Source of the DNA: a virus
Virus record (IMG/VR): IMGVR_UViG_3300044949_001245
Coordinates: 1 to 64,000 of that record
Reading direction: 5' to 3' (one strand)
DNA length: 64,000 nucleotides
Numbering within the stretch: the stretch's first letter is position 1; each line of letters starts with the position of its first letter. Both the position numbers and the translations under genes were made by a program. The notes beneath the pieces are model-generated. The model saw nothing but the letters and a program-made list of their open reading frames with translations, was not told the DNA's origin and made no database searches. Below, piece by piece: positions 1 to 64,000 of this stretch.

Positions 1-211
1 GCTCCGAATCAAAAATTGATATCAAATTGTTCTTGGACGAAATATCTCTGATTTTACTCTCTTTGAATTCCATCACTTTCCTAAAGTATGACTTGTCTTT
101 AGCAGCTGGGTAAATTTTGCTCCGCAGTTCAAAGTAAATATACTCACTTTGTAGAACATTAAAATACTCCAAGATGGAAATGTCTCTGTCTTTTTCTCTA
201 ATTGTGTTCAT
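1..211 (-). CDS. Hypothetical protein, truncated at window edge (MNTIREKDRDISILEYFNVLQSEY...)
   Basis: ATG at 211, immediately downstream of the primase stop; frame stays open to the window edge. Translated by hand. Confidence 0.7.
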   Translation of the reverse strand, partial: MNTIREKDRDISILEYFNVLQSEYIYFELRSKIYPAAKDKSYFRKVMEFKESKIRDISSKNNLISIFDSE

Positions 212-212
212 C

Positions 213-1169
213 TTACAAAACCTTTACAACCTTTTTGTTAAATTCAACAGGATTTTTTAGCCTATCGAAAATTTCAAAAACTTCTGGGCGACTGGACTCA
301 TTTACATCCTTGTTGAAAGTGAATCCAATCTTTACGTTAAAATAGCTGTCTAATATGACACTGTACTTCTTCATTTCCTTGATAGCATCATAGTCATAAA
401 TCAAAACAACATTTTTAACACCCTTTGATTGTAGCTTTAATACCTGAAATTTGCTGATTTTCTTTCCAAATGTGGCGACACACTTGACAGAGTCATCAAT
501 ATCAAGTCCTAAATAATTGTCAATTGTAATTTTATCGAACAAACCCTCAACCACTATCACAGTCTGGGTCTTTGAATTTATTTCATCATATCCAAAAAGC
601 AGATGACTGAAGTTCACGTTTTTGGCATTATTGTAACGTAACTTTTTGCTTTCTTTCGGTATTTGTTTTGTGTACCTAGAAATATACCCCTTACACTCAC
701 CCCCCTCTTCAATTAGAAATATAACATAATTTTTCAATGATGGTACCAAGTTGGTATATCCTATTTTGTATTTTTCAAAATTTGAACTCTTTAACTTTCT
801 ACTTTTCAAATAGGCATCTTCAGAAACACGTTTGAACCCGATGGGTGGCTTGTGTAATTTTACCTCTAGCGTATCAATTTTTTCATCATCACTTTCTAGC
901 TGGAATTCATCTAGTGATTTTATTTTACTTCTATCAACACTCTTGTATTCCCCTAGAATGAACAATTTTCCAAGATGGCTTAACAACCGAACTATGTTGC
1001 CCTCTTCACCGCATTTTTTACAGTCCCAAAGTTGAGTGCTTCGACTTATGTAAAAATGTTTATCCTTACCACAGAACGGACAATCACAAACGTAATGATT
1101 TTTGGAACCAAGTTTGGGATTGGTCAGTAAACTTTTTAGCTCAATGTCATCAATTTTACTATTCTTCAT
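213..1169 (-). CDS. DNA primase (zinc-binding domain plus TOPRIM)
   Basis: N-terminal CPFC...CKKC zinc ribbon; TOPRIM motifs VVEGLFD and YDYD; adjacent to DnaB-like helicase. Confidence 0.9.
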   Translation of the reverse strand: MKNSKIDDIELKSLLTNPKLGSKNHYVCDCPFCGKDKHFYISRSTQLWDCKKCGEEGNIVRLLSHLGKLFILGEYKSVDRSKIKSLDEFQLESDDEKIDTLEVKLHKPPIGFKRVSEDAYLKSRKLKSSNFEKYKIGYTNLVPSLKNYVIFLIEEGGECKGYISRYTKQIPKESKKLRYNNAKNVNFSHLLFGYDEINSKTQTVIVVEGLFDKITIDNYLGLDIDDSVKCVATFGKKISKFQVLKLQSKGVKNVVLIYDYDAIKEMKKYSVILDSYFNVKIGFTFNKDVNESSRPEVFEIFDRLKNPVEFNKKVVKVL

Positions 1170-2523
1170 CTTGGTGGTCTATTACAAGCCTGATAGTTTT
1201 TTGTCTATCATAAAATCTTGACCTTGAAAAATTAGTCACTATGGTGATAGTTCTACCACCCTTGTATTCACGCATTTTATCTTCAAAAATCCTTAACAGT
1301 GGAGCATCTTCTCCACGCTCATCTTTATTGTGTTCCTCATCGAATGTCTGGTTGAAGGTGAAGTGGTAGTCAAATGGTCTTATCTTTCCTTTATCCTCAG
1401 ACAAAAACTCCCTAGTCATAACAAAATTTGGGTCTTTTTTAAGGTCACTTGGTAGGTTGGATGCTTGTGTTGCCGTACATACTACAACATTCTGCTCCAT
1501 CGCCAACTCTTTACAAAACCTAGCAATTTTCTGTTGTCTGAACCTCTCTCCATTCACCCCATAATTAGTGTTATCACCGACCTCTAGCAATTCCAAATAA
1601 TCTATCACAACCAAATCAAAATCGCCATAAAGTTTCCTCATATCAATTAAGCTATTCCGAATGTCATGGATTGTGGCGTTGCCGAATTTTTCAAATGCTT
1701 CTACATAAATCTCACCCCTGATTTTATTCAACACCGACTTTATTTTATCAAGTCTGTTTTTCTCTATGGTAGCATTCTTTACATCATGATATAGTGCTCC
1801 TGTCCAAGCTGAGTCCAACCTATCCATCACCTGACGTTCCGTTCCCTCAATCTGAAATAGGGCAACTCTGCCTCCCCTCCTAGCTGTTTGAACGGCATAA
1901 TGAATCAACGCTTGCGACTTACCACGACCTGACTCCGCTGTGAACAATATACATTCGCCTGTCTCTGGCCCACCTTTAGTATGGTTGTCTAGCTCATCTA
2001 TCATGAACGGCACTTTGTGTCGCCTTTTATCTTCAAGAACTCTTTGTGCTTGCCTCTCTGTGAAGTTAGCAAAAACCTTATTGAAAATTTTATCTTTTAT
2101 GCTAAAGTTTGCTAAATCTTCAGCCCCTTTTATGAAAATGGAGAATGCTTCTTTTTGCTCCCCTCTGTTATATTTCTCACCAGCATTTTCAAAAAGCTCA
2201 ACAAACTTACTTTCTTTTATGAAATTTTGAAATGATTGTATTACAGCATCGGCATCAGCATCGGCTTGTTTAATCTCTGATATGAACTCCTTTACCCTCT
2301 CATCTTTCCTAAATTCTACTTGTACCAACCCCAGTGTCGGCACTTTTTCGTTATTGATATGTAATTCAATACATTTCTTCCAAAATTTCTTTTCGTGCTC
2401 ATGTACCAAATATGAATACTTCAAGTGCTGTCTCAGCAACTCAAATATGTTATTATCATTGAAGGCACAATTAAATAACTCCAGCACAAACTCCGATGAT
2501 AGTTCCTCTTTTTTACTACTCAT
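1159..2523 (-). CDS. Replicative DnaB-like (SF4) helicase
   Basis: Walker A AESGRGKS, FQIEG, LVVIDYLELL, TATQA motifs. Confidence 0.92.
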   Translation of the reverse strand: MSSKKEELSSEFVLELFNCAFNDNNIFELLRQHLKYSYLVHEHEKKFWKKCIELHINNEKVPTLGLVQVEFRKDERVKEFISEIKQADADADAVIQSFQNFIKESKFVELFENAGEKYNRGEQKEAFSIFIKGAEDLANFSIKDKIFNKVFANFTERQAQRVLEDKRRHKVPFMIDELDNHTKGGPETGECILFTAESGRGKSQALIHYAVQTARRGGRVALFQIEGTERQVMDRLDSAWTGALYHDVKNATIEKNRLDKIKSVLNKIRGEIYVEAFEKFGNATIHDIRNSLIDMRKLYGDFDLVVIDYLELLEVGDNTNYGVNGERFRQQKIARFCKELAMEQNVVVCTATQASNLPSDLKKDPNFVMTREFLSEDKGKIRPFDYHFTFNQTFDEEHNKDERGEDAPLLRIFEDKMREYKGGRTITIVTNFSRSRFYDRQKTIRLVIDHQDEE

Positions 2524-3127
2524 TTTTATATCCTCTTAATTTAGAAACGATGGGATATTGCTCTTTCAATTGCTCCTTACACTTGTCTTTATACTTACAC
2601 TCCATACAAAATTTCGACTTGTGATGATAAAGTGTAGTGTTCAGTGTACAATTAACAAATCCTTTCGCTGTGTTAAAAAACATTTCCTTTTCAAACTCTT
2701 CAACTTCACGAACCTCCAACATGGTCTTTGACCACCCCTCATTACGAACTCCATCCAGCTTAAAAACAACCTTTTTCTTCAAATTTTTACGCACAATGAT
2801 ATCGGTTGCCCTCTTGTACTTTTCTGACCTATCGAACCAACGCTTCAAGGCTTTCTTTCCAATTATCCACTCCAACTGTATGCTAGTTCCCTTGCCAAAT
2901 TTACCCTCGTGTTGGAACCAGTGATTAAATTGGAACTCCATAAAACTCTTCAAATAGTCCTCTCCAAGTATGGGTGAGTTGGTCATTTTCTTCATATAAT
3001 CAATGAAATTCAAAGTCATAGTCAATCTAGTTGTAGTCATGTTAAGTCTGAACGACTCATCGCCAGTAACCGCTTTGTAATGGTACTTGAATTTATCAAC
3101 TACAAGTTTGACCTCTTTATTTTTCAT
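2516..3127 (-). CDS. Hypothetical replication-module protein with C-terminal Cys/His cluster
   Basis: 203 aa ORF overlapping both helicase genes; C...HH...CxxC...C cluster. Confidence 0.7.
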   Translation of the reverse strand: MKNKEVKLVVDKFKYHYKAVTGDESFRLNMTTTRLTMTLNFIDYMKKMTNSPILGEDYLKSFMEFQFNHWFQHEGKFGKGTSIQLEWIIGKKALKRWFDRSEKYKRATDIIVRKNLKKKVVFKLDGVRNEGWSKTMLEVREVEEFEKEMFFNTAKGFVNCTLNTTLYHHKSKFCMECKYKDKCKEQLKEQYPIVSKLRGYKNE

Positions 3128-4610
3128 CGAACCATGATTTTATACTTTCTTCAATTTCTCGCATATCCTCATCCTCATAACACTCTATTCTGGAATTGCC
3201 GATGGTTTCCGAATAAACGTCCAATCTATTCAAACTATGTTCCGAAAAGTATTCACTTTCAACATCCATTATATCAATTATCACCGCCCTGTCTTTATTC
3301 TCAACCGCCCCTAGAACACGACCAGTTTTTTGAACTATGCTTGTTCCCTCTAGTCCTCCATCCGCTATTATCAGAACCTCTACTTCAGGCAATGTTATTC
3401 CTTTTTTGAATATGTTACTGGCCAATAGTATCTTGCCCCGACCTCTCAAAAATTTCTCTTTCTCTTCAACCCTCGTTTTTGAATCATCATCGCCACTTAT
3501 GAAAGGCTTTCCACTTGAGTCTGATATCAGATAGCCATGTTGTTTTGAGTTGAATAGTACAAGTGTCTTCCACTTATTCCTATCACACATGTTTATCAAA
3601 TCCAAAATAATTCTGTTCCTGTCTCTGTTCTCATGAATCAGCTTTTTAAGAAATTTGTGGTATTTTTCAGTTCCGACTAAATTCATAAACTGCTTGACTT
3701 TTTTACTATCATGAGTATGGCTTATCAGTATTGCCTTATCCAAGGCTAAATACCCCTCATCTTGTAGTCTGGATTTGGAAACATCATAAACTATGCCGCC
3801 AAAATATCCTTTCATTTTTAGATTGGAAATCAAGTTCCCCATCTGCTTGAATGGAGTGGCGGACAAACCTAGTAAAAAGTCAACGTTTGAACACTTCCTT
3901 ATGAGTTTCATTCTATTGTCGCCCAAGTATTCCTGAACCTCATCCACAATCAGAAAATTAACTTGTTTGAAATACCTCTCTAAATCCCTTGCTTCAGGCT
4001 TTTTTCTGTTGAAGACAGATGTGACTGTCTGAATCATAGCCACTGTTACTTGTTTGGGCTTTATTCCGTATGAATTTATGGTTCCAATTTCATTCTCAGG
4101 AACATTTAAGTATTTGGAAAGTTCCTCTATGGTTTGGTCAAATAAATCCGTTGTATCAACAAAAAACAATATCAAGCTATTCTCTACTTGCTCAATGACG
4201 TGTCTGATAATCTCTCCAGAAATAAATGTTTTGCCGCCACGTGTGGGGACAACCATCAGTCCGTAATTCTTTTCAAAAAAGGCAGACACCCCCTCACGCT
4301 GGTGTGGTCGCAACCGACTATCAAAAGACAAATCTGCTATCTTTACTTTTCTGTAATCTCTTTCAACTATTTGGACTGATATGTCCTCCTTATTCATATG
4401 GTAAACCGCCTCATCAATCAGTCCTATATCAAACCTGTTACTTGCGTCAAAAAGTCTGACGTGTCCATCCCAAATTCCTTTCTTGTACTTATCCGAAAAT
4501 TGTGCGCCATCCACCCAAATAGAAAAACAGTCCTTGAACTTGGAAATTTCTTTTGGTATATCAGAGTGGAACTGATACTGCTTTGCGGACACCCTTTTGA
4601 ACTCAATCAT
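3117..4610 (-). CDS. SF2 DEAD/DEAH-box helicase (UvsW-like)
   Basis: LRPHQ Q-motif, PTRGGKT, VDEVQ, GLSATP, QKTGRVL. Confidence 0.92.
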   Translation of the reverse strand: MIEFKRVSAKQYQFHSDIPKEISKFKDCFSIWVDGAQFSDKYKKGIWDGHVRLFDASNRFDIGLIDEAVYHMNKEDISVQIVERDYRKVKIADLSFDSRLRPHQREGVSAFFEKNYGLMVVPTRGGKTFISGEIIRHVIEQVENSLILFFVDTTDLFDQTIEELSKYLNVPENEIGTINSYGIKPKQVTVAMIQTVTSVFNRKKPEARDLERYFKQVNFLIVDEVQEYLGDNRMKLIRKCSNVDFLLGLSATPFKQMGNLISNLKMKGYFGGIVYDVSKSRLQDEGYLALDKAILISHTHDSKKVKQFMNLVGTEKYHKFLKKLIHENRDRNRIILDLINMCDRNKWKTLVLFNSKQHGYLISDSSGKPFISGDDDSKTRVEEKEKFLRGRGKILLASNIFKKGITLPEVEVLIIADGGLEGTSIVQKTGRVLGAVENKDRAVIIDIMDVESEYFSEHSLNRLDVYSETIGNSRIECYEDEDMREIEESIKSWFDEK

Positions 4611-4652
4611 GCTTTACAAATTAAAAAATTTTTACTCAGAAGCAAAGGTCTC

Positions 4653-4919
4653 AAAATCAAACCCCCTTTCCCCCTAGATGTTTTTACTCATCGCATTAGG
4701 CTGATAGTGCTCACAACCCCCTGAAAAGAACCACTACCATTTATCTCGTTTTTAGGTAACTTTGCTAGTCCACCCATCAACCTACTTATATTTGATTTTT
4801 AGTTTATATTCCTGTCTTGGAGTAAATGTGGTCTAGTTTAATGAGGTGTGCTCAGACTGGACTACCCCACACTCACCCCTACTTCGTCAACCTGCAGCCT
4901 TGTCTCCACTGGATATAAA
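4653..4919 (-). ncRNA. Putative structured non-coding element (RNA or ssDNA) upstream of the replication operon
   Basis: Nested inverted repeats 4803-4815/4908-4919, 4819-4837/4861-4879, 4697-4707/4774-4784 and 4653-4661/4791-4799. Most mismatches become G-U pairs only on the minus strand. No ORF. Confidence 0.5.
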
Positions 4920-4920
4920 T

Positions 4921-4945
4921 AAAAATGCCCCACTATTGCGGGGCA
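4921..4945 (-). terminator. Rho-independent terminator ending the tail operon
   Basis: Minus strand UGCCCCGC-AAUA-GUGGGGCA-UUUUU, about 30 nt after the stop at 4975. Confidence 0.85.
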
Positions 4946-4974
4946 ATTATTAAATAATGGGCTAAATAAATAAA

Positions 4975-5832
4975 TTAAGTAAATGTAAATATGACCTCAA
5001 GACACTCTTCATTGTCTCCATGCTCATCCATTGTGTTCTCATGAAACTCCGTTCCGAACTCCTCATCAAATTTTTTTTCAATTTCAAAACAACCTTTTTC
5101 TTTTGATGACTTCACTTTTCTAGTACACCATAAACCGATGGACTCACCAGGTTTCATTTGTTCAATTAGCAAAACTCCTTCATCTAAAAATCCTGATAAA
5201 TTCACTGGTTGTGATGTAGCTGTTCCAGGTGTTAATATAGAAATTGGGTCACCAGTTGATATCAAAGCCTTTCGCTGAAAGTAAACTTCCGTGTCTGACT
5301 TAAATTCGACATTGAAGTCAGCATTGTTTTCAAAAGCATCAACTAACCCAGAGACAACGTCAATTATTTCATCGCCACCCAAAGTGAAAGTAACTCCTAA
5401 AACACTCAAAACATCGCCAGCAACACCTGGTGTGAGTATTTTTAGGATACCATCCTCTCTCCTGCAATTAGGTTGGAAGAATTCAGCGTTGTACGGCATT
5501 TCATATACATTACCTATTCTTTCAATCAATATATTATCAATTGGTTCAACAGCAGCCCAAGAAAATTCAGCTTGGGCGACATCTTGTCCGAATTTCGTTT
5601 GATGTACCTGTTGTAGAATTACGTTGTTAACAGTGTTGCTTGAGTTATTTCTTAAAAAGAATGCTAGTGTAGTGTCTATTTGTTTATGCTGCTCATAGCA
5701 TCCGATGTCGTCAAACAAGACATTTAGCCTACCATTCGGAACAGGTGTGATTGAAATATAGCCACCAGTTGAGGCAGATACATCACGTTGTTCAGCGTTG
5801 GCGTGTTTGGCTCCTGATAATAAAAGTTCCAT
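4975..5832 (-). CDS. Putative tail/baseplate structural protein
   Basis: 285 aa; last gene of the tail module; beta-rich composition. Confidence 0.6.
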   Translation of the reverse strand: MELLLSGAKHANAEQRDVSASTGGYISITPVPNGRLNVLFDDIGCYEQHKQIDTTLAFFLRNNSSNTVNNVILQQVHQTKFGQDVAQAEFSWAAVEPIDNILIERIGNVYEMPYNAEFFQPNCRREDGILKILTPGVAGDVLSVLGVTFTLGGDEIIDVVSGLVDAFENNADFNVEFKSDTEVYFQRKALISTGDPISILTPGTATSQPVNLSGFLDEGVLLIEQMKPGESIGLWCTRKVKSSKEKGCFEIEKKFDEEFGTEFHENTMDEHGDNEECLEVIFTFT

Positions 5833-5837
5833 CTAAA

Positions 5838-6314
5838 TTATTCTTTTGTTGCTACAATAATGACCAATGTTGCCTTGCTATTGATTGGGACTTGTACGTT
5901 TGATATTCTGATGTCATTCAGCAAATTTTTTACGTTCCCTAGTGAGAAATCACAAGTGGTCGCTAAAACTACATCAACGTCATCTAGTATAACGTCAAAT
6001 CTTATCGGCAATCGGTATGGTTTGGTTGTGGTTGACTCATAACAAAAAACATGAAGACTCACTACATCACCAACCCCTCTTAAAATATCCTGTTGGATAT
6101 TTACATCAAAGTTGTTTCCGTGTTTTAATTCCCATGAGTATTTGTTAGCATTACTTAATTTGAAATCTTTTGTAACTCCGCCATCTTCATTAGGCACAAG
6201 CTCAGCTGAATCACCATCATATGTCCAATCAACACTTCCGCTATTGCCCACTCCAAATGAGGACATACCTGGGTCATCTTGGAACGCTATTTTATTTGTA
6301 ATTTTGATAATCAT
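5838..6314 (-). CDS. Hypothetical tail-module protein
   Basis: ATG at 6314 directly after the fibre stop (the track extends the ORF to 6332). Confidence 0.6.
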   Translation of the reverse strand: MIIKITNKIAFQDDPGMSSFGVGNSGSVDWTYDGDSAELVPNEDGGVTKDFKLSNANKYSWELKHGNNFDVNIQQDILRGVGDVVSLHVFCYESTTTKPYRLPIRFDVILDDVDVVLATTCDFSLGNVKNLLNDIRISNVQVPINSKATLVIIVATKE

Positions 6315-6315
6315 C

Positions 6316-8796
6316 TTACACAAATTTTTCAATGAATATAAATCTTGCCCACTGTGGTCTTATGTCTATTGGAGTTGGAGTTGTAGAACCTCCAGCTGTT
6401 CCTGTTGTGCCACTAAAGGTATGAGAATGCGTATGGTCATCAGTGTTGTTACCACCGCCTAGTGGTGAACCTAAATTTCTTGTGCCCCCTCTACCATATT
6501 CCGCATCCCTATATGATGCGACTGACGTACCGCTGTCTCTCAAGTAAACTCTATGTCCGTGTGTTATTGAATTTGTAGTCCCACTGAACGTATGACTGTG
6601 TGCCGGCAACATGGCTGTCGTGATAGTAACTGAATTTGAACCTCCTGTAGTTCCAGGTGTTCCTGTTACAGTTCCCATCGGAAATCTATCAGTCATATTC
6701 AAAAATCCATCTACGCCATTAAGAACGTGCCAACCCCAAAAACCTTTTTTATTTCCACTTCCTTGTGGGTCAAATGCTGTACTTATATTAAGTGCTTTTG
6801 AACCCAACATACGCACAGTTCCTTTTGGAGTCAAGTCAGTATCAAATCTGGCTATCCAATTTCCTGTATCGTCAAAAGTACAAACGATGAATAGTCCTAA
6901 TCGGTGAGATTGAGTCACATCATCCGATGTGTTATTTCTTGCGTAATAAAGGTCATTCAGTGAAAAATCGTGAATCAATGTAAAGCTAGTTGGATTCACA
7001 TAATCTTGAACCAATCTTAATTTGAAAGTGGATAACGTAATCCATTGGTCAATATGAAGCCAAAACGTGTTCCCCTCTCTAGCACCAGTGGTCTTCAAGT
7101 TGATGAACATATCGGCAGTCATAGTAAGTCCTCCAATGAAGTGTTGATACTTTTTGTCAACACCGACCTCTAGGTTGAGAACTGGCGTTGATGGTGCCAA
7201 GGAAAGTGTGCGCACTCCGAATAAATCACCTGTTATGACATCATCTTGGAAGTTCTGAAATGAGTCTGGTGCTTCACAAACTTTGATAAATCCAAGATTG
7301 GAACTACCTATGTATGGAACTTGAGTTCTATCAATCGGCAATTTTAGGTTTCCATAATCATCGTATGAGTCTTCATCGTAATGACCTATTGGGTCATTCG
7401 GAAATACTAACCAATCAGTGTATGCTTCAAATACGATGTATCGGTACATCAAGTTGTATTTGTAGCATCCATCTAATGCCGGCAACTCAATTCTTGATAG
7501 CTGCGTGTTAATTGGAAATTCAAACGTGTGCTCTAAATTTGGCCAAGGAAACACTTCAGTGGTATTTGTATCTTGGTCTTGGTCATTTGTATCTAAAATT
7601 GCCCCATCACGTCTGGCTCTTATTTCAATTCTTTCATATGGTGGTGCTATAAATAACTCATCGGACAATCCGTAATCATCAGGGTCAAGAACATCTAGTG
7701 TCAGCACTATTTGAGTTCCTGTCTTGATACTTTCTGTAATTGTTCTCCAACTTCCATTTTTAGCATAAAGCCTCCAATTGTCGAAATCTCCTGAATTGAA
7801 GAATGATGTGTCTTTGAATGTACCCCCTAGTCCAATCAAAACAGACACTTTTTTTAGGCTTGGGTCAATAGTATAAACACTAAAACGCATACCCCAAGCC
7901 AGCAGAGCAATATTTTTTGCTCTTGGCTCATTGGGCTGTTGGTACTGAACTCCCTCTACACCTATCAGCTTGTTCACCAAACTCCTATCTACAAAATCAG
8001 TCCACCATTCGCCCCATGGTCTCCACCAATCATTTCTTTTATCTTCAACCAATATTGTAGTTCCATTGCTTTTTATCCTAGCAAGATAAAATTCTTCATT
8101 AGCAAGATAGCTTGGTTTAGTGTTCAAAGTGGTTTCAAGTACCAATTCATATTCAAAGTTGTCATATTGAAAGATGAGTTGGTCTGATACAGGCACTGGA
8201 TATCCTGGCGTGAAAGTCCCCACAACCGCAAATTGTAGATTGCTCTCAGCTGTAAATGAACCTTGTAATATACATGAAGTGTTGTTATTAACCGCCACGA
8301 CTTCATAATCAAGCGCATTGCCTGCCGTGGAGTTCAAAAAACGTATCTTGGAAGGGAAATTTGGTTGTCCACGTAAAATTTTTGTGAACTCCGTTCCAGT
8401 TCCGATGACATTACCTAGTGAATCAATTGAAACTGTTCCTAGTTCCCGAACACTGTATTTGTGTTTAACACGTAACCAATACCAAAGTGAATCAGCTGGT
8501 ATCATTACATCTACTGGGACTTCATTGACTACATAACGACCTCTGATATCAATTATCATCCCTGGATTGATTATCACTTTGTCGTAACAAGCAACTCCAA
8601 ATTTTGAAACATAAAATGCGTCTTTGGTTAGGATTGAACCTGTCTCAGGCAAATCTAAATCCTTTACAATACCATATGTTTTACTATTTGCCAGAACGTG
8701 TCTTCTGTACCCCCATTCGTCCAAAAACTGGTCATTTCGGTTGAGTTCAGCCACCTCCAAAAACAAATTTGAGTTTATCTTCAAATATCCACTCAT
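6316..8796 (-). CDS. Baseplate-attached tail fibre protein
   Basis: C-terminal collar-like segment (NMTDRFPMG...GGSNSVTITTAMLPAHSH) and repeated HSHTFSGTT HxH motifs typical of trimeric T4 gp12/gp37-type tips. Confidence 0.75.
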   Translation of the reverse strand: MSGYLKINSNLFLEVAELNRNDQFLDEWGYRRHVLANSKTYGIVKDLDLPETGSILTKDAFYVSKFGVACYDKVIINPGMIIDIRGRYVVNEVPVDVMIPADSLWYWLRVKHKYSVRELGTVSIDSLGNVIGTGTEFTKILRGQPNFPSKIRFLNSTAGNALDYEVVAVNNNTSCILQGSFTAESNLQFAVVGTFTPGYPVPVSDQLIFQYDNFEYELVLETTLNTKPSYLANEEFYLARIKSNGTTILVEDKRNDWWRPWGEWWTDFVDRSLVNKLIGVEGVQYQQPNEPRAKNIALLAWGMRFSVYTIDPSLKKVSVLIGLGGTFKDTSFFNSGDFDNWRLYAKNGSWRTITESIKTGTQIVLTLDVLDPDDYGLSDELFIAPPYERIEIRARRDGAILDTNDQDQDTNTTEVFPWPNLEHTFEFPINTQLSRIELPALDGCYKYNLMYRYIVFEAYTDWLVFPNDPIGHYDEDSYDDYGNLKLPIDRTQVPYIGSSNLGFIKVCEAPDSFQNFQDDVITGDLFGVRTLSLAPSTPVLNLEVGVDKKYQHFIGGLTMTADMFINLKTTGAREGNTFWLHIDQWITLSTFKLRLVQDYVNPTSFTLIHDFSLNDLYYARNNTSDDVTQSHRLGLFIVCTFDDTGNWIARFDTDLTPKGTVRMLGSKALNISTAFDPQGSGNKKGFWGWHVLNGVDGFLNMTDRFPMGTVTGTPGTTGGSNSVTITTAMLPAHSHTFSGTTNSITHGHRVYLRDSGTSVASYRDAEYGRGGTRNLGSPLGGGNNTDDHTHSHTFSGTTGTAGGSTTPTPIDIRPQWARFIFIEKFV

Positions 8797-8815
8797 GTCT
8801 TTACAATTTTTACTT

Positions 8816-10540
8816 TTATTGAACTAATAGCTGTATATCACTAACATTCTTTGTCAAATAGATTGGAATGAGCTTTTGTTCATACGGCAGTAAGTTCTCT
8901 TGAATTTTGTTTGTTATGTCATTATCACTATAATGGTCATTATTGTTCTTTAACCAATTCATTACCATCACATCACCTTGTACGAATTGTGGATTGACTA
9001 CGAATGGTCTGCGGTTGCGAAATGATAATATGTGTTTGCCTTTGATAAGTGGGCGCATTTTGAAATCATGTATTCTAATCTCCTCACCAGGTGATGCGCC
9101 CCTGAACTGGATGAAAGGCTTCACTAGTTCTATATTCTCAGTTGTGCTAAATTTCAAATTGTTTCCAATAACATTAGTCTTGTGAAATGGTGGTGATACA
9201 CTTGGAGAACCTGCTGAATAGATTATGCCCCTTATACTGTACCATTGACCTTGTATTCTGGTTGTATCATCAAAGCTATCCACAAAAAATCTATCTGAGA
9301 TGACTCCATTATCTATTCGTTGGAACGCTAGTGGTCTATATGCTCCATTTCGGTTGTATCCATGTACCCCGAAATAAAGTGTGCTCATACTCCCCAACTC
9401 TCTTTTTACTTTGAATGTGATTTCATAATCAATCTCTTTATCCACAATTATCAAATCCTCCCAATCAACAAGTGGTGGCGGTGAGTTCCATGGATATCCA
9501 AGTCCATACGTTCCAACTCCATCACTTCCAATAGACATACAATTCCATCCATTTGGGTCAGTGACTATGTTTACATAACTTCCCAATCCTTGTATTTCAT
9601 ACTTGGTTAAATCAACAAAATCATCAGTATTTTCCTCAGTCTTATTTATTTGCTTTGATTTGTAGTTTCCGTTGTATATCGGTGAAGAATGTCCTACGCA
9701 CCATCCATGTTTCTCTTTTTGAACGACATCTACTAAAAATTCATCATACCTATTTCGACACAAAATACGCAACCACTCGCCATCCATCGGCATAACGTAC
9801 CCGTCAAGCATAGTTGTGCCTAATTTTTGGTAAGTCATTTTTGTACCACGTCTGCGAATTTCATCATAAAAGTTCTTTGCTATCTCTTGAAGCTCAGTCA
9901 TCAAGACAGTGTCTTTACAAAACATCGCCCCTCTTTGCTCTAAATCCATTATCAAATACTTTCTTTTGTAAAGTATCTGGTCGAACTCGTTAGCAAAAGC
10001 AGACACAAAAGCCAAGAAACAAGAAACGGCATTCCAAAAACTCACGAAATCAGTATCATTAATTCCTGGCCCACGCTTGATAAATTCAGGCAAAATGCCT
10101 AGATTGTAGATTTTCTTTAGTAAGTTGTTACAGATGGAGGCAGTCAACATATCATTACAAGCCAAGTCTGCGAATATGCTGTCTAAAGTTGTCGTGTTGT
10201 TACAAATTTGGATTATTATGTTTCCGTTCAAAGTAATTCCTCCAAACTCCAACAGACCTGTATTGTCCGTTCCTGCTCTTTCGTATCTAAACTCCAAAAA
10301 CAATAAAGTGGTAACTGTTCCTGTAATGTTAGCCAAATTAGCATTAGTCAGAGCATCCCAGTTGGAGTAATTAACCCCATCCAGAGAATATCTAAATGTC
10401 CTAATGAAATACCTAGTTGGTGTTTCTCCAACTGTTACATCAGTGTATCCTGTTATGTTTACATTGCCGGCAAGTGCGCCTTGTGAGTACACAAAAAGAA
10501 CATCGCCAATCGCTGATAAAGTGTTACCTATTACTGCCAT
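8816..10540 (-). CDS. Baseplate wedge/structural protein
   Basis: 574 aa between baseplate J and the fibre gene; call from synteny. Confidence 0.6.
   Translation of the reverse strand: MAVIGNTLSAIGDVLFVYSQGALAGNVNITGYTDVTVGETPTRYFIRTFRYSLDGVNYSNWDALTNANLANITGTVTTLLFLEFRYERAGTDNTGLLEFGGITLNGNIIIQICNNTTTLDSIFADLACNDMLTASICNNLLKKIYNLGILPEFIKRGPGINDTDFVSFWNAVSCFLAFVSAFANEFDQILYKRKYLIMDLEQRGAMFCKDTVLMTELQEIAKNFYDEIRRRGTKMTYQKLGTTMLDGYVMPMDGEWLRILCRNRYDEFLVDVVQKEKHGWCVGHSSPIYNGNYKSKQINKTEENTDDFVDLTKYEIQGLGSYVNIVTDPNGWNCMSIGSDGVGTYGLGYPWNSPPPLVDWEDLIIVDKEIDYEITFKVKRELGSMSTLYFGVHGYNRNGAYRPLAFQRIDNGVISDRFFVDSFDDTTRIQGQWYSIRGIIYSAGSPSVSPPFHKTNVIGNNLKFSTTENIELVKPFIQFRGASPGEEIRIHDFKMRPLIKGKHILSFRNRRPFVVNPQFVQGDVMVMNWLKNNNDHYSDNDITNKIQENLLPYEQKLIPIYLTKNVSDIQLLVQ
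8825..8837 (-). promoter_or_regulatory. Candidate late promoter motif (ACAGCTATTA)
   Basis: Plus strand TAATAGCTGTATA, 29 nt upstream of the fibre ATG. Confidence 0.5.
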
Positions 10541-10893
10541 TATACAACAAAATTAAATTCTAACTCAGCCATATTGTTTATTTGATAATTATCTGCTTCA
10601 TCAACAATATCACTGATATAAATACTTCCATCAACGTCAACTTCAAAGACAGGTTGAACTCCTTGACTTATCAGCAACTCACACTCTATTCCCTCAATTG
10701 AATTAATGAGTTTACGTTGGTCTAAAATCTCAAGTTGACTAGTCCTTGGGTCTTTTAATTCAACTGGCTCTACACCAACGTTTTGAGTGCTATCAGCGTA
10801 AACTATATCCATAGCAACTACTCCGTTGGTTTGAGCTAGTGAACTGAAGCCAGTTATTGAACTGTTTGTCTTTACTGTTAAATCCTTTTCCAT
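10540..10893 (-). CDS. Hypothetical baseplate-module protein
   Basis: 117 aa; translationally coupled to its neighbours. Confidence 0.6.
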   Translation of the reverse strand: MEKDLTVKTNSSITGFSSLAQTNGVVAMDIVYADSTQNVGVEPVELKDPRTSQLEILDQRKLINSIEGIECELLISQGVQPVFEVDVDGSIYISDIVDEADNYQINNMAELEFNFVV

Positions 10894-10896
10894 TTT

Positions 10897-12093
10897 TTAC
10901 AATCTTCTTAATACAGTTGCTTGATATGCAAAATCGCTTTCCGTTGGATAGTAAAATGGATTCAATGTTCCAGATATATTCTCCAAAACTATCCCTTGAA
11001 TGTTCATCATCACAAACCCTCTAAATCTTGGCAATTGACCTCTTGGAATATCCACATAAGTGTTCGGGAAAAACATATTGTCTATGACACGTCTAACTCC
11101 AGTTACTGCCTTAACCGCATTCACCAAGTCCATATTGTCTATGAAATCCCCATCTTTCCAAAATCTATGGTCTATCAATTTACTCAAATTTATTTGCGCC
11201 TGTTTACGAATTTCGTCAGTTGAAAATCCAGGTTCAATATCTACACGACAGCTAACATCTATGGGAAAGTAAGTCACATTGACGAACTTTATTCCATAGT
11301 TCAAAAGTCCATTCGGTTTGAACTCATTCATGTTTAGCCATTGGTCAGCTTTCAGCAAGAAATCTCCCAACTCTGATGGGGTGAAATTCGCTCCATTAAC
11401 ACTTCCGACACCTAGACATAAATCGCCCACGTTATCCAAGCCATAGTTGTAAACACGCAATACATTAGGATTGGACTTTCTGAGAACTTGTTCCATATAT
11501 TGTAGTGTTCCTCTGGCCAACACATTTATTTCTTCCTTGATGCGCTCTCTAAACATCTCATCATCCTCCGCATCCCTACCGCCAGTTGCCATGTACTCAT
11601 TTATACAGTATTCATGTCCTGATGGAATAGGGGCAACTTTGTTGATTGTCAAAGGATTGACGTTGGTAAATGAACCATTAGGTATGCTAGCAAGTTTCAC
11701 GTATGAAAAACCCTCTTGTGGTATGGTAACCATCTGCTGTACTGCGAAATCTACACCTTGTCCTGTGAATGTATGTATTCCAGGAATGTAAGTTGTACCA
11801 GGTGTGCCGGCAACACGAACATATGTAGAACTTCCTATTGCTGCCATCCTTGGAGCAACCCCCCTTAAATCCGCCATGGTGTCCAAATACGAACCAAACG
11901 CTGAATCAGGAAACAGGTGTGTTTCAATTACTGCGACATCCTTTAACACTTTCTGCGCCAATTTGGCCGCACCAAAAGCTATTCCGTTGAGAACTGAACC
12001 CTCAGACACTTTAGTGACTAGGTTTGTCTGATTGAGCAAAGTTTCTACAAAAATCTGCTTCAATTCATCTACTGGTGTTATTCTTGTAATCAT
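10897..12093 (-). CDS. Baseplate J-like wedge protein
   Basis: SAFGSYLD...RGVAPR, ATGGRDAEDDEMFRERI and VKAVTGVRRV are baseplate J family signatures. Confidence 0.9.
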   Translation of the reverse strand: MITRITPVDELKQIFVETLLNQTNLVTKVSEGSVLNGIAFGAAKLAQKVLKDVAVIETHLFPDSAFGSYLDTMADLRGVAPRMAAIGSSTYVRVAGTPGTTYIPGIHTFTGQGVDFAVQQMVTIPQEGFSYVKLASIPNGSFTNVNPLTINKVAPIPSGHEYCINEYMATGGRDAEDDEMFRERIKEEINVLARGTLQYMEQVLRKSNPNVLRVYNYGLDNVGDLCLGVGSVNGANFTPSELGDFLLKADQWLNMNEFKPNGLLNYGIKFVNVTYFPIDVSCRVDIEPGFSTDEIRKQAQINLSKLIDHRFWKDGDFIDNMDLVNAVKAVTGVRRVIDNMFFPNTYVDIPRGQLPRFRGFVMMNIQGIVLENISGTLNPFYYPTESDFAYQATVLRRL

Positions 12094-13019
12094 ATTGTTA
12101 CGCTATTTACAATGACTAAATCTCTTTTTGTTGATACTTCAAATTCGATGAAGACATCTCCATCTTTGTATTTCACATTTCTCATTTTGAAGTTTTTGAA
12201 TAAGTCATCGGTTTTGAAAATCTTTTCCAATTCTTTACCGATGATTGGAAGATTGGTCATAGCCAAATTACTTCCTGTCCAATAATTTCCATTCGTTCCA
12301 AGCCATGGATACTCAGGCACATCCCTTTTCTTTAGCTGACATAAAATATCAACAGTTTGATACACTGTATCTTTATACCCTAGAACTTTCAAATCATCAT
12401 TTTGAAACGTCAAAAGTCTGTCTACATCCTTTCCATAAATTCTATCGCCTATTGTATAATCAATCATGGAAGTGACTAGTGCCATCTGGAATGAGGTATC
12501 AGTCAACTGGATTTGTGTTCCGCCATCTATATCCCAATCAATCTCTCTCAAATCATTGTCTATGGCTATTTCTTGAGCCTTATTGTGAAAGTTTGCTGAA
12601 CCTAGTTGGTCTATGGCTATGTCCTCAAGTGTCTCATTGGCAGACATTGTGTATTGATAGTTGTACCCAGCCTTTACTTTTCCTTTTATGTAGCTGGAGC
12701 GCAGGTATTTCGGCAAATTTTGCACATATTGAATATGAGTTCTTATGTCCTCAATACCATCCAACAACATCCAAAAATCACAAGTGTTCAATATCTTGCT
12801 GAAGTTCTTAAAAATCGCCAAAATCTTTACACTTTCCTCTTCCAACAAGTCCAGTTCCTTTAGATATTTTTTATCTAAATACTTTGATTTGCCGCTGTAG
12901 AATGCTGATATAATGGGCAGACTAGTTCCAAGGAAATCCTTGGCTCTGAACACAAAACTTCCCAAATCATAATTAGTGATTTTGAAAAATTTATCGTATG
13001 TTTCTTGAGTAACTAGCAT
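12090..13019 (-). CDS. Baseplate wedge protein (LysM-like segment plus gp25-like C-terminus)
   Basis: YTMSANETLEDIA (LysM-like) and KRDVPEYPWLG (gp25-like); directly upstream of baseplate J. Confidence 0.6.
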   Translation of the reverse strand: MLVTQETYDKFFKITNYDLGSFVFRAKDFLGTSLPIISAFYSGKSKYLDKKYLKELDLLEEESVKILAIFKNFSKILNTCDFWMLLDGIEDIRTHIQYVQNLPKYLRSSYIKGKVKAGYNYQYTMSANETLEDIAIDQLGSANFHNKAQEIAIDNDLREIDWDIDGGTQIQLTDTSFQMALVTSMIDYTIGDRIYGKDVDRLLTFQNDDLKVLGYKDTVYQTVDILCQLKKRDVPEYPWLGTNGNYWTGSNLAMTNLPIIGKELEKIFKTDDLFKNFKMRNVKYKDGDVFIEFEVSTKRDLVIVNSVTI

Positions 13020-13029
13020 TGTTTAATTA

Positions 13030-13767
13030 TTAAAATGTAAAACCTCTTTGTAATCCACCCATGGTTAAATTGCTAAATGTACTATTCAACATTTTTTGAA
13101 CCGCTGCTTGAGACACCATATTCTTGATGTTTTTATTATTGTCCACAAAAACATCGGTTGACCCTATGGCTTTTAATTCTATGCTGTAATTCCACATAGC
13201 ATTATTCTCTAGGCTTTGAGAAATTGAATAAGACATGATTTCAACATAGTAACTCTCATTGTAAGCAAAGTTGTAAAAAAGTATTTTGTATGGCTTTTGA
13301 TATTGGTCTAGCTGCGTGCTCTTTTTTAGAACTTTCTCCAAAAGTTTCGTTGCTCCGTACCCAGTTTTGACATTTAAGTCAAAGGTGTCTTTTTTGTAGT
13401 CCTCAGTCTGTTCCTCTTTCTTTTTGGTTTCTTGATTGGCGTGATTATCACGCTGAACAAGCAACCTAAATTTTCTACCAAATGTACCGCTTATGTTGAT
13501 AGTTGGCCCAGAGAATGCCGTGCTAATTGTATCAACATAACCTCTCATGGTCTTTTTTACGTTGACGTGAGGCTTTTTATTTATTTGGATAGCATTAGGC
13601 ATCACAGGGAAATTGAATATGTACTCTATTTCGTCAATGGCATCTACCACTTGAAATGCGCAAGCATAATACTCAAAATCATCAGGTGCCAGTGAATGCA
13701 ATAATGCTCTACCGCCCTCTACCAAGATGTCTTGGACTTTTCTTATTACTAGTTCTTTTCCTGGCAT
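13030..13767 (-). CDS. Baseplate/tail tube initiator-like protein
   Basis: FPVMPNAIQI...TINISGTFG...WNYSIELKA pattern; synteny. Confidence 0.55.
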   Translation of the reverse strand: MPGKELVIRKVQDILVEGGRALLHSLAPDDFEYYACAFQVVDAIDEIEYIFNFPVMPNAIQINKKPHVNVKKTMRGYVDTISTAFSGPTINISGTFGRKFRLLVQRDNHANQETKKKEEQTEDYKKDTFDLNVKTGYGATKLLEKVLKKSTQLDQYQKPYKILFYNFAYNESYYVEIMSYSISQSLENNAMWNYSIELKAIGSTDVFVDNNKNIKNMVSQAAVQKMLNSTFSNLTMGGLQRGFTF

Positions 13768-13768
13768 A

Positions 13769-14227
13769 TCATATCCATGTTAAAGTAATTCCACTTGTAT
13801 TGTTAATAGCTGTACCTGTCTTAAACCATAGGTCTATCATGCTAGAAAGCAATTCTGCTATGGTGGCAGAGTCAGCCCCCGCAAAACCTACCGCAAAAAT
13901 CGGTTCAAATAATGGTGGTGTAACTGGCGGCACTCCTGTGAATGTTGGCGCCATCCCTCCCGCAAGAACAGTTGCGTATTCAATTAGTCCCAATTTGAAG
14001 GCATCTACTCCTAAATTTTCTGCCAAAAGCAATTTAGCCTTTAGTGCTTGCCTAGCTGCTGGCGATGTGGTTGAAGGTGGAGTAACCAGACTAGCGTAAT
14101 TATCAATTGCTATGCTCCAGCGTTCAGCTGCCTCCACCACACTAGATGGGAACTGGGTGAACCCTGAATACTCTTGGTCTATAATAGATTGGATTCCATC
14201 CTTCAATGTCGGTTTGAGTAAAGCCAT
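13769..14227 (-). CDS. Hypothetical baseplate/spike-associated protein
   Basis: 152 aa, Ala/Pro-rich; follows the spike gene. Confidence 0.6.
   Translation of the reverse strand: MALLKPTLKDGIQSIIDQEYSGFTQFPSSVVEAAERWSIAIDNYASLVTPPSTTSPAARQALKAKLLLAENLGVDAFKLGLIEYATVLAGGMAPTFTGVPPVTPPLFEPIFAVGFAGADSATIAELLSSMIDLWFKTGTAINNTSGITLTWI
13804..13816 (-). promoter_or_regulatory. Candidate late promoter motif (ACAGCTATTA)
   Basis: Plus strand TAATAGCTGTACC, 37 nt upstream of ATG 13767. Confidence 0.5.
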
Positions 14228-15210
14228 CAGTCAGTGTTTGTTAGTTCTGATAATATGTCCTTCAACTGTTGTTTGATTTGAATAAAGGTGGCAGAGTTCA
14301 CTGGCGTTCCACTTGGACCAAAAGCAGTTGGAACAGTCAATTGCGTTATTCCATCAATAATTTCTTCCAACTTGCCTACCAATGTATCACCTTTGACCAT
14401 CGGTTCAGCACTATCCTCTTCTCCAAAAATTATTTTTTTTGAGTCCTCAGCTTTTATTTGAATTCTATTTTCATTTATGTAAACTTTATTATTGAATTCA
14501 TCTTCATATAGCAAACGCTCAGTTTCTTCTTCCAGATTGCTGTTTAGAACAACTCTTGCTCTAGTTTTTCGGTCAACACCTGTAACTCCTATTTCAATTT
14601 TATCATTCGATAAAAACACCGCCCTTTTTGAAGCATTCAATAAATACTCGCCATCACTCTCCACTATAAATTGAGCAGTTGGCTCTCCCGCATTACCACT
14701 TGCTCTGAATACTATTCTAGGCACTTTTTCCGCTTGCTCACTCCGAACTGTGATGGTCAAGGTAGCATTCGCTGGATTCATGTCTATATCAACCATGTTG
14801 CCTGTATCAGACACTTTTGTAGTTCTTTTTTGAAACTCTTGAAGAGGATGGAAATCATCCTCATGTTTCAAACAGGCAACCACTATGGGCTCATTGTGTT
14901 TAGGTATGTTTACCCAAACGACTGGTGTTCCATGTTCTCCAGGTTGTGTTGGAAATTTTATTCTTTGTAGAACTTCCCTATCAATAAGCACACTGTGGAA
15001 ATATCCGTGTCCATAACCTCCATAAATCGAACACCTACCTGTCCTGTAACAGTCCTCTTTGTATTCTGTTGGATCAACTCCAGTTGGGATTATCAAAAAA
15101 CCAACTCCAGCAGACAAATTGCCACTAGGTATTTCACGCACGCCAATTTCTTCATCATCTATGCGCTCAGGCAAGTCATTTTCTAAAATCCAAGGCTTGT
15201 TAAAAAACAT
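14227..15210 (-). CDS. Baseplate central spike (gpV/gp5-like)
   Basis: Beta-repeat middle; C-terminal EPMVKGDTL...VPTAFGPSGTPVN typical of contractile-tail spikes. Confidence 0.7.
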   Translation of the reverse strand: MFFNKPWILENDLPERIDDEEIGVREIPSGNLSAGVGFLIIPTGVDPTEYKEDCYRTGRCSIYGGYGHGYFHSVLIDREVLQRIKFPTQPGEHGTPVVWVNIPKHNEPIVVACLKHEDDFHPLQEFQKRTTKVSDTGNMVDIDMNPANATLTITVRSEQAEKVPRIVFRASGNAGEPTAQFIVESDGEYLLNASKRAVFLSNDKIEIGVTGVDRKTRARVVLNSNLEEETERLLYEDEFNNKVYINENRIQIKAEDSKKIIFGEEDSAEPMVKGDTLVGKLEEIIDGITQLTVPTAFGPSGTPVNSATFIQIKQQLKDILSELTNTD

Positions 15211-15214
15211 ATCT

Positions 15215-17266
15215 TTAATCTTTTATTCCACATTTGTTGAATTGTCTTCTCTGAAGAAAGTATTGAAAAACAGGGTCATTCACTCTCCAACCAACACCCT
15301 TCACTTCCTTTTCAATTTCTTTGTCTTTCATCCATTCATCCATTACAAAAAACGCAACCCTTTGATACGCTTTTCTTTTTAGGTCACCTGCTGTCTTGTC
15401 ATCCAAAAAGGCTTTTTTCTCTCGCTCAGTGAATGTTTTAACTCCCCTTGGAATGATGGATATTTTCTTTTCAATTGCTGCTCTATTTTCACTTGGGTGT
15501 TTCTTAATGTATAAATCAACTATGGCAGTCCTTAATGTCTTCGCCCTATTCGTTGGAAGTGTGCTATTATTCACGCCACTGTCTGAGTCTATGTAACCAG
15601 TACATCTAAATGTAGGACAGCTTGGATATTTCTCTATCAAAGAAACAGCATATTCAATTTGTCTATTATTTTGGGCAACTAAATCCGCACGTAATGATGG
15701 AAATGCTTTAATTTGTTTCTCCATTTTTTTATCATCCGTATCTTTAGCTGGTGGCCAAGTTTCATTCAAATCAATCAGATATGGTCTGTCATTATCAAAA
15801 TATACATAAGCAACATCCTGTTCTATTTTTTCCTTTACAATCTCTTTTCTAGGTGGAGGATTGTCAAAAAGTATTAAATTCCAATAATTGAAATCATCAG
15901 TCTTTTCTGGCGCAAGACAGTGTCGTATCTCCATACCTCTCGACACTTGAAGAGTTGTTACCCATTCTTCACTACCATCAACCACAGTATATCTATGACT
16001 AACAGCGTCAACATAGAAAATTTCCATGGTTGGAGCATAGGTTATTTTATGACCTCTTTTTATTCCGAAACAACCTCTCAATACAATGCTCCCCTCCCTA
16101 GTAAATGGAAGATACATATTTGACTCAACCATGTATCTTAAATCCTCCAAGGCTTTCTCTTCCATTATTCTGCCATCGCTGATTTTCACAAAGCTCAAAT
16201 AATTACTGACTTGTGAATTGGGTTTTGAGCCCCAAACTTGAGCATATTCTTCAAAATATACTGCCGTTATGTGAGCAAAAATTTGGTTCTCATCTGAGAT
16301 AAATGAGCCCTTTGGTATTATTTGATACCAGCTATAAATTGGACCATTATACCACTTCAAGTCATCTGATATCACACTAGTTTCATGAATAACACCTTGG
16401 TCCATCAATGAACCCCACCAACCATTGTAATCAAATGGTGCTCTCCTTGTAAAAAAGTAAAATTGGTTTCCAAAAGTGTCTCCATAGAATTGCATCCATG
16501 GGTCTTGTACGACTTTTCTAACAAAATTTATCAAACTGCCCTGATTGGTAGCAAGTGAGCTGTCAGCAATAAGTTGAGAAACGCTCCACCTATCAGACAC
16601 CATCTTTACTATCTGCCATATGCCGACCGCATTAACCTCTTCGACATTCTTGATTGGCTCATTAGGCAAAATCTTTTCTCTTTTGTATTCCTCAACTTTT
16701 ACATCGTATGTTTCTGTTCCAATGTCAGTATTCCAATTGGGATTTTGAACTTGTTGTGATGGCGTGGCTTGATTTGCGTCATCAAGCAGGATGTAACCAT
16801 CAGCATCAAACATTTTAGCCTTCCATCTTCTTTTTACTTCTTTCCAACCTAATCCAAAATGGCAGTCAAAATGGTGTTGCTCATTGGCTATATTCCAGTC
16901 ACCGCCCCAATTCATTCCTAATGCTTTGGCTATTTTAGCCACTTTGCGCATATGCTCTTTATCCCTTGAGAACTCCTTTCCATTCCATGAACGTAAGTCC
17001 ATAGCAAGGCCAATCTCATGTGAACTAAATCCTGGGGGTGACGCTAAAATTCCGTTGTTACGACCAGCCTTATATTCTTTGTATAAATAGTCTTGTTGAG
17101 CATAAGTTCTAAATCCTGAGTACATACGCAACTCCATGCCGACAGCCCTACATTGCGCATCAAATTGTATCATAATAGGTCTGAACTTCGGGTGAAGTGG
17201 GTATCTACGCACTCCATCTACTACTCCCCCATTGATGAATTTCAAATTTCTTTCTAGTTGACTCAT
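15215..17266 (-). CDS. Tail-associated peptidoglycan hydrolase/hub protein (M15 metallopeptidase, hub-like core, OmpA-like segment)
   Basis: M15 motifs SGFRTYAQQ, SSHEIGLAMD, WGGDW..EQHHF; C-terminal VYFDND...GYIDS...LPTNRAKTL...RV resembles OmpA_C. Confidence 0.75.
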   Translation of the reverse strand: MSQLERNLKFINGGVVDGVRRYPLHPKFRPIMIQFDAQCRAVGMELRMYSGFRTYAQQDYLYKEYKAGRNNGILASPPGFSSHEIGLAMDLRSWNGKEFSRDKEHMRKVAKIAKALGMNWGGDWNIANEQHHFDCHFGLGWKEVKRRWKAKMFDADGYILLDDANQATPSQQVQNPNWNTDIGTETYDVKVEEYKREKILPNEPIKNVEEVNAVGIWQIVKMVSDRWSVSQLIADSSLATNQGSLINFVRKVVQDPWMQFYGDTFGNQFYFFTRRAPFDYNGWWGSLMDQGVIHETSVISDDLKWYNGPIYSWYQIIPKGSFISDENQIFAHITAVYFEEYAQVWGSKPNSQVSNYLSFVKISDGRIMEEKALEDLRYMVESNMYLPFTREGSIVLRGCFGIKRGHKITYAPTMEIFYVDAVSHRYTVVDGSEEWVTTLQVSRGMEIRHCLAPEKTDDFNYWNLILFDNPPPRKEIVKEKIEQDVAYVYFDNDRPYLIDLNETWPPAKDTDDKKMEKQIKAFPSLRADLVAQNNRQIEYAVSLIEKYPSCPTFRCTGYIDSDSGVNNSTLPTNRAKTLRTAIVDLYIKKHPSENRAAIEKKISIIPRGVKTFTEREKKAFLDDKTAGDLKRKAYQRVAFFVMDEWMKDKEIEKEVKGVGWRVNDPVFQYFLQRRQFNKCGIKD

Positions 17267-18909
17267 TATTCTGTTATATTTTCATCCTGACCCTCTTTAT
17301 TCTGTACTGGCTCTTCAATCTCTACTTGAAATTTTGTCCTTAAATCTCCGTATGAATCAAAAACTTTAGATTGACAAATTTCAATATTGGAAAGGGTGCT
17401 AATCAATAAATTCATTATGTATCCTACATTTCTTGCTTCTACATTATACATGGATTCAATCATACCTACAGTCAGCAGTCTGTTTACGCCACGCCATCCT
17501 GATTCACTTGCTTTATTGAAAGCATTAACGTCATCCCCACGTCTTGGTAAATCTATGTTGTTAAAGGCAGTTTGAGTTTGTTTTGGATTGGCATAGCTTT
17601 TTTGAAAAAAGAATGAGCCATCTTCTATTAGCAGCTTCATAAGGTCACGGCCAGCTATCTGTATCGTGACGTCAGTATTTTCCGCTGTACATGATAGTGA
17701 ATTAGTGTCCACTAACGCAATTTGCATATTGCTTAATTTAACAATATCATCTACATTTCTAACAAAAGGATGTGCGTATTTTTCCTCATCTGTCCCATAC
17801 TCCAATCCGCCAATAAAAACAATATCATTTTCAGATATCACATTATGAAAGAAAAAATCCTCTCTAAACCACCAAAAACTTCCATATGGTTTAGGTCTAT
17901 CACTTTCATATAGAAATTTATCATAAAGATTGACACGACTATCGAACTGAACTGCCTGCGCCCTTTGTCCATAAGTTTCACGTTGTTTTTCTGATTCAAA
18001 GGCATCTGTTAATTCAATCAACTTTTCCTTATTGGCTTCACTCATCTGCCAATTTATTGTTGATTTGAAAGTGTAGTTTTCAATATTGTTAGACATGAAT
18101 TTGATGTAGCTGGTTTCATCAACCTCCCAAATTCCAGTTGGTAAACCTAAACTACAAGGCAAAGTTCCTATCACTGGCGGCAGAGTAATTGAAAAAGAAC
18201 CAGCTTGCTCCGTTTGATTGACTGATAAATTCATCAGGAATGGGGTCAAATCTATCACTGAGAACTTGTTGAATTCATCTGTCTCAACAGGTGAATCCAT
18301 CTTTCGTATTCCTAGACTTGCTAGTGCTTTACACCAAACCCAAACCCTCAGTCTTTGATATTCTTTATGTACTATTCCCCTAGCGCCAGTGTCTCTCAAG
18401 AATGAACTTGAATTTCCATCATAATACAACCAAGAATTTACATCTAAATTGCCTGTTGTTTCTTTGAGTTGTCTATGTATTCGACCTATTTCGGCTGAAA
18501 ATACAAAATTTTCATTATCCTCATTTCCACCCTCTCCCACTTCTCTTGGTCCAAAATTGTAACCACCACTATCTATCAACAGTAAATTAGATTGGCTGGG
18601 CAAAATATCTCTTTGAAGTTTGCTTGACTCTACATGTAAAATTATTGGCCAACGAACTGGGTGAGCACTCCCTATATCATCAACACTTTTATCGGTTGGC
18701 TCACCCTTTTCGTTTACATACCCCAATCTTTCTTTAGTGGCGTTGTCGTACGCATCTAGGATTTTTTGCTTGTTGGTGACTCCCTTATCATCCTTACTTT
18801 TCAACCAATCATTTACATCTTGGTTTATCTTGTAGAACTTATGTATTTCACCAGCACTAGCATCCCAACCAACTTCGCCATTATATGGTAACTTTATTAT
18901 TTTACTCAT
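17266..18909 (-). CDS. Putative baseplate hub / tail protein
   Basis: 547 aa after tape measure; GSFSITL and IQIAGRDLMKLL are hub-like strands. Confidence 0.55.
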   Translation of the reverse strand: MSKIIKLPYNGEVGWDASAGEIHKFYKINQDVNDWLKSKDDKGVTNKQKILDAYDNATKERLGYVNEKGEPTDKSVDDIGSAHPVRWPIILHVESSKLQRDILPSQSNLLLIDSGGYNFGPREVGEGGNEDNENFVFSAEIGRIHRQLKETTGNLDVNSWLYYDGNSSSFLRDTGARGIVHKEYQRLRVWVWCKALASLGIRKMDSPVETDEFNKFSVIDLTPFLMNLSVNQTEQAGSFSITLPPVIGTLPCSLGLPTGIWEVDETSYIKFMSNNIENYTFKSTINWQMSEANKEKLIELTDAFESEKQRETYGQRAQAVQFDSRVNLYDKFLYESDRPKPYGSFWWFREDFFFHNVISENDIVFIGGLEYGTDEEKYAHPFVRNVDDIVKLSNMQIALVDTNSLSCTAENTDVTIQIAGRDLMKLLIEDGSFFFQKSYANPKQTQTAFNNIDLPRRGDDVNAFNKASESGWRGVNRLLTVGMIESMYNVEARNVGYIMNLLISTLSNIEICQSKVFDSYGDLRTKFQVEIEEPVQNKEGQDENITE

Positions 18910-20816
18910 TTTGAACCATTTTTTCTAACACCTTTGGTCGTTGGACTCACAGGCAAATTTCCATATGAATTAGTAACATTTACTTTTACAGTGTTGTTAG
19001 TCAACCAATTTTCTAGGCTTGTCGATATTGTTCCAATTATGGACTGAAATCCAGATAACATCTCACTCATAGCACTATTCATAGTGCTTGCTTCTGACGC
19101 AGCGAACTCCTTACTCAACGTACCTTTTCGCCCTTTCTGAATTGGCTTCTTTCCAGTCATATAGCCAGAGAAATCACCACTCGTCATGGCTCTTTCATAA
19201 AGCTCCATATCATACTCCGACTGAGGATTGAAGAATGAGTATAAAAGGTCATCCCTAGCCATTTGGTTTCCTTGCGTCCAATCACCCGACATTTTCATGA
19301 ACTGTTCGATGTATTTCGGGTCATCTGAATTAAATCGAACAAATCTGCGTAACTCAGCAGGATTGTATGCTAAATCTGGGTGTGCTCTCTTGGCTGCCTC
19401 ATACTTCATTAACATCAAGTTGTCGCCACCACCCTCTCCTAGTCCTTGAATAGTTTGGGCAAGAAAGTCACCAGATTTTTCTCCTTTTTGAGAAAGTCCT
19501 ATTGATTCAAAAGCAGCCAACATCCTCAATGAAGAGTCAACATCGACAATATCACGTTTGGTACGTTGAATACTCATCAATGTTTGTTGAGTTTGTAACT
19601 TTTCAGTCAAAGTTGCCAAATCACCCTCTTTCAAACTACTTTCGTTGATTGAGGTCAACACATTTAATACGTCAAGTGAAATATCAGTTGCCTCCCTCTG
19701 CTGAGTTGTGAACCTTTCAAATGAGTTAAAAATGCCGGCATCAGCACCGAATGCTTTATTGAATTGTAAATCCTCTAGTGTTCGCCTTAAAATGTCTGGG
19801 CCAGCTATTCCTGTTTCACGACCTTTTATTTCAGCTGCTTTCAAAAAGTCCTGTGGATTCAACCCCATTGACGTGGCCATCCCAGTTCCGTAATTCCCTT
19901 GTGCTTGGTCTATCAGGCTAAACATTTGAGTTGAACCTGAGTAACCACTCCCTCTCAATGAACCAACTCCTTGACCAGCAGCGTAAACTTGGTCACTTTG
20001 ACTTAAAAGGGCATAGGCTGCTGCTATCACCGATGCAGTTGCTGTTGCGCCCTTTGACCCCCCTAGTAATCCACCCGCAGCCCTACCAGTCTGTATGCTG
20101 GTTGCTGCCAAGTTAGCACTGGCTATTGATTGAGCCAACTGTGAGTAATTTATTCCTGTTCCATCCTCACCGCCTTTACCCCCTCTTGCTCCACCGCCAT
20201 CCATCTCACGCATGCGTTCTTTGTTGGCAGCAATCCTTGCGTTTATATCATCTAAATCCTCTTGACTTTGGGCAGTCAATCTTTGTTTTTGTAGGTCTTT
20301 ATTTTCTTGAACTAAAGTTCCATACAAGCCACCTTTACCACCCTCTTCAAACTCTTTCTTATCACGTTGCGACCTCTCCCTGTCTAATTTACGCTTGTCC
20401 ACCATCTCACGGACAATCAAGCGCAAATGCATGTTCATTTCCTTTTCAATTTCAGCCAACTCTTTCTGCTCTTGAGATGTAGCTTCAGATTGTGCTCCTT
20501 CAAAAAGTTCTTTTTGCTTCTTGAATTCTTTTTTGGAAATTTCGCCCCGACTGAATTTTTCCTCTTGCTCCTTGAATTCAGCAAGATTGGATTGACGCAC
20601 TTCAGCGTACTCCGACTTGACTTGCTCTTGTTTTGCTCTCAGTGCACCTTTTGCTTCACGCTCAACTGTAACCTTTTGCTCAGTTGGAGTCATTTCAGAC
20701 AATCGGTTGAGGTCTGTTACATCCCTACCTAGTTGTTGAACCTTTTGGCGCAACGCATCTAGCTGAGAACCCAATCCGTCATCACGACCTCTTATATTTA
20801 CATTAACTTCAGCCAT
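18906..20816 (-). CDS. Tape measure protein (putative)
   Basis: Coiled-coil N-terminus with Gly/Ala-rich helical body; follows tube and chaperone genes. Confidence 0.7.
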   Translation of the reverse strand: MAEVNVNIRGRDDGLGSQLDALRQKVQQLGRDVTDLNRLSEMTPTEQKVTVEREAKGALRAKQEQVKSEYAEVRQSNLAEFKEQEEKFSRGEISKKEFKKQKELFEGAQSEATSQEQKELAEIEKEMNMHLRLIVREMVDKRKLDRERSQRDKKEFEEGGKGGLYGTLVQENKDLQKQRLTAQSQEDLDDINARIAANKERMREMDGGGARGGKGGEDGTGINYSQLAQSIASANLAATSIQTGRAAGGLLGGSKGATATASVIAAAYALLSQSDQVYAAGQGVGSLRGSGYSGSTQMFSLIDQAQGNYGTGMATSMGLNPQDFLKAAEIKGRETGIAGPDILRRTLEDLQFNKAFGADAGIFNSFERFTTQQREATDISLDVLNVLTSINESSLKEGDLATLTEKLQTQQTLMSIQRTKRDIVDVDSSLRMLAAFESIGLSQKGEKSGDFLAQTIQGLGEGGGDNLMLMKYEAAKRAHPDLAYNPAELRRFVRFNSDDPKYIEQFMKMSGDWTQGNQMARDDLLYSFFNPQSEYDMELYERAMTSGDFSGYMTGKKPIQKGRKGTLSKEFAASEASTMNSAMSEMLSGFQSIIGTISTSLENWLTNNTVKVNVTNSYGNLPVSPTTKGVRKNGSK

Positions 20817-21168
20817 CTGCGTTATTATTTTGACCCTTTACTGTATTATATCTGCTGAGGTCTATGTTGTCGAAATCCTTATCAATTTCTTGCTTGGACA
20901 TCTTCTTGCCTTGTTTTGTTTTATACAAGCTGGACTCCAACTCTTGGGTGTCGCCATCCGTACTTTCTTGTGAATACCATTTACGCAAGATTTTCTCTTC
21001 ATAGTATTCATAGTACATCTGTATGAAGTTTGCCTTTCGGTGAGTTTCACTCCCGAATGGAACATTGTACTTTTTGCGCCACCAATAGTCAATTGGCCAC
21101 TGTTTGTTCCAATTTACTATGAACGCATGAACTTGTTCTTTGAGATTATTTTTCCTGTTCTTGTCCAT
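20809..21168 (-). CDS. Tail assembly protein (post-chaperone ORF)
   Basis: Likely ATG at 21168 (MDKNRK); lies between chaperone and tape measure. Confidence 0.6.
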   Translation of the reverse strand: MDKNRKNNLKEQVHAFIVNWNKQWPIDYWWRKKYNVPFGSETHRKANFIQMYYEYYEEKILRKWYSQESTDGDTQELESSLYKTKQGKKMSKQEIDKDFDNIDLSRYNTVKGQNNNADG

Positions 21169-21529
21169 CGCCCTCATCAATTTCATCGGTATCGAAATTG
21201 TAAAGGTCATCGACAATAGGTTTGTACCACTTCAGGAAATTCTGCTTGAAATCTTTAACAATTTGTTTAGCAACAAATGGGTCAACCTCTCGCCAATTTT
21301 TGACCTTCAAATCGTGTTTTAGTTCTGGGACTAACACGCTAAAATAAGCAAGTGCGTCAGCAAGGTCAAGCGCAAAGGCTTGTGTCCTTAATCCACCGAT
21401 GGCCATTTCTACATATCTGCCTCCTGTGATTGCCAACTTGAATGCTTCGATGTCTTGGAGTTGACCTACGTTGGGAAATTCGACATCATAGTCATTTCCG
21501 CAAATGTTTACAATTGTTCTCTTTACCAT
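21146..21529 (-). CDS. Tail assembly chaperone
   Basis: 127 aa; FPNVGQLQDIE motif; synteny. Confidence 0.6.
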   Translation of the reverse strand: MVKRTIVNICGNDYDVEFPNVGQLQDIEAFKLAITGGRYVEMAIGGLRTQAFALDLADALAYFSVLVPELKHDLKVKNWREVDPFVAKQIVKDFKQNFLKWYKPIVDDLYNFDTDEIDEGDGQEQEK

Positions 21530-21555
21530 TTTGTTTAATTTTTACTTTACTAGTT

Positions 21556-21589
21556 AAAAAAGTGGTGGGTCATTAACATACCCACCACT
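21556..21589 (-). terminator. Rho-independent terminator
   Basis: Minus strand AGUGGUGGGU-loop-ACCCACCACU followed by a U-tract. Confidence 0.85.
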
Positions 21590-21620
21590 CATTCCGTTTT
21601 TAAGGCAATCGCCAACTAGA

Positions 21621-21791
21621 TTATTTTTTCTTAATCTTGTCGACAATGCTCCAGATAGTACCAGCGATGGCTATTGCAGCACCGATGATTTCAGATACCA
21701 AACCTGCTTCGGCAACTCCGTAAGCTACCAGCAAACCGCCAACAAAAGTTAGCACGTGCCTTACTGTTCCTAGAACTTGTTCTTGTTTCAT
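21621..21791 (-). CDS. Small two-TM holin-like membrane protein (56 aa, below the ORF-track cutoff)
   Basis: Hand translation: MKQEQVLGTVRHVLTFVGGLLVAYGVAEAGLVSEIIGAAIAIAGTIWSIVDKIKKK. Basic C-terminus; AGGAGG upstream. Confidence 0.75.
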   Translation of the reverse strand: MKQEQVLGTVRHVLTFVGGLLVAYGVAEAGLVSEIIGAAIAIAGTIWSIVDKIKKK

Positions 21792-21812
21792 GATATATTC
21801 CTCCTTTTTTGG

Positions 21813-22184
21813 TTAGATGTTCACGTTGATACTACATCCAGGTGCTACACGACCTACTTGGAACGTGAATTCACGAACTTCGATGCCGTCAGAGAACTCA
21901 GTATTTGGGAAAGCACAAAGTAAACAAACTGAACAAGCACCAACAGGGAAATTTTTGGATTCATTACGCTCCACATAAATGTTCGCTTGGTTGCTGTTAG
22001 TTGTATCAACAATTAACAATCCGTGGTCTGTCTCTGGGATGAGTGAGTACTTGGCTTGGAGGATGTTATTCACATACAACTGAGCCTTGATGTTAGTACA
22101 AGGATTCAAGTTGGTTGGTAAACCATTCTCAATTACTTGTACTGTAATTTTTTTGTCTTCGCCTTGCTTAAATGTCGTTGCCAT
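21813..22184 (-). CDS. Putative virion Ig-like/BppU-like beta protein
   Basis: TFKQGEDKKITVQV N-terminus; follows the tail tube gene. Confidence 0.5.
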   Translation of the reverse strand: MATTFKQGEDKKITVQVIENGLPTNLNPCTNIKAQLYVNNILQAKYSLIPETDHGLLIVDTTNSNQANIYVERNESKNFPVGACSVCLLCAFPNTEFSDGIEVREFTFQVGRVAPGCSINVNI

Positions 22185-22219
22185 TTTTCTTTATTTTTTA
22201 ATTGTTTTTAACTACCATC

Positions 22220-22705
22220 TTAAATCGGGAACAGTATCGGTGTGATGTATTCAAAATCAACATCCCTACCAGAAATCTGACCCTCAGAAATATCAAATCC
22301 CTCTTTAGTTGAGAATGCTCCGATGATGGTAGCAAAAACTTCCAAAAGTGGATAAATAATTCCTGTCGTTGGGTCTTGGTAATCTTTGACTTTTTTCATG
22401 ATGTCAATAGTGATACCAGTTTCCTGAAGAATTACAGTATCAACGAACTCCTGCAGCGTGTTTACATTACGCAGCAAGGCAGTCTTGATTAACTCATCTT
22501 GGTTGTTAAATGTGATGGAATAAAATCCAGCATTCAAAGTTCCGCTCCATTCTAGTGCGGGCACTTCACTTGGTGTCAATTCGCCAATACCTTGAACCCG
22601 ACCACGTCTTATGTTCTCAGTACAGCGAATGTTTTTCATTTTACCTATGGCCACTCCGTTGACTTTGATAATCGCTAGGGGTGCCGTCATTACTTTTACT
22701 GCCAT
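22220..22705 (-). CDS. Tail tube protein
   Basis: 161 aa after sheath; IKVNGVAIG...VQGIGELTPSE is typical of SPO1-like tubes. Confidence 0.85.
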   Translation of the reverse strand: MAVKVMTAPLAIIKVNGVAIGKMKNIRCTENIRRGRVQGIGELTPSEVPALEWSGTLNAGFYSITFNNQDELIKTALLRNVNTLQEFVDTVILQETGITIDIMKKVKDYQDPTTGIIYPLLEVFATIIGAFSTKEGFDISEGQISGRDVDFEYITPILFPI

Positions 22706-22724
22706 TGTTCTCTTTTTTTAATTG

Positions 22725-24683
22725 TTAAGCACTTAAATTAGCATCAAGCATGAACCCTGTAACGAATATCTTATTGATTGGACCATTCGGAACATACGCA
22801 TACTTGACATCGTAATAATCTTGAATCAATCGTACAGTTACATTCTTAAACGTGATAATCAAGTTATCAGTTGAGTCTGTCGCTGTTCTTGAAATCAAAT
22901 AACTCGTCACGAATGATTTTACATCCGCTGGAGTGATTGTTCCGATGTTGTTGCCTATGAATAAAGGTCTCATGTTCAAAATGAGTTCTTTGTTCAGCTG
23001 GGCAGCAATTCGCATAACGGAAATCTCAAATGAAGTCCCATCTGGGTTGATAAGCTGAGTGTTCCGTTGTAGTGAGTTGATTCCTTGATTCACTACGTTC
23101 CCAATTCCTGGTACAAATCGGTTATGGAGAACACCAGCTTGTAGTGCTTTCTCTCTTTCTTTTTGTCCCAAAGGATGAATAAAGTCAGTCCAAGTCAAAT
23201 TCTTAAATGTTATCGGTTGTTGTGGCTCCAAACCTCCTAAACGACCTACCACATTTGCAGCGTGATAGATTGAGTCTAGTTTCTCTACCCCACTTCCTCC
23301 AGCGATGGCTCTTTTAACTCCACTATGAACCACTACAACACTTGTTGTATCGAAAAATTTAGCAATTTCAATAGATGAGTCAGGCACGTTCTCAAATTTA
23401 GTGATATCACTACCGCCTCCAACAATCATGAACTTCGTCATCTCAGCATCAGTCTTAATGTGGTTGAGAATTTTCACGTTTTGAGTTCCTGTTGCTTGAG
23501 AACCCCAGCGGTCAGAAAGGAAAAATGTATTGTCTAGTTCCTTAATGGTTTCCAAAGTGTCATCTAAATCAATCGCACCATAGTTTGTAGTTCCGCCAAA
23601 AGCAAGATTCAAGTTTGTCCAGTTACTCAAATCCACTGCGTCAACCAAACCAGTTCCGTTTATCACCCAGTTATCATCTAGCTTAAATCGTTGATTGAAA
23701 GCAAAATCATTTTTTGCCCACTGAATCAAAGGGTCAATATTGTCAAACTCTACTGATGTAGCAATCAAGATAGGGGCAGATAATTGAGGACTCAAACCTC
23801 CGATGTGGTTTCCAGCCATGTCTAACCCTCTGTACGTTCCCTCATAGAACTTAATCATGAATTTGTTCGGGTCATTATCACCAGGTGTCATTAAAGCAGC
23901 ATATCCTACTGCTAGTTGAGTTCCGTTTACACCTCCAGAAAATTGAGTCACGCTTGTCGTTACTGTACCAGTTGTAGGCGCAGAAATCACCCAGCCGTTA
24001 GCAGCAGCTCCAGATATTGGTCTTGCTACTAAAATAATCTCTCCAGCCTGTTCATATGCGGTGTAGCCAACGTTTGCTGCGTTCAAATCTGATATCAAAA
24101 GTGCTCTCAAATCGGATGGCGATGTTGTAATAGCAGTTGATGTAACTAAAGGAATTGCTCCAGAGCCTTCATCGACAGCTATCGTAACACTTGAACCTAT
24201 CACTATTGGACCACTCACTGAAACTTTACCTTTGGCTAAAATTTCATCCTCATATCCATTCCCACATTGACCCTCATTCTTACACAAGAAATTAACAGAA
24301 CCTCCGTTTGGACCACCTCCAACAAAGCCATAACCTATTTGGGCTGGAGTTGTATTCGCTGCTCTAGTAAGATAAACTGTTTGTGGTCCATTTGCCCCAG
24401 ATGCTGGTGAGAAAATGTATCCTGCTAAATCATACAAAAGTCCGCCACGCACGAAATTTTGGAAATCACTTACATCGGAAAATGAATAAACTGATGAAAG
24501 TCCTTCATCCATAGCTCCATTCATTCCTGAACCGCCTCCATATTTTGCGCCCGAACCAGTGTCGATGATGCAGACATTCCCGAATGAGAATGTGGTTGGC
24601 TGAGGTGGAATACCGCTTTTAACAATCGCATATACTCCAGGCTCAATTATTCTTTTGCCGCCAAAATTTACTATCGTTGCCAT
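22725..24683 (-). CDS. Tail sheath protein
   Basis: IIEPGVY N-terminus; PITFKNL...ALQAGVL...VVNQGIN...EISVMRI sheath C-terminal domain. Confidence 0.92.
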   Translation of the reverse strand: MATIVNFGGKRIIEPGVYAIVKSGIPPQPTTFSFGNVCIIDTGSGAKYGGGSGMNGAMDEGLSSVYSFSDVSDFQNFVRGGLLYDLAGYIFSPASGANGPQTVYLTRAANTTPAQIGYGFVGGGPNGGSVNFLCKNEGQCGNGYEDEILAKGKVSVSGPIVIGSSVTIAVDEGSGAIPLVTSTAITTSPSDLRALLISDLNAANVGYTAYEQAGEIILVARPISGAAANGWVISAPTTGTVTTSVTQFSGGVNGTQLAVGYAALMTPGDNDPNKFMIKFYEGTYRGLDMAGNHIGGLSPQLSAPILIATSVEFDNIDPLIQWAKNDFAFNQRFKLDDNWVINGTGLVDAVDLSNWTNLNLAFGGTTNYGAIDLDDTLETIKELDNTFFLSDRWGSQATGTQNVKILNHIKTDAEMTKFMIVGGGSDITKFENVPDSSIEIAKFFDTTSVVVVHSGVKRAIAGGSGVEKLDSIYHAANVVGRLGGLEPQQPITFKNLTWTDFIHPLGQKEREKALQAGVLHNRFVPGIGNVVNQGINSLQRNTQLINPDGTSFEISVMRIAAQLNKELILNMRPLFIGNNIGTITPADVKSFVTSYLISRTATDSTDNLIITFKNVTVRLIQDYYDVKYAYVPNGPINKIFVTGFMLDANLSA

Positions 24684-24696
24684 TCAGTCTTAATTT

Positions 24697-24933
24697 TTAT
24701 TGTTTGTTATTATTCTCTTCACTTTCTTTTGAAGCCTTGTTTTTCTTTGCCTTTTCTTGCACTTTTTCAAGTTTCTTTATTTTAAGATAGGCTGTATCAT
24801 CAAAGACATACTCAGTCTTCAACTTTTCGTACCATTCATCTTCTGTGAGTTCAATGTTTCCATAAACCTTTTTGGCAACTTCAACATCTTTACCCTTGAA
24901 TGAATACTTTTTCGCAAATTCTACTACAGTCAT
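24697..24933 (-). CDS. Hypothetical protein
   Basis: 78 aa; precedes sheath, as in SPO1-like phages. Confidence 0.7.
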   Translation of the reverse strand: MTVVEFAKKYSFKGKDVEVAKKVYGNIELTEDEWYEKLKTEYVFDDTAYLKIKKLEKVQEKAKKNKASKESEENNNKQ

Positions 24934-25634
24934 GTTGTTTCCGCATTGTTTGATTGAATAATACCTGTTACTTGGAAATCTTTTATCATCCTATTGCGCA
25001 AAATATCAGGCACGTGTACCTCATACTTAAAATTCAAACTCAACGACCTGTGGAATATATGAGGAGGCACTAAATCACCAGCCAACTGTATATCCTGACC
25101 TGATATTTTCGGCAATCTCAATCCAGAAAGTTCTATGTGAGTGTATAAACTTATCAAAGATGCTTTCAGCAAGTTGTAAATCAATAATACCTCCAATGTA
25201 CTCTCTGACGTTATTATCAAGTTGTAAGTTGCGTCAAACATTTCCGTAAAAATCGCTTGGTAGGTGTCTTGATGTTTGTTCTCTTGATATCCGATGTAGT
25301 TTTCATCAGCCCCTATCCCCAGTGGTTGACCGCTTTCAGATGGGAGCAATATATGAATACAAGCAATATCAGACACCTCCATGTTGTATCCTAGATTGAC
25401 TTGAATTTTATTTTTGTGAACGAACAACTCTTTTGCCTGTTCAAAATAGTGGAATGTCTCCCACTTTACATCTTGTCCACATTCATTCTTTGCGAAATAA
25501 TGGTACAGGATTGTATCTTCCACCTGATGTGAATTGAAGTCATTTCTTACTATCTCCAATATGGAATTCAGCGTGTGGTAAAGTACGACCTCTGGCATTA
25601 GCACCGCTGGTGAATCAATTATCTTAACTGCCAT
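24930..25634 (-). CDS. Tail terminator/completion protein
   Basis: 234 aa neck-module gene upstream of sheath; synteny. Confidence 0.6.
   Translation of the reverse strand: MAVKIIDSPAVLMPEVVLYHTLNSILEIVRNDFNSHQVEDTILYHYFAKNECGQDVKWETFHYFEQAKELFVHKNKIQVNLGYNMEVSDIACIHILLPSESGQPLGIGADENYIGYQENKHQDTYQAIFTEMFDATYNLIITSESTLEVLLIYNLLKASLISLYTHIELSGLRLPKISGQDIQLAGDLVPPHIFHRSLSLNFKYEVHVPDILRNRMIKDFQVTGIIQSNNAETT
24959..24971 (-). promoter_or_regulatory. Candidate late promoter (GTAACAGGTATTA)
   Basis: Exact 13-mer also at 30118 and 35930; 26 nt upstream of ATG 24933. Confidence 0.65.
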
Positions 25635-26427
25635 AACCTAAATTTGCTAAAACTTCATCAACTTTATTTTCTACAACTGTATTCACATCGGTGCGACCTA
25701 TTGCTCCACCTAACAAATTGTATGCCTTTATGCCTTGGTGAATCCAAGAAAGTGGGTCACTAGCAGCACCAACTCTCCTAAAAGTCATGTATGTATTTTG
25801 AGTTGTTTTTCCGTATGCTCCGACCTTTTTAACCATTCCCTCAAACATTCCTGACTTATGTTTGTACTCAGGTATGTCGATGTTTTGACTTGGAATCACT
25901 ATTCGTTGTCTTGATTGTGGAATATCGTATGGCGATGGTGTTTCAGATTTTTTTAAGCCTTGATTTGCTGGTTTCGCTTTCATTATCTTGTGAATGCTTT
26001 TAGGCATTATGTTGCTGAAAGCAGCATTCTCCCCTACTATTCCTGGAGTTCCAATCCTAAATGGAATAGTCAAATACCACCTGTACTCAGTTTCGCCAGT
26101 TTCTTTGTTAAAAACAGGTGAATACTTTACATTCTTTGATTTTCTAAATCCCTCTTTCATGTCGAATGGACCAACGCCAGTTTCAATCATGTTATTCAAA
26201 ACACCCCTCAAAACTATCCGTTTGCTGTACCTAGAAACATCCTCTATGTCCAACCCCTCTACATAATTTGTTCTTGTGGATTTGAGCTTGTCTGATGCCT
26301 CTCTTTTCCAGCTCTCATAGATTGACTGGGTAACTTCCATTACACATTGCTCCACTATCGTATCAGCTACATTAGCAGGCAAATTCAGTTCCTGAATTAA
26401 GTCATCTATGTTTAATTGGATATTCAT
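25624..26427 (-). CDS. Neck/tail completion protein
   Basis: NMIETGVGPFDMK...YLTIPFR...YMTFRRV...SWIHQG, as in Herelleviridae-like neck proteins. Confidence 0.7.
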   Translation of the reverse strand: MNIQLNIDDLIQELNLPANVADTIVEQCVMEVTQSIYESWKREASDKLKSTRTNYVEGLDIEDVSRYSKRIVLRGVLNNMIETGVGPFDMKEGFRKSKNVKYSPVFNKETGETEYRWYLTIPFRIGTPGIVGENAAFSNIMPKSIHKIMKAKPANQGLKKSETPSPYDIPQSRQRIVIPSQNIDIPEYKHKSGMFEGMVKKVGAYGKTTQNTYMTFRRVGAASDPLSWIHQGIKAYNLLGGAIGRTDVNTVVENKVDEVLANLGYGS

Positions 26428-27233
26428 TTCGTTGAATTTTCTATTAACCGCCCTTGTTCTTCATATTTCGTGTTATCGAATATGTAGTGTGCCTTTCTAG
26501 CCAAACCACCTATCGGCATATTGGCTAATTGTTCATAACTGTATGAGCAGTCTTTCTCTCTCACTTTCATGATATCCCTATTCATGTCAATCACGTGGTA
26601 TGTAAGACAATGTCTATATCGTATTGATATGGATAAATCATTCATGGAGTTGTAATTGGAATCCAAAACAATCTTGAATCCATCTATGGTAAAATCACTA
26701 CCCTCTTTTAATGGAAGTAAAGGTTGCTTATCATTCTGAAAAAGATATATTGATTCAATCTCTAAAACCTCGTAAATTGTAAAAGCAACTTGTTTGCCTC
26801 CGACTTGTCTAGTGCGTATGACCTCATTGAAATATCCCTCTACTTCACGCAAAATTATCCTATCCATAAAAGCAAGTTTGTCAGTTGCTCTGGCTGTCAC
26901 TTTAGCCATGCCTGTCGTAACTTGACTCCAATTCTCATACTTCACGTCAGCCTTTATCTGCTGAACCGCAATCCTTGTTTCTATTCTGTTTACAAAAATC
27001 CAACCAAGTCCAACACAGTTGTTACAACTCACCAAAGGCTGTCCTGTTCCCTTAACAGTACAAGGACATCTGAGTGCTCTATCAATCCAAACTTCGTACC
27101 CTTTATCAAATACAAGACTATCAAACCTCCATGGTTGAAACCTAACCTGGTGCTCTGTAGTTTCGGGTGGCGTCACTGTCACAACAGGCTTGTTTCTTCC
27201 ATCCGTTTTGATTATGTTCGCTTTCTTATTCAT
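26424..27233 (-). CDS. Head closure/neck protein
   Basis: RALRCPC...CNNCVGLG zinc motif, typical of this position. Confidence 0.7.
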   Translation of the reverse strand: MNKKANIIKTDGRNKPVVTVTPPETTEHQVRFQPWRFDSLVFDKGYEVWIDRALRCPCTVKGTGQPLVSCNNCVGLGWIFVNRIETRIAVQQIKADVKYENWSQVTTGMAKVTARATDKLAFMDRIILREVEGYFNEVIRTRQVGGKQVAFTIYEVLEIESIYLFQNDKQPLLPLKEGSDFTIDGFKIVLDSNYNSMNDLSISIRYRHCLTYHVIDMNRDIMKVREKDCSYSYEQLANMPIGGLARKAHYIFDNTKYEEQGRLIENSTK

Positions 27234-27235
27234 TC

Positions 27236-28027
27236 TTACAGAACATTAAATCTGATTCCATAATACTCTGCTCTCAAATTTTGTAGTTGAACCCCTAGTT
27301 CATCCGCATATTGCTTTATTCTACCTGAGAATGCTCCCCCTCCGCCACTTTTAGTGGTGGAATAAGACTGGCTAATACCATCTATGGATATACTCTGGTT
27401 TCCTACCCCCGCACCATATATCAAATCGCCAGTAATCGCCAGAATTTGGATGGCAGCAGCTTTGGCTACAGCGTCAACTAAATCCGCTGGGCATTTATCC
27501 CAACCTGTACAATATTTCAATCTCCAATAGTTAGGTATAAAATCAGTTCCAAAAAATCCCAAGTGCGGTGTAATGCCCGAAAACACGAACGCATGTTGAC
27601 TCATTTGAGCACCGCCTTTCGTGTTTGGAATCAAATACAAGTTCCTGAACTTCGTTGGGTCATTGCCTCGCTTTATGCTCAACCATTCCTCTGGATAGCT
27701 CACTTGCTTTATGTTGTTTATGTATCCCAAAAGTCCAAGTGGCTCTTTTATCGGGAACACAGTCTTGATGTAACCCCATCTGTAAAACTCATTCCGTATG
27801 AAATCGTGATTTTCCCAGATTATTTGTTTCTTGAGCTTTATGGACAAAAAATTCTCTAGCTGCTTTTGCGCAACTTCAATTTTTTGTTTGATTGTTTCCA
27901 TACTCAATGTGCTTCCATCAGGATAGCAGAGTGGAATGCCTGTTAGGTACAACTCTATTAACGATGAAGGACTGATAACCAGCCCTTCATTTACGTTGTA
28001 CTTTACTTTCAAAGTCATAGTACTCAT
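27236..28027 (-). CDS. Head-tail adaptor protein
   Basis: LKYCTGW...PADL...GAGVGNQSISIDGISQS. Confidence 0.75.
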   Translation of the reverse strand: MSTMTLKVKYNVNEGLVISPSSLIELYLTGIPLCYPDGSTLSMETIKQKIEVAQKQLENFLSIKLKKQIIWENHDFIRNEFYRWGYIKTVFPIKEPLGLLGYINNIKQVSYPEEWLSIKRGNDPTKFRNLYLIPNTKGGAQMSQHAFVFSGITPHLGFFGTDFIPNYWRLKYCTGWDKCPADLVDAVAKAAAIQILAITGDLIYGAGVGNQSISIDGISQSYSTTKSGGGGAFSGRIKQYADELGVQLQNLRAEYYGIRFNVL

Positions 28028-28049
28028 ATTCTCAAAATTTGGCTGCTAA

Positions 28050-28487
28050 TTACTTCGCATTTTTACGCAGAAAGTTTATCATGAGTTTTTTTGACTTGGC
28101 ATATTTTGAATAGTCCTCTTCAGTGAACCCTGCTTGTTCAGCAATCTCTTTTAGCTCACTCAAGGTCATTTCATCCAAGCCATCTTCCTCTTTAGTTTCC
28201 TGTTCTGACGTTTCCTCTTTAATAGATGTTACTTCTTGCTCCTTGACTTCTAAAACGACTTCCTCAGCAAGTTTATCAGCATACAGTTCTTCAGTCACTG
28301 TCGTTCCGTTGCCTTTAACTAACTGGTATGAGTCTGTCTTGGTAAGTAACAATGTTGCTACTGTGTCCTCTACCTCTAGGTTGCCATTTGCTTCCACGAT
28401 TGTTTCTCCGATGGTTGGCAAAATTATTTTGCCGCCCCATAAATTTTTGTTTGTTGCTCTCAACAATACTTTTTCTGATTTTTGCAT
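28050..28487 (-). CDS. Hypothetical protein with C-terminal Rho-N/HeH-like helical motif
   Basis: LDEMTLSELKEIA...SKKLMINFL; follows the capsid gene. Confidence 0.65.
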   Translation of the reverse strand: MQKSEKVLLRATNKNLWGGKIILPTIGETIVEANGNLEVEDTVATLLLTKTDSYQLVKGNGTTVTEELYADKLAEEVVLEVKEQEVTSIKEETSEQETKEEDGLDEMTLSELKEIAEQAGFTEEDYSKYAKSKKLMINFLRKNAK

Positions 28488-28512
28488 GACTTCGTTTTTA
28501 ATTGTTAATACT

Positions 28513-28549
28513 AAAAAGGGTGAGCAGATAAATACCCACCCACCCTTTT
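28513..28549 (-). terminator. Rho-independent terminator after major capsid gene
   Basis: Minus strand GGGUGGGUGGGUA/UAUCUGCUCACCC stem with G-U pairs, then a U-tract. Confidence 0.85.
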
Positions 28550-28575
28550 AACTTTGTATCACAGTTGGTTTCCTA

Positions 28576-30072
28576 TTACAGTGAACCGATGTTAATGAAA
28601 CGAACCATTTTCTTTGGCGCATACAGGAAAGGTGTTCCGTACAGCAAAATCATAAATCGGTACGCTGGACTCAAGATAGCCAAATCCATTTTCATCAGCG
28701 GAGCAAGTTGAGCAAACTCTACAACTTCATTATCCATTTGGAAAAGGATTGCTTGGTCAGTGTTCGGCATAAATCGGTTGCGGTCACGAACTGTACCAGC
28801 AGAAGCACCATCGTAACCCGCAGTGTTCTCAGCTACTGAGACATCAAACAAAGGATAGAAAGTAGCACCCGCAAAAGTGGTAGCATTCTTATTTGACCTG
28901 TAAATTCTGTACGATGTAGCTGGGGTTGTACCACCACCATCGGTAAAGTCAAGGTTAATTGAACCGCCAGCAACTACCGCAGCAGGAGCAGTTCCAATTT
29001 GTGTTAGGGCAGTTTCTCCGTATCTGTTCACGGCTGATACCGCATAGATGTAGTTTCCAGCGTCAGTTGTACTCCATTTAGAACTAGCATCAACAGCCAC
29101 AGGGGTCAAAGATACTGAAGTCACTGGGTTTGGCGCACTAGGTGATGTTGCCGAAGATGTTGAAGTTTTTGAAGGCAACTTCTTGAAGAAAATATCGTAA
29201 TTCAAACCAATTCGACCAAATTGTGAATCGAATGATTGAACACGCTGACCCATTACACCAGCTGAGGTCATTTCGGTGTTCGGCTGGATGAACTTGTTTC
29301 CATAGAACCCTTTAACGAAATCAGACATCACTTTTGGCGGAGCAAAAAGCTGGTTACCCAAACCAAAGTTTTCAACGATGCCATTCGCACCTGTTTCGAT
29401 GCTCTCCTCATCTAGTGCTGCGCCACGAAGGTCAACAACCACTTCTGAGTTCATGTATGAATCAAGGTTCAACCAGTTGTCGTTACGCTGATGTTGCGCC
29501 AAAAATCCGTTGAATTCTTGCGGAACCAAAGCCTCATCACCGAAATAAAGTGATTGGTTGATTTTACGCAAAATCCACATAGTTCCGTTCTTGATTTCAC
29601 GCTCCACGATGTTACCAACCATGTTGTTAACAAGTGTCATCGGATGAGTAACACTTTTTGTTACACCCAAGAACTTCACTAATTGCGCACGTCTGATGTA
29701 CAATGAGTCCTCTTCATTCGGCAATTCGCCCTCGTTGTAGAAACCACCTCTGTTAGTACCATAAGAGGACAATTGGTTGTATTCTTCAACAGTGTTGAAA
29801 GCAGACTTTTTCGGCACAACTTTCCATAGTGCGATGTCGCTTTCCTTAAATGTGAGGTGTTTCAAAGTCTTGTCCAGACTTTCAACTTTTAACGGAGCAC
29901 CCGATGCTGTCGACAAGTCTGTTGTTTCACGACCTGTAATCTGACCAGCTTCAAGTGCTTTGTTCAACTGGTTCAATTCTTCCATGTTTGAACCACCGAA
30001 AACTGCTCCCTGGCCGTTACCAGCATTCGCAGCAGCATTGGCATAATCTGCCAAATTTAATCCTAAACTCAT
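28576..30072 (-). CDS. Major capsid protein
   Basis: GAPLKVESLDKTLKHLT, TVEEYNQ, FYNEG, KFLGVTKSV, LFYGD-like and FNG motifs of SPO1/Twort-like capsids; strongly biased codon usage. Confidence 0.93.
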   Translation of the reverse strand: MSLGLNLADYANAAANAGNGQGAVFGGSNMEELNQLNKALEAGQITGRETTDLSTASGAPLKVESLDKTLKHLTFKESDIALWKVVPKKSAFNTVEEYNQLSSYGTNRGGFYNEGELPNEEDSLYIRRAQLVKFLGVTKSVTHPMTLVNNMVGNIVEREIKNGTMWILRKINQSLYFGDEALVPQEFNGFLAQHQRNDNWLNLDSYMNSEVVVDLRGAALDEESIETGANGIVENFGLGNQLFAPPKVMSDFVKGFYGNKFIQPNTEMTSAGVMGQRVQSFDSQFGRIGLNYDIFFKKLPSKTSTSSATSPSAPNPVTSVSLTPVAVDASSKWSTTDAGNYIYAVSAVNRYGETALTQIGTAPAAVVAGGSINLDFTDGGGTTPATSYRIYRSNKNATTFAGATFYPLFDVSVAENTAGYDGASAGTVRDRNRFMPNTDQAILFQMDNEVVEFAQLAPLMKMDLAILSPAYRFMILLYGTPFLYAPKKMVRFINIGSL

Positions 30073-30117
30073 AGCTCTGTTTTTTAATTGTTTGTTAAAA
30101 CTCTTTAATTGTTTGTA

Positions 30118-30130
30118 TAATACCTGTTAC
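30118..30130 (-). promoter_or_regulatory. Candidate late promoter (GTAACAGGTATTA) for the major capsid gene
   Basis: Exact 13-mer, 46 nt upstream of the capsid ATG. Confidence 0.65.
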
Positions 30131-31707
30131 TGTACAATGTTTACGTTATGCTCTGATTTTAATCTCGCAATCACATTGTTACTCAGCGGTGAACCAGCCT
30201 CAAAACTCATCAAGGCTTTGGCAAATTCTTCATCATAACCGCCTTTTGCGATTGTAGCAGCATCAAGTACATTAAGGATTGCCCCTCTGTGTTCGCTGGT
30301 ATGAAGAGTGGCATTGCCGGCAGCACGACCTCCTTTTTCAAGATTGTCCGCTCCAAAGTTGCGCTCAACATAACCTTTAGTGATAGACTTGCGTCCAGTG
30401 GGCTGTGTAGAAAGTTCCTCTACTAATTCAAGTGCTTTTTGTAAGTCCTCTCTAGTAGCACGCAACTCTCTTTCTTGGCGCCACATTTTGCCTTTTAGCA
30501 ATTCTGTAGCATCCATCTGTGCCTTTACTAATTGTGCAAGGGCACGTACATTTTGCGTATTTGAACTTGTTGACTCGTTGATAGCTTTGATAATGTCAGT
30601 TTGGAAAGATTTTTTCACATACTTCATCCCCTTTTCTTCATTGTCCTCATCTTCATCTTGCTCCCCCTCTTCAGAGTTCATTTCATCTTCATTGTGAGAA
30701 TCAACGTCAATGTGAATTTCTTTTTTCAGACCTTTGCCTTTTTTCATTTCGTCATCGGCAGCATCTTTTTTCTTTTTCTTGGCATCATAACCATACTGCT
30801 CTTTCATGACTTTTGCAGCAACCTCTTCATCTGACTCTTCGTCATCTTCATCGGCATCATTGCTTTTTGGCTTTCCCATGGACTTTTTCGCTTTCTCCAA
30901 AAATGGATTTTCGTCCATATTTTCCAAACCCAGAGCACTCATGGCTTTCTGAAGGTCTTTGGTTTCGATTGTTTTTCCTTTTAACATTGCTTGTTCTATT
31001 TTAATTAACAGATTGTTGAATTGTTCTGCTTTTTCAATACTAATACCTGGGAATGTGTCAAAAATTTTATCATACCTTTGCTCCTCAGTCATATTCTTCA
31101 CCTTGTACCCATCTACGCTGGCGGGCATTAGCGCACGACCATCGCCTGTATCTAGTGTCTTTTTTGTATCAACATCATCCTCTTCATTCTTCTCCATATC
31201 GTAATCACACCCCTTTCCTTTAATAATATCAGCGAATGTTTGAGGATTTTTAGGCATGTGTGTAATAGCCAATCCTGTTATCTTTGCTTGCTTTACTATT
31301 TTAGGATTGGTAACGTCACGCTCAATAACAGTTCCCTCAATACTGTACCCTAGTCTGCGTGTCTTTGAGTCTTTCTGGAGAACTTCCGCAAGTTGATAAA
31401 CCTCTTTGGCTAAATCACTATTTGGATACAAATCAGTTTCTACATAAAACCCATCCTTGCGAATTTCTGCTTTGCATGGCTCACCTATGATTGTGGCTGG
31501 GCTGTTCTTGGCTTGGTGATGCCAATTCACAACTCCTGACTTTTTGAAATCTGAAATGTCAAACCCAGATGGGTCAAGAAATTCACCATCAGCATCTTTA
31601 TCCATAGTGGAGGCAATACCCCCTAGTCTCATCACTTCCTTTCCATTCTTGTCTTTCCCCTTACTTATTTCAACAGGGCACCAGAACTTAAATTTTTGCT
31701 CAGCCAT
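30127..31707 (-). CDS. Prohead protease with fused scaffold-like C-terminus
   Basis: GIAST..KDADGE, VNWHH, LGYSIEG, AITHMPKNP; long acidic and coiled-coil tail. Confidence 0.9.
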   Translation of the reverse strand: MAEQKFKFWCPVEISKGKDKNGKEVMRLGGIASTMDKDADGEFLDPSGFDISDFKKSGVVNWHHQAKNSPATIIGEPCKAEIRKDGFYVETDLYPNSDLAKEVYQLAEVLQKDSKTRRLGYSIEGTVIERDVTNPKIVKQAKITGLAITHMPKNPQTFADIIKGKGCDYDMEKNEEDDVDTKKTLDTGDGRALMPASVDGYKVKNMTEEQRYDKIFDTFPGISIEKAEQFNNLLIKIEQAMLKGKTIETKDLQKAMSALGLENMDENPFLEKAKKSMGKPKSNDADEDDEESDEEVAAKVMKEQYGYDAKKKKKDAADDEMKKGKGLKKEIHIDVDSHNEDEMNSEEGEQDEDEDNEEKGMKYVKKSFQTDIIKAINESTSSNTQNVRALAQLVKAQMDATELLKGKMWRQERELRATREDLQKALELVEELSTQPTGRKSITKGYVERNFGADNLEKGGRAAGNATLHTSEHRGAILNVLDAATIAKGGYDEEFAKALMSFEAGSPLSNNVIARLKSEHNVNIVQ

Positions 31708-31718
31708 TTTGTTATTTA

Positions 31719-32129
31719 TTAAATTTCTAAAATTCCAATATCAAGTTTGTTGGCAAACAAGAAATCATAAAGTATGTCTTGCTTGGTCTTTGGATTTTTG
31801 CCCTTAAAATCTGCGTGGGACATCGCTATGGAAGCAAGATAGTCACAAAACGCATTATGAAAGAACAAAATCTTTTCAGCTTTTTTGGTAGTCAATTTTA
31901 TATCATCAGGACAATCTTTGAAATAATGTGCTTTCATAGTCCTATCTAAAAAATTCTTTTGGTCATTGACATCAACCAACGGAAATTTGCCTTTGAATGG
32001 TAACAGCTCACTTGGCTTATTTTCATAAAGCACTGATGTTACCTTTCCAATTCTAATAGATGTGAACTGGTTTCTGTATAACTGCTCCTCAGCGTCACCG
32101 CCAGCTTTCTCTTGTATGAACCATTCCAT
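31719..32129 (-). CDS. Hypothetical head-module protein
   Basis: 136 aa; begins FIQEKA. Confidence 0.7.
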   Translation of the reverse strand: MEWFIQEKAGGDAEEQLYRNQFTSIRIGKVTSVLYENKPSELLPFKGKFPLVDVNDQKNFLDRTMKAHYFKDCPDDIKLTTKKAEKILFFHNAFCDYLASIAMSHADFKGKNPKTKQDILYDFLFANKLDIGILEI

Positions 32130-32131
32130 TA

Positions 32132-34378
32132 CTACTTACTTTTATTGTTTTTTCTAACTTTCAATTTGCTTCTGTTTAGCACAATCGCAAAATCCGTACT
32201 ACCGCCCCAACCATTCTTTTGAATTATCATGTCGTAACCCTTTATTGCCGCATAAAACCCTCTGAACTCTCCATTAGGTCTTTTAGCAATGTCTGCCATT
32301 ATATGGTGTAGTGAAGAACTGCCCTGACCTCTCAACTTATTGACCTCGTCAGCTACAGCACGTAATTTATCTTGCGCATCTTTTGCTTCCTTTTTAACAG
32401 CTTCAATTTTGTCAGAATTTTTCAACTCTTTTTCAATCTCTTTATTTATCACACCATAGTGATTTTCTATCACGAAATCTCGCAACCTAGAATAGTGGTG
32501 ATTGTATTTTTTAGTGTTTGAATTTTTCTGCTTTACACTCCTATCTGCCACACCCTCATTCAACATGAATTTTTCTGATGAGAGTGGCAACTCTATCTCT
32601 AAAGTTCTGCCATTATCATGTTCCGTAATTTTCGCCCCTAGTGATTTCACAAGTGCTTGATAGTACCTTTTAACCTTACCAAATGAGTGAACCTCTGGGT
32701 CAGCGTAAACTATATCAGCCCTTGAATTAAGTGCGTCCAAAGCCTTTTGATTCCAACCCATATTATCCTTTACATCTTGAGCAATAATTTTTTCGATGTT
32801 CCTAGCTTTATCATTTAGCTTATCAACCTCATTTTTCAGGTCATCATACTCTTTTTTCTTTTCCTTAAACTCTTCTCCAAAGAACTCCTCATTCATCATC
32901 TCATCCAACTCTTGCGCATCAATTATGCGGACATCTTTATCTATGGCTATATCTATAACGTGACTTGAGTCTTGGCCAGCATAATCTAGTGCTATGCTGT
33001 AATCTGAATTTGGCGGTGGAGGATTTTTCTTGGTCTTGTTTACAGCAGCGTAAATTCCAGCTCCATACATTCCAACCATTCCATAAAAGCAATCATCTTT
33101 CTCCTTGAAATTCCTTATCCAAGTTTGAGCACTCACTCCTGAAGTTCCTGTTAGTCCACGCTGGATTAACTTTACATCGTCATCTTCTAGCAATTTGTCG
33201 AATTTTTTATCATCCAACAATTCAGGCTTTTTATCAAACCCACGCATCTTACAAATTTCAGACAAGAACATCCAACCAACCTTACTGTTTTGGTTAGTAA
33301 TCTTGCCCCCAGCTTTCTTTAATGCTTTTTCAATTTCTTTTTCTGTTAATTCTCTGTATGGGTCTTCATTTTCATAGTCATCATCTTCCAACCTAGTTTG
33401 TAGGTCAAAAAATCTTTTGGCCATCTTTATTTTCAAGTCTTTGTCTTCAATCAAAGACAAAATGGCTTTCTCTTTACTCAACAAATCTTTTATTTGATTG
33501 TTGATATCCTTTTGGGTCAAGTCATGAGTAATGGCTAAATTTTGCGACACCATTGAGTCCAATTCATCAACCTCATCGGTAAATGACGCCCCCTTATCAC
33601 GACCAGTGGCTGAGAACCTTAAAGAACCACCATTATCCACCCTATAAACCAGTCCGTCATCCTTATTGACTAGTATGTTATCATTCTTATACGCATCCCA
33701 ATTAGCCAGCAAACAATCAGCAACGTACCCTTTAAGAATTTCTTGTTTGAGGTTGTCGTCCAAGATATTATTCGCTGCCTCTGTATTCTCCATGTACTCA
33801 GACAGGATTGCTACGTTTGAAGTTCCCTTTTCGTAAATTTGCATTCTTGGAACAGTCAATCCAATCTCTTCATAGATTTTGGTAGCAAGATATTCCTCTT
33901 CAACGTGAGCTGGTGACGCACCCCTCTTCATTACATACTTCTTGCCTGTTGCTGGGTCTTCCAATAGCTTTGCTCCTGTGGAACCACCTAGTGTTTTATT
34001 AACAGGCACAAGTTTACTTATATCATCAGGAAAGTCATCGTAATCATCTGTTGCTTTTTTCTTTGGTTGTTTTACAGCTTTCCTCCAATCCAACTTCCCC
34101 CCTTTGGTCTTTTTTACGACATAAAGGACACCATTCTTTACTTTCTGTTCCCCCTCACGCAAAGCCTTAAAAAGATTTTCATCTGGCTCCAGTCCGTTGA
34201 GATAGTCATTGAATGTTTTAGCCTTAATCAACTCATGTTGTGTGTCGGACACCCAGCCAGTCTTTTCCCTAACTGACTCAAGTGCCTTTACCAGCGTGAA
34301 ATCGTCCAATAAGCCATCTTCATTAGCTTTAACAATTCGCTGGAACGAATTTTCAATATCAATGAAATTCTCCGACAT
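32132..34378 (-). CDS. Putative capsid-internal effector: HipA/PI-kinase-like domain plus ADP-ribosyltransferase-like domain
   Basis: Kinase-like motifs LGGSTGA..KYVMK..EEEYLA..DCLLANWD..NIL..RVDNGGSL; ART-like motifs IQRG..GMYGAGIY..ALDYA..KGYDMI..IVLNRS. Confidence 0.7.
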   Translation of the reverse strand: MSENFIDIENSFQRIVKANEDGLLDDFTLVKALESVREKTGWVSDTQHELIKAKTFNDYLNGLEPDENLFKALREGEQKVKNGVLYVVKKTKGGKLDWRKAVKQPKKKATDDYDDFPDDISKLVPVNKTLGGSTGAKLLEDPATGKKYVMKRGASPAHVEEEYLATKIYEEIGLTVPRMQIYEKGTSNVAILSEYMENTEAANNILDDNLKQEILKGYVADCLLANWDAYKNDNILVNKDDGLVYRVDNGGSLRFSATGRDKGASFTDEVDELDSMVSQNLAITHDLTQKDINNQIKDLLSKEKAILSLIEDKDLKIKMAKRFFDLQTRLEDDDYENEDPYRELTEKEIEKALKKAGGKITNQNSKVGWMFLSEICKMRGFDKKPELLDDKKFDKLLEDDDVKLIQRGLTGTSGVSAQTWIRNFKEKDDCFYGMVGMYGAGIYAAVNKTKKNPPPPNSDYSIALDYAGQDSSHVIDIAIDKDVRIIDAQELDEMMNEEFFGEEFKEKKKEYDDLKNEVDKLNDKARNIEKIIAQDVKDNMGWNQKALDALNSRADIVYADPEVHSFGKVKRYYQALVKSLGAKITEHDNGRTLEIELPLSSEKFMLNEGVADRSVKQKNSNTKKYNHHYSRLRDFVIENHYGVINKEIEKELKNSDKIEAVKKEAKDAQDKLRAVADEVNKLRGQGSSSLHHIMADIAKRPNGEFRGFYAAIKGYDMIIQKNGWGGSTDFAIVLNRSKLKVRKNNKSK

Positions 34379-34386
34379 AGTTTTTA

Positions 34387-35901
34387 TTACATTAGGTCAA
34401 GATGAGCCAAAGCCTTCATCAATTCATTACGCTCATCTTCTTTACGACCTTTGGTCAAAAATTTAGCAACCTCTGGCTCCCACTCTTTGACATCTCCAAA
34501 TAGCAATCTAGCTGTCGTTGGGTCAGCTTCAATAAGCTCATTTGCGTTATCTATTGACCTTTTAATCTCTAGTGCCTCTTTGAAAGTCCTTGAGCTAAAT
34601 TTAGCTGGGTCCATCTTACCAATGTTCTTTTTAATCAAATCGAACACCGCTTCACGTTCTGCTACATCGTCAGCCTTATTCTCCAATCTTGGAACACCTG
34701 TGAAGTTCATCTTGTGTTTAAGATGCTCCATCATGTCAAGTTTTTCTGACTTGGTGAATTGAATATCTTGTTTTAATGCTCTCGTGTAAACTGCGTTGAT
34801 ATGCTCATCTGCCGTCAAGTCATGTTGGTCCATGTTAGTCAAGAACAAAATCTTACCATTGAACTCAAATGGGTCTATATTGGCATTTTTGTTAGTGGAT
34901 TTTTTACCGACTATTCTCTTGCCTGAAGATGCGGTTGCTTTCTTCATAATGCCCATTGTTTCATCTTTTTTAAGAACTTCATCGGCATCGTCAAATACAA
35001 TGATTTTTCCGTTATGCTCTTTCAAAATTTGCGCCAGCTGAACAGGTGAGGTGATTTCAGGTGCCTCTACATAATCATAATCACTATCTCCAGGCTCATC
35101 AGTTTCAGGATTGAATGCCTTCTTTCCTAAATGCTCCGCAATCATGTGCATATTGAATGTTTTACCGACACCAGCACCGCCTGAAGCAATCATTAATGGA
35201 GAGTCAGTCCTAAAAAATTGTGCGTAAGTTTTATTGAGGTTGAAGATGTGTTGTTGTGGCTCTTCATAATCAGCGTCAGATGTCTTCATCTTATGTATAA
35301 AGGCATCCGCATCAATACGTTGTTGTTTAGTTTTTAAGCCACCAAATTTCTTTTTAATATAGGCTGGATTGGTCCACTCTTTACCCTCTTCCACATCCCC
35401 ATCTATTCCATCAAGTGTGTCACTTTCTCCATCGCCAGATGTATCGTCAGCATCGGTATCTGCAACTTGCTTTGTCTTTTTGTTGGCAGTTCCTGTTCCG
35501 AACATTTCTTTCATCTTCTTGAATTTTCCTGTATTCAAGTTGATGTCTGAAACATCTTCGCCACGTTTAACAAGCTCATCGTATGCCTCTTGTCGCAGCG
35601 TTGGGTCATTGTTAGGATTTTTAGCAAATGTCTTTATCTTATCTGCGTCTTGGGTCAACAAGAATGCTCTCAATTTTTGAACTTTGTTGCCATCGCCCTT
35701 ACCAGCTACATTTCCTGTAGTTCCTGTAATCTGCTTTTTGCCTTGTTGTGGCTTTCCTTTTCGCCAATCGAATTTTCCTGGCTTGATTTCAGTCCAGTAC
35801 CTAGTGATGCCGTCACTTCCGACTTTTGAATCACCGACTTGTCTAGCCTTGACCAAGTCTTCATTAAGTATGCTCTCTAAAACAGATGATGTCCTATTCA
35901 T
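34387..35901 (-). CDS. Putative capsid-internal AAA+ ATPase with N-terminal targeting-like modules
   Basis: Walker A GGAGVGKT, Walker B IIVFDDAD, FNGKILFLTN. ATG 35901 preferred over the GTG at 35928. Confidence 0.8.
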   Translation of the reverse strand: MNRTSSVLESILNEDLVKARQVGDSKVGSDGITRYWTEIKPGKFDWRKGKPQQGKKQITGTTGNVAGKGDGNKVQKLRAFLLTQDADKIKTFAKNPNNDPTLRQEAYDELVKRGEDVSDINLNTGKFKKMKEMFGTGTANKKTKQVADTDADDTSGDGESDTLDGIDGDVEEGKEWTNPAYIKKKFGGLKTKQQRIDADAFIHKMKTSDADYEEPQQHIFNLNKTYAQFFRTDSPLMIASGGAGVGKTFNMHMIAEHLGKKAFNPETDEPGDSDYDYVEAPEITSPVQLAQILKEHNGKIIVFDDADEVLKKDETMGIMKKATASSGKRIVGKKSTNKNANIDPFEFNGKILFLTNMDQHDLTADEHINAVYTRALKQDIQFTKSEKLDMMEHLKHKMNFTGVPRLENKADDVAEREAVFDLIKKNIGKMDPAKFSSRTFKEALEIKRSIDNANELIEADPTTARLLFGDVKEWEPEVAKFLTKGRKEDERNELMKALAHLDLM

Positions 35902-35929
35902 AGTGATAAATTTGATTTCATTTATCACT

Positions 35930-35942
35930 TAATACCTGTTAC
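35930..35942 (-). promoter_or_regulatory. Candidate late promoter (GTAACAGGTATTA)
   Basis: Exact 13-mer, 29 nt upstream of ATG 35901. Confidence 0.65.
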
Positions 35943-35951
35943 ATCATCATT

Positions 35952-37379
35952 TCATCGTTGCCATTTGATAGGCACAGAACATCCGAAAAATTCAGTCATC
36001 ATTTTTTCACTTTCCTTAATGACTTCGCTTGAGTTTTCACCTTTGGCTAGTTTACTTAACCTCTTGTTATCCATAGAATTATCAATGACCCTCTTCATGT
36101 TTTTCACTGGGTCAAACAACAATTTTGCTAATTCAAAGTTATGTTTCACATCACGTAAATATTGAGAATTTTTCATTTTTAGCGCATCATTTAGGTATCC
36201 AGCGAACTGTTTTGGAGTAACATCCCATGGAACATAAATTGCCCGCAACTCATCACGAATTATATCGTCAATTTCACATTTTGGCTCAATAAGTCCTCTA
36301 GTATCTCTCAAAACAGGATATGAACCATTGATGATTGCTTCGATGGTAAATCCATTAAGATGCGTGTTAGAATACTGCGCATAATGTTTACTGAACGATG
36401 GGTCAATACTAAACTTGGCATTTTTCTGAACCATATAGACATCTTCATTAGACATGAAGCCCATATGTTCCATTCCGTATTTCAAGGCACGCTCCCAAAG
36501 ACTCATTCCTATATCACCCGCATCGCAATCTGGGTCAGTGCTTTTAGAAACAGTATATCTTGACTTAAACTTGTCTTTGTCTTGAGTGGTCATATAGTAC
36601 AACTCTATCCCTGACCCCCCTATCCACATGCTTGACCCCTTATCTAAATGAGGCATCAACGCCAACAAGTCCTCCATCTTTTTCATAGACTTGAAAACGT
36701 GAGCTGCGAAAAAGTCCACTGGTCTTTTCGTCATCGGTGTAAGGTGTAATTTCTCAGGTATGTATCTTGAGGCAAAATTTAATTGTCTAGGTATCGAAAA
36801 ATTTTCGCAACAGTTGTAAGCTGACAAGTGTACACAATCTAACAACGTGATTTTATCCTCCAAATACCTTATCCAGCTGTTCCGAATGTCGAAATAACCA
36901 TCATGTACTGCCATGACTTGCTTGACGCTAGATGGTAGGTCAAAAAACTTGGGCCAAAAATCTAGTCCTTTTGCCTCTTTGGTTTTGGTTGGCGTAAAAC
37001 TCCAGAACACTAAATCAACACCCTCCATAGCCTTGTGCCAAAGCTCAAGTGCATTATCCGCAAAAATCGGTATTCTGTTTGTATATGGAGGCAATATCCA
37101 ACCATAGTACGAATTTCTCCAATAGCCAGTAACCTCTGATTTTGTGTACCCCCCAGCTTGCGACCTGTTGTCTTGCTTACTTTGAAAATCTCCACTTTCA
37201 AGTTCCGCCAGTTTCTTTTCATATGAACCAGCTGGTATGGACTTATTGTAGGTGAGGAAAATGATGTCGACATCGTGACCCATTTCCTTAAACGCTTGAA
37301 CTCTACTTTCGACATTTTTTACAATGCCTCCGTATTTTGCGATGTCAAACGTACAAATTCTGATTTTTAATTTCTTCAT
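35952..37379 (-). CDS. Glycosyltransferase (GT-B fold)
   Basis: YGGIVKNV...FKEMGHDVDII, AVHDG, KSMKKMEDLL, MGFMSNEDV, GFTIEAIINGSYPV. Confidence 0.8.
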   Translation of the reverse strand: MKKLKIRICTFDIAKYGGIVKNVESRVQAFKEMGHDVDIIFLTYNKSIPAGSYEKKLAELESGDFQSKQDNRSQAGGYTKSEVTGYWRNSYYGWILPPYTNRIPIFADNALELWHKAMEGVDLVFWSFTPTKTKEAKGLDFWPKFFDLPSSVKQVMAVHDGYFDIRNSWIRYLEDKITLLDCVHLSAYNCCENFSIPRQLNFASRYIPEKLHLTPMTKRPVDFFAAHVFKSMKKMEDLLALMPHLDKGSSMWIGGSGIELYYMTTQDKDKFKSRYTVSKSTDPDCDAGDIGMSLWERALKYGMEHMGFMSNEDVYMVQKNAKFSIDPSFSKHYAQYSNTHLNGFTIEAIINGSYPVLRDTRGLIEPKCEIDDIIRDELRAIYVPWDVTPKQFAGYLNDALKMKNSQYLRDVKHNFELAKLLFDPVKNMKRVIDNSMDNKRLSKLAKGENSSEVIKESEKMMTEFFGCSVPIKWQR

Positions 37380-38029
37380 AACTTGATATAAAATTCTTCT
37401 GGTAACTGTTTATTGATATAACCTTGTTCAAAAAATAAAAAGCCACTTTGGGTCTTGTAATATTGTTTGAACAACGCAATTTTATCAACATGTTTCTCAC
37501 CAAAGGTGAACTCCAGATTGAACTTTGAATTTACCAAGCCATTAAGATACGCTTGATTGCGTCTTTTATATGAATGAGGAAAATCTCTATAAAACACATC
37601 TGCGACATCCTCCGTAACTACTCTGGTGAGCCAGTGGAACGGATGACCCACCCCCAAGCAAGTCACAATCAAGTACCCCTTTTTCTTGTACTGACTCACT
37701 ACAGTTTCCAATTCATCTACAACTGCTGCCAGATTTTCTTTCCCCATCATCCTTTGGCAGAACTTCATCGCTGTTTTGTCGTCCATCTCAGCGTGTTCCT
37801 TGTAGTACAACTTATGAAAATCCGTTGAGTCAGCCCTCGTTTCTAGCCTAGACAAACTTGCTCCGAAATGGTTACAAATTTCTTGGTCTTCAAGTAACCG
37901 CTTTGGATTGTTCTCTACTGTCAAAATGACCTTGTCACTGAAGTCCTTGCTATACAAATAGTGGCTAGCACTCAAAATTATGTCATCCGAATGAGGCTGG
38001 ATGAGCAATACCTTTTTTCCCATATTCAA
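37376..38029 (-). CDS. PIG-L/LmbE family N-acetyl-sugar deacetylase
   Basis: LIQPHSDDIILS, GVGHPFH, FYRDFPHS, K..LFKQYYKTQ; stop overlaps the GT start (ATGA). Confidence 0.85.
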   Translation of the reverse strand: MNMGKKVLLIQPHSDDIILSASHYLYSKDFSDKVILTVENNPKRLLEDQEICNHFGASLSRLETRADSTDFHKLYYKEHAEMDDKTAMKFCQRMMGKENLAAVVDELETVVSQYKKKGYLIVTCLGVGHPFHWLTRVVTEDVADVFYRDFPHSYKRRNQAYLNGLVNSKFNLEFTFGEKHVDKIALFKQYYKTQSGFLFFEQGYINKQLPEEFYIKL

Positions 38030-38036
38030 ATTAAAT

Positions 38037-38945
38037 TTAAGGTGTTATGGTAACTTTAACTTTGGAAGTTCTCTTGACTCCATGCGTAACACGCTGAACC
38101 ACGAAATCTTTTTTGTTATCATCCCATACACTATTTGGCGGAACAACATGAAGTATTGACCTTGCCCAAGGATGAGCTGGCCCAACGACTGGTAGTTGGT
38201 CTTTTCGCCCTATATTGTTTCCGTTTGCTATTAAATCCTGAATTTCATATATCACAGGCTTTTCACCAGGTGTTCCGTAATTCTTTTCACAATGCTTACA
38301 AACTCCTGGAAAAGTTTGTTTATACACTTTAGCATCTGACCCATAGTCATCTAAAATTTGCTGTGCCCTCCCAAATCCATATGCTTCTTGTAAGGTGTAA
38401 TCAGCAATCCTTGAAAAATCCCTAGCCCAGTCTTGTGTTAATTTTCTCAACTCACTAGCCAACCATTGTTTGCCTTTGTTTTTTTCAAAAGCCTCAATTG
38501 TCTTTTTGCTTATTATTTTACGAATTTTTGCTTGTTCAGCAGCACTCGCTGTTAATATGCGTTGACTGAAATTGTTCGCTATTTTATTGCCCAAGCCTGA
38601 TAAGTCCGTATATGCCCTGTTTTTCAAAAATTGTAACCCCGCAATCCTAGTTTTACTCTGTGGCCTTACTAACTCATTAGCAAACCACTCATCAAAATCC
38701 TTTCTCTTTACCTTAAAAGATTTTTTGCCGCCTAGAATTTGAGCCATTATTCCGAAATAATACGCACGCTCAATCTCTCCAATCCCTCCAAAAAGAACTT
38801 TATCATCAGGGTCAATCCCATGCGTTTGTAACAATATCTTGTCATATGGAGACAAATAAGACATACCCAATTGAGTTCCGATGAACAAAACTTGATTGAG
38901 TTTTATCATATCTATCATTTTCCATATGTCCTGTATGCTAAACAT
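38037..38945 (-). CDS. Head morphogenesis protein (MuF/SPP1 gp7-like)
   Basis: RDFSRIA..TLQEA, CKHC, GPAHPWARS (HPxCR-like). Confidence 0.75.
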   Translation of the reverse strand: MFSIQDIWKMIDMIKLNQVLFIGTQLGMSYLSPYDKILLQTHGIDPDDKVLFGGIGEIERAYYFGIMAQILGGKKSFKVKRKDFDEWFANELVRPQSKTRIAGLQFLKNRAYTDLSGLGNKIANNFSQRILTASAAEQAKIRKIISKKTIEAFEKNKGKQWLASELRKLTQDWARDFSRIADYTLQEAYGFGRAQQILDDYGSDAKVYKQTFPGVCKHCEKNYGTPGEKPVIYEIQDLIANGNNIGRKDQLPVVGPAHPWARSILHVVPPNSVWDDNKKDFVVQRVTHGVKRTSKVKVTITP

Positions 38946-39165
38946 TGTCTTTCAAAAATTTTAGGATATCAGTCATGGATTTGCCGACAACTTTCTTGGC
39001 GTAATTGCTCTGGAACTCCGCTACAATCTCATCAAGTACAGGCTCATTTTTCTCCTTGACGTGTCGCTGTTCTTTTTCCTTTATGGTATTCTTTATGAAC
39101 TTACCATTGAAAATCTCAACTTGTTTTTGAGCTTTCTGAATTTCTTCATAATTACTTAACTCCAT
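38938..39165 (-). CDS. Hypothetical protein
   Basis: 75 aa coupled ORF; EEIQKA motif. Confidence 0.65.
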   Translation of the reverse strand: MELSNYEEIQKAQKQVEIFNGKFIKNTIKEKEQRHVKEKNEPVLDEIVAEFQSNYAKKVVGKSMTDILKFLKDNV

Positions 39166-39883
39166 AAATCACTGCGGTTGTGAGAATGGAACCAGTGGCT
39201 GTACCTAACAGGAAATTAAACCAAGGCTTGCTCCAAATACTCTTTTTCTCAATAACTTTGATATTGTTCAATCCGTTAATGGTAGTATATGGATTTTCAC
39301 TTTGAACCTCAACGAATGATTTTAGTGGCTTAAATATGCCCTCTCTCCTTTCGCCCACAGTAATAGTAAACTTATTATTAAAACTCAAAGAGTCCATTGA
39401 CAAACCACCTTTTTCGATTGTTCCTGCAAAATTATACCACTGGTCATAAGCCTTCACCCTAGTTCCAAATCTGACTCCTATCGGAACAGGAATGGTGTCG
39501 TGGATAGTATCGGTTGAATAAACATAAATTGGCTCTCCAGCCTTTGCTTCATATTCCGCAATTATGTTCTTTATTTTCGTTTCAAAATTTATTTTGATTT
39601 GTGAATTCAACTTTTTCAAATTAGAATTTTCCAAAAGCTGTTTCTCAATCTCTTTGTCTTTAGAAATAATCACTTGTTCTTGCTCCACTATCTGCCTACC
39701 TAGTTTATCACGCTCAGTCTTGAACTTTTGCGTTTCGCTCAAATATGTGTCAGCAAGTAACTTATTGTTTTGTGACTCTATTTGTGAATTTCTACAACTT
39801 CTGAAAGTCAATAAGATTATTACAATCAGCACCACCTGGCTACCGACTAGTAATTTTATGATTGAATTTTTATCCATTTTCAA
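39152..39883 (-). CDS. Putative spanin (N-terminal hydrophobic helix ending in SC, coiled coil, C-terminal TM)
   Basis: VVLIVIILLTFRSC; WFNFLLGTATGSILTTAVIYGVK; directly after endolysin. Confidence 0.6.
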   Translation of the reverse strand: MKMDKNSIIKLLVGSQVVLIVIILLTFRSCRNSQIESQNNKLLADTYLSETQKFKTERDKLGRQIVEQEQVIISKDKEIEKQLLENSNLKKLNSQIKINFETKIKNIIAEYEAKAGEPIYVYSTDTIHDTIPVPIGVRFGTRVKAYDQWYNFAGTIEKGGLSMDSLSFNNKFTITVGERREGIFKPLKSFVEVQSENPYTTINGLNNIKVIEKKSIWSKPWFNFLLGTATGSILTTAVIYGVK

Positions 39884-39894
39884 TTTATTTTTTG

Positions 39895-40770
39895 TTAAAG
39901 TGAAAGTAACATGTCGATGAGTTCTTGTTGAGGGAACATATCAACTTTGTCCTTTCTAACATTAGTGTGGTTCCAAAGTCCTGGAGTGTTCTCGCACATT
40001 TTTATGTCGAACACATCAAACGCATCAACCCCCTTTTGTCTTATCAAATCAGGCAACCCCTTGCGAACATCAATATTGTCTCTGTTCGCTATGAATAAAA
40101 TCAAATCTTTCAACGCATCAATCTGCTTGTCCGAATATCTATGCCAAACGCTGAAACCTCTAAATGGCTTTTTCAAAGTAACTATTTGGCTTGGGTGTAC
40201 CGCAGTTCCAACATACGTTTTTCCGCTCACCACTTGTCCGAAATTACAAACTTCAATCCCTACGCTATTTCTATGGATTGGAGCATTGCCTGTTCCTAAA
40301 TGCCATGCGTAACCGCCAGCTGGAAATGCTTGTACTACTTCTCCATCATGCTTGGCATCACCATTAGTAACTTTTTGACCACCTAAAACAAACTCAGTCG
40401 CAATAGCACCCCTCGTGTCTTTCGCCCAATTATTTACAGTGTTGTAAGGATTTTCCCAACCAGCTGTATGATGTAAAAACAACCAATTCTTTTTAGTTGG
40501 TCCATCAAAATACTCCCCTTTTGGAAGATAGTGTTGTTTAATCATCACAGTATCAGAAATCTTACTTTGGTCTGACGCATCAGTTGTAGCCAATCCCATA
40601 GCATTCCAAGTTTGTCTGCCTACGATGCCATCTACAACCAACCTATTTTCTTGTTGCCATTTTTTTACGGCAGCATCCGTTTTTGGACCAAAGACACCAT
40701 CATCATTCAATCCAAGAAATCTCTGGAGTTGCTTGACTTGCTCCCCCTTACTTCCAATTTTAAGTATCAT
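39895..40770 (-). CDS. Endolysin: PG-binding domain plus N-acetylmuramoyl-L-alanine amidase (Amidase_2)
   Basis: DGVFGPKT..AVKKWQ..DGIVG PG_binding_1 repeats; LHHTAG, AWHLG, SVGIEVCN, HTNVRKDKVD. Confidence 0.92.
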   Translation of the reverse strand: MILKIGSKGEQVKQLQRFLGLNDDGVFGPKTDAAVKKWQQENRLVVDGIVGRQTWNAMGLATTDASDQSKISDTVMIKQHYLPKGEYFDGPTKKNWLFLHHTAGWENPYNTVNNWAKDTRGAIATEFVLGGQKVTNGDAKHDGEVVQAFPAGGYAWHLGTGNAPIHRNSVGIEVCNFGQVVSGKTYVGTAVHPSQIVTLKKPFRGFSVWHRYSDKQIDALKDLILFIANRDNIDVRKGLPDLIRQKGVDAFDVFDIKMCENTPGLWNHTNVRKDKVDMFPQQELIDMLLSL

Positions 40771-40783
40771 ATCAAAAACAAAT

Positions 40784-40960
40784 TTACTCTTTTGGTAATC
40801 CTATCAAGCTGTCCTTGGAGCGCAATAACAATCCTGCCATTCCGAAAAATCCAATCAAACTGTCCCACTCAGCCCCTTTGTGGTGAGCATAAATAGTGTA
40901 CCCCAAAATTGCTAATCCAAGCAAAGTGGTAACATAATTTTTGAAAAGCCTATTTTTCAT
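40784..40960 (-). CDS. Putative holin (58 aa, two TM; below the ORF-track cutoff)
   Basis: Hand translation: MKNRLFKNYVTTLLGLAILGYTIYAHHKGAEWDSLIGFFGMAGLLLRSKDSLIGLPKE. Fills the gap before endolysin with an ATGA overlap upstream. Confidence 0.7.
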   Translation of the reverse strand: MKNRLFKNYVTTLLGLAILGYTIYAHHKGAEWDSLIGFFGMAGLLLRSKDSLIGLPKE

Positions 40961-41340
40961 GATTTATTTTTTAATAGTTTAACAAGTTCAGAAATGGCAG
41001 CCATTTCTTCATTTCTTGCGGCTGTTATCGCATTCTTAATTTCATCCAACGATGTCTTTTGATAGTTCATATGGATATTGACCGCTTCAAAATTTTTCCT
41101 AGTTTCTGCTGACAACAGTTCCAAGTCCTTTCGGAGCAATTCTGTTTCGCCTTTTCGCTTTCCTAGTTCCGCACGAATGTACGTCAAATCCTTTTCGGTG
41201 TCTTCCTTGTGCTTTTGGAAATCCGTTCTATTCTCCTTTTCAGCATCTTTGACTTGGCTAATCCACTGCTTAATAAAAAAGCTGGCCACCCCTAGTAATG
41301 TTGAATTCACGCCAAGTAATGCCCATGTTTCTACTGTCAT
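40957..41340 (-). CDS. Membrane-anchored coiled-coil lysis protein (holin/antiholin-like)
   Basis: Single N-terminal TM followed by coiled coil; first gene of the lysis cassette. Confidence 0.6.
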   Translation of the reverse strand: MTVETWALLGVNSTLLGVASFFIKQWISQVKDAEKENRTDFQKHKEDTEKDLTYIRAELGKRKGETELLRKDLELLSAETRKNFEAVNIHMNYQKTSLDEIKNAITAARNEEMAAISELVKLLKNKS

Positions 41341-41367
41341 ACTAACTAATTTTTTTACTTTTACACT

Positions 41368-41380
41368 CTATAACTGTAAC
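41368..41380 (-). promoter_or_regulatory. Degenerate late promoter motif (GTTACAGTTATAG) upstream of lysis cassette
   Basis: 9/13 match to the consensus; 28 nt upstream of ATG 41340. Confidence 0.4.
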
Positions 41381-41397
41381 AACTTAAAAATATGCAA

Positions 41398-42237
41398 TCA
41401 CCTCTGATTGTTTACCACTTCCTCCATTAATTGTCTAATTGTAAATTTGCTATCTAAAGACATTTTAGAACGCAATAAAATTTCATCGGCTTTTGCTCGT
41501 GGTGCGTACCTATAATGATAAAATGTAGCGTTCATCAATAGCTGGCGAACTGCGAACCAAGGTTCAAGTTCAACATCACCACCAACAGATTGAGTCACCA
41601 AAGATGCTCTGCGATATGTTGGTGAACTGAATACATAGCCATAGTCTTTGGGAAATCCACTCACAGGATTTGGCTCTACTGGCTCTACTGGCTTTGGTGG
41701 CTCTACTGGCGTAATTACGCCAATCGTGTCAGCCTCATCCATTTTATCCTTAACATTTTCATAAAATCCTCCTATGAAAATTACTAATAAATTATCTTCA
41801 CCATTGTAAACAAACATCTCTTCACTAGTGAAATCAAAATATGTTTGCGTTTCTCCCCCACCGCCCTTGTTTAAGATGAATGGCTCTTGTTTATGTACCC
41901 AAGTCAAATCCTTTATTTCAAGTTCCATATCTGGGGTGAATGGGTCAGGAAATTCCGACTCACTTATGTGTCCTAGTGCAATTTGAACAAAATCGAATTG
42001 ATAATCAGCAACGTATTCATACAAATTTAACTCCATTCCAACCATGTACTTCTCACCAGCAAAATCTTTAGAAAGTTCTGCCCTGTCGTATAAATTGGCG
42101 GAAAGTGTTTGTGGTCTAAACTCACCATAAATAGGCATTGCGTAATCACGGACAGTTCCTGTTCCTATTGAAGTTGCTCCAGTGAATACCTTTATTGTAG
42201 GTGAATCATTTAATGCTCTGAAAATGGATGTCTTCAT
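41398..42237 (-). CDS. Hypothetical (virion?) protein with PVEP repeats
   Basis: 279 aa; PVEPPKPVEPVEPNP linker encoded by 9-bp repeats near 41671-41710. Confidence 0.7.
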   Translation of the reverse strand: MKTSIFRALNDSPTIKVFTGATSIGTGTVRDYAMPIYGEFRPQTLSANLYDRAELSKDFAGEKYMVGMELNLYEYVADYQFDFVQIALGHISESEFPDPFTPDMELEIKDLTWVHKQEPFILNKGGGGETQTYFDFTSEEMFVYNGEDNLLVIFIGGFYENVKDKMDEADTIGVITPVEPPKPVEPVEPNPVSGFPKDYGYVFSSPTYRRASLVTQSVGGDVELEPWFAVRQLLMNATFYHYRYAPRAKADEILLRSKMSLDSKFTIRQLMEEVVNNQR

Positions 42238-42239
42238 AA

Positions 42240-42968
42240 TTACCCCTTTACTATTGGAATTACACTGCTACCTCCTAATGGTTCATAAAACTGTCCGTAA
42301 GTCCAATAAAATGTATTGCCATCAAAAACCCAAGTCCAAATATCTACTGATTGTGGTGACGTTGGAATAAATGAAATCTTGGAAACGGCTTGCTCCACCG
42401 CTGCTTTCTGAAGATTGTCAACTTCTTGTTCCAGTAAATTTTCAAATTGAAACCGCCTGTTACCATTTATTACACGACTGTTTATTGGTGGGGAAATACT
42501 GTATGTGTCACCTTTAGTTTGTCTCCCATCAATTATCAAGGTTCCATAGTCCCCATCCGATGCGTTGTTTATGTCAAGCTGGTAGTTGAAAATCTCATCA
42601 TCATCTTGAAAAATAATTTTAGCATTGTACCCTAGATAGTAACTCCAAGTGTATAAACCAACTCTATCTACATTTATTGACTGGAGTTGTAGTATCTGGA
42701 AAGCCTTTGGTATGACTGCCGGCACTTGTGACTCACAAACATTAAACCACTTACCAATAAACATACCCTGAAACGACATTGATGTTTCATCCATCGGTGC
42801 GGCAGTTGTAATTATTGCTTGATAGCATCTACTCAACCCCTCAGTATTTCGCACGGCTGAAAAATTTGAACCATTAATATCAGTGGCCCATCTTATGTAG
42901 GTGAATGCTTGTTTAACTACAGTTTCCGTACAAGGACAACCACAATCCTTTTGTCTAGTTTCTGCCAT
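42240..42968 (-). CDS. Putative virion protein with fibre-type YIRWA.D..G..F repeat
   Basis: FTYIRWATDINGSNFS; homologous to segments of the upstream ORF. Confidence 0.65.
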   Translation of the reverse strand: MAETRQKDCGCPCTETVVKQAFTYIRWATDINGSNFSAVRNTEGLSRCYQAIITTAAPMDETSMSFQGMFIGKWFNVCESQVPAVIPKAFQILQLQSINVDRVGLYTWSYYLGYNAKIIFQDDDEIFNYQLDINNASDGDYGTLIIDGRQTKGDTYSISPPINSRVINGNRRFQFENLLEQEVDNLQKAAVEQAVSKISFIPTSPQSVDIWTWVFDGNTFYWTYGQFYEPLGGSSVIPIVKG

Positions 42969-42996
42969 ATATTTTGTTTTTATCTAGTTTTGTTTT

Positions 42997-44568
42997 TTAA
43001 TCTAGTGGTCTGCCCTCTAGTGCAGTAATTCTCGCCTCATGCTCAATTATGACTGCTTTTGTTTCATTCAAATCTTCATTAAACGCATCTATATTTGATT
43101 CCACTGTTGCAAACCCTTCGTTCATTTTCTGTTTTATTTGATTATCTCCTGTCTCAATAACTACCAAAGTGCTATCTTTGTCAGGCTGATAAACTTCTAC
43201 CACCCACTTATCTATCTCATCACGCACAATATCTGATACGACAGGCTCAAGACCACCAGGTGTCGTTGCTTCGCAACATTGCTCCAATTTATTCTCCAAC
43301 GCTAGCAACCTAGTGTCGTAATAAGTCTGCATTTGAGTTATTGCAGTATTCAAAGTGGCATTTTGTTTTATCAATTCTTGAATTTGAAGAGTCATTGATG
43401 TACAACACCTCTCCGCATAATCTTTCAGCTCTTGATAATTAAATGTTAATTGTTCAATCTGAAGTGTCACCTTGCTTTCTAGTTGAGCAATGATTTCATA
43501 AAGGCTTGATATTTGCGCTTCAAGTTGTTTACAGCAATCATCCGTTCCTCCTGAAGTTCCTCCGCAACCACAATCGCAAGAAATTGGTAACCAAAGCCTT
43601 TTTGAACAAATGTAGTCAGCAAGTTGCTCTTCATTTAGTTCTACATCGCTGACTACTATGCTCCAATACTTTCTACATTTCCAACAAACTTCTCCAATAG
43701 TTCCTGAGGCACAACCTGGTGTTCCTAGCTTTATACTTATCACACCGCTGATGGTTTCCGCTACACCAGTGGAATCAACTCGCAATCTAATGAGGTTGTC
43801 TGGATTGGAATTTATATGGGTTGAGAAATTATCAACCATCCCTCCCACTATGGATAAACTGTCGACATCATTCCCTAAATCCAGCGAAATCACCCCCTGT
43901 GACAATACTGATGTTACCTTTACTGCGTAAGTTGCGAGTGGAGTGAGTGAGTTTGAGTTTATTTTAGGTTCAATGAAATAAACCTCTCCAGCAGATGCGT
44001 TTGATATTGTAACATCTATTCCACCATCGGCATTTGGTGCGTAACTTATTACATTAGATTGACTTTGGGGCTGATACGCATCTGCCCAAGTACAGTCAGC
44101 ACAAGGCACTTCATATTTTGGGTCTGTAAATATATCCCCCTCACAATCGCAATCATCAGCAAAACGCAAATAAACAAATTGAGGCTTTCCTTTCTCATCA
44201 CATCTACAGAACTCAGTCCATAAGTCCGTAAATAACTCTGGCCTCAATTGTACATTAGGTATTGCTACACTAGATGTTATCACCGCCCAATAGCAATGTA
44301 TTGAAGCATCGAAATTCATTGTGAACCCCGAACCGCTACAATCAGTAGCAAATGCTATGTACGTGTACCCTCCAGCAGAACTCGCTGCTCCGATGAGTGG
44401 ATACCAGTCCGCCAATATAACGTCATAGTAATAATGAACCTTTGCTGGTCCAGTTGTATATGGCGTATTAGCATCGTTGTACCAAAGTATTTTCGTATTC
44501 AGTGGAGGATTGACGCCCACGTGAATAGCTTTGATTAGTCCTAGATTTTTTGTTCCAATTATTGGCAT
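42997..44568 (-). CDS. Cys-rich putative fibre/whisker protein with C-terminal coiled coil
   Basis: YTYIAFATDCSGSGF and FVYLRFADDCDCEG repeats; CC pairs; heptads ending EHEARITALE. Confidence 0.6.
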   Translation of the reverse strand: MPIIGTKNLGLIKAIHVGVNPPLNTKILWYNDANTPYTTGPAKVHYYYDVILADWYPLIGAASSAGGYTYIAFATDCSGSGFTMNFDASIHCYWAVITSSVAIPNVQLRPELFTDLWTEFCRCDEKGKPQFVYLRFADDCDCEGDIFTDPKYEVPCADCTWADAYQPQSQSNVISYAPNADGGIDVTISNASAGEVYFIEPKINSNSLTPLATYAVKVTSVLSQGVISLDLGNDVDSLSIVGGMVDNFSTHINSNPDNLIRLRVDSTGVAETISGVISIKLGTPGCASGTIGEVCWKCRKYWSIVVSDVELNEEQLADYICSKRLWLPISCDCGCGGTSGGTDDCCKQLEAQISSLYEIIAQLESKVTLQIEQLTFNYQELKDYAERCCTSMTLQIQELIKQNATLNTAITQMQTYYDTRLLALENKLEQCCEATTPGGLEPVVSDIVRDEIDKWVVEVYQPDKDSTLVVIETGDNQIKQKMNEGFATVESNIDAFNEDLNETKAVIIEHEARITALEGRPLD

Positions 44569-44570
44569 TT

Positions 44571-46205
44571 CTATCTTTTTAACATGTTATTCAAAAACGA
44601 CTTTACAAATGGATTGTCATCTGACTCCCCCGACATAAATGGATTTTCCTCATCCATTGGCTCTCCTAGAAATTGGTTTATGTCGAAATCCTCATCACCG
44701 CCCCCCTCTTGACCAGACATCCCCATCCCTCCAGCTTGTTGTGCCTGTTGTTGCTTCATCATCAGCTGTTGTGAATAGGTTGGGTTCAAAATTATATCAC
44801 CGCCCTCTACTGGCTCCAATGCGTACTTTTTACGAATTTCGTTCACAGTTTGGAAATTGGCTAATTTCTTAACCTCAACGTCAAGTTCCTCTTGAATCGT
44901 CATACCATTTAAGCCCACGAAACAAAACTCATAGTCTGGGTCTATTTGCGCTATGATGTACTTGTTTATCTTTCTCTGGATGAACTTCAAAAGTGGATAT
45001 AAACCCTTGTCTTTTGAGTGCTTCAACTGCCCCTCGTTATTACTCTCAAACAATGACTTCGTTCCTGGTGTAGTGGAAATGTTAAACCCAATTTCATTTG
45101 GGTCAATCGCATAGATTGCGCAAGACAACTTGATGAGATATTCAGTCCATGAGTTGTACTCCATATCTCTATTCGACTTTTGTAAGTCAATCCAATCTAT
45201 ATCCGCATCAACTATCGGTGTTTTCCAAGATTGCTGAACGCCAGTAATCATAGACAACCATTCCTGTCTAAATGCCTGTAGTTGCTTTTCGTTTACATTC
45301 CCCTTTACTCTTAATAAACCCTTTGGAGCTGACCCCTGACTGAAGAAACGCTTGTTGTATTCGTCAGCCCATAGCATGGATGTTACTGTGCTCACTAGTT
45401 CCTCCAACTCACTCATTCCGTACCCTTGATTGTGTAGGTTGGTGGATGGGTTGCGAACTCCGAAACACAACTCCCATGGATAAAAGACACTTTTGACACT
45501 TCCTTGGTATATCTGTACATAAGATGGGTAATGGCCATTAACCATTTCCCTCTCATCACCTTGGTACATGTCGTCATCGTATGAGTCAGCCAGTCTGAAA
45601 GTAGCAGCATCCGTTGCGAAAAATTCATACAACTTTCCTTTCCTATCTCTTACAATCTCAAAGGTCATTTGGTCATATATGAGTGAGTCTTCAACCATTT
45701 TTCGGATGAATGTTTCAAAGTCATCTGTATGCCATCCTGAAGTAACTCCGCAATTCAAAATTGTGTCTTGAAGTTCTTCAATCTTTGTCCATTCCTCTGG
45801 AGTATTGTCACGCTCTGGTTCGCCCAACTTTCTCTTTTTGCGAATGATGAACCCAGTTGAGTATTTGTCCGCTTGCGGTTCAGCAAAGTCAGCAATCTGA
45901 TTTTTCCTAGTCTTCAGGATTGCGTTGATAATCGGTGTTTTGGACATCCGCTTGAGTGTAGTGTAACTCAGTGAAAATGGTTTGTCCTTGTAGCCAAAGT
46001 TGTGATTGAATTCAAGTGGGTCTATCAAAAAACTCTTTTTCTTACCAGAGTTGACTGCGTCATTTTCCTCTAGTATCTGCTTTGCTCTTATTAAATCCCC
46101 AGGTGAATTACCAGTCATGGCTTTTTCCAAAAGCATCATCTTTTTCACCGCTAGTTTTTGTTCTAGCGATGAAATTGAATCTAGCTTATTTTTGATTGAA
46201 CCCAT
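44571..46205 (-). CDS. Portal protein
   Basis: EDSLIYDQMTFE, GYGMSELE, NKRFFSQGSAPKG, RDMEY, IDPNEIG, KDKGLYPLL, TVNEIR. Confidence 0.93.
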   Translation of the reverse strand: MGSIKNKLDSISSLEQKLAVKKMMLLEKAMTGNSPGDLIRAKQILEENDAVNSGKKKSFLIDPLEFNHNFGYKDKPFSLSYTTLKRMSKTPIINAILKTRKNQIADFAEPQADKYSTGFIIRKKRKLGEPERDNTPEEWTKIEELQDTILNCGVTSGWHTDDFETFIRKMVEDSLIYDQMTFEIVRDRKGKLYEFFATDAATFRLADSYDDDMYQGDEREMVNGHYPSYVQIYQGSVKSVFYPWELCFGVRNPSTNLHNQGYGMSELEELVSTVTSMLWADEYNKRFFSQGSAPKGLLRVKGNVNEKQLQAFRQEWLSMITGVQQSWKTPIVDADIDWIDLQKSNRDMEYNSWTEYLIKLSCAIYAIDPNEIGFNISTTPGTKSLFESNNEGQLKHSKDKGLYPLLKFIQRKINKYIIAQIDPDYEFCFVGLNGMTIQEELDVEVKKLANFQTVNEIRKKYALEPVEGGDIILNPTYSQQLMMKQQQAQQAGGMGMSGQEGGGDEDFDINQFLGEPMDEENPFMSGESDDNPFVKSFLNNMLKR

Positions 46206-46227
46206 ATCTAATTATTCACAGTTTGAA

Positions 46228-47592
46228 TTATTGTCCTTTTTGATATCTAGTGAATGAATCAAATGCTTCTTTCATCATTGCAACTAGTGTCTTTTTATGT
46301 TTTGGACTTAATGAATTAAATTCTTGTTCTTGGTCTCTGCCATCCATTCCTAAATCATTCTCCATAATGTAATCATTTATGTCCTCTACAAATCCATCAC
46401 CACCCTCTTCATACATCTGGTAGTACGCATCGAAAAAGTCATCGCCATTTGAGAAATCCTTTTGACTTTCTTTGGAATCAACTTTGTTATCTGCACTTTC
46501 TTGCTCCGTTTCTTCAGAGTCATTAAATGATGCTCTGTCTTGTGCTTGCTCTTTAGTATTTCCAGGATTGATAAAATCATCTTCCTCAGAGTCATTAGAT
46601 GATGCTCTGTCTTCACCTAGAATTGCTTCCATGGCATAATCCCAATCCTCTTTCATCCCCTCTTTTTCTTCATCGCTCATATTAGGAAATTCCCAAGCAC
46701 TTGGAGCAACTTTATCCTCAATATCTTTATCAGACATTCCTAAATCTTTCAGAGCCATGTATTTTTTGAAAAGTTCTGCAGTGTCCATTTTGCCTTGAGA
46801 ATTGAATATGCCTTCAGCAAGGTCATCAATCATAGCATCTACATCTGAATCATCGCCTGAAAAATCTCCCCCATCATCCTCGTTTCTCTGTTGTGTTTCT
46901 GGGTGACCAGTTTTTTCTTTCAAAGAATTGAGTGAGTTTTGAGCCTCATCAATCGCAGCATGAGTTTCCGAATTATCTTGTTTTGTAGCATCGTGTAGCT
47001 TCATAGCTTGTCCAATTGGAACTCCGTGAGTGATTGCGAAATCAATAATCGCATCCTTGTCTGCGTGAGCATCTAAAGCAAACTTTACGCTATCTGGGTT
47101 GTCATAATCCATTGGCTCTTCATAATCGCCATCCAACTCACCTCTTTTTTGTAACTCTTCACGGGCAGCTTGAGCCATCTCATCATCGCCATCTACGAAT
47201 TTCATCAATACAGATGACTCAGTCTTGGAAGCATGGTTTGCTAGTTTTTCCAAATTGCTATCTTTAGCATATTTCTCAACCTCTTGTTTACCCTCTTCAC
47301 CTGGCTTTGTTCCGACCTCTTTTTTATCCTCTTGTTCCTCTGGTTTAGATGAGTCCTTACTGCCTTTCTCATCTTCTCCTTGGCGTACCCAACGACTAGT
47401 TTTGCGCCCCATCTTATCGGTGATTTGCTTTTTTACCAATCCTTGCTTTCCACCACCACCGCCTGATGAAGCATCAGGTCTTTGGTCTCCAAAGTCCATA
47501 TGACCCTTTGTTACTTCTTCTACTTCTTTGAAGCCTTTGAGGATTGTTAATTTTCTGAGCGCAATCTGCTCTTGTATTTTCTTATCAATCAT
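46228..47592 (-). CDS. Acidic putative capsid-internal protein
   Basis: LKG/TKG motifs; GLVKKQITDKMGRKTSRWVR; A..EL.KRGE module shared with 34387..35901. Confidence 0.65.
   Translation of the reverse strand: MIDKKIQEQIALRKLTILKGFKEVEEVTKGHMDFGDQRPDASSGGGGGKQGLVKKQITDKMGRKTSRWVRQGEDEKGSKDSSKPEEQEDKKEVGTKPGEEGKQEVEKYAKDSNLEKLANHASKTESSVLMKFVDGDDEMAQAAREELQKRGELDGDYEEPMDYDNPDSVKFALDAHADKDAIIDFAITHGVPIGQAMKLHDATKQDNSETHAAIDEAQNSLNSLKEKTGHPETQQRNEDDGGDFSGDDSDVDAMIDDLAEGIFNSQGKMDTAELFKKYMALKDLGMSDKDIEDKVAPSAWEFPNMSDEEKEGMKEDWDYAMEAILGEDRASSNDSEEDDFINPGNTKEQAQDRASFNDSEETEQESADNKVDSKESQKDFSNGDDFFDAYYQMYEEGGDGFVEDINDYIMENDLGMDGRDQEQEFNSLSPKHKKTLVAMMKEAFDSFTRYQKGQ
46515..46613. repeat. Internal duplication (about 27 bp unit, 72 bp apart) encoding DRAS[SF]NDSEE
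   Basis: tcagagtcattaaatgatgctctgtct and tcagagtcattagatgatgctctgtct. Confidence 0.75.
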
Positions 47593-47613
47593 AATTAATG
47601 ACTTTTGGATTTT

Positions 47614-48048
47614 TCAATTTTGTTTATCTAATAACTGTCGCTTGAACTTATTTATGTGCTTGTTGATGAAAGTTATTTCGATGTCGTCATCAGATGAATG
47701 ATGAATGAAAATGCGCCATGATTTCATTTTCACTATCATTTCATTTTCACCGCCTGAACTATCTGGTATTGAGTACGTTTCAGATGATTTTGATGAGTAA
47801 ATGAAATTGACTACATCCATGAAACACTCTACATCATCTTGCTCCGAAAATGAAAAAGTGACTAAACTGTTAACATCAGTGTTCAACAATTCAGCCACTC
47901 TAGTGTAATGTTCTACTTCCGTATTGGTCAGACTAAATTCACTTACTGCTTTGTAACGTAAACTTCTGTTGTTTGCGGACTGAACACACTCCGTTGCTTT
48001 CCCTCTCCAATTTTCATCTTCCAATACTTCTGGAACTCGCATAGCCAC
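47614..48048 (-). CDS. Hypothetical protein
   Basis: 144 aa; the start overlaps the upstream gene by about 100 nt and is uncertain. Confidence 0.55.
   Translation of the reverse strand: MAMRVPEVLEDENWRGKATECVQSANNRSLRYKAVSEFSLTNTEVEHYTRVAELLNTDVNSLVTFSFSEQDDVECFMDVVNFIYSSKSSETYSIPDSSGGENEMIVKMKSWRIFIHHSSDDDIEITFINKHINKFKRQLLDKQN
47629..47641 (-). promoter_or_regulatory. Candidate late promoter motif (ACAGTTATTA)
   Basis: Plus strand TAATAACTGTCGC, 37 nt upstream of ATG 47592, at the start of the portal operon. Confidence 0.5.
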
Positions 48049-48983
48049 ATTTCTATTTGGTGTAATGTAATTTTACCCTCTTTTGGTGTAACTATTTTAT
48101 ATTTGTTATTTTCTTTATCCCAATCCAAGTATTTGAAATCACCTATCTCAGCAAGTTTAGCCTTGGCCATGTCACGCAACATGTAAATTCCTTTTATCTG
48201 TTCGCCCTTACTTAATGACGGAAAAATTAACCGAATGCCGATGGAAGCACCTGGTCCAACATTCGTAAAATCATCTTGGTCAAACTTCATCAGTTGTATT
48301 CCTGAATATCTTGGCGCATATGTAAAGTCCTGATAAAATTCATGAGCAATAAAATCAGCAACTGCCGGCAATGTTTTCAAATAGCTTATTAACTCCTTTG
48401 GCTCTTTTGCGCTCAATAGCAGTTTGTTTATTTTTGGGATAGCAGAATGTATTGACGGAACAACTACTTGCGTGTAGCACCAATCTCTTTTCGCACCAGG
48501 ACAAGCCTGTGAATTTATCAGATACGCATTTGTATAAGGATTGTTTCCAGTTTCTCTGTATCCGTATATCAACTCAGCCCACTCACCCTTATCGTACTGG
48601 TCATAGCTTGGAAACATACCATCAAAAGATTTTTTCTGGCTACCTATCCACTCAAATGTTTCAGGGCAGTTAAATATCCTAAAAAGCATGATTTTCCAAA
48701 CCAAGTCCTTTCGACTATTTGGCTCCATCAAAACGTGCTTTATTTGCCACTGCGAATGTCTGTCCAGTTCCCGAAAAACATTTGTGAATTTATGATTGGA
48801 CATAAATGGGTCTTGGCTCCATGGTCTTGATTCATTCTTTACAAATCTGCGGTGCCATATTTCTTGTCGCTCAAACATGGTTTGAAAAAATAAACCTAGA
48901 TTTTCATCATCCACTTCCTTGTCCGATGATGGTAGGGCATTCCCCCAAGACTTCATACCATAAGCTGTTCTAAATTCTTCCAT
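47943..48983 (-). CDS. Alpha-glutamyl/putrescinyl thymine pyrophosphorylase clade 1-like (amino acid:DNA transferase superfamily) DNA hypermodification protein
   Basis: ERQEIWHRR..PWSQDP...KFTNVFRELDR, FRIFN, YTNAY, FIAHEFYQD, VGPGA..GI, IEMWLCEFQKY. Confidence 0.85.
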   Translation of the reverse strand: MEEFRTAYGMKSWGNALPSSDKEVDDENLGLFFQTMFERQEIWHRRFVKNESRPWSQDPFMSNHKFTNVFRELDRHSQWQIKHVLMEPNSRKDLVWKIMLFRIFNCPETFEWIGSQKKSFDGMFPSYDQYDKGEWAELIYGYRETGNNPYTNAYLINSQACPGAKRDWCYTQVVVPSIHSAIPKINKLLLSAKEPKELISYLKTLPAVADFIAHEFYQDFTYAPRYSGIQLMKFDQDDFTNVGPGASIGIRLIFPSLSKGEQIKGIYMLRDMAKAKLAEIGDFKYLDWDKENNKYKIVTPKEGKITLHQIEMWLCEFQKYWKMKIGEGKQRSVFSPQTTEVYVTKQ

Positions 48984-49461
48984 TGATGATTTTTTTTAAT
49001 TTCTCCACATAAACTTTGTCAGAGGCATATACAGATTGTAGCTTTCCGAAATACTCATCTTGAGTCAACCCTTTGGCGTACCTACATTGCCAAATAAGAT
49101 AGTCCATCATACATTCTTTCCAGCTAGTATAAATCGCATAGCCATCTTTCTTACCAATAGCTGTAGTTGGTCTTTGAGCAGCCAATCTCATCCCGACTAA
49201 ATTGTTGTTGTTTTTAGCAACAGATGATTTCAAGTTTCCGCTTTCTAGCATAACCTGAGCTACAACTACCTCTGGGTGCTCAAACTTACAACGCTTTACA
49301 AACTTTTCTACATTCTCTATCGTCAAGGTGTCTTCATCGCAAGTGATGTTGAGTTCATAACTTACATTTTGCTTTACTGTCTTTCTCAACTTTAGCGAAA
49401 CGCCAAGCGCAACAACAGCAAGTATCAAGGCTGTGATGCTAGTTACATTTTTGAAATTCAT
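48970..49461 (-). CDS. Glucosaminidase (GH73-like) domain protein with N-terminal signal anchor
   Basis: AQVMLESG..S...NNNLVGM, YAIYTSW, YASDKVY; TM ITALILAVVALGVSL. Confidence 0.85.
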   Translation of the reverse strand: MNFKNVTSITALILAVVALGVSLKLRKTVKQNVSYELNITCDEDTLTIENVEKFVKRCKFEHPEVVVAQVMLESGNLKSSVAKNNNNLVGMRLAAQRPTTAIGKKDGYAIYTSWKECMMDYLIWQCRYAKGLTQDEYFGKLQSVYASDKVYVEKLKKIINGRI

Positions 49462-49464
49462 AAT

Positions 49465-49719
49465 TTACAATTTTAGAAAGTTTAACAATTTCGCTCCATA
49501 GTTAATCAGTATCAACCTCGTGGTTTCTTTACCGACTTTCTGAGGAACAAATCTCACTCTAGTGTACTGCGCTCTACCTGATGAGTACACTAACTTAAAC
49601 TCTGTATCTCCATCCAAAAGAATGTTACAAAGTTCCTTCAAGTTGCTTCCTATACAATGTTGTTTAGTTGCTTCCTTGAGTTGCTTCTGAATTGCTAGTT
49701 TCCACGTTTCCATCTTCAA
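49465..49719 (-). CDS. Hypothetical protein
   Basis: 84 aa; fills the gap; overlaps the upstream ORF. Confidence 0.55.
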   Translation of the reverse strand: MKMETWKLAIQKQLKEATKQHCIGSNLKELCNILLDGDTEFKLVYSSGRAQYTRVRFVPQKVGKETTRLILINYGAKLLNFLKL

Positions 49720-50152
49720 ACTTTATTTTATATTCATACAAATAGCGGAAAATGGTTCGTCCATCCTCCGCTTTATTCTCATCATTTACATTCACCACCA
49801 ACTCAACCTTAATTCCCTCAGGCAAATTCATAGACTTGATTTGCTGTTCTGTCAGTTGTTTGAAATCTAGGTATCTGAGAGTGACGAAATAGTCCTCATC
49901 ATCCAGCGTCAGTTTACAATCAGACCACGCCATTCTGGAGTAATCTTTAATACACCTCTCCACCAACTCATACAGGTCTATGTCGCCAGCATCTACATCC
50001 TTATATCCATCCCCTCCGCATTCCTCACATTCGTGAGTTTCATAACATCCGCCACAACACATAGACATCGGCTTGAAGCATGTTGGTCCAACTTCTACTT
50101 TTCCCTCACCGCCACATTCAGGGCAGTCTAGCCTTATATTCATTTGTGCCAT
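49664..50152 (-). CDS. Hypothetical protein with DnaJ-type CxxCxGxG zinc-finger motifs
   Basis: CPECGGEG...CCGGC...CEECGGDG. Confidence 0.7.
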   Translation of the reverse strand: MAQMNIRLDCPECGGEGKVEVGPTCFKPMSMCCGGCYETHECEECGGDGYKDVDAGDIDLYELVERCIKDYSRMAWSDCKLTLDDEDYFVTLRYLDFKQLTEQQIKSMNLPEGIKVELVVNVNDENKAEDGRTIFRYLYEYKIKFEDGNVETSNSEATQGSN

Positions 50153-50154
50153 GG

Positions 50155-50511
50155 TTACCAAGTTTTGGGATATTTGTCTAAAATGTGTTGAGGATACAAT
50201 CTGCCCCCTCCGTTACCAAGCACATCTTCCCACCATCTTATTCCAGCCTGAAGTCTTGGTACGGCAAACTTCGTTACATCCTCATCATGCACAAAGAAAA
50301 ATAAATCATTTCGGTTGCCTGTATCGGGCACCGCCACTCCGTACATATCTTGGTCAGGCAAGGTCTTAACTTCCTCTGCCATCTTGATACGAACTCCGTT
50401 AAATTTTTCCGCAATCCAGTTCTCAAATTCTTGGAAACTGAACTGTCCATCTTCATCAGCCAGTATTACACCAGGCCATACGCAAAGCTGCTTAAAATTT
50501 TCCATTTTCAA
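50155..50511 (-). CDS. Hypothetical protein
   Basis: 118 aa; ATG with A-rich leader. Confidence 0.75.
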   Translation of the reverse strand: MKMENFKQLCVWPGVILADEDGQFSFQEFENWIAEKFNGVRIKMAEEVKTLPDQDMYGVAVPDTGNRNDLFFFVHDEDVTKFAVPRLQAGIRWWEDVLGNGGGRLYPQHILDKYPKTW

Positions 50512-50535
50512 ATTGTTTTAGTTATTAACTTTGTT

Positions 50536-50565
50536 AAAAAAAATGGGGGGCATTTCACCCCCCTT
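50536..50565 (-). terminator. Rho-independent terminator
   Basis: Minus strand GGGGGG-UGAAAUG-CCCCCC-A-UUUUUUUU right after the stop at 50570. Confidence 0.85.
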
Positions 50566-50569
50566 TGTT

Positions 50570-50932
50570 TTATTCTTGTTCGTTGTTACTTGGTAGTAAC
50601 TCCCTGATTGCGCTGTAGCATTCTACATTAGTCAGCGTGGGAAATCTCCTACTCATGAAGTCATAGGTCTTGCAAGATAGCTTCCAAACCATAGTATCGT
50701 CACAAGGAACATCCGTGCGCCCTAGCTGTCTAGCAACCCATCCCTTAACTAATGAGATGTTGTCAAGGTGAGCTACAAATCCTTGCTCCACTATATCCTT
50801 GTGGAACTTTCTTTTACCCAGTTGTTCCATTTCTAGTACAACAAGGTCATTTTCCAATCCTAGAAAGGTTGCCATTCTTCCATCCTTTTTACTCTGGATT
50901 GCTTTTGCGGTGATTAAGTCTGCTAGTGTCAT
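50570..50932 (-). CDS. Hypothetical early protein
   Basis: ATG 50932 (MTLADL) downstream of a host-type promoter; monocistronic unit with its own terminator. Confidence 0.75.
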   Translation of the reverse strand: MTLADLITAKAIQSKKDGRMATFLGLENDLVVLEMEQLGKRKFHKDIVEQGFVAHLDNISLVKGWVARQLGRTDVPCDDTMVWKLSCKTYDFMSRRFPTLTNVECYSAIRELLPSNNEQE

Positions 50933-50942
50933 GTTTTTGAAA

Positions 50943-51002
50943 TTTTTTAAGTTTAACAATCAATTCTGAAGTAAAGGTAAATGTAAATTTACAATCTACA
51001 AA
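50943..51002 (-). promoter_or_regulatory. Bacteroidota-type (early) promoter and leader, copy 1
   Basis: TTTG (50999-51002), N19, TACCTTTA (50972-50979). 37 bp (50943-50979) identical to 55938-55974. Confidence 0.8.
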
Positions 51003-51029
51003 ATTTTTTTCAAACTTTTTTTGAAAAAA

Positions 51030-51281
51030 TCATGAAATAATTTTTTTCAGCTCATTTTTAACACGTTTCGCAACTTCCCCTCTCCAAGTTGCTGCGTTGG
51101 ATAGGAAATATCTCACGATGGAATCACCTGTGTCCATTCCGTAATTATCCCCGACCTGATTCAAACTAGACATCGCATCTAGGTATGGTTCAGCGCCAAA
51201 ATATACCTTTTTCCAATCCGACCTGACTTCAGCCGCAATTTCGTAAAGTGGTCTGTGTGGTTTACTTTCGTTTCTAGCCAT
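51030..51281 (-). CDS. Conserved-looking phage hypothetical protein
   Basis: 83 aa; RPLYEIAAE..SDW..VYFGAEPYL..YFLSNAATWRGE. Confidence 0.8.
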   Translation of the reverse strand: MARNESKPHRPLYEIAAEVRSDWKKVYFGAEPYLDAMSSLNQVGDNYGMDTGDSIVRYFLSNAATWRGEVAKRVKNELKKIIS

Positions 51282-51294
51282 TTTTATTCCGTTT

Positions 51295-52239
51295 TTAATT
51301 AACTGTACTAGTCATAGCATAAACAGCCATATCTCGCCAATCCTCTCCATTCTCTGGGTCAACTCGCATACTAATGACTTTTATCAAAGTCCTAAAATTC
51401 AAGTCACCACAACTTTTATGATATTCCTCTATCAAATCAAGACATTCCTCTTTCTCTTCAATCGACACATCTGGTCTGATGTGTCCTAGTATTGCCCTCA
51501 TCCTTTCAATTTTAACAGGATTGGTCATCGTCAAATCAATACTCATTGACCTAGATAGAATTGCTTGGTCAATTTTCTCTTGCGGTAAATTGCTGATGAA
51601 GATTATTCGCCCCTCAAATACAAAATCAGATGGCAAATCAGGCAACTCTTTACTAGTTATCCAATGTATTCTGCGCTCATCGTATGAGTCCAGAGCACCT
51701 TTCAATAAATTTTTTGCCGTTGGGTCTTTCAAAACTTCATCGCAATCATCAAAAACAATCAGCTTGTCTGAATTTTCATAAAGTGTTCTATACAATCCAC
51801 GTGGCGTTGAGTACCCTTTGACGATGATGAAATCATAGTCCTCAACTAATTGCTTTTTGAGAATTTCTTGTTTTACAGTGTAGGATTTTCCCAAACCGCC
51901 CTCGCCAGTGATTATCATAGACACGGCTGTCTTCTTGATTACCATTTTAATCATGTTCTCAAGAAATCTAAACTTGTCATTGATGTTGAATTGACTTGGT
52001 GGCGTCAAAGGAACAACTTGCTCTCCGATGTCAGTTGTTGTTTGATTGCCTACCACTTGAATATCATCTGGAGAAACAAATTTGATTTTGTTCATTTGTC
52101 GGTCAAACTTCCGACCATCCGCTGTTTCAATGGTGTGATATCCGTTTCTGCCAGCCTTGACATATTTTCCGAATAAAACTTCACCATCCCTTGACCTGAT
52201 TGATACAGGTGTTCCTGCTTTAATAGCAATGTCCATCAT
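51295..52239 (-). CDS. AAA+ ATPase
   Basis: GEGGLGKS, LIVFDDCDEVL, LLKGALDS, FEGRIIFISN, AILSRS. Confidence 0.88.
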   Translation of the reverse strand: MMDIAIKAGTPVSIRSRDGEVLFGKYVKAGRNGYHTIETADGRKFDRQMNKIKFVSPDDIQVVGNQTTTDIGEQVVPLTPPSQFNINDKFRFLENMIKMVIKKTAVSMIITGEGGLGKSYTVKQEILKKQLVEDYDFIIVKGYSTPRGLYRTLYENSDKLIVFDDCDEVLKDPTAKNLLKGALDSYDERRIHWITSKELPDLPSDFVFEGRIIFISNLPQEKIDQAILSRSMSIDLTMTNPVKIERMRAILGHIRPDVSIEEKEECLDLIEEYHKSCGDLNFRTLIKVISMRVDPENGEDWRDMAVYAMTSTVN

Positions 52240-52289
52240 AATTTTGAAATGTTTACAATTTTGAAAGTAACATACTAAACTTTGTAAAT

Positions 52290-53309
52290 TTAGTATGTTC
52301 TATGAAGTGTAAAATTCTTACATTGGATTGAGTCATGTATTTCAGTCTGACCCCATTGCGCTGTTATTGACAAGGTATTTGGAATTGTTGTATCCAAAGC
52401 TTCAACGCTGCTAAACATCATCCCTTTTAGTTGTCCTTGGTTATCGGTGTATAATATAGAACCAAAACAACTGATTTTCCCAGACACACCTAATTCATTG
52501 ATTGTAAATGACATTCTAATCTGAAATGTTCCATTAGTGGCATGACTCATTGACATTTCACCACTACTAGCCAAAAGTTGCGTGCCCGATGTTATGTTTA
52601 TTTTAAGTAAATGTCCGTTTTGAGTTGACAATATTCCGCTCAAAATTGCTTCAAATGAATCACCGACCTTAAATCCATCTGCCCGCACGTACAAACTCCC
52701 TACCCCTGCCCCAATCAGTTCGCCCGCAACTGTAGTGTTAGCAATTATTTGACCATCTGTTGTTTGAGCAAAAAGTCCTGTGTTTAGTGAGTTCAGAAAA
52801 TGCCAACCCTTATTTCCAAAAGCATCGGTTGAATATACTTTATTTGGGTCTGGCAATTCCTCATCAGCAACCAGCTGTATGTACCCTCCATCATCCTGAA
52901 TAGAATTTTTTTGAGCAGTGACGTCACGCTTGTTTTGCCACAAATCTGTAATGTCGGCTACAATTTGACTTATCAAACGCTCATCAGGAATGTATGGCTT
53001 ATTAAAAACTTGATTATTTCCATCTGTTGAATTCCAATCAACAGGCTGCTCTTTTAATGAATATCCAACACCTAGACTGCGCCAATAACTTGCGTCTGTT
53101 GGTGGTATTGAATCATTGTTCGCTATACAAACATAAATCTGTCCTCTGTACCAAACTAAATCCCCGATGAGATATGGGTTGCCAGTAGCATCTGAATGGT
53201 CAGCTGAAAATGGAAGTGCGGTCAGAACGACAGTACCACCGCCACCGCCACCGCCATCTGACTCATCTTTTAATCGCAATCTGTTTAACAGATAGTCAAA
53301 AAATATCAT
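52290..53309 (-). CDS. Putative virion protein with carbohydrate-binding (CBM5/12-like) motif
   Basis: Poly-Gly linker, then YLIGDLVWYRGQIYVC...PP...YW. Confidence 0.6.
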   Translation of the reverse strand: MIFFDYLLNRLRLKDESDGGGGGGGTVVLTALPFSADHSDATGNPYLIGDLVWYRGQIYVCIANNDSIPPTDASYWRSLGVGYSLKEQPVDWNSTDGNNQVFNKPYIPDERLISQIVADITDLWQNKRDVTAQKNSIQDDGGYIQLVADEELPDPNKVYSTDAFGNKGWHFLNSLNTGLFAQTTDGQIIANTTVAGELIGAGVGSLYVRADGFKVGDSFEAILSGILSTQNGHLLKINITSGTQLLASSGEMSMSHATNGTFQIRMSFTINELGVSGKISCFGSILYTDNQGQLKGMMFSSVEALDTTIPNTLSITAQWGQTEIHDSIQCKNFTLHRTY

Positions 53310-53560
53310 CGTGAATATGTTAATGAAGTCCTATTTGACCATGCGCTTTCAAATGTTGATTTTCCGTTGGCATACTCTGGTCTAGTCAGACCACCAACTA
53401 CAGTGATACGAATGATTAACCATTTCGGCTCACTCTCTCTCACTCCTAAATCCTCTGTGTATCCTACATAAGTAACTCCGCCACCGACATCATCCGTAAT
53501 CGGCATAGGTAATGAGTTCAGATATTCTTGAACTACAGCTGCTCTTTTGCTAGCAATCAT
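53306..53560 (-). CDS. Small putative virion protein
   Basis: 84 aa; TYVGY...WLIIRI...ANG..FESAWSNRTSLTYS. Confidence 0.65.
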   Translation of the reverse strand: MIASKRAAVVQEYLNSLPMPITDDVGGGVTYVGYTEDLGVRESEPKWLIIRITVVGGLTRPEYANGKSTFESAWSNRTSLTYSR

Positions 53561-53581
53561 CGCTTTATCTTTTGTTAGTTA

Positions 53582-54388
53582 TTAAAATTTCAAAGCCAAC
53601 ATTTGGTCTGGCGTCAACTCATACGTTTTGTTCTCTTGGATGTGATTTTCGTACAATTCCAGAGTCAAAATTTCAGCACAGTTATCAATCCAATCGTGAA
53701 CCAGTCTGTTGTATTTTGCGTTGGTATCTGCTTCCTCTTGACTATTACAAGGTTGACAATCAGAGCCTGACTCTCCACAGATTGTTGCTTTGCCCTCGCC
53801 AGTCTGGTTTGAGTAATAAGTTTGGTTCCAGTTAAACAACTTGTATGGCACCTTAACACGTTCCTTTACTCCGTACAAATATGGCTTTTCTGTCGGCATG
53901 GTTGTGAAGTGTTCCTGACACTCCGAAATTTGTTTTTCAATACCCATGTTCTCTTTTTCAATTCTGTTTTTTTCATCCATCACTTTCATGATGATGTCTT
54001 TTCCAGATTTTGAAAATTTGAAAGCATTCGTTCCGTATGAAAACGCATCAGTCACATGAGACTTCTCCAAAACGTAAACATGCTTGAAAGAACCAAGTCC
54101 ATCAGCCACCTTTACTTTCGCCATCTGGCTCATAGTTTCTTTAGCCTTTAGAACAAGGTCATTTGCTTCTTGTGTGTCGTTGAAACCGCCTTTGACGATG
54201 GTTCCACCAACAGTGTCGTTCACTTTCTTAATGTAGGCTTCAATAGAACTTTTTTCAAAAACCAAATATGCCTCAGATGGATATTTCTTTTGAAAATCCT
54301 TCATCGTCATTCCCTTTTCGATATTGGTAAAACCAGACAAATTTATTTTGCCGTCAAAGTCCTCTGCTGTTAGAAATTCTTTTGTCAT
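53582..54388 (-). CDS. Putative capsid-internal protein (multiple xKG/KA/KS motifs)
   Basis: ATG 54388 (MTKEFL); NIEKG, TIVKG, VLKA, VLEKS; late motif upstream. Confidence 0.65.
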   Translation of the reverse strand: MTKEFLTAEDFDGKINLSGFTNIEKGMTMKDFQKKYPSEAYLVFEKSSIEAYIKKVNDTVGGTIVKGGFNDTQEANDLVLKAKETMSQMAKVKVADGLGSFKHVYVLEKSHVTDAFSYGTNAFKFSKSGKDIIMKVMDEKNRIEKENMGIEKQISECQEHFTTMPTEKPYLYGVKERVKVPYKLFNWNQTYYSNQTGEGKATICGESGSDCQPCNSQEEADTNAKYNRLVHDWIDNCAEILTLELYENHIQENKTYELTPDQMLALKF

Positions 54389-54416
54389 ATTTTCTAAATG
54401 TTTTTGCTTTATCAAG

Positions 54417-54429
54417 TAATAGCTGTTAA
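54417..54429 (-). promoter_or_regulatory. Candidate late promoter motif (TAACAGCTATTA)
   Basis: 11/13 match; 29 nt upstream of ATG 54388, just past the terminator. Confidence 0.55.
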
Positions 54430-54433
54430 TCAT

Positions 54434-54467
54434 AAAAAAGATAGGGTGACCTTTCAGCCACCCTATC
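54434..54467 (-). terminator. Rho-independent terminator of the early cassette
   Basis: Minus strand GAUAGGGUGGCU-GAAA-GGUCACCCUAUC-UUUUUU. Confidence 0.9.
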
Positions 54468-54502
54468 ACCGCAGAATTGATTGAAACTAAAATGTTCCAA
54501 GC

Positions 54503-55234
54503 TCAGTTGAGCATCTTTCTAGTAACTGGTTTTGAAGTTCCTGTTACCGCTTTATTTATTGTCACGCTTTTGCCAGTTTCCTTTCCTGAACTATATGCGC
54601 CACCCGCACTTGAATAGTTAGTTTTACGACCAGTTCCGCTACCACCCCAAGTCATAGTGACGTAATCGGAAATCACCACCTCATTCGTTCTGATAATAGC
54701 TGTAGAACTCTCATTAGCTTTTTCAAACTCTTCACGCTCTGATTTGAATTTTGAATAAAGCCCATCCGCACAACCTTTCAAGAAAGTTCTCATAAAGGTA
54801 TCTTGACCGACCGCAGTTGGATTATGTCTAGCATATTCCTTGTACTTTTCCTTTCCGACCTTTAGGAACACAGGCATCACAACTGTGTGAATGTATTTAC
54901 ATACTTCGATGTTATCTGGACTGCCTACAATAATCATTTTGTTTTCGCTAGCATTCCCCATCGTGTAAGCCTTACACCAATTAAACTTGGCTACAACGCT
55001 CATTACGTCAAAACTACTCCGACCTCCAATTCCAGGCACTTTCAGAGGCATCGTGTCGTGTATTATTTCAGCACGCACTTCATCCTCCGTCAAATCTGCT
55101 TTACTCAGATTGTATTCGTTGAGCAACTGTTGTACCTTTCTGGCGTAAATTTCTGCCTCTGCTATTGAGCCCATTGCTCTAGCTGACTCCGCATGAGCCA
55201 ATACTTTTCTGATTTTGTCAATTACTTTTTCCAT
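54503..55234 (-). CDS. DUF2786-domain protein
   Basis: IDKIRKVLAHAES...EAEIYARKVQQLLNEYNLS N-terminus; AYSSGKETG C-terminus. Confidence 0.8.
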   Translation of the reverse strand: MEKVIDKIRKVLAHAESARAMGSIAEAEIYARKVQQLLNEYNLSKADLTEDEVRAEIIHDTMPLKVPGIGGRSSFDVMSVVAKFNWCKAYTMGNASENKMIIVGSPDNIEVCKYIHTVVMPVFLKVGKEKYKEYARHNPTAVGQDTFMRTFLKGCADGLYSKFKSEREEFEKANESSTAIIRTNEVVISDYVTMTWGGSGTGRKTNYSSAGGAYSSGKETGKSVTINKAVTGTSKPVTRKMLN

Positions 55235-55238
55235 GTTC

Positions 55239-55457
55239 TTAATTTTTTACAGTTTCATAATTACCCTCTGGATTGAAGTTCTTCATCCATAAAGACACGA
55301 TGCGTCTTGCCTCACCTTTATTGAGTCCGAACTCATCCTCAACATATGGTGCTGCTCCGAACATATTAGTCACTCCTGACTCTCTCAAGTCATTCAAATA
55401 CTCACAAACATTTTTTTCTAGTTCTGTGGTTGGTCTTGTTTCTTGTGTTGTTTCCAT
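55239..55457 (-). CDS. Hypothetical phage protein
   Basis: YLNDLRESGVTNMFGAAPYV. Confidence 0.8.
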   Translation of the reverse strand: METTQETRPTTELEKNVCEYLNDLRESGVTNMFGAAPYVEDEFGLNKGEARRIVSLWMKNFNPEGNYETVKN

Positions 55458-55460
55458 CTT

Positions 55461-55718
55461 TTAATTTTTTACAGTTAAATAAAAATACAAATAATCATAA
55501 CGCTGAATAAAGTGGGTCAGCTGTTCCCTTAACTCTTGCGGTGTTTTTTCCGATGTTACCCATAGGCTAAAAATCCTTGCTCTGTTGTCCCAATGCTTCT
55601 CATAGTGTTGGAACGCTGACTTATCAAACCTCTTGATAACTCTGAAGGCAGCATCTATGGTGTTCCCCGAAATCATCCCAAAGTTGCTCTTGAATTCTAT
55701 GTGCATTCTTCTACTCAT
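55461..55718 (-). CDS. Hypothetical protein
   Basis: 85 aa; coupled by ATGA overlap. Confidence 0.7.
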   Translation of the reverse strand: MSRRMHIEFKSNFGMISGNTIDAAFRVIKRFDKSAFQHYEKHWDNRARIFSLWVTSEKTPQELREQLTHFIQRYDYLYFYLTVKN

Positions 55719-55930
55719 AACACCGCCCTCCTTACTGAATACCCATTACTACTGTAATCATCCATTACTACTCTGTAGCCATATATCACACTGCCTACAA
55801 GTTCCCCTAGATAGTCCACCCAACTGATTACATCCTCAGCGTGAGCTTTACTGTTCCACTTGGACCAGTCCTGTCTTGCCATTTGATACCACTCTTGGGC
55901 ATCTTTTGCGATTTTTTTCTTGGTTGCCAT
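55715..55930 (-). CDS. Hypothetical early protein
   Basis: ATG 55930 (MATKKK) after the promoter. Confidence 0.7.
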   Translation of the reverse strand: MATKKKIAKDAQEWYQMARQDWSKWNSKAHAEDVISWVDYLGELVGSVIYGYRVVMDDYSSNGYSVRRAVL

Positions 55931-55937
55931 TTGTCGT

Positions 55938-55997
55938 TTTTTTAAGTTTAACAATCAATTCTGAAGTAAAGGTATGTAAAAATTTACAAACGACAAA
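55938..55997 (-). promoter_or_regulatory. Bacteroidota-type (early) promoter and leader, copy 2
   Basis: TTTG (55994-55997), N19, TACCTTTA (55967-55974); leader identical to copy 1. Confidence 0.8.
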
Positions 55998-56002
55998 ATT
56001 TT

Positions 56003-56236
56003 TTAACAATTTTCTTTGAAAAATTTTGAGTTGGGCTGGTGCGAATTTATGAAATCCTCCAGTTTTTTCTGGGAAATCTCCAGTGTTTTTATGTGATTTT
56101 CAAGTTCCTTTTCGACCTCTTCCAGCCTTTCTTTCAGCTCAATAGCCTTTCTCATAGCATTTTCAACATTGCTTTCAGCTATAATTTTGGTCAATTTTAG
56201 CTTTTGATATAGTTCCTCTCCATGAGATAGCTTCAT
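56003..56236 (-). CDS. Coiled-coil hypothetical protein
   Basis: 77 aa with heptad pattern. Confidence 0.65.
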   Translation of the reverse strand: MKLSHGEELYQKLKLTKIIAESNVENAMRKAIELKERLEEVEKELENHIKTLEISQKKLEDFINSHQPNSKFFKENC

Positions 56237-56261
56237 GAACTAATTAACTATGAAATACTTA

Positions 56262-57944
56262 CTAAAGAAATTTGAACTTGAATCCAGTGGTGACTTTTTT
56301 CGCTGCTATTGATGTAAGCCATAACGCCATAGCTTGGTCATCGTGTTCTCCGACACCCTCCAATCCTTTATCAGTCCATGTAACAGATGAAAGTTCCATA
56401 GCAAGTGAATCAGAAATGTCTATTGACTCCTGATTGCCTCTTGGTATCCGTATTTTGCCACGCTCAAACAAAATTGCTAGTCCAGGCAATCCTGCCTTTA
56501 GGTCATATTTGTTGCTTCCTGTCGTATGACCCTCGACAGGCAATCCAGCCCTCTCTGACTCTTGTACAAAAATCTGTTGGAATACGTTATTCTCCATTAC
56601 CATTATATCAGGCTGAAACGATGCGTTGATTTGTTTTATGACTGCTAGTTGTTCAGCAAAAGACTTGCCCCGAAATCTAGTAACATTCATCAACCACATA
56701 TTCTCATTCTCATCTACTCCAGCGGTGATGATGACTGTGTAGTCAGCCCCAACTGAGCTGGAAATCGAAAAGTCAATACCAGTCACCACCCTATCGAATT
56801 TCATTTTGTAAGCTGTTCTAGCACGTACAAATGTGTAGTCCTCCATCCTCACATATGCCCTTTCAATTACATCTTGAGGGAAAATTGATGACTCATTGGT
56901 AACTGGCCTACATAAATTTTCCCTTGAAAAGATTATGTTGCCCTGTGTTGACCTCTTTTCCATCAACTCCTTAAATCCCCAACGCTCACGCCATAGTATG
57001 ACTCCATTCGGAAATATGGCTGGATATTCCCTCACGTGCCACCCCTCCTTGCTTTTCAAATCTCCATATAGGTCATTAGCGTGGAATGGAGTTCCAACCA
57101 CTATAACTTGACCTTTGGGCACAATCATATTCATGATTACAGCGTGAAAATAATCTATGGACTTTTTTCTTTGAACCGAACTGTAAATCACGTTGTCCTT
57201 TAATCCATCATCAACCACAATATATCCAGGGTGAGCACCACGTACTGATGAACCAAAGCCTTTGGTTGTTATCCTTGCTCCGTTTTTACAAACTATATCA
57301 GTTTTTGCCCATCCATCGTTCCGACCTGGAAATAATCTTTCACGCAAATCATCATTTTCTTCAATCGTGCTTTTCAAAATATCCAAAAGGTCAACCGCCT
57401 GTTGTAATGAAAATGAAAATAGAAATCCACGCTTGGATAATGCTAAATCATGGCGTGGTCTGGAGAACCCTGTGACTGGCTGGTATCGGTATAACTTCCA
57501 AGCCAGATACGCATTACTCCAATAGAATGATTTTCCGTGGTCACGTGCGGCAATTACGTTGAGTTTGTTGTAACGCATCGCCATATCTCCCCATTCCAGA
57601 TGGTGCCAGTTCATTTCAAACTGCGGCATTTTACTCAAAATGAAATAGGTCAGATTTTCAATACACAAAGTTTCCTCTATGGTCTTTGTGAGTGTATCGA
57701 AATAGCCTAGTTTGAGCTGTAGTTGGTTTTGCTTTCCGTAAATTACATTGAAAACCTCTTCCAAGATTATGGAATAAATCTCATCCACATCCTTTTCGTA
57801 ACCTCCAAACAACTCCTTGGTGCCGGCATCATCCAAGTTGTTGATAATCTCATCCACAATACGAAATGCCTCATCAATTTTTTCAAACGACAAGGCATTT
57901 TGGTATTTGGAAATGATTTTTAAGTCCTCTTGTGATATGTTCAT
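56262..57944 (-). CDS. terL: Terminase large subunit
   Basis: AARDHGKS, VRGAHPGYIVVDD, VVGTPF; nuclease motifs GIDFS, DYTV, HDDQAMALW. Confidence 0.95.
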   Translation of the reverse strand: MNISQEDLKIISKYQNALSFEKIDEAFRIVDEIINNLDDAGTKELFGGYEKDVDEIYSIILEEVFNVIYGKQNQLQLKLGYFDTLTKTIEETLCIENLTYFILSKMPQFEMNWHHLEWGDMAMRYNKLNVIAARDHGKSFYWSNAYLAWKLYRYQPVTGFSRPRHDLALSKRGFLFSFSLQQAVDLLDILKSTIEENDDLRERLFPGRNDGWAKTDIVCKNGARITTKGFGSSVRGAHPGYIVVDDGLKDNVIYSSVQRKKSIDYFHAVIMNMIVPKGQVIVVGTPFHANDLYGDLKSKEGWHVREYPAIFPNGVILWRERWGFKELMEKRSTQGNIIFSRENLCRPVTNESSIFPQDVIERAYVRMEDYTFVRARTAYKMKFDRVVTGIDFSISSSVGADYTVIITAGVDENENMWLMNVTRFRGKSFAEQLAVIKQINASFQPDIMVMENNVFQQIFVQESERAGLPVEGHTTGSNKYDLKAGLPGLAILFERGKIRIPRGNQESIDISDSLAMELSSVTWTDKGLEGVGEHDDQAMALWLTSIAAKKVTTGFKFKFL

Positions 57945-58495
57945 ACGCTGATAACCATTCGTTTTTTCATCGTTTCCAACTTGTCGATGTCTTTTTGATT
58001 GGTTAGAAATTTCTGATAATCAATCAACTTCCCCTTTATTACATCAAGGTGTAGTTGTATTTCACGTCTTTTGTTCGCCTTTATTTCACTTTGGTCCATG
58101 ATGACCTTTAATGCCTTTCTTTGCTCATCTTCCCAAGAAATGAACCCGAACATATCCAGCGTTGCGATTATGTTGTTAAACTTGCTCCAACTGAAGTTTG
58201 TCATTTTCTTCATTTCGCTAATTTTAACAAATCCCTCGCTGAACTCTTGCTCCCAACGGATGAAGAACTGGCGGGCAATCTCTTTAGCCTGTGCCTTGTT
58301 CTGCTCATCCTCAAGAAATCCTACCACTACCTCATCGCTGACTTTGTCTGCTCGCCTTCCAGCTAGATAGGACATTTCATTGTTGTCCAATTCGTAAATT
58401 ATGGCCTCAGGTGCTTTTTCTTGTAATGCTTCCATTACCGCCTTGGCCATTTCTGGGTCATTGCCCCCAATCATGATGTACTTTTTACTGTCCAT
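57941..58495 (-). CDS. Hypothetical protein upstream of terL
   Basis: 184 aa; ATGA-coupled to terL; possible winged helix. Confidence 0.65.
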   Translation of the reverse strand: MDSKKYIMIGGNDPEMAKAVMEALQEKAPEAIIYELDNNEMSYLAGRRADKVSDEVVVGFLEDEQNKAQAKEIARQFFIRWEQEFSEGFVKISEMKKMTNFSWSKFNNIIATLDMFGFISWEDEQRKALKVIMDQSEIKANKRREIQLHLDVIKGKLIDYQKFLTNQKDIDKLETMKKRMVISV

Positions 58496-58498
58496 ATA

Positions 58499-59128
58499 TT
58501 AAAATTGAAATTTTACTCTTGATTTTACCACTTTATCTTTGGCAGAACTGCCTGAACTCTTTTCCGAACTCCGTAACATCGACACATACTGCTTCAGCAA
58601 ATCTGTGGTGGCTATAACGTCAGGCATTGCGCTGTGCGCATTCTTTAGGACTATCCCAAACTCAGCACAAGCAATCTCCAACTTCAGCCTTTCCGTTTTT
58701 CCGTACATCTTCGTCAAAGCCATCGTATCAATCTGCGTTGGATTAACATAATCAAAAACATTTTTCGACAACGTGTTAAAAATGTAGTTCAAAAATCCCA
58801 TGTCGAACTGAACATTGTGTCCTACCAAGACTGGTCTGTTCTCTGGTCGGCTGTTCGGTGCTGACTCCTTAAAATAAGTTATCAAACTATTCACCAAATC
58901 CTTTTTACTCAACCCCGCATTTATATCCGCCATTTTTAAGCCTGTAGTGTTCAATGCCTCTTTCGTAATTTCTAGGTCATCATAAGGCTTGACGAATGTT
59001 TCCCATCTGTTAATTTCTTTCAGGCTGTCTCCATCAACAGTCAACAAAGCTATCTGAGTGATGGGATTTTTCATTGGCTCCAGACCGCCTGTCTCGCAAT
59101 CAAAAACAATATAGTGAGCATTCTTCAT
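58499..59128 (-). CDS. DEDDh 3'-5' exonuclease (DnaQ-like)
   Basis: VFDCETGG, VGHNVQFD, IDTM, AHSAMPDV. Confidence 0.92.
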   Translation of the reverse strand: MKNAHYIVFDCETGGLEPMKNPITQIALLTVDGDSLKEINRWETFVKPYDDLEITKEALNTTGLKMADINAGLSKKDLVNSLITYFKESAPNSRPENRPVLVGHNVQFDMGFLNYIFNTLSKNVFDYVNPTQIDTMALTKMYGKTERLKLEIACAEFGIVLKNAHSAMPDVIATTDLLKQYVSMLRSSEKSSGSSAKDKVVKSRVKFQF

Positions 59129-59662
59129 TTACGCATCTTTTTTTCTTATCGAAATAAACGCTGTACTGTAGTCCAATAGATTGTCCGAAAATGCTCCTGA
59201 GTTTGGAATTTTTACTTTTTGCTTTGTCCAAATCTGTTCCAACTCCCTTTCGGAAAAAAATCCATCTGGGAACATATCCACTGAAAGGTGAAAGCATGTA
59301 ACGTGAGTAATGGATTTTTCTCTACATTTGTAAGCTATGAATGTTGCGTACATGACCGCCCTTGCTGGCGTGGACAATGTAGTTGCTAGGAACAATGACG
59401 CAGATTTTGAAAGTGTTATTCCGAACTCCGACAACCTCTGCTCTAGTATCATCAAACCTAGCGAATGCGACCTCATTCTAGCATAGAAATCATCCAGCTC
59501 TTTATTTGGCTCAATTTCTTTCTCTTCCAAAAGTCCGATGATAAGATATTTGGACTGAACTTCAGTCATTTTGTAATCCATGCTACAAGCCAGCATAGCT
59601 TTTATTACATATTGCTCTACAGCGTCAGGTTGTTCCGTAACTTCGTATGGTAAATAATCCAT
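59129..59662 (-). CDS. Hypothetical protein
   Basis: 177 aa tiled ORF. Confidence 0.7.
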   Translation of the reverse strand: MDYLPYEVTEQPDAVEQYVIKAMLACSMDYKMTEVQSKYLIIGLLEEKEIEPNKELDDFYARMRSHSLGLMILEQRLSEFGITLSKSASLFLATTLSTPARAVMYATFIAYKCREKSITHVTCFHLSVDMFPDGFFSERELEQIWTKQKVKIPNSGAFSDNLLDYSTAFISIRKKDA

Positions 59663-59663
59663 T

Positions 59664-60179
59664 TTAGTATGATGTGTTTGTCATGATTATGTATCTAGCC
59701 TTATTTGCCAAGTCAGCCAGACTTTCCTCTGCTGTCATAAATGTCTTTCCTTGTAGCTTAATCACCCCCAAGTCATATTTTCTGTAATTGTATTCCTTAA
59801 TCTTTTGAATGAACATTTTGGCTATATCAGAAAATGTTGGTTGAGTTGACTGGACGTGCCTCCGATGCGCTACAAATTGATTGTTGGTTTTGTCCTCACG
59901 AATTACCAAGTGTGGAGTGGACATTTTTTCAACCACTGTTCCGAATTTCGTTTCACGCATTCCCTCGTCATAAAATGACACGTGAGTTCCATCGGTGATT
60001 TTTCCGTTTTGTTCTAGCAAATCGTGCGTTGCCCCCGAAAAGATAATGTCTGATACATCTTGGTGCATCAACTCATCTACGTCAGACTCAAAAATTGCCT
60101 TATCATCGTACAAGTAAATGTCGAAATGTTGACCTGAGTGACTGTTTGTTCTTAATCTGATTGGATTTTTCATTTTCAA
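59664..60179 (-). CDS. Hypothetical protein
   Basis: 171 aa tiled ORF. Confidence 0.7.
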   Translation of the reverse strand: MKMKNPIRLRTNSHSGQHFDIYLYDDKAIFESDVDELMHQDVSDIIFSGATHDLLEQNGKITDGTHVSFYDEGMRETKFGTVVEKMSTPHLVIREDKTNNQFVAHRRHVQSTQPTFSDIAKMFIQKIKEYNYRKYDLGVIKLQGKTFMTAEESLADLANKARYIIMTNTSY

Positions 60180-60394
60180 AAAACTTTTATTACATTAAAT
60201 GGATTCAGACAAAAACAATCGCCATCATCCTTGCGTATTAAATAGATGTCTTGTGGCGAAACAAATAGCACATCTCCATTTTTATCAAATACTCTGTCTG
60301 TTGATTGTACTTTGTCTAACACTACACCTGTTCCCTCTACTCTTTCATTTTCAATGTAGTATGAAAATGCTATTTTCTTTCCGATGATGCTCAT
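60176..60394 (-). CDS. Hypothetical protein
   Basis: 72 aa; ATGA-coupled. Confidence 0.65.
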   Translation of the reverse strand: MSIIGKKIAFSYYIENERVEGTGVVLDKVQSTDRVFDKNGDVLFVSPQDIYLIRKDDGDCFCLNPFNVIKVF

Positions 60395-60858
60395 ATGTTT
60401 GATGTTTTAGTTTGTTGTTCCGTATTGGTATCAGTGCTTCCAAATCCACCCTCACCTCTTTCGCTTTCCTCTAGTTCTTCAACTTCCTCAAGCTCAATAA
60501 ATGGTATCGGTTGGATGATTATTTGACCGACTTTCTCCCCTACCTTGTAGATGTCTTTACCATGTAGGTTTGCTCCTGTGACTTGAAAGCGCAAGCAAAT
60601 TTCTCCCCTATATCCTGAGTCAATTACTCCTACGCAGTTTTTCAAAATCAAATCTTTTTTTGTTACTGAACTTCTTGCGTAAAGCAACCCAACATACCCC
60701 TCTGGAATTTCCATAGCCAGACCAGTGTGGTACTGAACGAACTTTCCGTTTGAGTCCATATGAATTTGGATAGCTGTTAAGTCCATGCCGGCATCGCCCT
60801 TTTTAGCATAGGTTGGTATCACCGCCCTATCATCTAGTTTTTTAATTTTTATTTTCAT
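60391..60858 (-). CDS. dut: Trimeric dUTPase
   Basis: DAGMDL, TGLAMEIP, RSS, GVIDSGYRGEI, ERGEGGFGSTD; start at ATG 60858 (MKIKIKK). Confidence 0.96.
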   Translation of the reverse strand: MKIKIKKLDDRAVIPTYAKKGDAGMDLTAIQIHMDSNGKFVQYHTGLAMEIPEGYVGLLYARSSVTKKDLILKNCVGVIDSGYRGEICLRFQVTGANLHGKDIYKVGEKVGQIIIQPIPFIELEEVEELEESERGEGGFGSTDTNTEQQTKTSNI

Positions 60859-61130
60859 CTCAGATATTTTTTGTCTAACACTACCGCATTGCCTACAATA
60901 CAATCATTGAACCTCCGTGTCTTTTCATAGAACACTTGCGTGGCTATTTCATTGAGTGGTTTGTTCAACAATTTTCCCTCTTCATTAACCACCATTAGGG
61001 TGTTCTCATCAAGCCAAACTATTTCGATGTATCCATCGACAGCCTTTTGAAGAAATTCCAGTGATGCTTCTTTGTCGTCATTTTTTACGACCTCGACACT
61101 TCCGTCAGTTTTGATAATTTTTGCTTCCAT
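60855..61130 (-). CDS. DUF3846-like protein
   Basis: LEFLQKAVDGYIE...VVNEEGKL...LNEIAT...IVGNAV. Confidence 0.8.
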   Translation of the reverse strand: MEAKIIKTDGSVEVVKNDDKEASLEFLQKAVDGYIEIVWLDENTLMVVNEEGKLLNKPLNEIATQVFYEKTRRFNDCIVGNAVVLDKKYLR

Positions 61131-61132
61131 TT

Positions 61133-61384
61133 TCAGAGAATGTTTATGTGTTCTAATTGCGCCATTTTGTTTTTTAGTTCAGCAAATTTCTTATCTCTCA
61201 ACTCCTGTGTCCTGAACGGAAACACCCAATCTTTCAAAACGAACTTCTCAGGCAAATCCTCATTCAGCACTATACAAAAATCTATTTGCTCAGATTGTTC
61301 GTTCCAAATCTGTTTCCTAGTAACTCTGAAAACTGCCATAACGTCAAACAGTTCCCCTTCAAACTCCAAAAGTGTCTTTGCCAT
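61133..61384 (-). CDS. Hypothetical protein
   Basis: 83 aa tiled ORF. Confidence 0.7.
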   Translation of the reverse strand: MAKTLLEFEGELFDVMAVFRVTRKQIWNEQSEQIDFCIVLNEDLPEKFVLKDWVFPFRTQELRDKKFAELKNKMAQLEHINIL

Positions 61385-61703
61385 CTTGATTGTTTTTTAT
61401 TTGTTCTTTAGAATTTTTGTTGAAATCATCGGTATGATTTTTATTGAAAGTATCAACAAACCAAGCGCAATCCTTTTTGTCGCTTTGGTCACAACCGCTA
61501 TGCTGGTCTGGGCCAGTTTGTCTATTACAACGCTTACAAATTTTATTCATGTTATCGGTATTTTTTTCATGTATCATAGAAATCCTTGCCGGCAAAACTT
61601 CGATTAAATTACATTCATCGCAACATTCACCCTCTTCCATAACTGGCTCTGGGTTGTTCCCATATCCACTCATTTCCTTATTACAAATACAGCACTTATA
61701 CAT
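61359..61703 (-). CDS. Cys-rich (zinc-binding) hypothetical protein
   Basis: CCIC...GNNPEP...CCDECN...CKRC. Confidence 0.7.
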   Translation of the reverse strand: MYKCCICNKEMSGYGNNPEPVMEEGECCDECNLIEVLPARISMIHEKNTDNMNKICKRCNRQTGPDQHSGCDQSDKKDCAWFVDTFNKNHTDDFNKNSKEQIKNNQDGKDTFGV

Positions 61704-62046
61704 TTGATTTTGTTTTTCGGTTTCTCTTTAATAATTCTGCCCTAGTTATTGCTTCCAGATTGGAAATATCGTCATTGTATCTATTTCCATCTATATGATA
61801 CAACACATATCCTTTCGGCAACTTTCCGTTTGTTTTTTCCCAAATTACCTTTGGTCTGCGCTGCCTTTCTTTGTTTCCTATCCATACGTGTACGCAATCA
61901 TTTTTTATGACTTGTACTCCACCTTTCCATGATGGATGATTTTCGCCAACATGATTTTCTCCGCTTTTGAATTGTGTTTGTGGTGATGGATTGAATCCAC
62001 TCAAACCCTTATTCCAAGGAACATCGCCTTTGTTAAATTTTCCCAT
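61696..62046 (-). CDS. HNH endonuclease-like protein (NUMOD-type N-terminus)
   Basis: KGDVPWNKG, GENHPSWKGG, HIDGNRYNDDISNL. Confidence 0.85.
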   Translation of the reverse strand: MGKFNKGDVPWNKGLSGFNPSPQTQFKSGENHVGENHPSWKGGVQVIKNDCVHVWIGNKERQRRPKVIWEKTNGKLPKGYVLYHIDGNRYNDDISNLEAITRAELLKRNRKTKSNV

Positions 62047-62047
62047 A

Positions 62048-62452
62048 TCAATAAAATTTGAACTTTAATACTTTATCAGGCATACGTTCAACCTCTTCCA
62101 ATTTACGCATCCGCAACCTTGGCAGACTGCTTATGTTATCTCTCCTAGAACAATCTGATATCATTCCGTTCCCCTCGTAAATTGCAAAATGAACCCTAGC
62201 CCAAACATCCATTATTGTAAGCAATCCGTTTTTGTCTATGGCAACCGCCATTTCGGCTTGATGAGCATTAGCATCCCATAGAACTATGTCGCCATATTCC
62301 AATTTATCTATGGAGGAAAATGATGATATATCAAATCCCTTATCTATGTTCTCATACTGGTACAAAGATGGACTAATGCCCGACCTCTTTAGAACATAGG
62401 TCAGGCACGTGTCTGTTTTGTTAATCTGAACTTGGCAAAGCCTCACTATCAT
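62048..62452 (-). CDS. Hypothetical protein, NlpC/P60-like motif arrangement
   Basis: DTCLTYV...GDIVLW...HFAIYEGNGM. Confidence 0.55.
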   Translation of the reverse strand: MIVRLCQVQINKTDTCLTYVLKRSGISPSLYQYENIDKGFDISSFSSIDKLEYGDIVLWDANAHQAEMAVAIDKNGLLTIMDVWARVHFAIYEGNGMISDCSRRDNISSLPRLRMRKLEEVERMPDKVLKFKFY

Positions 62453-62461
62453 AATTTTAAT

Positions 62462-62710
62462 TTATTCTCCAAAAACACTTTCTTTAGGATAAACCCACAT
62501 GGCTCCATCACCGCTGACAATAACTCTGTACTCATCTATTCCATCAATGACTTCTATGGTTGTGCCCTCGCTAGTTTTGTACATTTTTGAGGACACTGAC
62601 TTGTACTGATTTTCCGACTTGGCTTTGATGTCGTATCTACTCGTGATGTAAACATATCCCATGATGGTGATGATGAATGTTATTAATGCTACAAAAATTT
62701 TGCTCCACAT
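62462..62710 (-). CDS. Membrane-anchored hypothetical protein
   Basis: N-terminal TM helix. Confidence 0.7.
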   Translation of the reverse strand: MWSKIFVALITFIITIMGYVYITSRYDIKAKSENQYKSVSSKMYKTSEGTTIEVIDGIDEYRVIVSGDGAMWVYPKESVFGE

Positions 62711-62715
62711 GACTC

Positions 62716-63471
62716 TTAATTTTTATTCAAGTTGATAATTACTTCCCAAAACGATGCCGGCAATTTTACGTTGCTCATCACAATACAATCCCTAAACATC
62801 GGTGCTATTTGTTCTGGCGTGTATCCAGCTATTCCGCAGCCTATCGCTGTGACTAGAAATGTCTTGCCTGTATTGGTTCTGGCGAACTCCTTAAACCTAT
62901 GCACGAACACCGAAATGTCCTCCAGAGACATTTGATTTTTGGTAGTCAAATCTACAGTGGGTATGGCGTATGTGTTTCCAGACATCCCCTCTTCCAAACC
63001 CCATTCTGCTCCGAAATCTTCATGCGCTATTCTTGCCGCTCCACCTAGATGATGACCTTGAAGATTGGAGCCAAAAACGAATACCTCATTAACATCCAAC
63101 TCCGTAATTTCATCAGAAACAATCCTGTCGTCATTAGCGAACAAATTCAAATCCATCTTCCGTAAATTGTACGGAACAGCATCCAAGTACCAGTCTATGG
63201 TGTAACCGACCTTTTCCAATTCCTTTTGAAGTTTGGCGCATCCCTCATAGGTTTCTATGTCCTCTTCACTGAACCGCTCCAGAACTTTACTAACCACGTC
63301 AGGTATGGCCTCAGGGCACTCAAATAAATCGTGCCCTATGACCTTGAAATCTACATTCGTCAAATCGTAAACTTGACCCTCAATAACTTCGCCCTCCACG
63401 TGCGTTACCACTTCTGTTTCTGTCCTGCCATCTAGGCTGAACTCAACTATATCTCCGACTTGTGCTCTCAT
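62716..63471 (-). CDS. Protein with C-terminal macrodomain-like (A1S_2505-type) domain
   Basis: VFVFGSNLQGHHLGGAARIA...YAIPT...FLVTAIGCGIAG. Confidence 0.8.
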   Translation of the reverse strand: MRAQVGDIVEFSLDGRTETEVVTHVEGEVIEGQVYDLTNVDFKVIGHDLFECPEAIPDVVSKVLERFSEEDIETYEGCAKLQKELEKVGYTIDWYLDAVPYNLRKMDLNLFANDDRIVSDEITELDVNEVFVFGSNLQGHHLGGAARIAHEDFGAEWGLEEGMSGNTYAIPTVDLTTKNQMSLEDISVFVHRFKEFARTNTGKTFLVTAIGCGIAGYTPEQIAPMFRDCIVMSNVKLPASFWEVIINLNKN

Positions 63472-63806
63472 GATTTTTTGAAAATTTTATTAAACAATTG
63501 GTCAACATCAAAACCATCTACGTGGTACTCCAGTCCGTTCAGGAAATATCTACAGTTGACATCCCCTCCGTTGTAATTTGATAGTCCGTGACCGACCTGA
63601 ATCAATGTCTTTCCGAAATCCTTTTTGTTCGGTATGTATAACTCATACATTGATGCGCCATAATACCCTCCTGACCTATCGGTATGCCCCGAACCACTCA
63701 CGTGTAGGGCAAGAACTTTAGTTGTGTTCTTTATCTCAAATTGCGTTCCGTAATAGTTTATGACGTACTCATTCGCCTTTAGTGTCTTTACTTGTGTCGT
63801 TTCCAT
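63468..63806 (-). CDS. Hypothetical protein
   Basis: 112 aa; ATGA-coupled. Confidence 0.7.
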   Translation of the reverse strand: METTQVKTLKANEYVINYYGTQFEIKNTTKVLALHVSGSGHTDRSGGYYGASMYELYIPNKKDFGKTLIQVGHGLSNYNGGDVNCRYFLNGLEYHVDGFDVDQLFNKIFKKS

Positions 63807-63820
63807 GGCTATTTTAGTTT

Positions 63821-64000
63821 TTAGTGGTTGATAACTGCTCTCCTAGTATAACGCTGGCTAATTCAGGATACCATCCTCTAATGAGCTGTAAAGCACGCTC
63901 AACATCTATCACCTGAACATCTACCATCGCCTTGCGTCTGGTCCAATTCTTGTCGATGAACTCCCGACCCATGGTCACCCCTCGTTTCTCAACCCTCTGG
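63821..64000 (-). CDS. Partial hypothetical protein (C-terminal end)
   Basis: Frame open from the window edge to TAA at 63821 (...ELASVILGRAVINH). Confidence 0.5.

What the first reader, a model, noticed from the sequence alone, without database searches (positions are those of the whole stretch)
35952..38029. Coupled PIG-L deacetylase and GT-B glycosyltransferase: possible glucosamine-type modification of DNA or virion
Seen: a PIG-L-type deacetylase (PHSDD, GHPFH) overlaps a 475-aa GT-B gene by ATGA, inside the head module right after MuF. Known: GT plus PIG-L pairs (MshA/MshB, BshA/BshB, PIG-A/PIG-L) transfer GlcNAc and then de-N-acetylate it; phage GT-B enzymes glycosylate modified bases. 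Inference: the phage adds a free-amine sugar to hydroxymethylated bases or to capsid proteins. A cationic sugar on DNA could block restriction and ease packaging. The acceptor cannot be determined from the sequence.
Basis: partly seen in the sequence, partly recalled or inferred. Interest (0 to 1): 0.8.

Follow-up and report, generated by a model that had tools for sequence, protein, structure and literature searches.

The report
Phage amino-sugar DNA modification gene pair
Two overlapping phage genes, a sugar-adding enzyme and a sugar deacetylase, most likely put an N-acetyl sugar on the hydroxymethyl-uracil in the phage's own DNA and then strip the acetyl group, which would give a positively charged sugar base not found in the papers searched.

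Summary
A 215/217-aa LmbE/PIG-L-fold protein (37376-38029, minus strand) overlaps a 475-aa GT-B glycosyltransferase (35952-37379) by ATGA, between portal and protease/capsid genes of an 88.6-kb myovirus. Neither hits Pfam directly, but profiles, conserved motifs and high-confidence models confirm both folds.

The pair is conserved. PIG-L lies upstream of the GT in 71 of 75 related viral loci, and the other 4 are cut at the GT.

The acceptor is most likely DNA, not the virion:
- The genome is hmU-type, with an SPO1-gp29-like dUMP hydroxymethylase homologue, aGPT-Pplase1, dUTPase and an HD deoxynucleotidase.
- In 77 of 80 loci of the GT's sister subfamily, a thymidylate-synthase homologue (43) or a TET/JBP dioxygenase (34) lies within 10 kb, mostly directly beside the GT.
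- One relative is a GT::aGPT-Pplase1 fusion.
- In 19 of 21 longer relatives the PIG-L domain is fused to the same C-terminal domain, which carries a TAGT (PF20691) hit in 17. TAGT is the T2/T6 DNA-glucose transferase family.

All of this is comparative inference. The sugar, the linkage and the deacetylation itself are unproven.

None of my six literature searches found a deacetylase step in DNA hypermodification. The scan has found this pair before on other genomes, and two follow-ups reached the same reading.

The parts
37376..38029 (-). LmbE/PIG-L-fold putative de-N-acetylase (217 aa from TTG 38029; more likely 215 aa from ATG 38023)
   Evidence: ORF and start context. Invariant H13, D15, D16, H129, P130, H132, plus R44, E47, D48, in 42 homologues. 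18 of 42 relatives hit PF02585. Profile hit to Dbv21. Model pLDDT 94.3, and Foldseek matches at E<1e-3 only to teicoplanin deacetylase Orf2*.
35952..37379 (-). GT-B fold glycosyltransferase (475 aa), candidate DNA 5-hydroxymethyluracil HexNAc transferase
   Evidence: ORF. Model pLDDT 93.3. Foldseek matches include glycogen synthase, SdgB, T4 alpha-GT, TarM and BshA and phage 'DNA alpha-GT' models.
37376..37379 (-). ATGA stop/start overlap coupling the two genes
   Evidence: Sequence read on the minus strand.
47943..48983 (-). aGPT-Pplase1 / HMUDK_hel protein (346 aa), a marker of thymidine hypermodification and a likely partner in the pathway
   Evidence: PF18723, E 9.6e-51. Homologues in M6-, ViI- and YuA-like phages. 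Directly upstream of GT relatives in 35 of 80 loci and fused to a GT in P0237.
60391..60903 (-). dUTPase / dCTP-deaminase-like protein (170 aa), a supplier of dUMP
   Evidence: PF00692, E 4.5e-20. A homologue lies just downstream of the GT relative in L090.
38037..38945 (-). MuF-like head protein (302 aa; assignment is a lead only), the conserved upstream neighbour
   Evidence: No Pfam or PHROGs hit. Atlas lead. Present in 69 of 75 related loci and in both Bacteroidota outgroup phages.
34387..35928 (-). NrdC.10-like AAA ATPase with an N-terminal extension (513 aa), the conserved downstream neighbour; its role in the pathway is unknown
   Evidence: PF00004 (weak) and phrog_1250. A paralogue at 51295-52239 matches T4-type nrdC.10 genes. 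Present in 62 of 75 loci.

Best explanation
The two genes form a post-replicative DNA hypermodification step.

1. The phage replaces thymine with 5-hydroxymethyluracil, using a dUMP-hydroxymethylase-type thymidylate-synthase homologue (G000 85237-86490, outside the window). A dUTPase and an HD 5'-deoxynucleotidase support this step.
2. The GT-B enzyme (35952-37379) transfers an N-acetylhexosamine from a nucleotide sugar to the hydroxymethyl group of hmU in DNA, or to a group installed there. It may act together with the aGPT-Pplase1-like protein (47943-48983).
3. The metal-dependent PIG-L enzyme (37376-38029) removes the N-acetyl group. This leaves a protonatable amino sugar on the base.
4. 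In relatives, radical SAM/SPASM and FkbM-type methyltransferase genes next to the pair probably tailor the sugar further.

Shown here: the folds, the conserved catalytic motifs, the tight gene coupling, the hmU gene set, and the genomic links and fusions to DNA base-modification enzymes.

Inferred: the acceptor, the sugar, the order of steps, and a protective or charge-neutralising effect.
For: Folds and motifs:
- PIG-L.
- GT-B.

Coupling:
- ATGA overlap.
- PIG-L lies upstream of the GT in 71 of 75 related IMG/VR loci. The 4 misses have the GT at the locus edge.

hmU genome:
- The 417-aa TS homologue keeps the Cys and the Asn of 'PTNV'.
- Its best phage matches are SPO1 gp29, SP8, SP82G and the SP-10 'dUMP hydroxymethylase', at 35-38% identity.
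- aGPT-Pplase1, E 9.6e-51.
- dUTPase and a YfbR-like HD deoxynucleotidase.
- 5 of 5 near-complete clade relatives have the TS homologue and aGPT-Pplase1.

GT family (231 representatives at E<=1e-3). In 80 loci of the sister subfamily:
- a TS homologue lies within 10 kb in 43, and within 1.1 kb downstream or overlapping in 40;
- aGPT-Pplase1 is present in 38, and within 1.1 kb upstream in 35;
- a TET/JBP dioxygenase is present in 34 of the remaining 37.
P0237 is a natural GT::aGPT-Pplase1 fusion. The key residues (GG loop, HD, FKxxK, DxS) are shared between the subfamilies.

PIG-L family:
- 19 of 21 longer relatives are PIG-L fused to one shared C-terminal domain. 17 of them carry a precomputed PF20691 (TAGT) hit.
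- TAGT is the T2/T6 enzyme family that adds glucose to glucosyl-hmC DNA (PMC13216743, passages).
- In L166 the fusion sits at the same syntenic place, with radical SAM and FkbM genes and no GT-B.
- P0367 is a radical SAM/SPASM::PIG-L fusion.

Outgroups:
- Chryseobacterium phage MA9V-3 and Bacteroides phage DAC19 keep portal, MuF-like, protease and capsid genes. They lack PIG-L, the GT, the TS homologue and aGPT-Pplase1.

Precedent in print:
- GT-B enzymes next to 5mYOX/ThyS glycosylate DNA, and HexNAc-5hmC is made by other phage GTs (10.1101/2023.12.21.572611, passages).
- GTs are frequent next to phage T-dioxygenases (PMC13229309, passages).
Against: - No chemistry was tested.
- In this clade the pair sits in the head module, 10.5 kb from aGPT-Pplase1 and about 48 kb from the TS homologue. 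It is not beside them as in the sister subfamily.
- The clade's GTs lie on a long branch (about 1.8 changes per column) from the TS- and TET-linked GTs and share only about 29% identity with them. A change of acceptor cannot be excluded.
- 0 of 80 sister-subfamily loci and 0 of 3 complete sister genomes have a PIG-L (positive control). The deacetylation step therefore has no independent replicate outside this phage group and its TAGT-fusion relatives.
- Bacillus phage YungSlug has the TS homologue and aGPT-Pplase1 without the pair.
- Structural matches to T4 alpha-GT (TM 0.54) are no better than those to protein- or teichoic-acid-GlcNAc transferases such as SdgB and TarM.
- Net charge and pI of both families are unremarkable.
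- No 5-HMUDK-type kinase was recognised among the 60 of about 109 ORFs that I scanned. The role of aGPT-Pplase1 here is therefore unclear.
- The TET/JBP neighbours were not shown to act on T rather than on 5mC.
Confidence: 0.68

Rival explanations
1. Virion protein glycosylation. The GT adds GlcNAc to a capsid or other head protein, as mycobacteriophage and chlorovirus GTs do (recalled), and PIG-L deacetylates it. This would give a cationic capsid glycan.
For: The position between the MuF-like gene and the protease/capsid genes is conserved in 69-71 of 75 loci. The genes are tightly packed with head genes, with no excess of promoter- or terminator-like sites. Top structural matches include the protein O-GlcNAc transferases SdgB and GtfA. 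The capsid protein has a Ser/Thr/Pro-rich stretch.
Against: The GT's relatives sit beside or are fused to DNA base-modification genes in 77 of 80 loci. PIG-L relatives are fused to TAGT, a DNA-sugar GT family. The outgroups with the same head genes lack the pair, and they also lack the hmU genes. A DNA methylase gene is inserted within the cluster in L011 and L025.
Confidence: 0.1
2. DNA is the target, but the GT does not act on hmU directly. It glycosylates a hydroxyl on an adduct installed by the aGPT-Pplase1-like transferase, or it adds a second sugar. PIG-L then deacetylates that glycan.
For: The cassette aGPT-Pplase1 - GT - TS homologue is found in 35-40 of 80 sister loci, and a GT::aGPT-Pplase1 fusion exists. 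TAGT in T2/T6 adds a sugar onto a sugar. aGPT-Pplases are now described as amino-acid:DNA transferases (PMC13229309, passage).
Against: 34 sister loci pair the GT with a TET/JBP dioxygenase and have no detectable aGPT-Pplase1 within 10 kb. The GT can therefore work without it. No 5-HMUDK-type kinase, which known aGPT pathways need (PMC5889632, passages), was recognised in the ORFs I scanned.
Confidence: 0.14
3. The PIG-L-fold protein is not a sugar de-N-acetylase. It hydrolyses another amide or ester, for example on an acylated base adduct or a small-molecule cofactor, or it makes a thiol-type metabolite with the GT as BshA/BshB do.
For: The LmbE/PIG-L superfamily includes enzymes with other substrates (recalled). 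The third motif residue is Phe/Met/Thr rather than the Asp of 'HPDH'. BshA is among the GT's structural matches.
Against: The nearest solved relatives (Orf2*, Dbv21) and the Pfam family are GlcNAc de-N-acetylases. The domain is always next to or fused with a glycosyltransferase, either GT-B or TAGT. No BshC/MshC-like ligase was seen in the ORFs scanned.
Confidence: 0.06

Closest known systems
T4 DNA alpha-glucosyltransferase (AGT; PF11440 as named in PMC13216743)
   Same: GT-B fold. Acts after replication on a 5-hydroxymethylpyrimidine in phage DNA. It is among the top structural matches (1y6f, E 6e-11, TM 0.54).
   Different: No detectable sequence similarity (no Pfam hit). AGT transfers glucose to hmC and has no deacetylase partner. 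Here the base is probably hmU and the sugar probably a HexNAc.
Metavirome GT-B DNA glycosyltransferases next to 5mYOX/ThyS (Pyle et al., bioRxiv 10.1101/2023.12.21.572611; GT53, GT66, GT94)
   Same: GT-B enzymes whose nearest solved folds are T4 GT, BshA and MshA. They lie beside TET-like dioxygenases or thymidylate-synthase homologues, as the sister subfamily found here does.
   Different: I could not compare sequences because theirs were not on hand. Those tested modify 5hmC with Kdo or heptose-like sugars. The words 'deacetylase' and 'glucosamine' do not occur in that text. In this clade the GT has moved to the head module.
GT plus PIG-L/LmbE pairs of small-molecule pathways: BshA/BshB, MshA/MshB, and the teicoplanin GlcNAc transferase with Orf2*/Dbv21
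   Same: The same two-step logic: a GT-B transfers GlcNAc, then a metal-dependent LmbE-fold enzyme de-N-acetylates it. Orf2* and Dbv21 are the nearest solved relatives of the phage PIG-L, and BshA is among the GT matches.
   Different: Those acceptors are malate, inositol phosphate or a glycopeptide (recalled). Here the acceptor is most likely DNA. Sequence identity is 16-17% in the structural alignments.
T2/T6 beta-glucosyl-HMC-alpha-glucosyltransferase family, TAGT (PF20691)
   Same: A DNA-sugar glycosyltransferase family. In relatives it is fused to the same PIG-L domain at the same syntenic position.
   Different: GT-A fold (PMC13216743). It is absent from this genome, where a GT-B takes its place.
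Thymidine hypermodification by 5-HMUDK kinase plus aGPT-Pplase/AADT (phages M6, ViI, SP10, PhiW-14; PMC5889632, PMC8989533)
   Same: hmU made by a dUMP hydroxymethylase and modified after replication. An aGPT-Pplase1 homologue is present. The end product carries a positive charge.
   Different: Those pathways append amino acids or polyamines through a phosphorylated intermediate. Here no kinase was recognised, and a glycosyltransferase plus a deacetylase are the conserved partners.
Base J (beta-D-glucosyl-hydroxymethyluracil) of trypanosomes
   Same: A sugar on hmU in DNA (described in PMC13229309).
   Different: Eukaryotic. hmU is made by JBP dioxygenases and the GT is GT-A-like. The sugar is glucose, with no amino group.

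Membership tests
PIG-L / LmbE deacetylases (PF02585) | Match to the Pfam model above its threshold | tested here: not met
   The window protein has no Pfam hit even at E<=10. 18 of 42 homologues hit PF02585 at E<=0.01, best 6e-06.
PIG-L / LmbE deacetylases (PF02585) | N-terminal (A/P)H(P/A/S)DD motif and a later HxxH motif that supply the metal ligands and the general base (roles recalled from MshB and Orf2*) | tested here: met
   PHSDD at 12-16 and HPFH at 129-132. H13, D15, D16, H129 and H132 are invariant in 42 sequences. Both motifs align to PHLDD and HPDH of Dbv21.
PIG-L / LmbE deacetylases (PF02585) | LmbE-type alpha/beta fold | tested here: met
   Model pLDDT 94.3. The only 5 Foldseek PDB hits at E<1e-3 are Orf2* deacetylase chains, TM 0.57-0.62.
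PIG-L / LmbE deacetylases (PF02585) | De-N-acetylase activity on a GlcNAc conjugate | not testable with these tools
   Needs an enzyme assay.
GT-B glycosyltransferases (GT4/GT5-like) | Two Rossmann-like domains with an interdomain cleft | tested here: met
   Model pLDDT 93.3, pTM 0.89. 289 PDB matches at E<=1e-3, and almost all of those listed are glycosyltransferases.
GT-B glycosyltransferases (GT4/GT5-like) | Match to Pfam GT models | tested here: inconclusive
   The window protein gives only Glyco_transf_5 at E 0.053. Among 42 homologues, 14 hit Glyco_transf_5, 5 Glycos_transf_1 and 3 Glyco_transf_4.
GT-B glycosyltransferases (GT4/GT5-like) | C-terminal E-x7-E motif of GT4 enzymes (recalled) | tested here: not met
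   The corresponding stretch reads N-G-F-T-I-E-A-I-I-N-G, with N342 and E347 invariant. The spacing is shorter and the first position is Asn.
Phage DNA 5-hydroxymethylpyrimidine glycosyltransferases (by gene context) | Gene adjacent to the enzyme that makes the hydroxymethyl base (TS homologue or TET/JBP) | tested here: not met
   In this genome the GT is about 48 kb from the TS homologue and 10.5 kb from aGPT-Pplase1. The feature is met by the sister subfamily in 77 of 80 loci.
Phage DNA 5-hydroxymethylpyrimidine glycosyltransferases (by gene context) | Co-occurrence in one genome with a hydroxymethylpyrimidine-forming enzyme | tested here: met
   The own genome has it. So do 5 of 5 near-complete relatives. 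2 of 2 Bacteroidota outgroups lack both the GT and the TS homologue.
Phage DNA 5-hydroxymethylpyrimidine glycosyltransferases (by gene context) | Transfer of a sugar to hmU or hmC DNA | not testable with these tools
   Needs an assay on hmU DNA.
T4 alpha-glucosyltransferase family (PF11440) | Sequence match to the family model | tested here: not met
   No such hit in the Pfam scans of the window protein or of its 42 homologues. There is only fold similarity.
TAGT (PF20691) | Match to the family model | tested here: not met
   No match in the whole genome at E<=0.01. TAGT is found only fused to PIG-L in relatives.

The most novel reading that the evidence does not exclude
A large clade of Bacteroidota-type myoviruses carries a small 'DNA glycan' gene cluster in its head module. 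A GT-B, or in sister lineages a TAGT fused to the deacetylase, puts a HexNAc on hmU. A PIG-L enzyme unmasks the amine, giving a cationic 'amino base J'. Radical SAM/SPASM and FkbM methyltransferase genes then tailor the sugar. Across the wider family, the GT-B works with the aGPT-Pplase1/AADT-like protein as a kinase-independent partner. This would be the first enzymatic deacetylation on DNA-bound sugar, and a third route besides polyamine and amino-acid adducts to positively charged thymine replacements.
Probability: 0.4. Interest if true: 0.85.

Novelty: new variant of a known kind. Interest (0 to 1): 0.72.

Why it matters
Phage DNA hypermodifications decide which restriction, CRISPR and type IV defence systems can cut a phage. 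They also supply enzymes for DNA labelling and sequencing chemistry. Known sugar modifications are neutral or acidic. Known cationic modifications are amino acids or polyamines.

A de-N-acetylated hexosamine on hmU would combine the two. It would add a new enzyme class (LmbE/PIG-L) to DNA modification. It would also give a testable explanation for a gene pair that is core to a widespread and almost uncultured phage group: 291 PIG-L and at least 89 GT cluster representatives, on contigs of up to 125 kb.

The fusions and cassettes found here name concrete enzyme sets to express: GT::aGPT-Pplase1, PIG-L::TAGT, radical SAM::PIG-L, and aGPT-Pplase1 - GT - TS homologue.

Tried and rejected
- Direct Pfam and PHROGs scans of both proteins found nothing useful.
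- phmmer of the GT against PDB sequences found nothing, and its profile gave only a chance-level endolysin hit.
- blastn and tblastn of the pair against 50,697 phage records found no match. No cultured relative is therefore in that collection.
- Net charge and pI as a sign of DNA binding were uninformative.
- I considered the AAA513 protein and its 314-aa paralogue as the missing hmU DNA kinase and rejected this. They match T4-type nrdC.10 ATPases found in many phages without hmU.
- The radical SAM/SPASM family has no counterpart in known thymidine-hypermodifying phages of the phage collection. Its one weak hit is to an unannotated faecal phage record.
- The Stenotrophomonas phage DLP3 record lists a PIG-L deacetylase near a BshA-like GT and sugar genes (PMC7326821, tables). 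It is not a detectable homologue of this pair, and its function is unknown.
- Complex prediction of the GT with the aGPT-Pplase1-like protein gave no verdict (score 0.00). This says nothing either way.
- I did not test whether the TET/JBP neighbours are T- or 5mC-dioxygenases, whether C5-methyltransferases lie nearby, or whether the genome has a 5-HMUDK kinase.
- Supplementary files of the papers were not opened. The GT sequences and contig lists of Pyle et al. may include this family.
- The claim that a deacetylase step is not in print rests on searches, and on term searches inside four papers. The library lacks most subscription journals, and Iyer et al. 2013 was not held.
Full report
**Observation.** The window is the first 64 kb of an 88,603-bp single-contig virus record in which nearly all genes lie on the minus strand.
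- A 217-aa ORF (37376-38029; TTG start, with an ATG two codons in at 38023) and a 475-aa ORF (35952-37379) share ATGA at 37376-37379.
- They lie between the portal gene (44571-46205) and the protease/scaffold (30127-31707) and major capsid (28576-30072) genes.
- The phage is a myovirus, with tail sheath and baseplate genes.
- Its capsid protein is nearest to Bacteroides phages DAC16-23 (48%), Chryseobacterium phage MA9V-3 (41%) and SPO1-like Bacillus phages (36-39%).

**What the two proteins are.** Neither hits Pfam or PHROGs directly.

For the small protein:
- 291 homologues were found.
- In an alignment of 42, H13, D15 and D16 (PHSDD) and H129, P130 and H132 (GHPxH) are invariant, as are R44, E47 and D48.
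- 18 of the 42 hit PF02585 PIG-L.
- The profile's best PDB hit is the pseudoaglycone deacetylase Dbv21 (E 0.0035), with both motifs aligned.
- An AlphaFold model (pLDDT 94.3) matches only the teicoplanin deacetylase Orf2* at E<1e-3 (TM 0.57-0.62).

For the large protein:
- At least 89 homologues were found.
- 14, 5 and 3 of 42 hit Glyco_transf_5, Glycos_transf_1 and Glyco_transf_4.
- The model (pLDDT 93.3) is a GT-B fold. Its matches include glycogen synthase, SdgB, T4 alpha-glucosyltransferase, TarM, HepE and BshA, all near TM 0.5. Among viral models it matches phage 'DNA alpha-GT' and SP-15 glycosyltransferases.
- The fold does not tell the acceptor.

**Conservation.** A profile scan of IMG/VR returned 75 loci with a GT of 42-84% identity.
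- tblastn finds the PIG-L gene upstream in 71. In the other 4 the GT is at the edge of the locus.
- The order is portal ... MuF-like - PIG-L - GT - AAA ATPase - 748-aa protein - 136-aa protein - protease - capsid.
- In 11 loci, extra ORFs lie between PIG-L and the GT. Others lie between the MuF-like gene and PIG-L.
- The inserted genes fall into these families, with one to three members of each scanned:
  - a radical SAM + SPASM enzyme (20 loci);
  - GIY-YIG/NUMOD homing endonucleases (14 loci);
  - an FkbM-type methyltransferase (L006, L008);
  - an N6/N4 DNA methylase (L011, L025).

**The genome is hmU-type.**
- Outside the window, next to a PolIII-alpha gene, lies a 417-aa thymidylate-synthase homologue. 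It keeps the catalytic Cys and the uracil-specifying Asn (the residue roles are recalled).
- Its best phage matches are SPO1 gene 29, SP8, SP82G and the SP-10 'dUMP hydroxymethylase'.
- The window encodes an aGPT-Pplase1/HMUDK_hel protein (47943-48983, E 9.6e-51). It has homologues in M6-, ViI- and YuA-like phages.
- The window also encodes a dUTPase-like protein, and a YfbR-like HD 5'-deoxynucleotidase lies beside the polymerase.
- Five of five near-complete clade relatives have the TS homologue and aGPT-Pplase1.

**Wider relatives of the GT.** A profile search of 1.84 billion representatives gave 231 hits. They include a large sister subfamily of 410-460 aa. Eighty IMG/VR loci of that subfamily were examined.
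- A TS homologue lies within 10 kb in 43. In 40 of these it is within 1.1 kb downstream or overlapping.
- aGPT-Pplase1 is present in 38, and in 35 of these it is within 1.1 kb upstream.
- Of the 37 loci without either, 33 have a ~450-aa protein directly downstream. One member of that cluster was scanned and is a Tet_JBP dioxygenase. By phmmer, 34 loci have it and none of them has the TS homologue.
- Thus 77 of 80 loci place the GT within 10 kb of an enzyme that makes a 5-hydroxymethylpyrimidine, mostly directly beside it.
- P0237 (829 aa) is a natural fusion of this GT (residues 9-446) to an aGPT-Pplase1 domain (507-743).
- A tree was built from 74 rows. Duplicates and rows under 380 aa were dropped, and every third row of A2 was used. 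It puts the PIG-L-clade GTs in one long-branched group and the TET-linked GTs in one clade among the TS-linked ones.
- No PIG-L lies within 10 kb in any of the 80 loci, nor in 3 complete genomes of that subfamily. The same profile finds it in 3 of 3 clade genomes.

**Wider relatives of the PIG-L.** Among proteins longer than 380 aa, 21 hold this PIG-L domain at 36-44% identity.
- Seventeen carry PF20691, which the genome search tool names TAGT.
- Nineteen share that C-terminal domain by phmmer.
- PMC13216743 (passages read) describes PF20691 as the T2/T6 beta-glucosyl-HMC-alpha-glucosyltransferase, which adds glucose to glucosylated hmC in DNA.
- In locus L166 the fusion sits at the same syntenic place. 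The order there is MuF-like - 197-aa ORF - radical SAM - FkbM methyltransferase - PIG-L::TAGT - AAA - 748-aa homologue - protease. No GT-B is detectable in that locus.
- P0367 fuses the radical SAM/SPASM enzyme to PIG-L.
- The deacetylase therefore keeps company with two unrelated glycosyltransferase folds. One of them belongs to a family known to work on DNA-bound sugar.

**Outgroups.**
- MA9V-3 and DAC19 share portal, MuF-like, protease and capsid genes in the same order. They lack the GT, PIG-L, the TS homologue and aGPT-Pplase1.
- Bacillus phage YungSlug has the TS homologue and aGPT-Pplase1 but not the pair.
- The pair is therefore not needed for this type of head. It appears only where the hmU genes are present, although the hmU genes can exist without it.

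**Mechanism proposed.** hmU enters DNA through the hydroxymethylase route. The GT-B transfers a HexNAc to it, possibly helped by the aGPT-Pplase1-like protein. PIG-L removes the acetyl group. Relatives add radical-SAM and methyl tailoring.
- Shown: the folds, the motifs, the coupling, the gene contexts and the fusions.
- Inferred: the acceptor atom, the sugar (HexNAc is deduced only from the deacetylase and from GlcNAc-using structural neighbours), the order of steps, and any role in restriction evasion or packaging.

**Against.**
- The clade's GT is divergent and relocated.
- The structural matches do not favour DNA enzymes over protein or teichoic-acid GlcNAc transferases.
- No hmU kinase was recognised.
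- Only 60 of about 109 ORFs were scanned against family libraries.

**Literature.**
- Passages of Pyle et al. (10.1101/2023.12.21.572611) show that GT-B and GT-A phage enzymes beside 5mYOX/ThyS glycosylate DNA, and that HexNAc-5hmC exists. They do not mention a deacetylase or glucosamine.
- PMC13229309 links phage T-dioxygenases with GTs.
- PMC5889632 and PMC8989533 describe the kinase/aGPT-Pplase routes, with no deacetylase.
- Six library searches found no paper describing a PIG-L/LmbE step in DNA modification.
- The class is known, but this variant seems undescribed within what I could search.

**Earlier scan notes.** Earlier notes show the same pair on at least five other genomes. Two follow-up reports reached the same reading. 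A note on this genome gave me the lead to the aGPT-Pplase1 gene, which I then tested.

Noticed in passing
window 32132-34378 and 34387-35928: The two genes downstream of the GT are conserved with it. One is a 748-aa protein with a weak HipA-like kinase hit (present in 56 of 75 loci). The other is a 513-aa NrdC.10-like AAA ATPase (present in 62 of 75 loci). The ATPase has a 314-aa paralogue at 51295-52239 (phrog_1250). Their role, in the pathway or as head cargo, is open.
   Followed up: partly
L039:8389-9357, L053:7684-8640 and 18 further loci; P0367: A ~320-aa radical SAM + SPASM enzyme is inserted just upstream of PIG-L in 20 related loci and is fused to PIG-L in P0367. It is absent from this genome. 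It is a candidate sugar-tailoring enzyme.
   Followed up: partly
L031:9312-10004, L002:2548-3189, L038:2239-3102 and 11 further loci: GIY-YIG/NUMOD homing-endonuclease genes are inserted between the MuF-like, PIG-L and GT genes in 14 related loci.
   Followed up: partly
P0237 (829 aa, metagenome representative): A natural fusion of the GT-B family to an aGPT-Pplase1 domain. The cassette aGPT-Pplase1 - (FkbM methyltransferase) - GT - TS homologue occurs in ~62-kb phage contigs such as L081.
   Followed up: partly
L095-L115, L122-L154 (34 loci): A sister GT subfamily lies directly upstream of a ~450-aa Tet_JBP dioxygenase in phages that also carry a peptide deformylase and T4-like clamp and clamp-loader genes. 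Whether the dioxygenase acts on T or on 5mC was not tested.
   Followed up: no
window 48970-49461: A 163-aa protein with an N-terminal hydrophobic stretch and a Glucosaminidase (PF01832) domain lies directly upstream of aGPT-Pplase1. It is a second cell-wall hydrolase besides the amidase endolysin at 39895-40770. The tail protein at 15215-17266 also has an endolysin-like domain.
   Followed up: no
G000 81001-86490 (outside the window): A YfbR-like HD 5'-deoxynucleotidase, a 1204-aa PolIII-alpha with a PHP domain, and the TS homologue form one tight block. This fits exclusion of dTTP during replication.
   Followed up: partly
window 28576-30072: The major capsid protein has a Ser/Thr/Pro-rich stretch followed by what looks by eye like an Ig/FN3-like insertion (roughly residues 300-400). 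This was not analysed.
   Followed up: no
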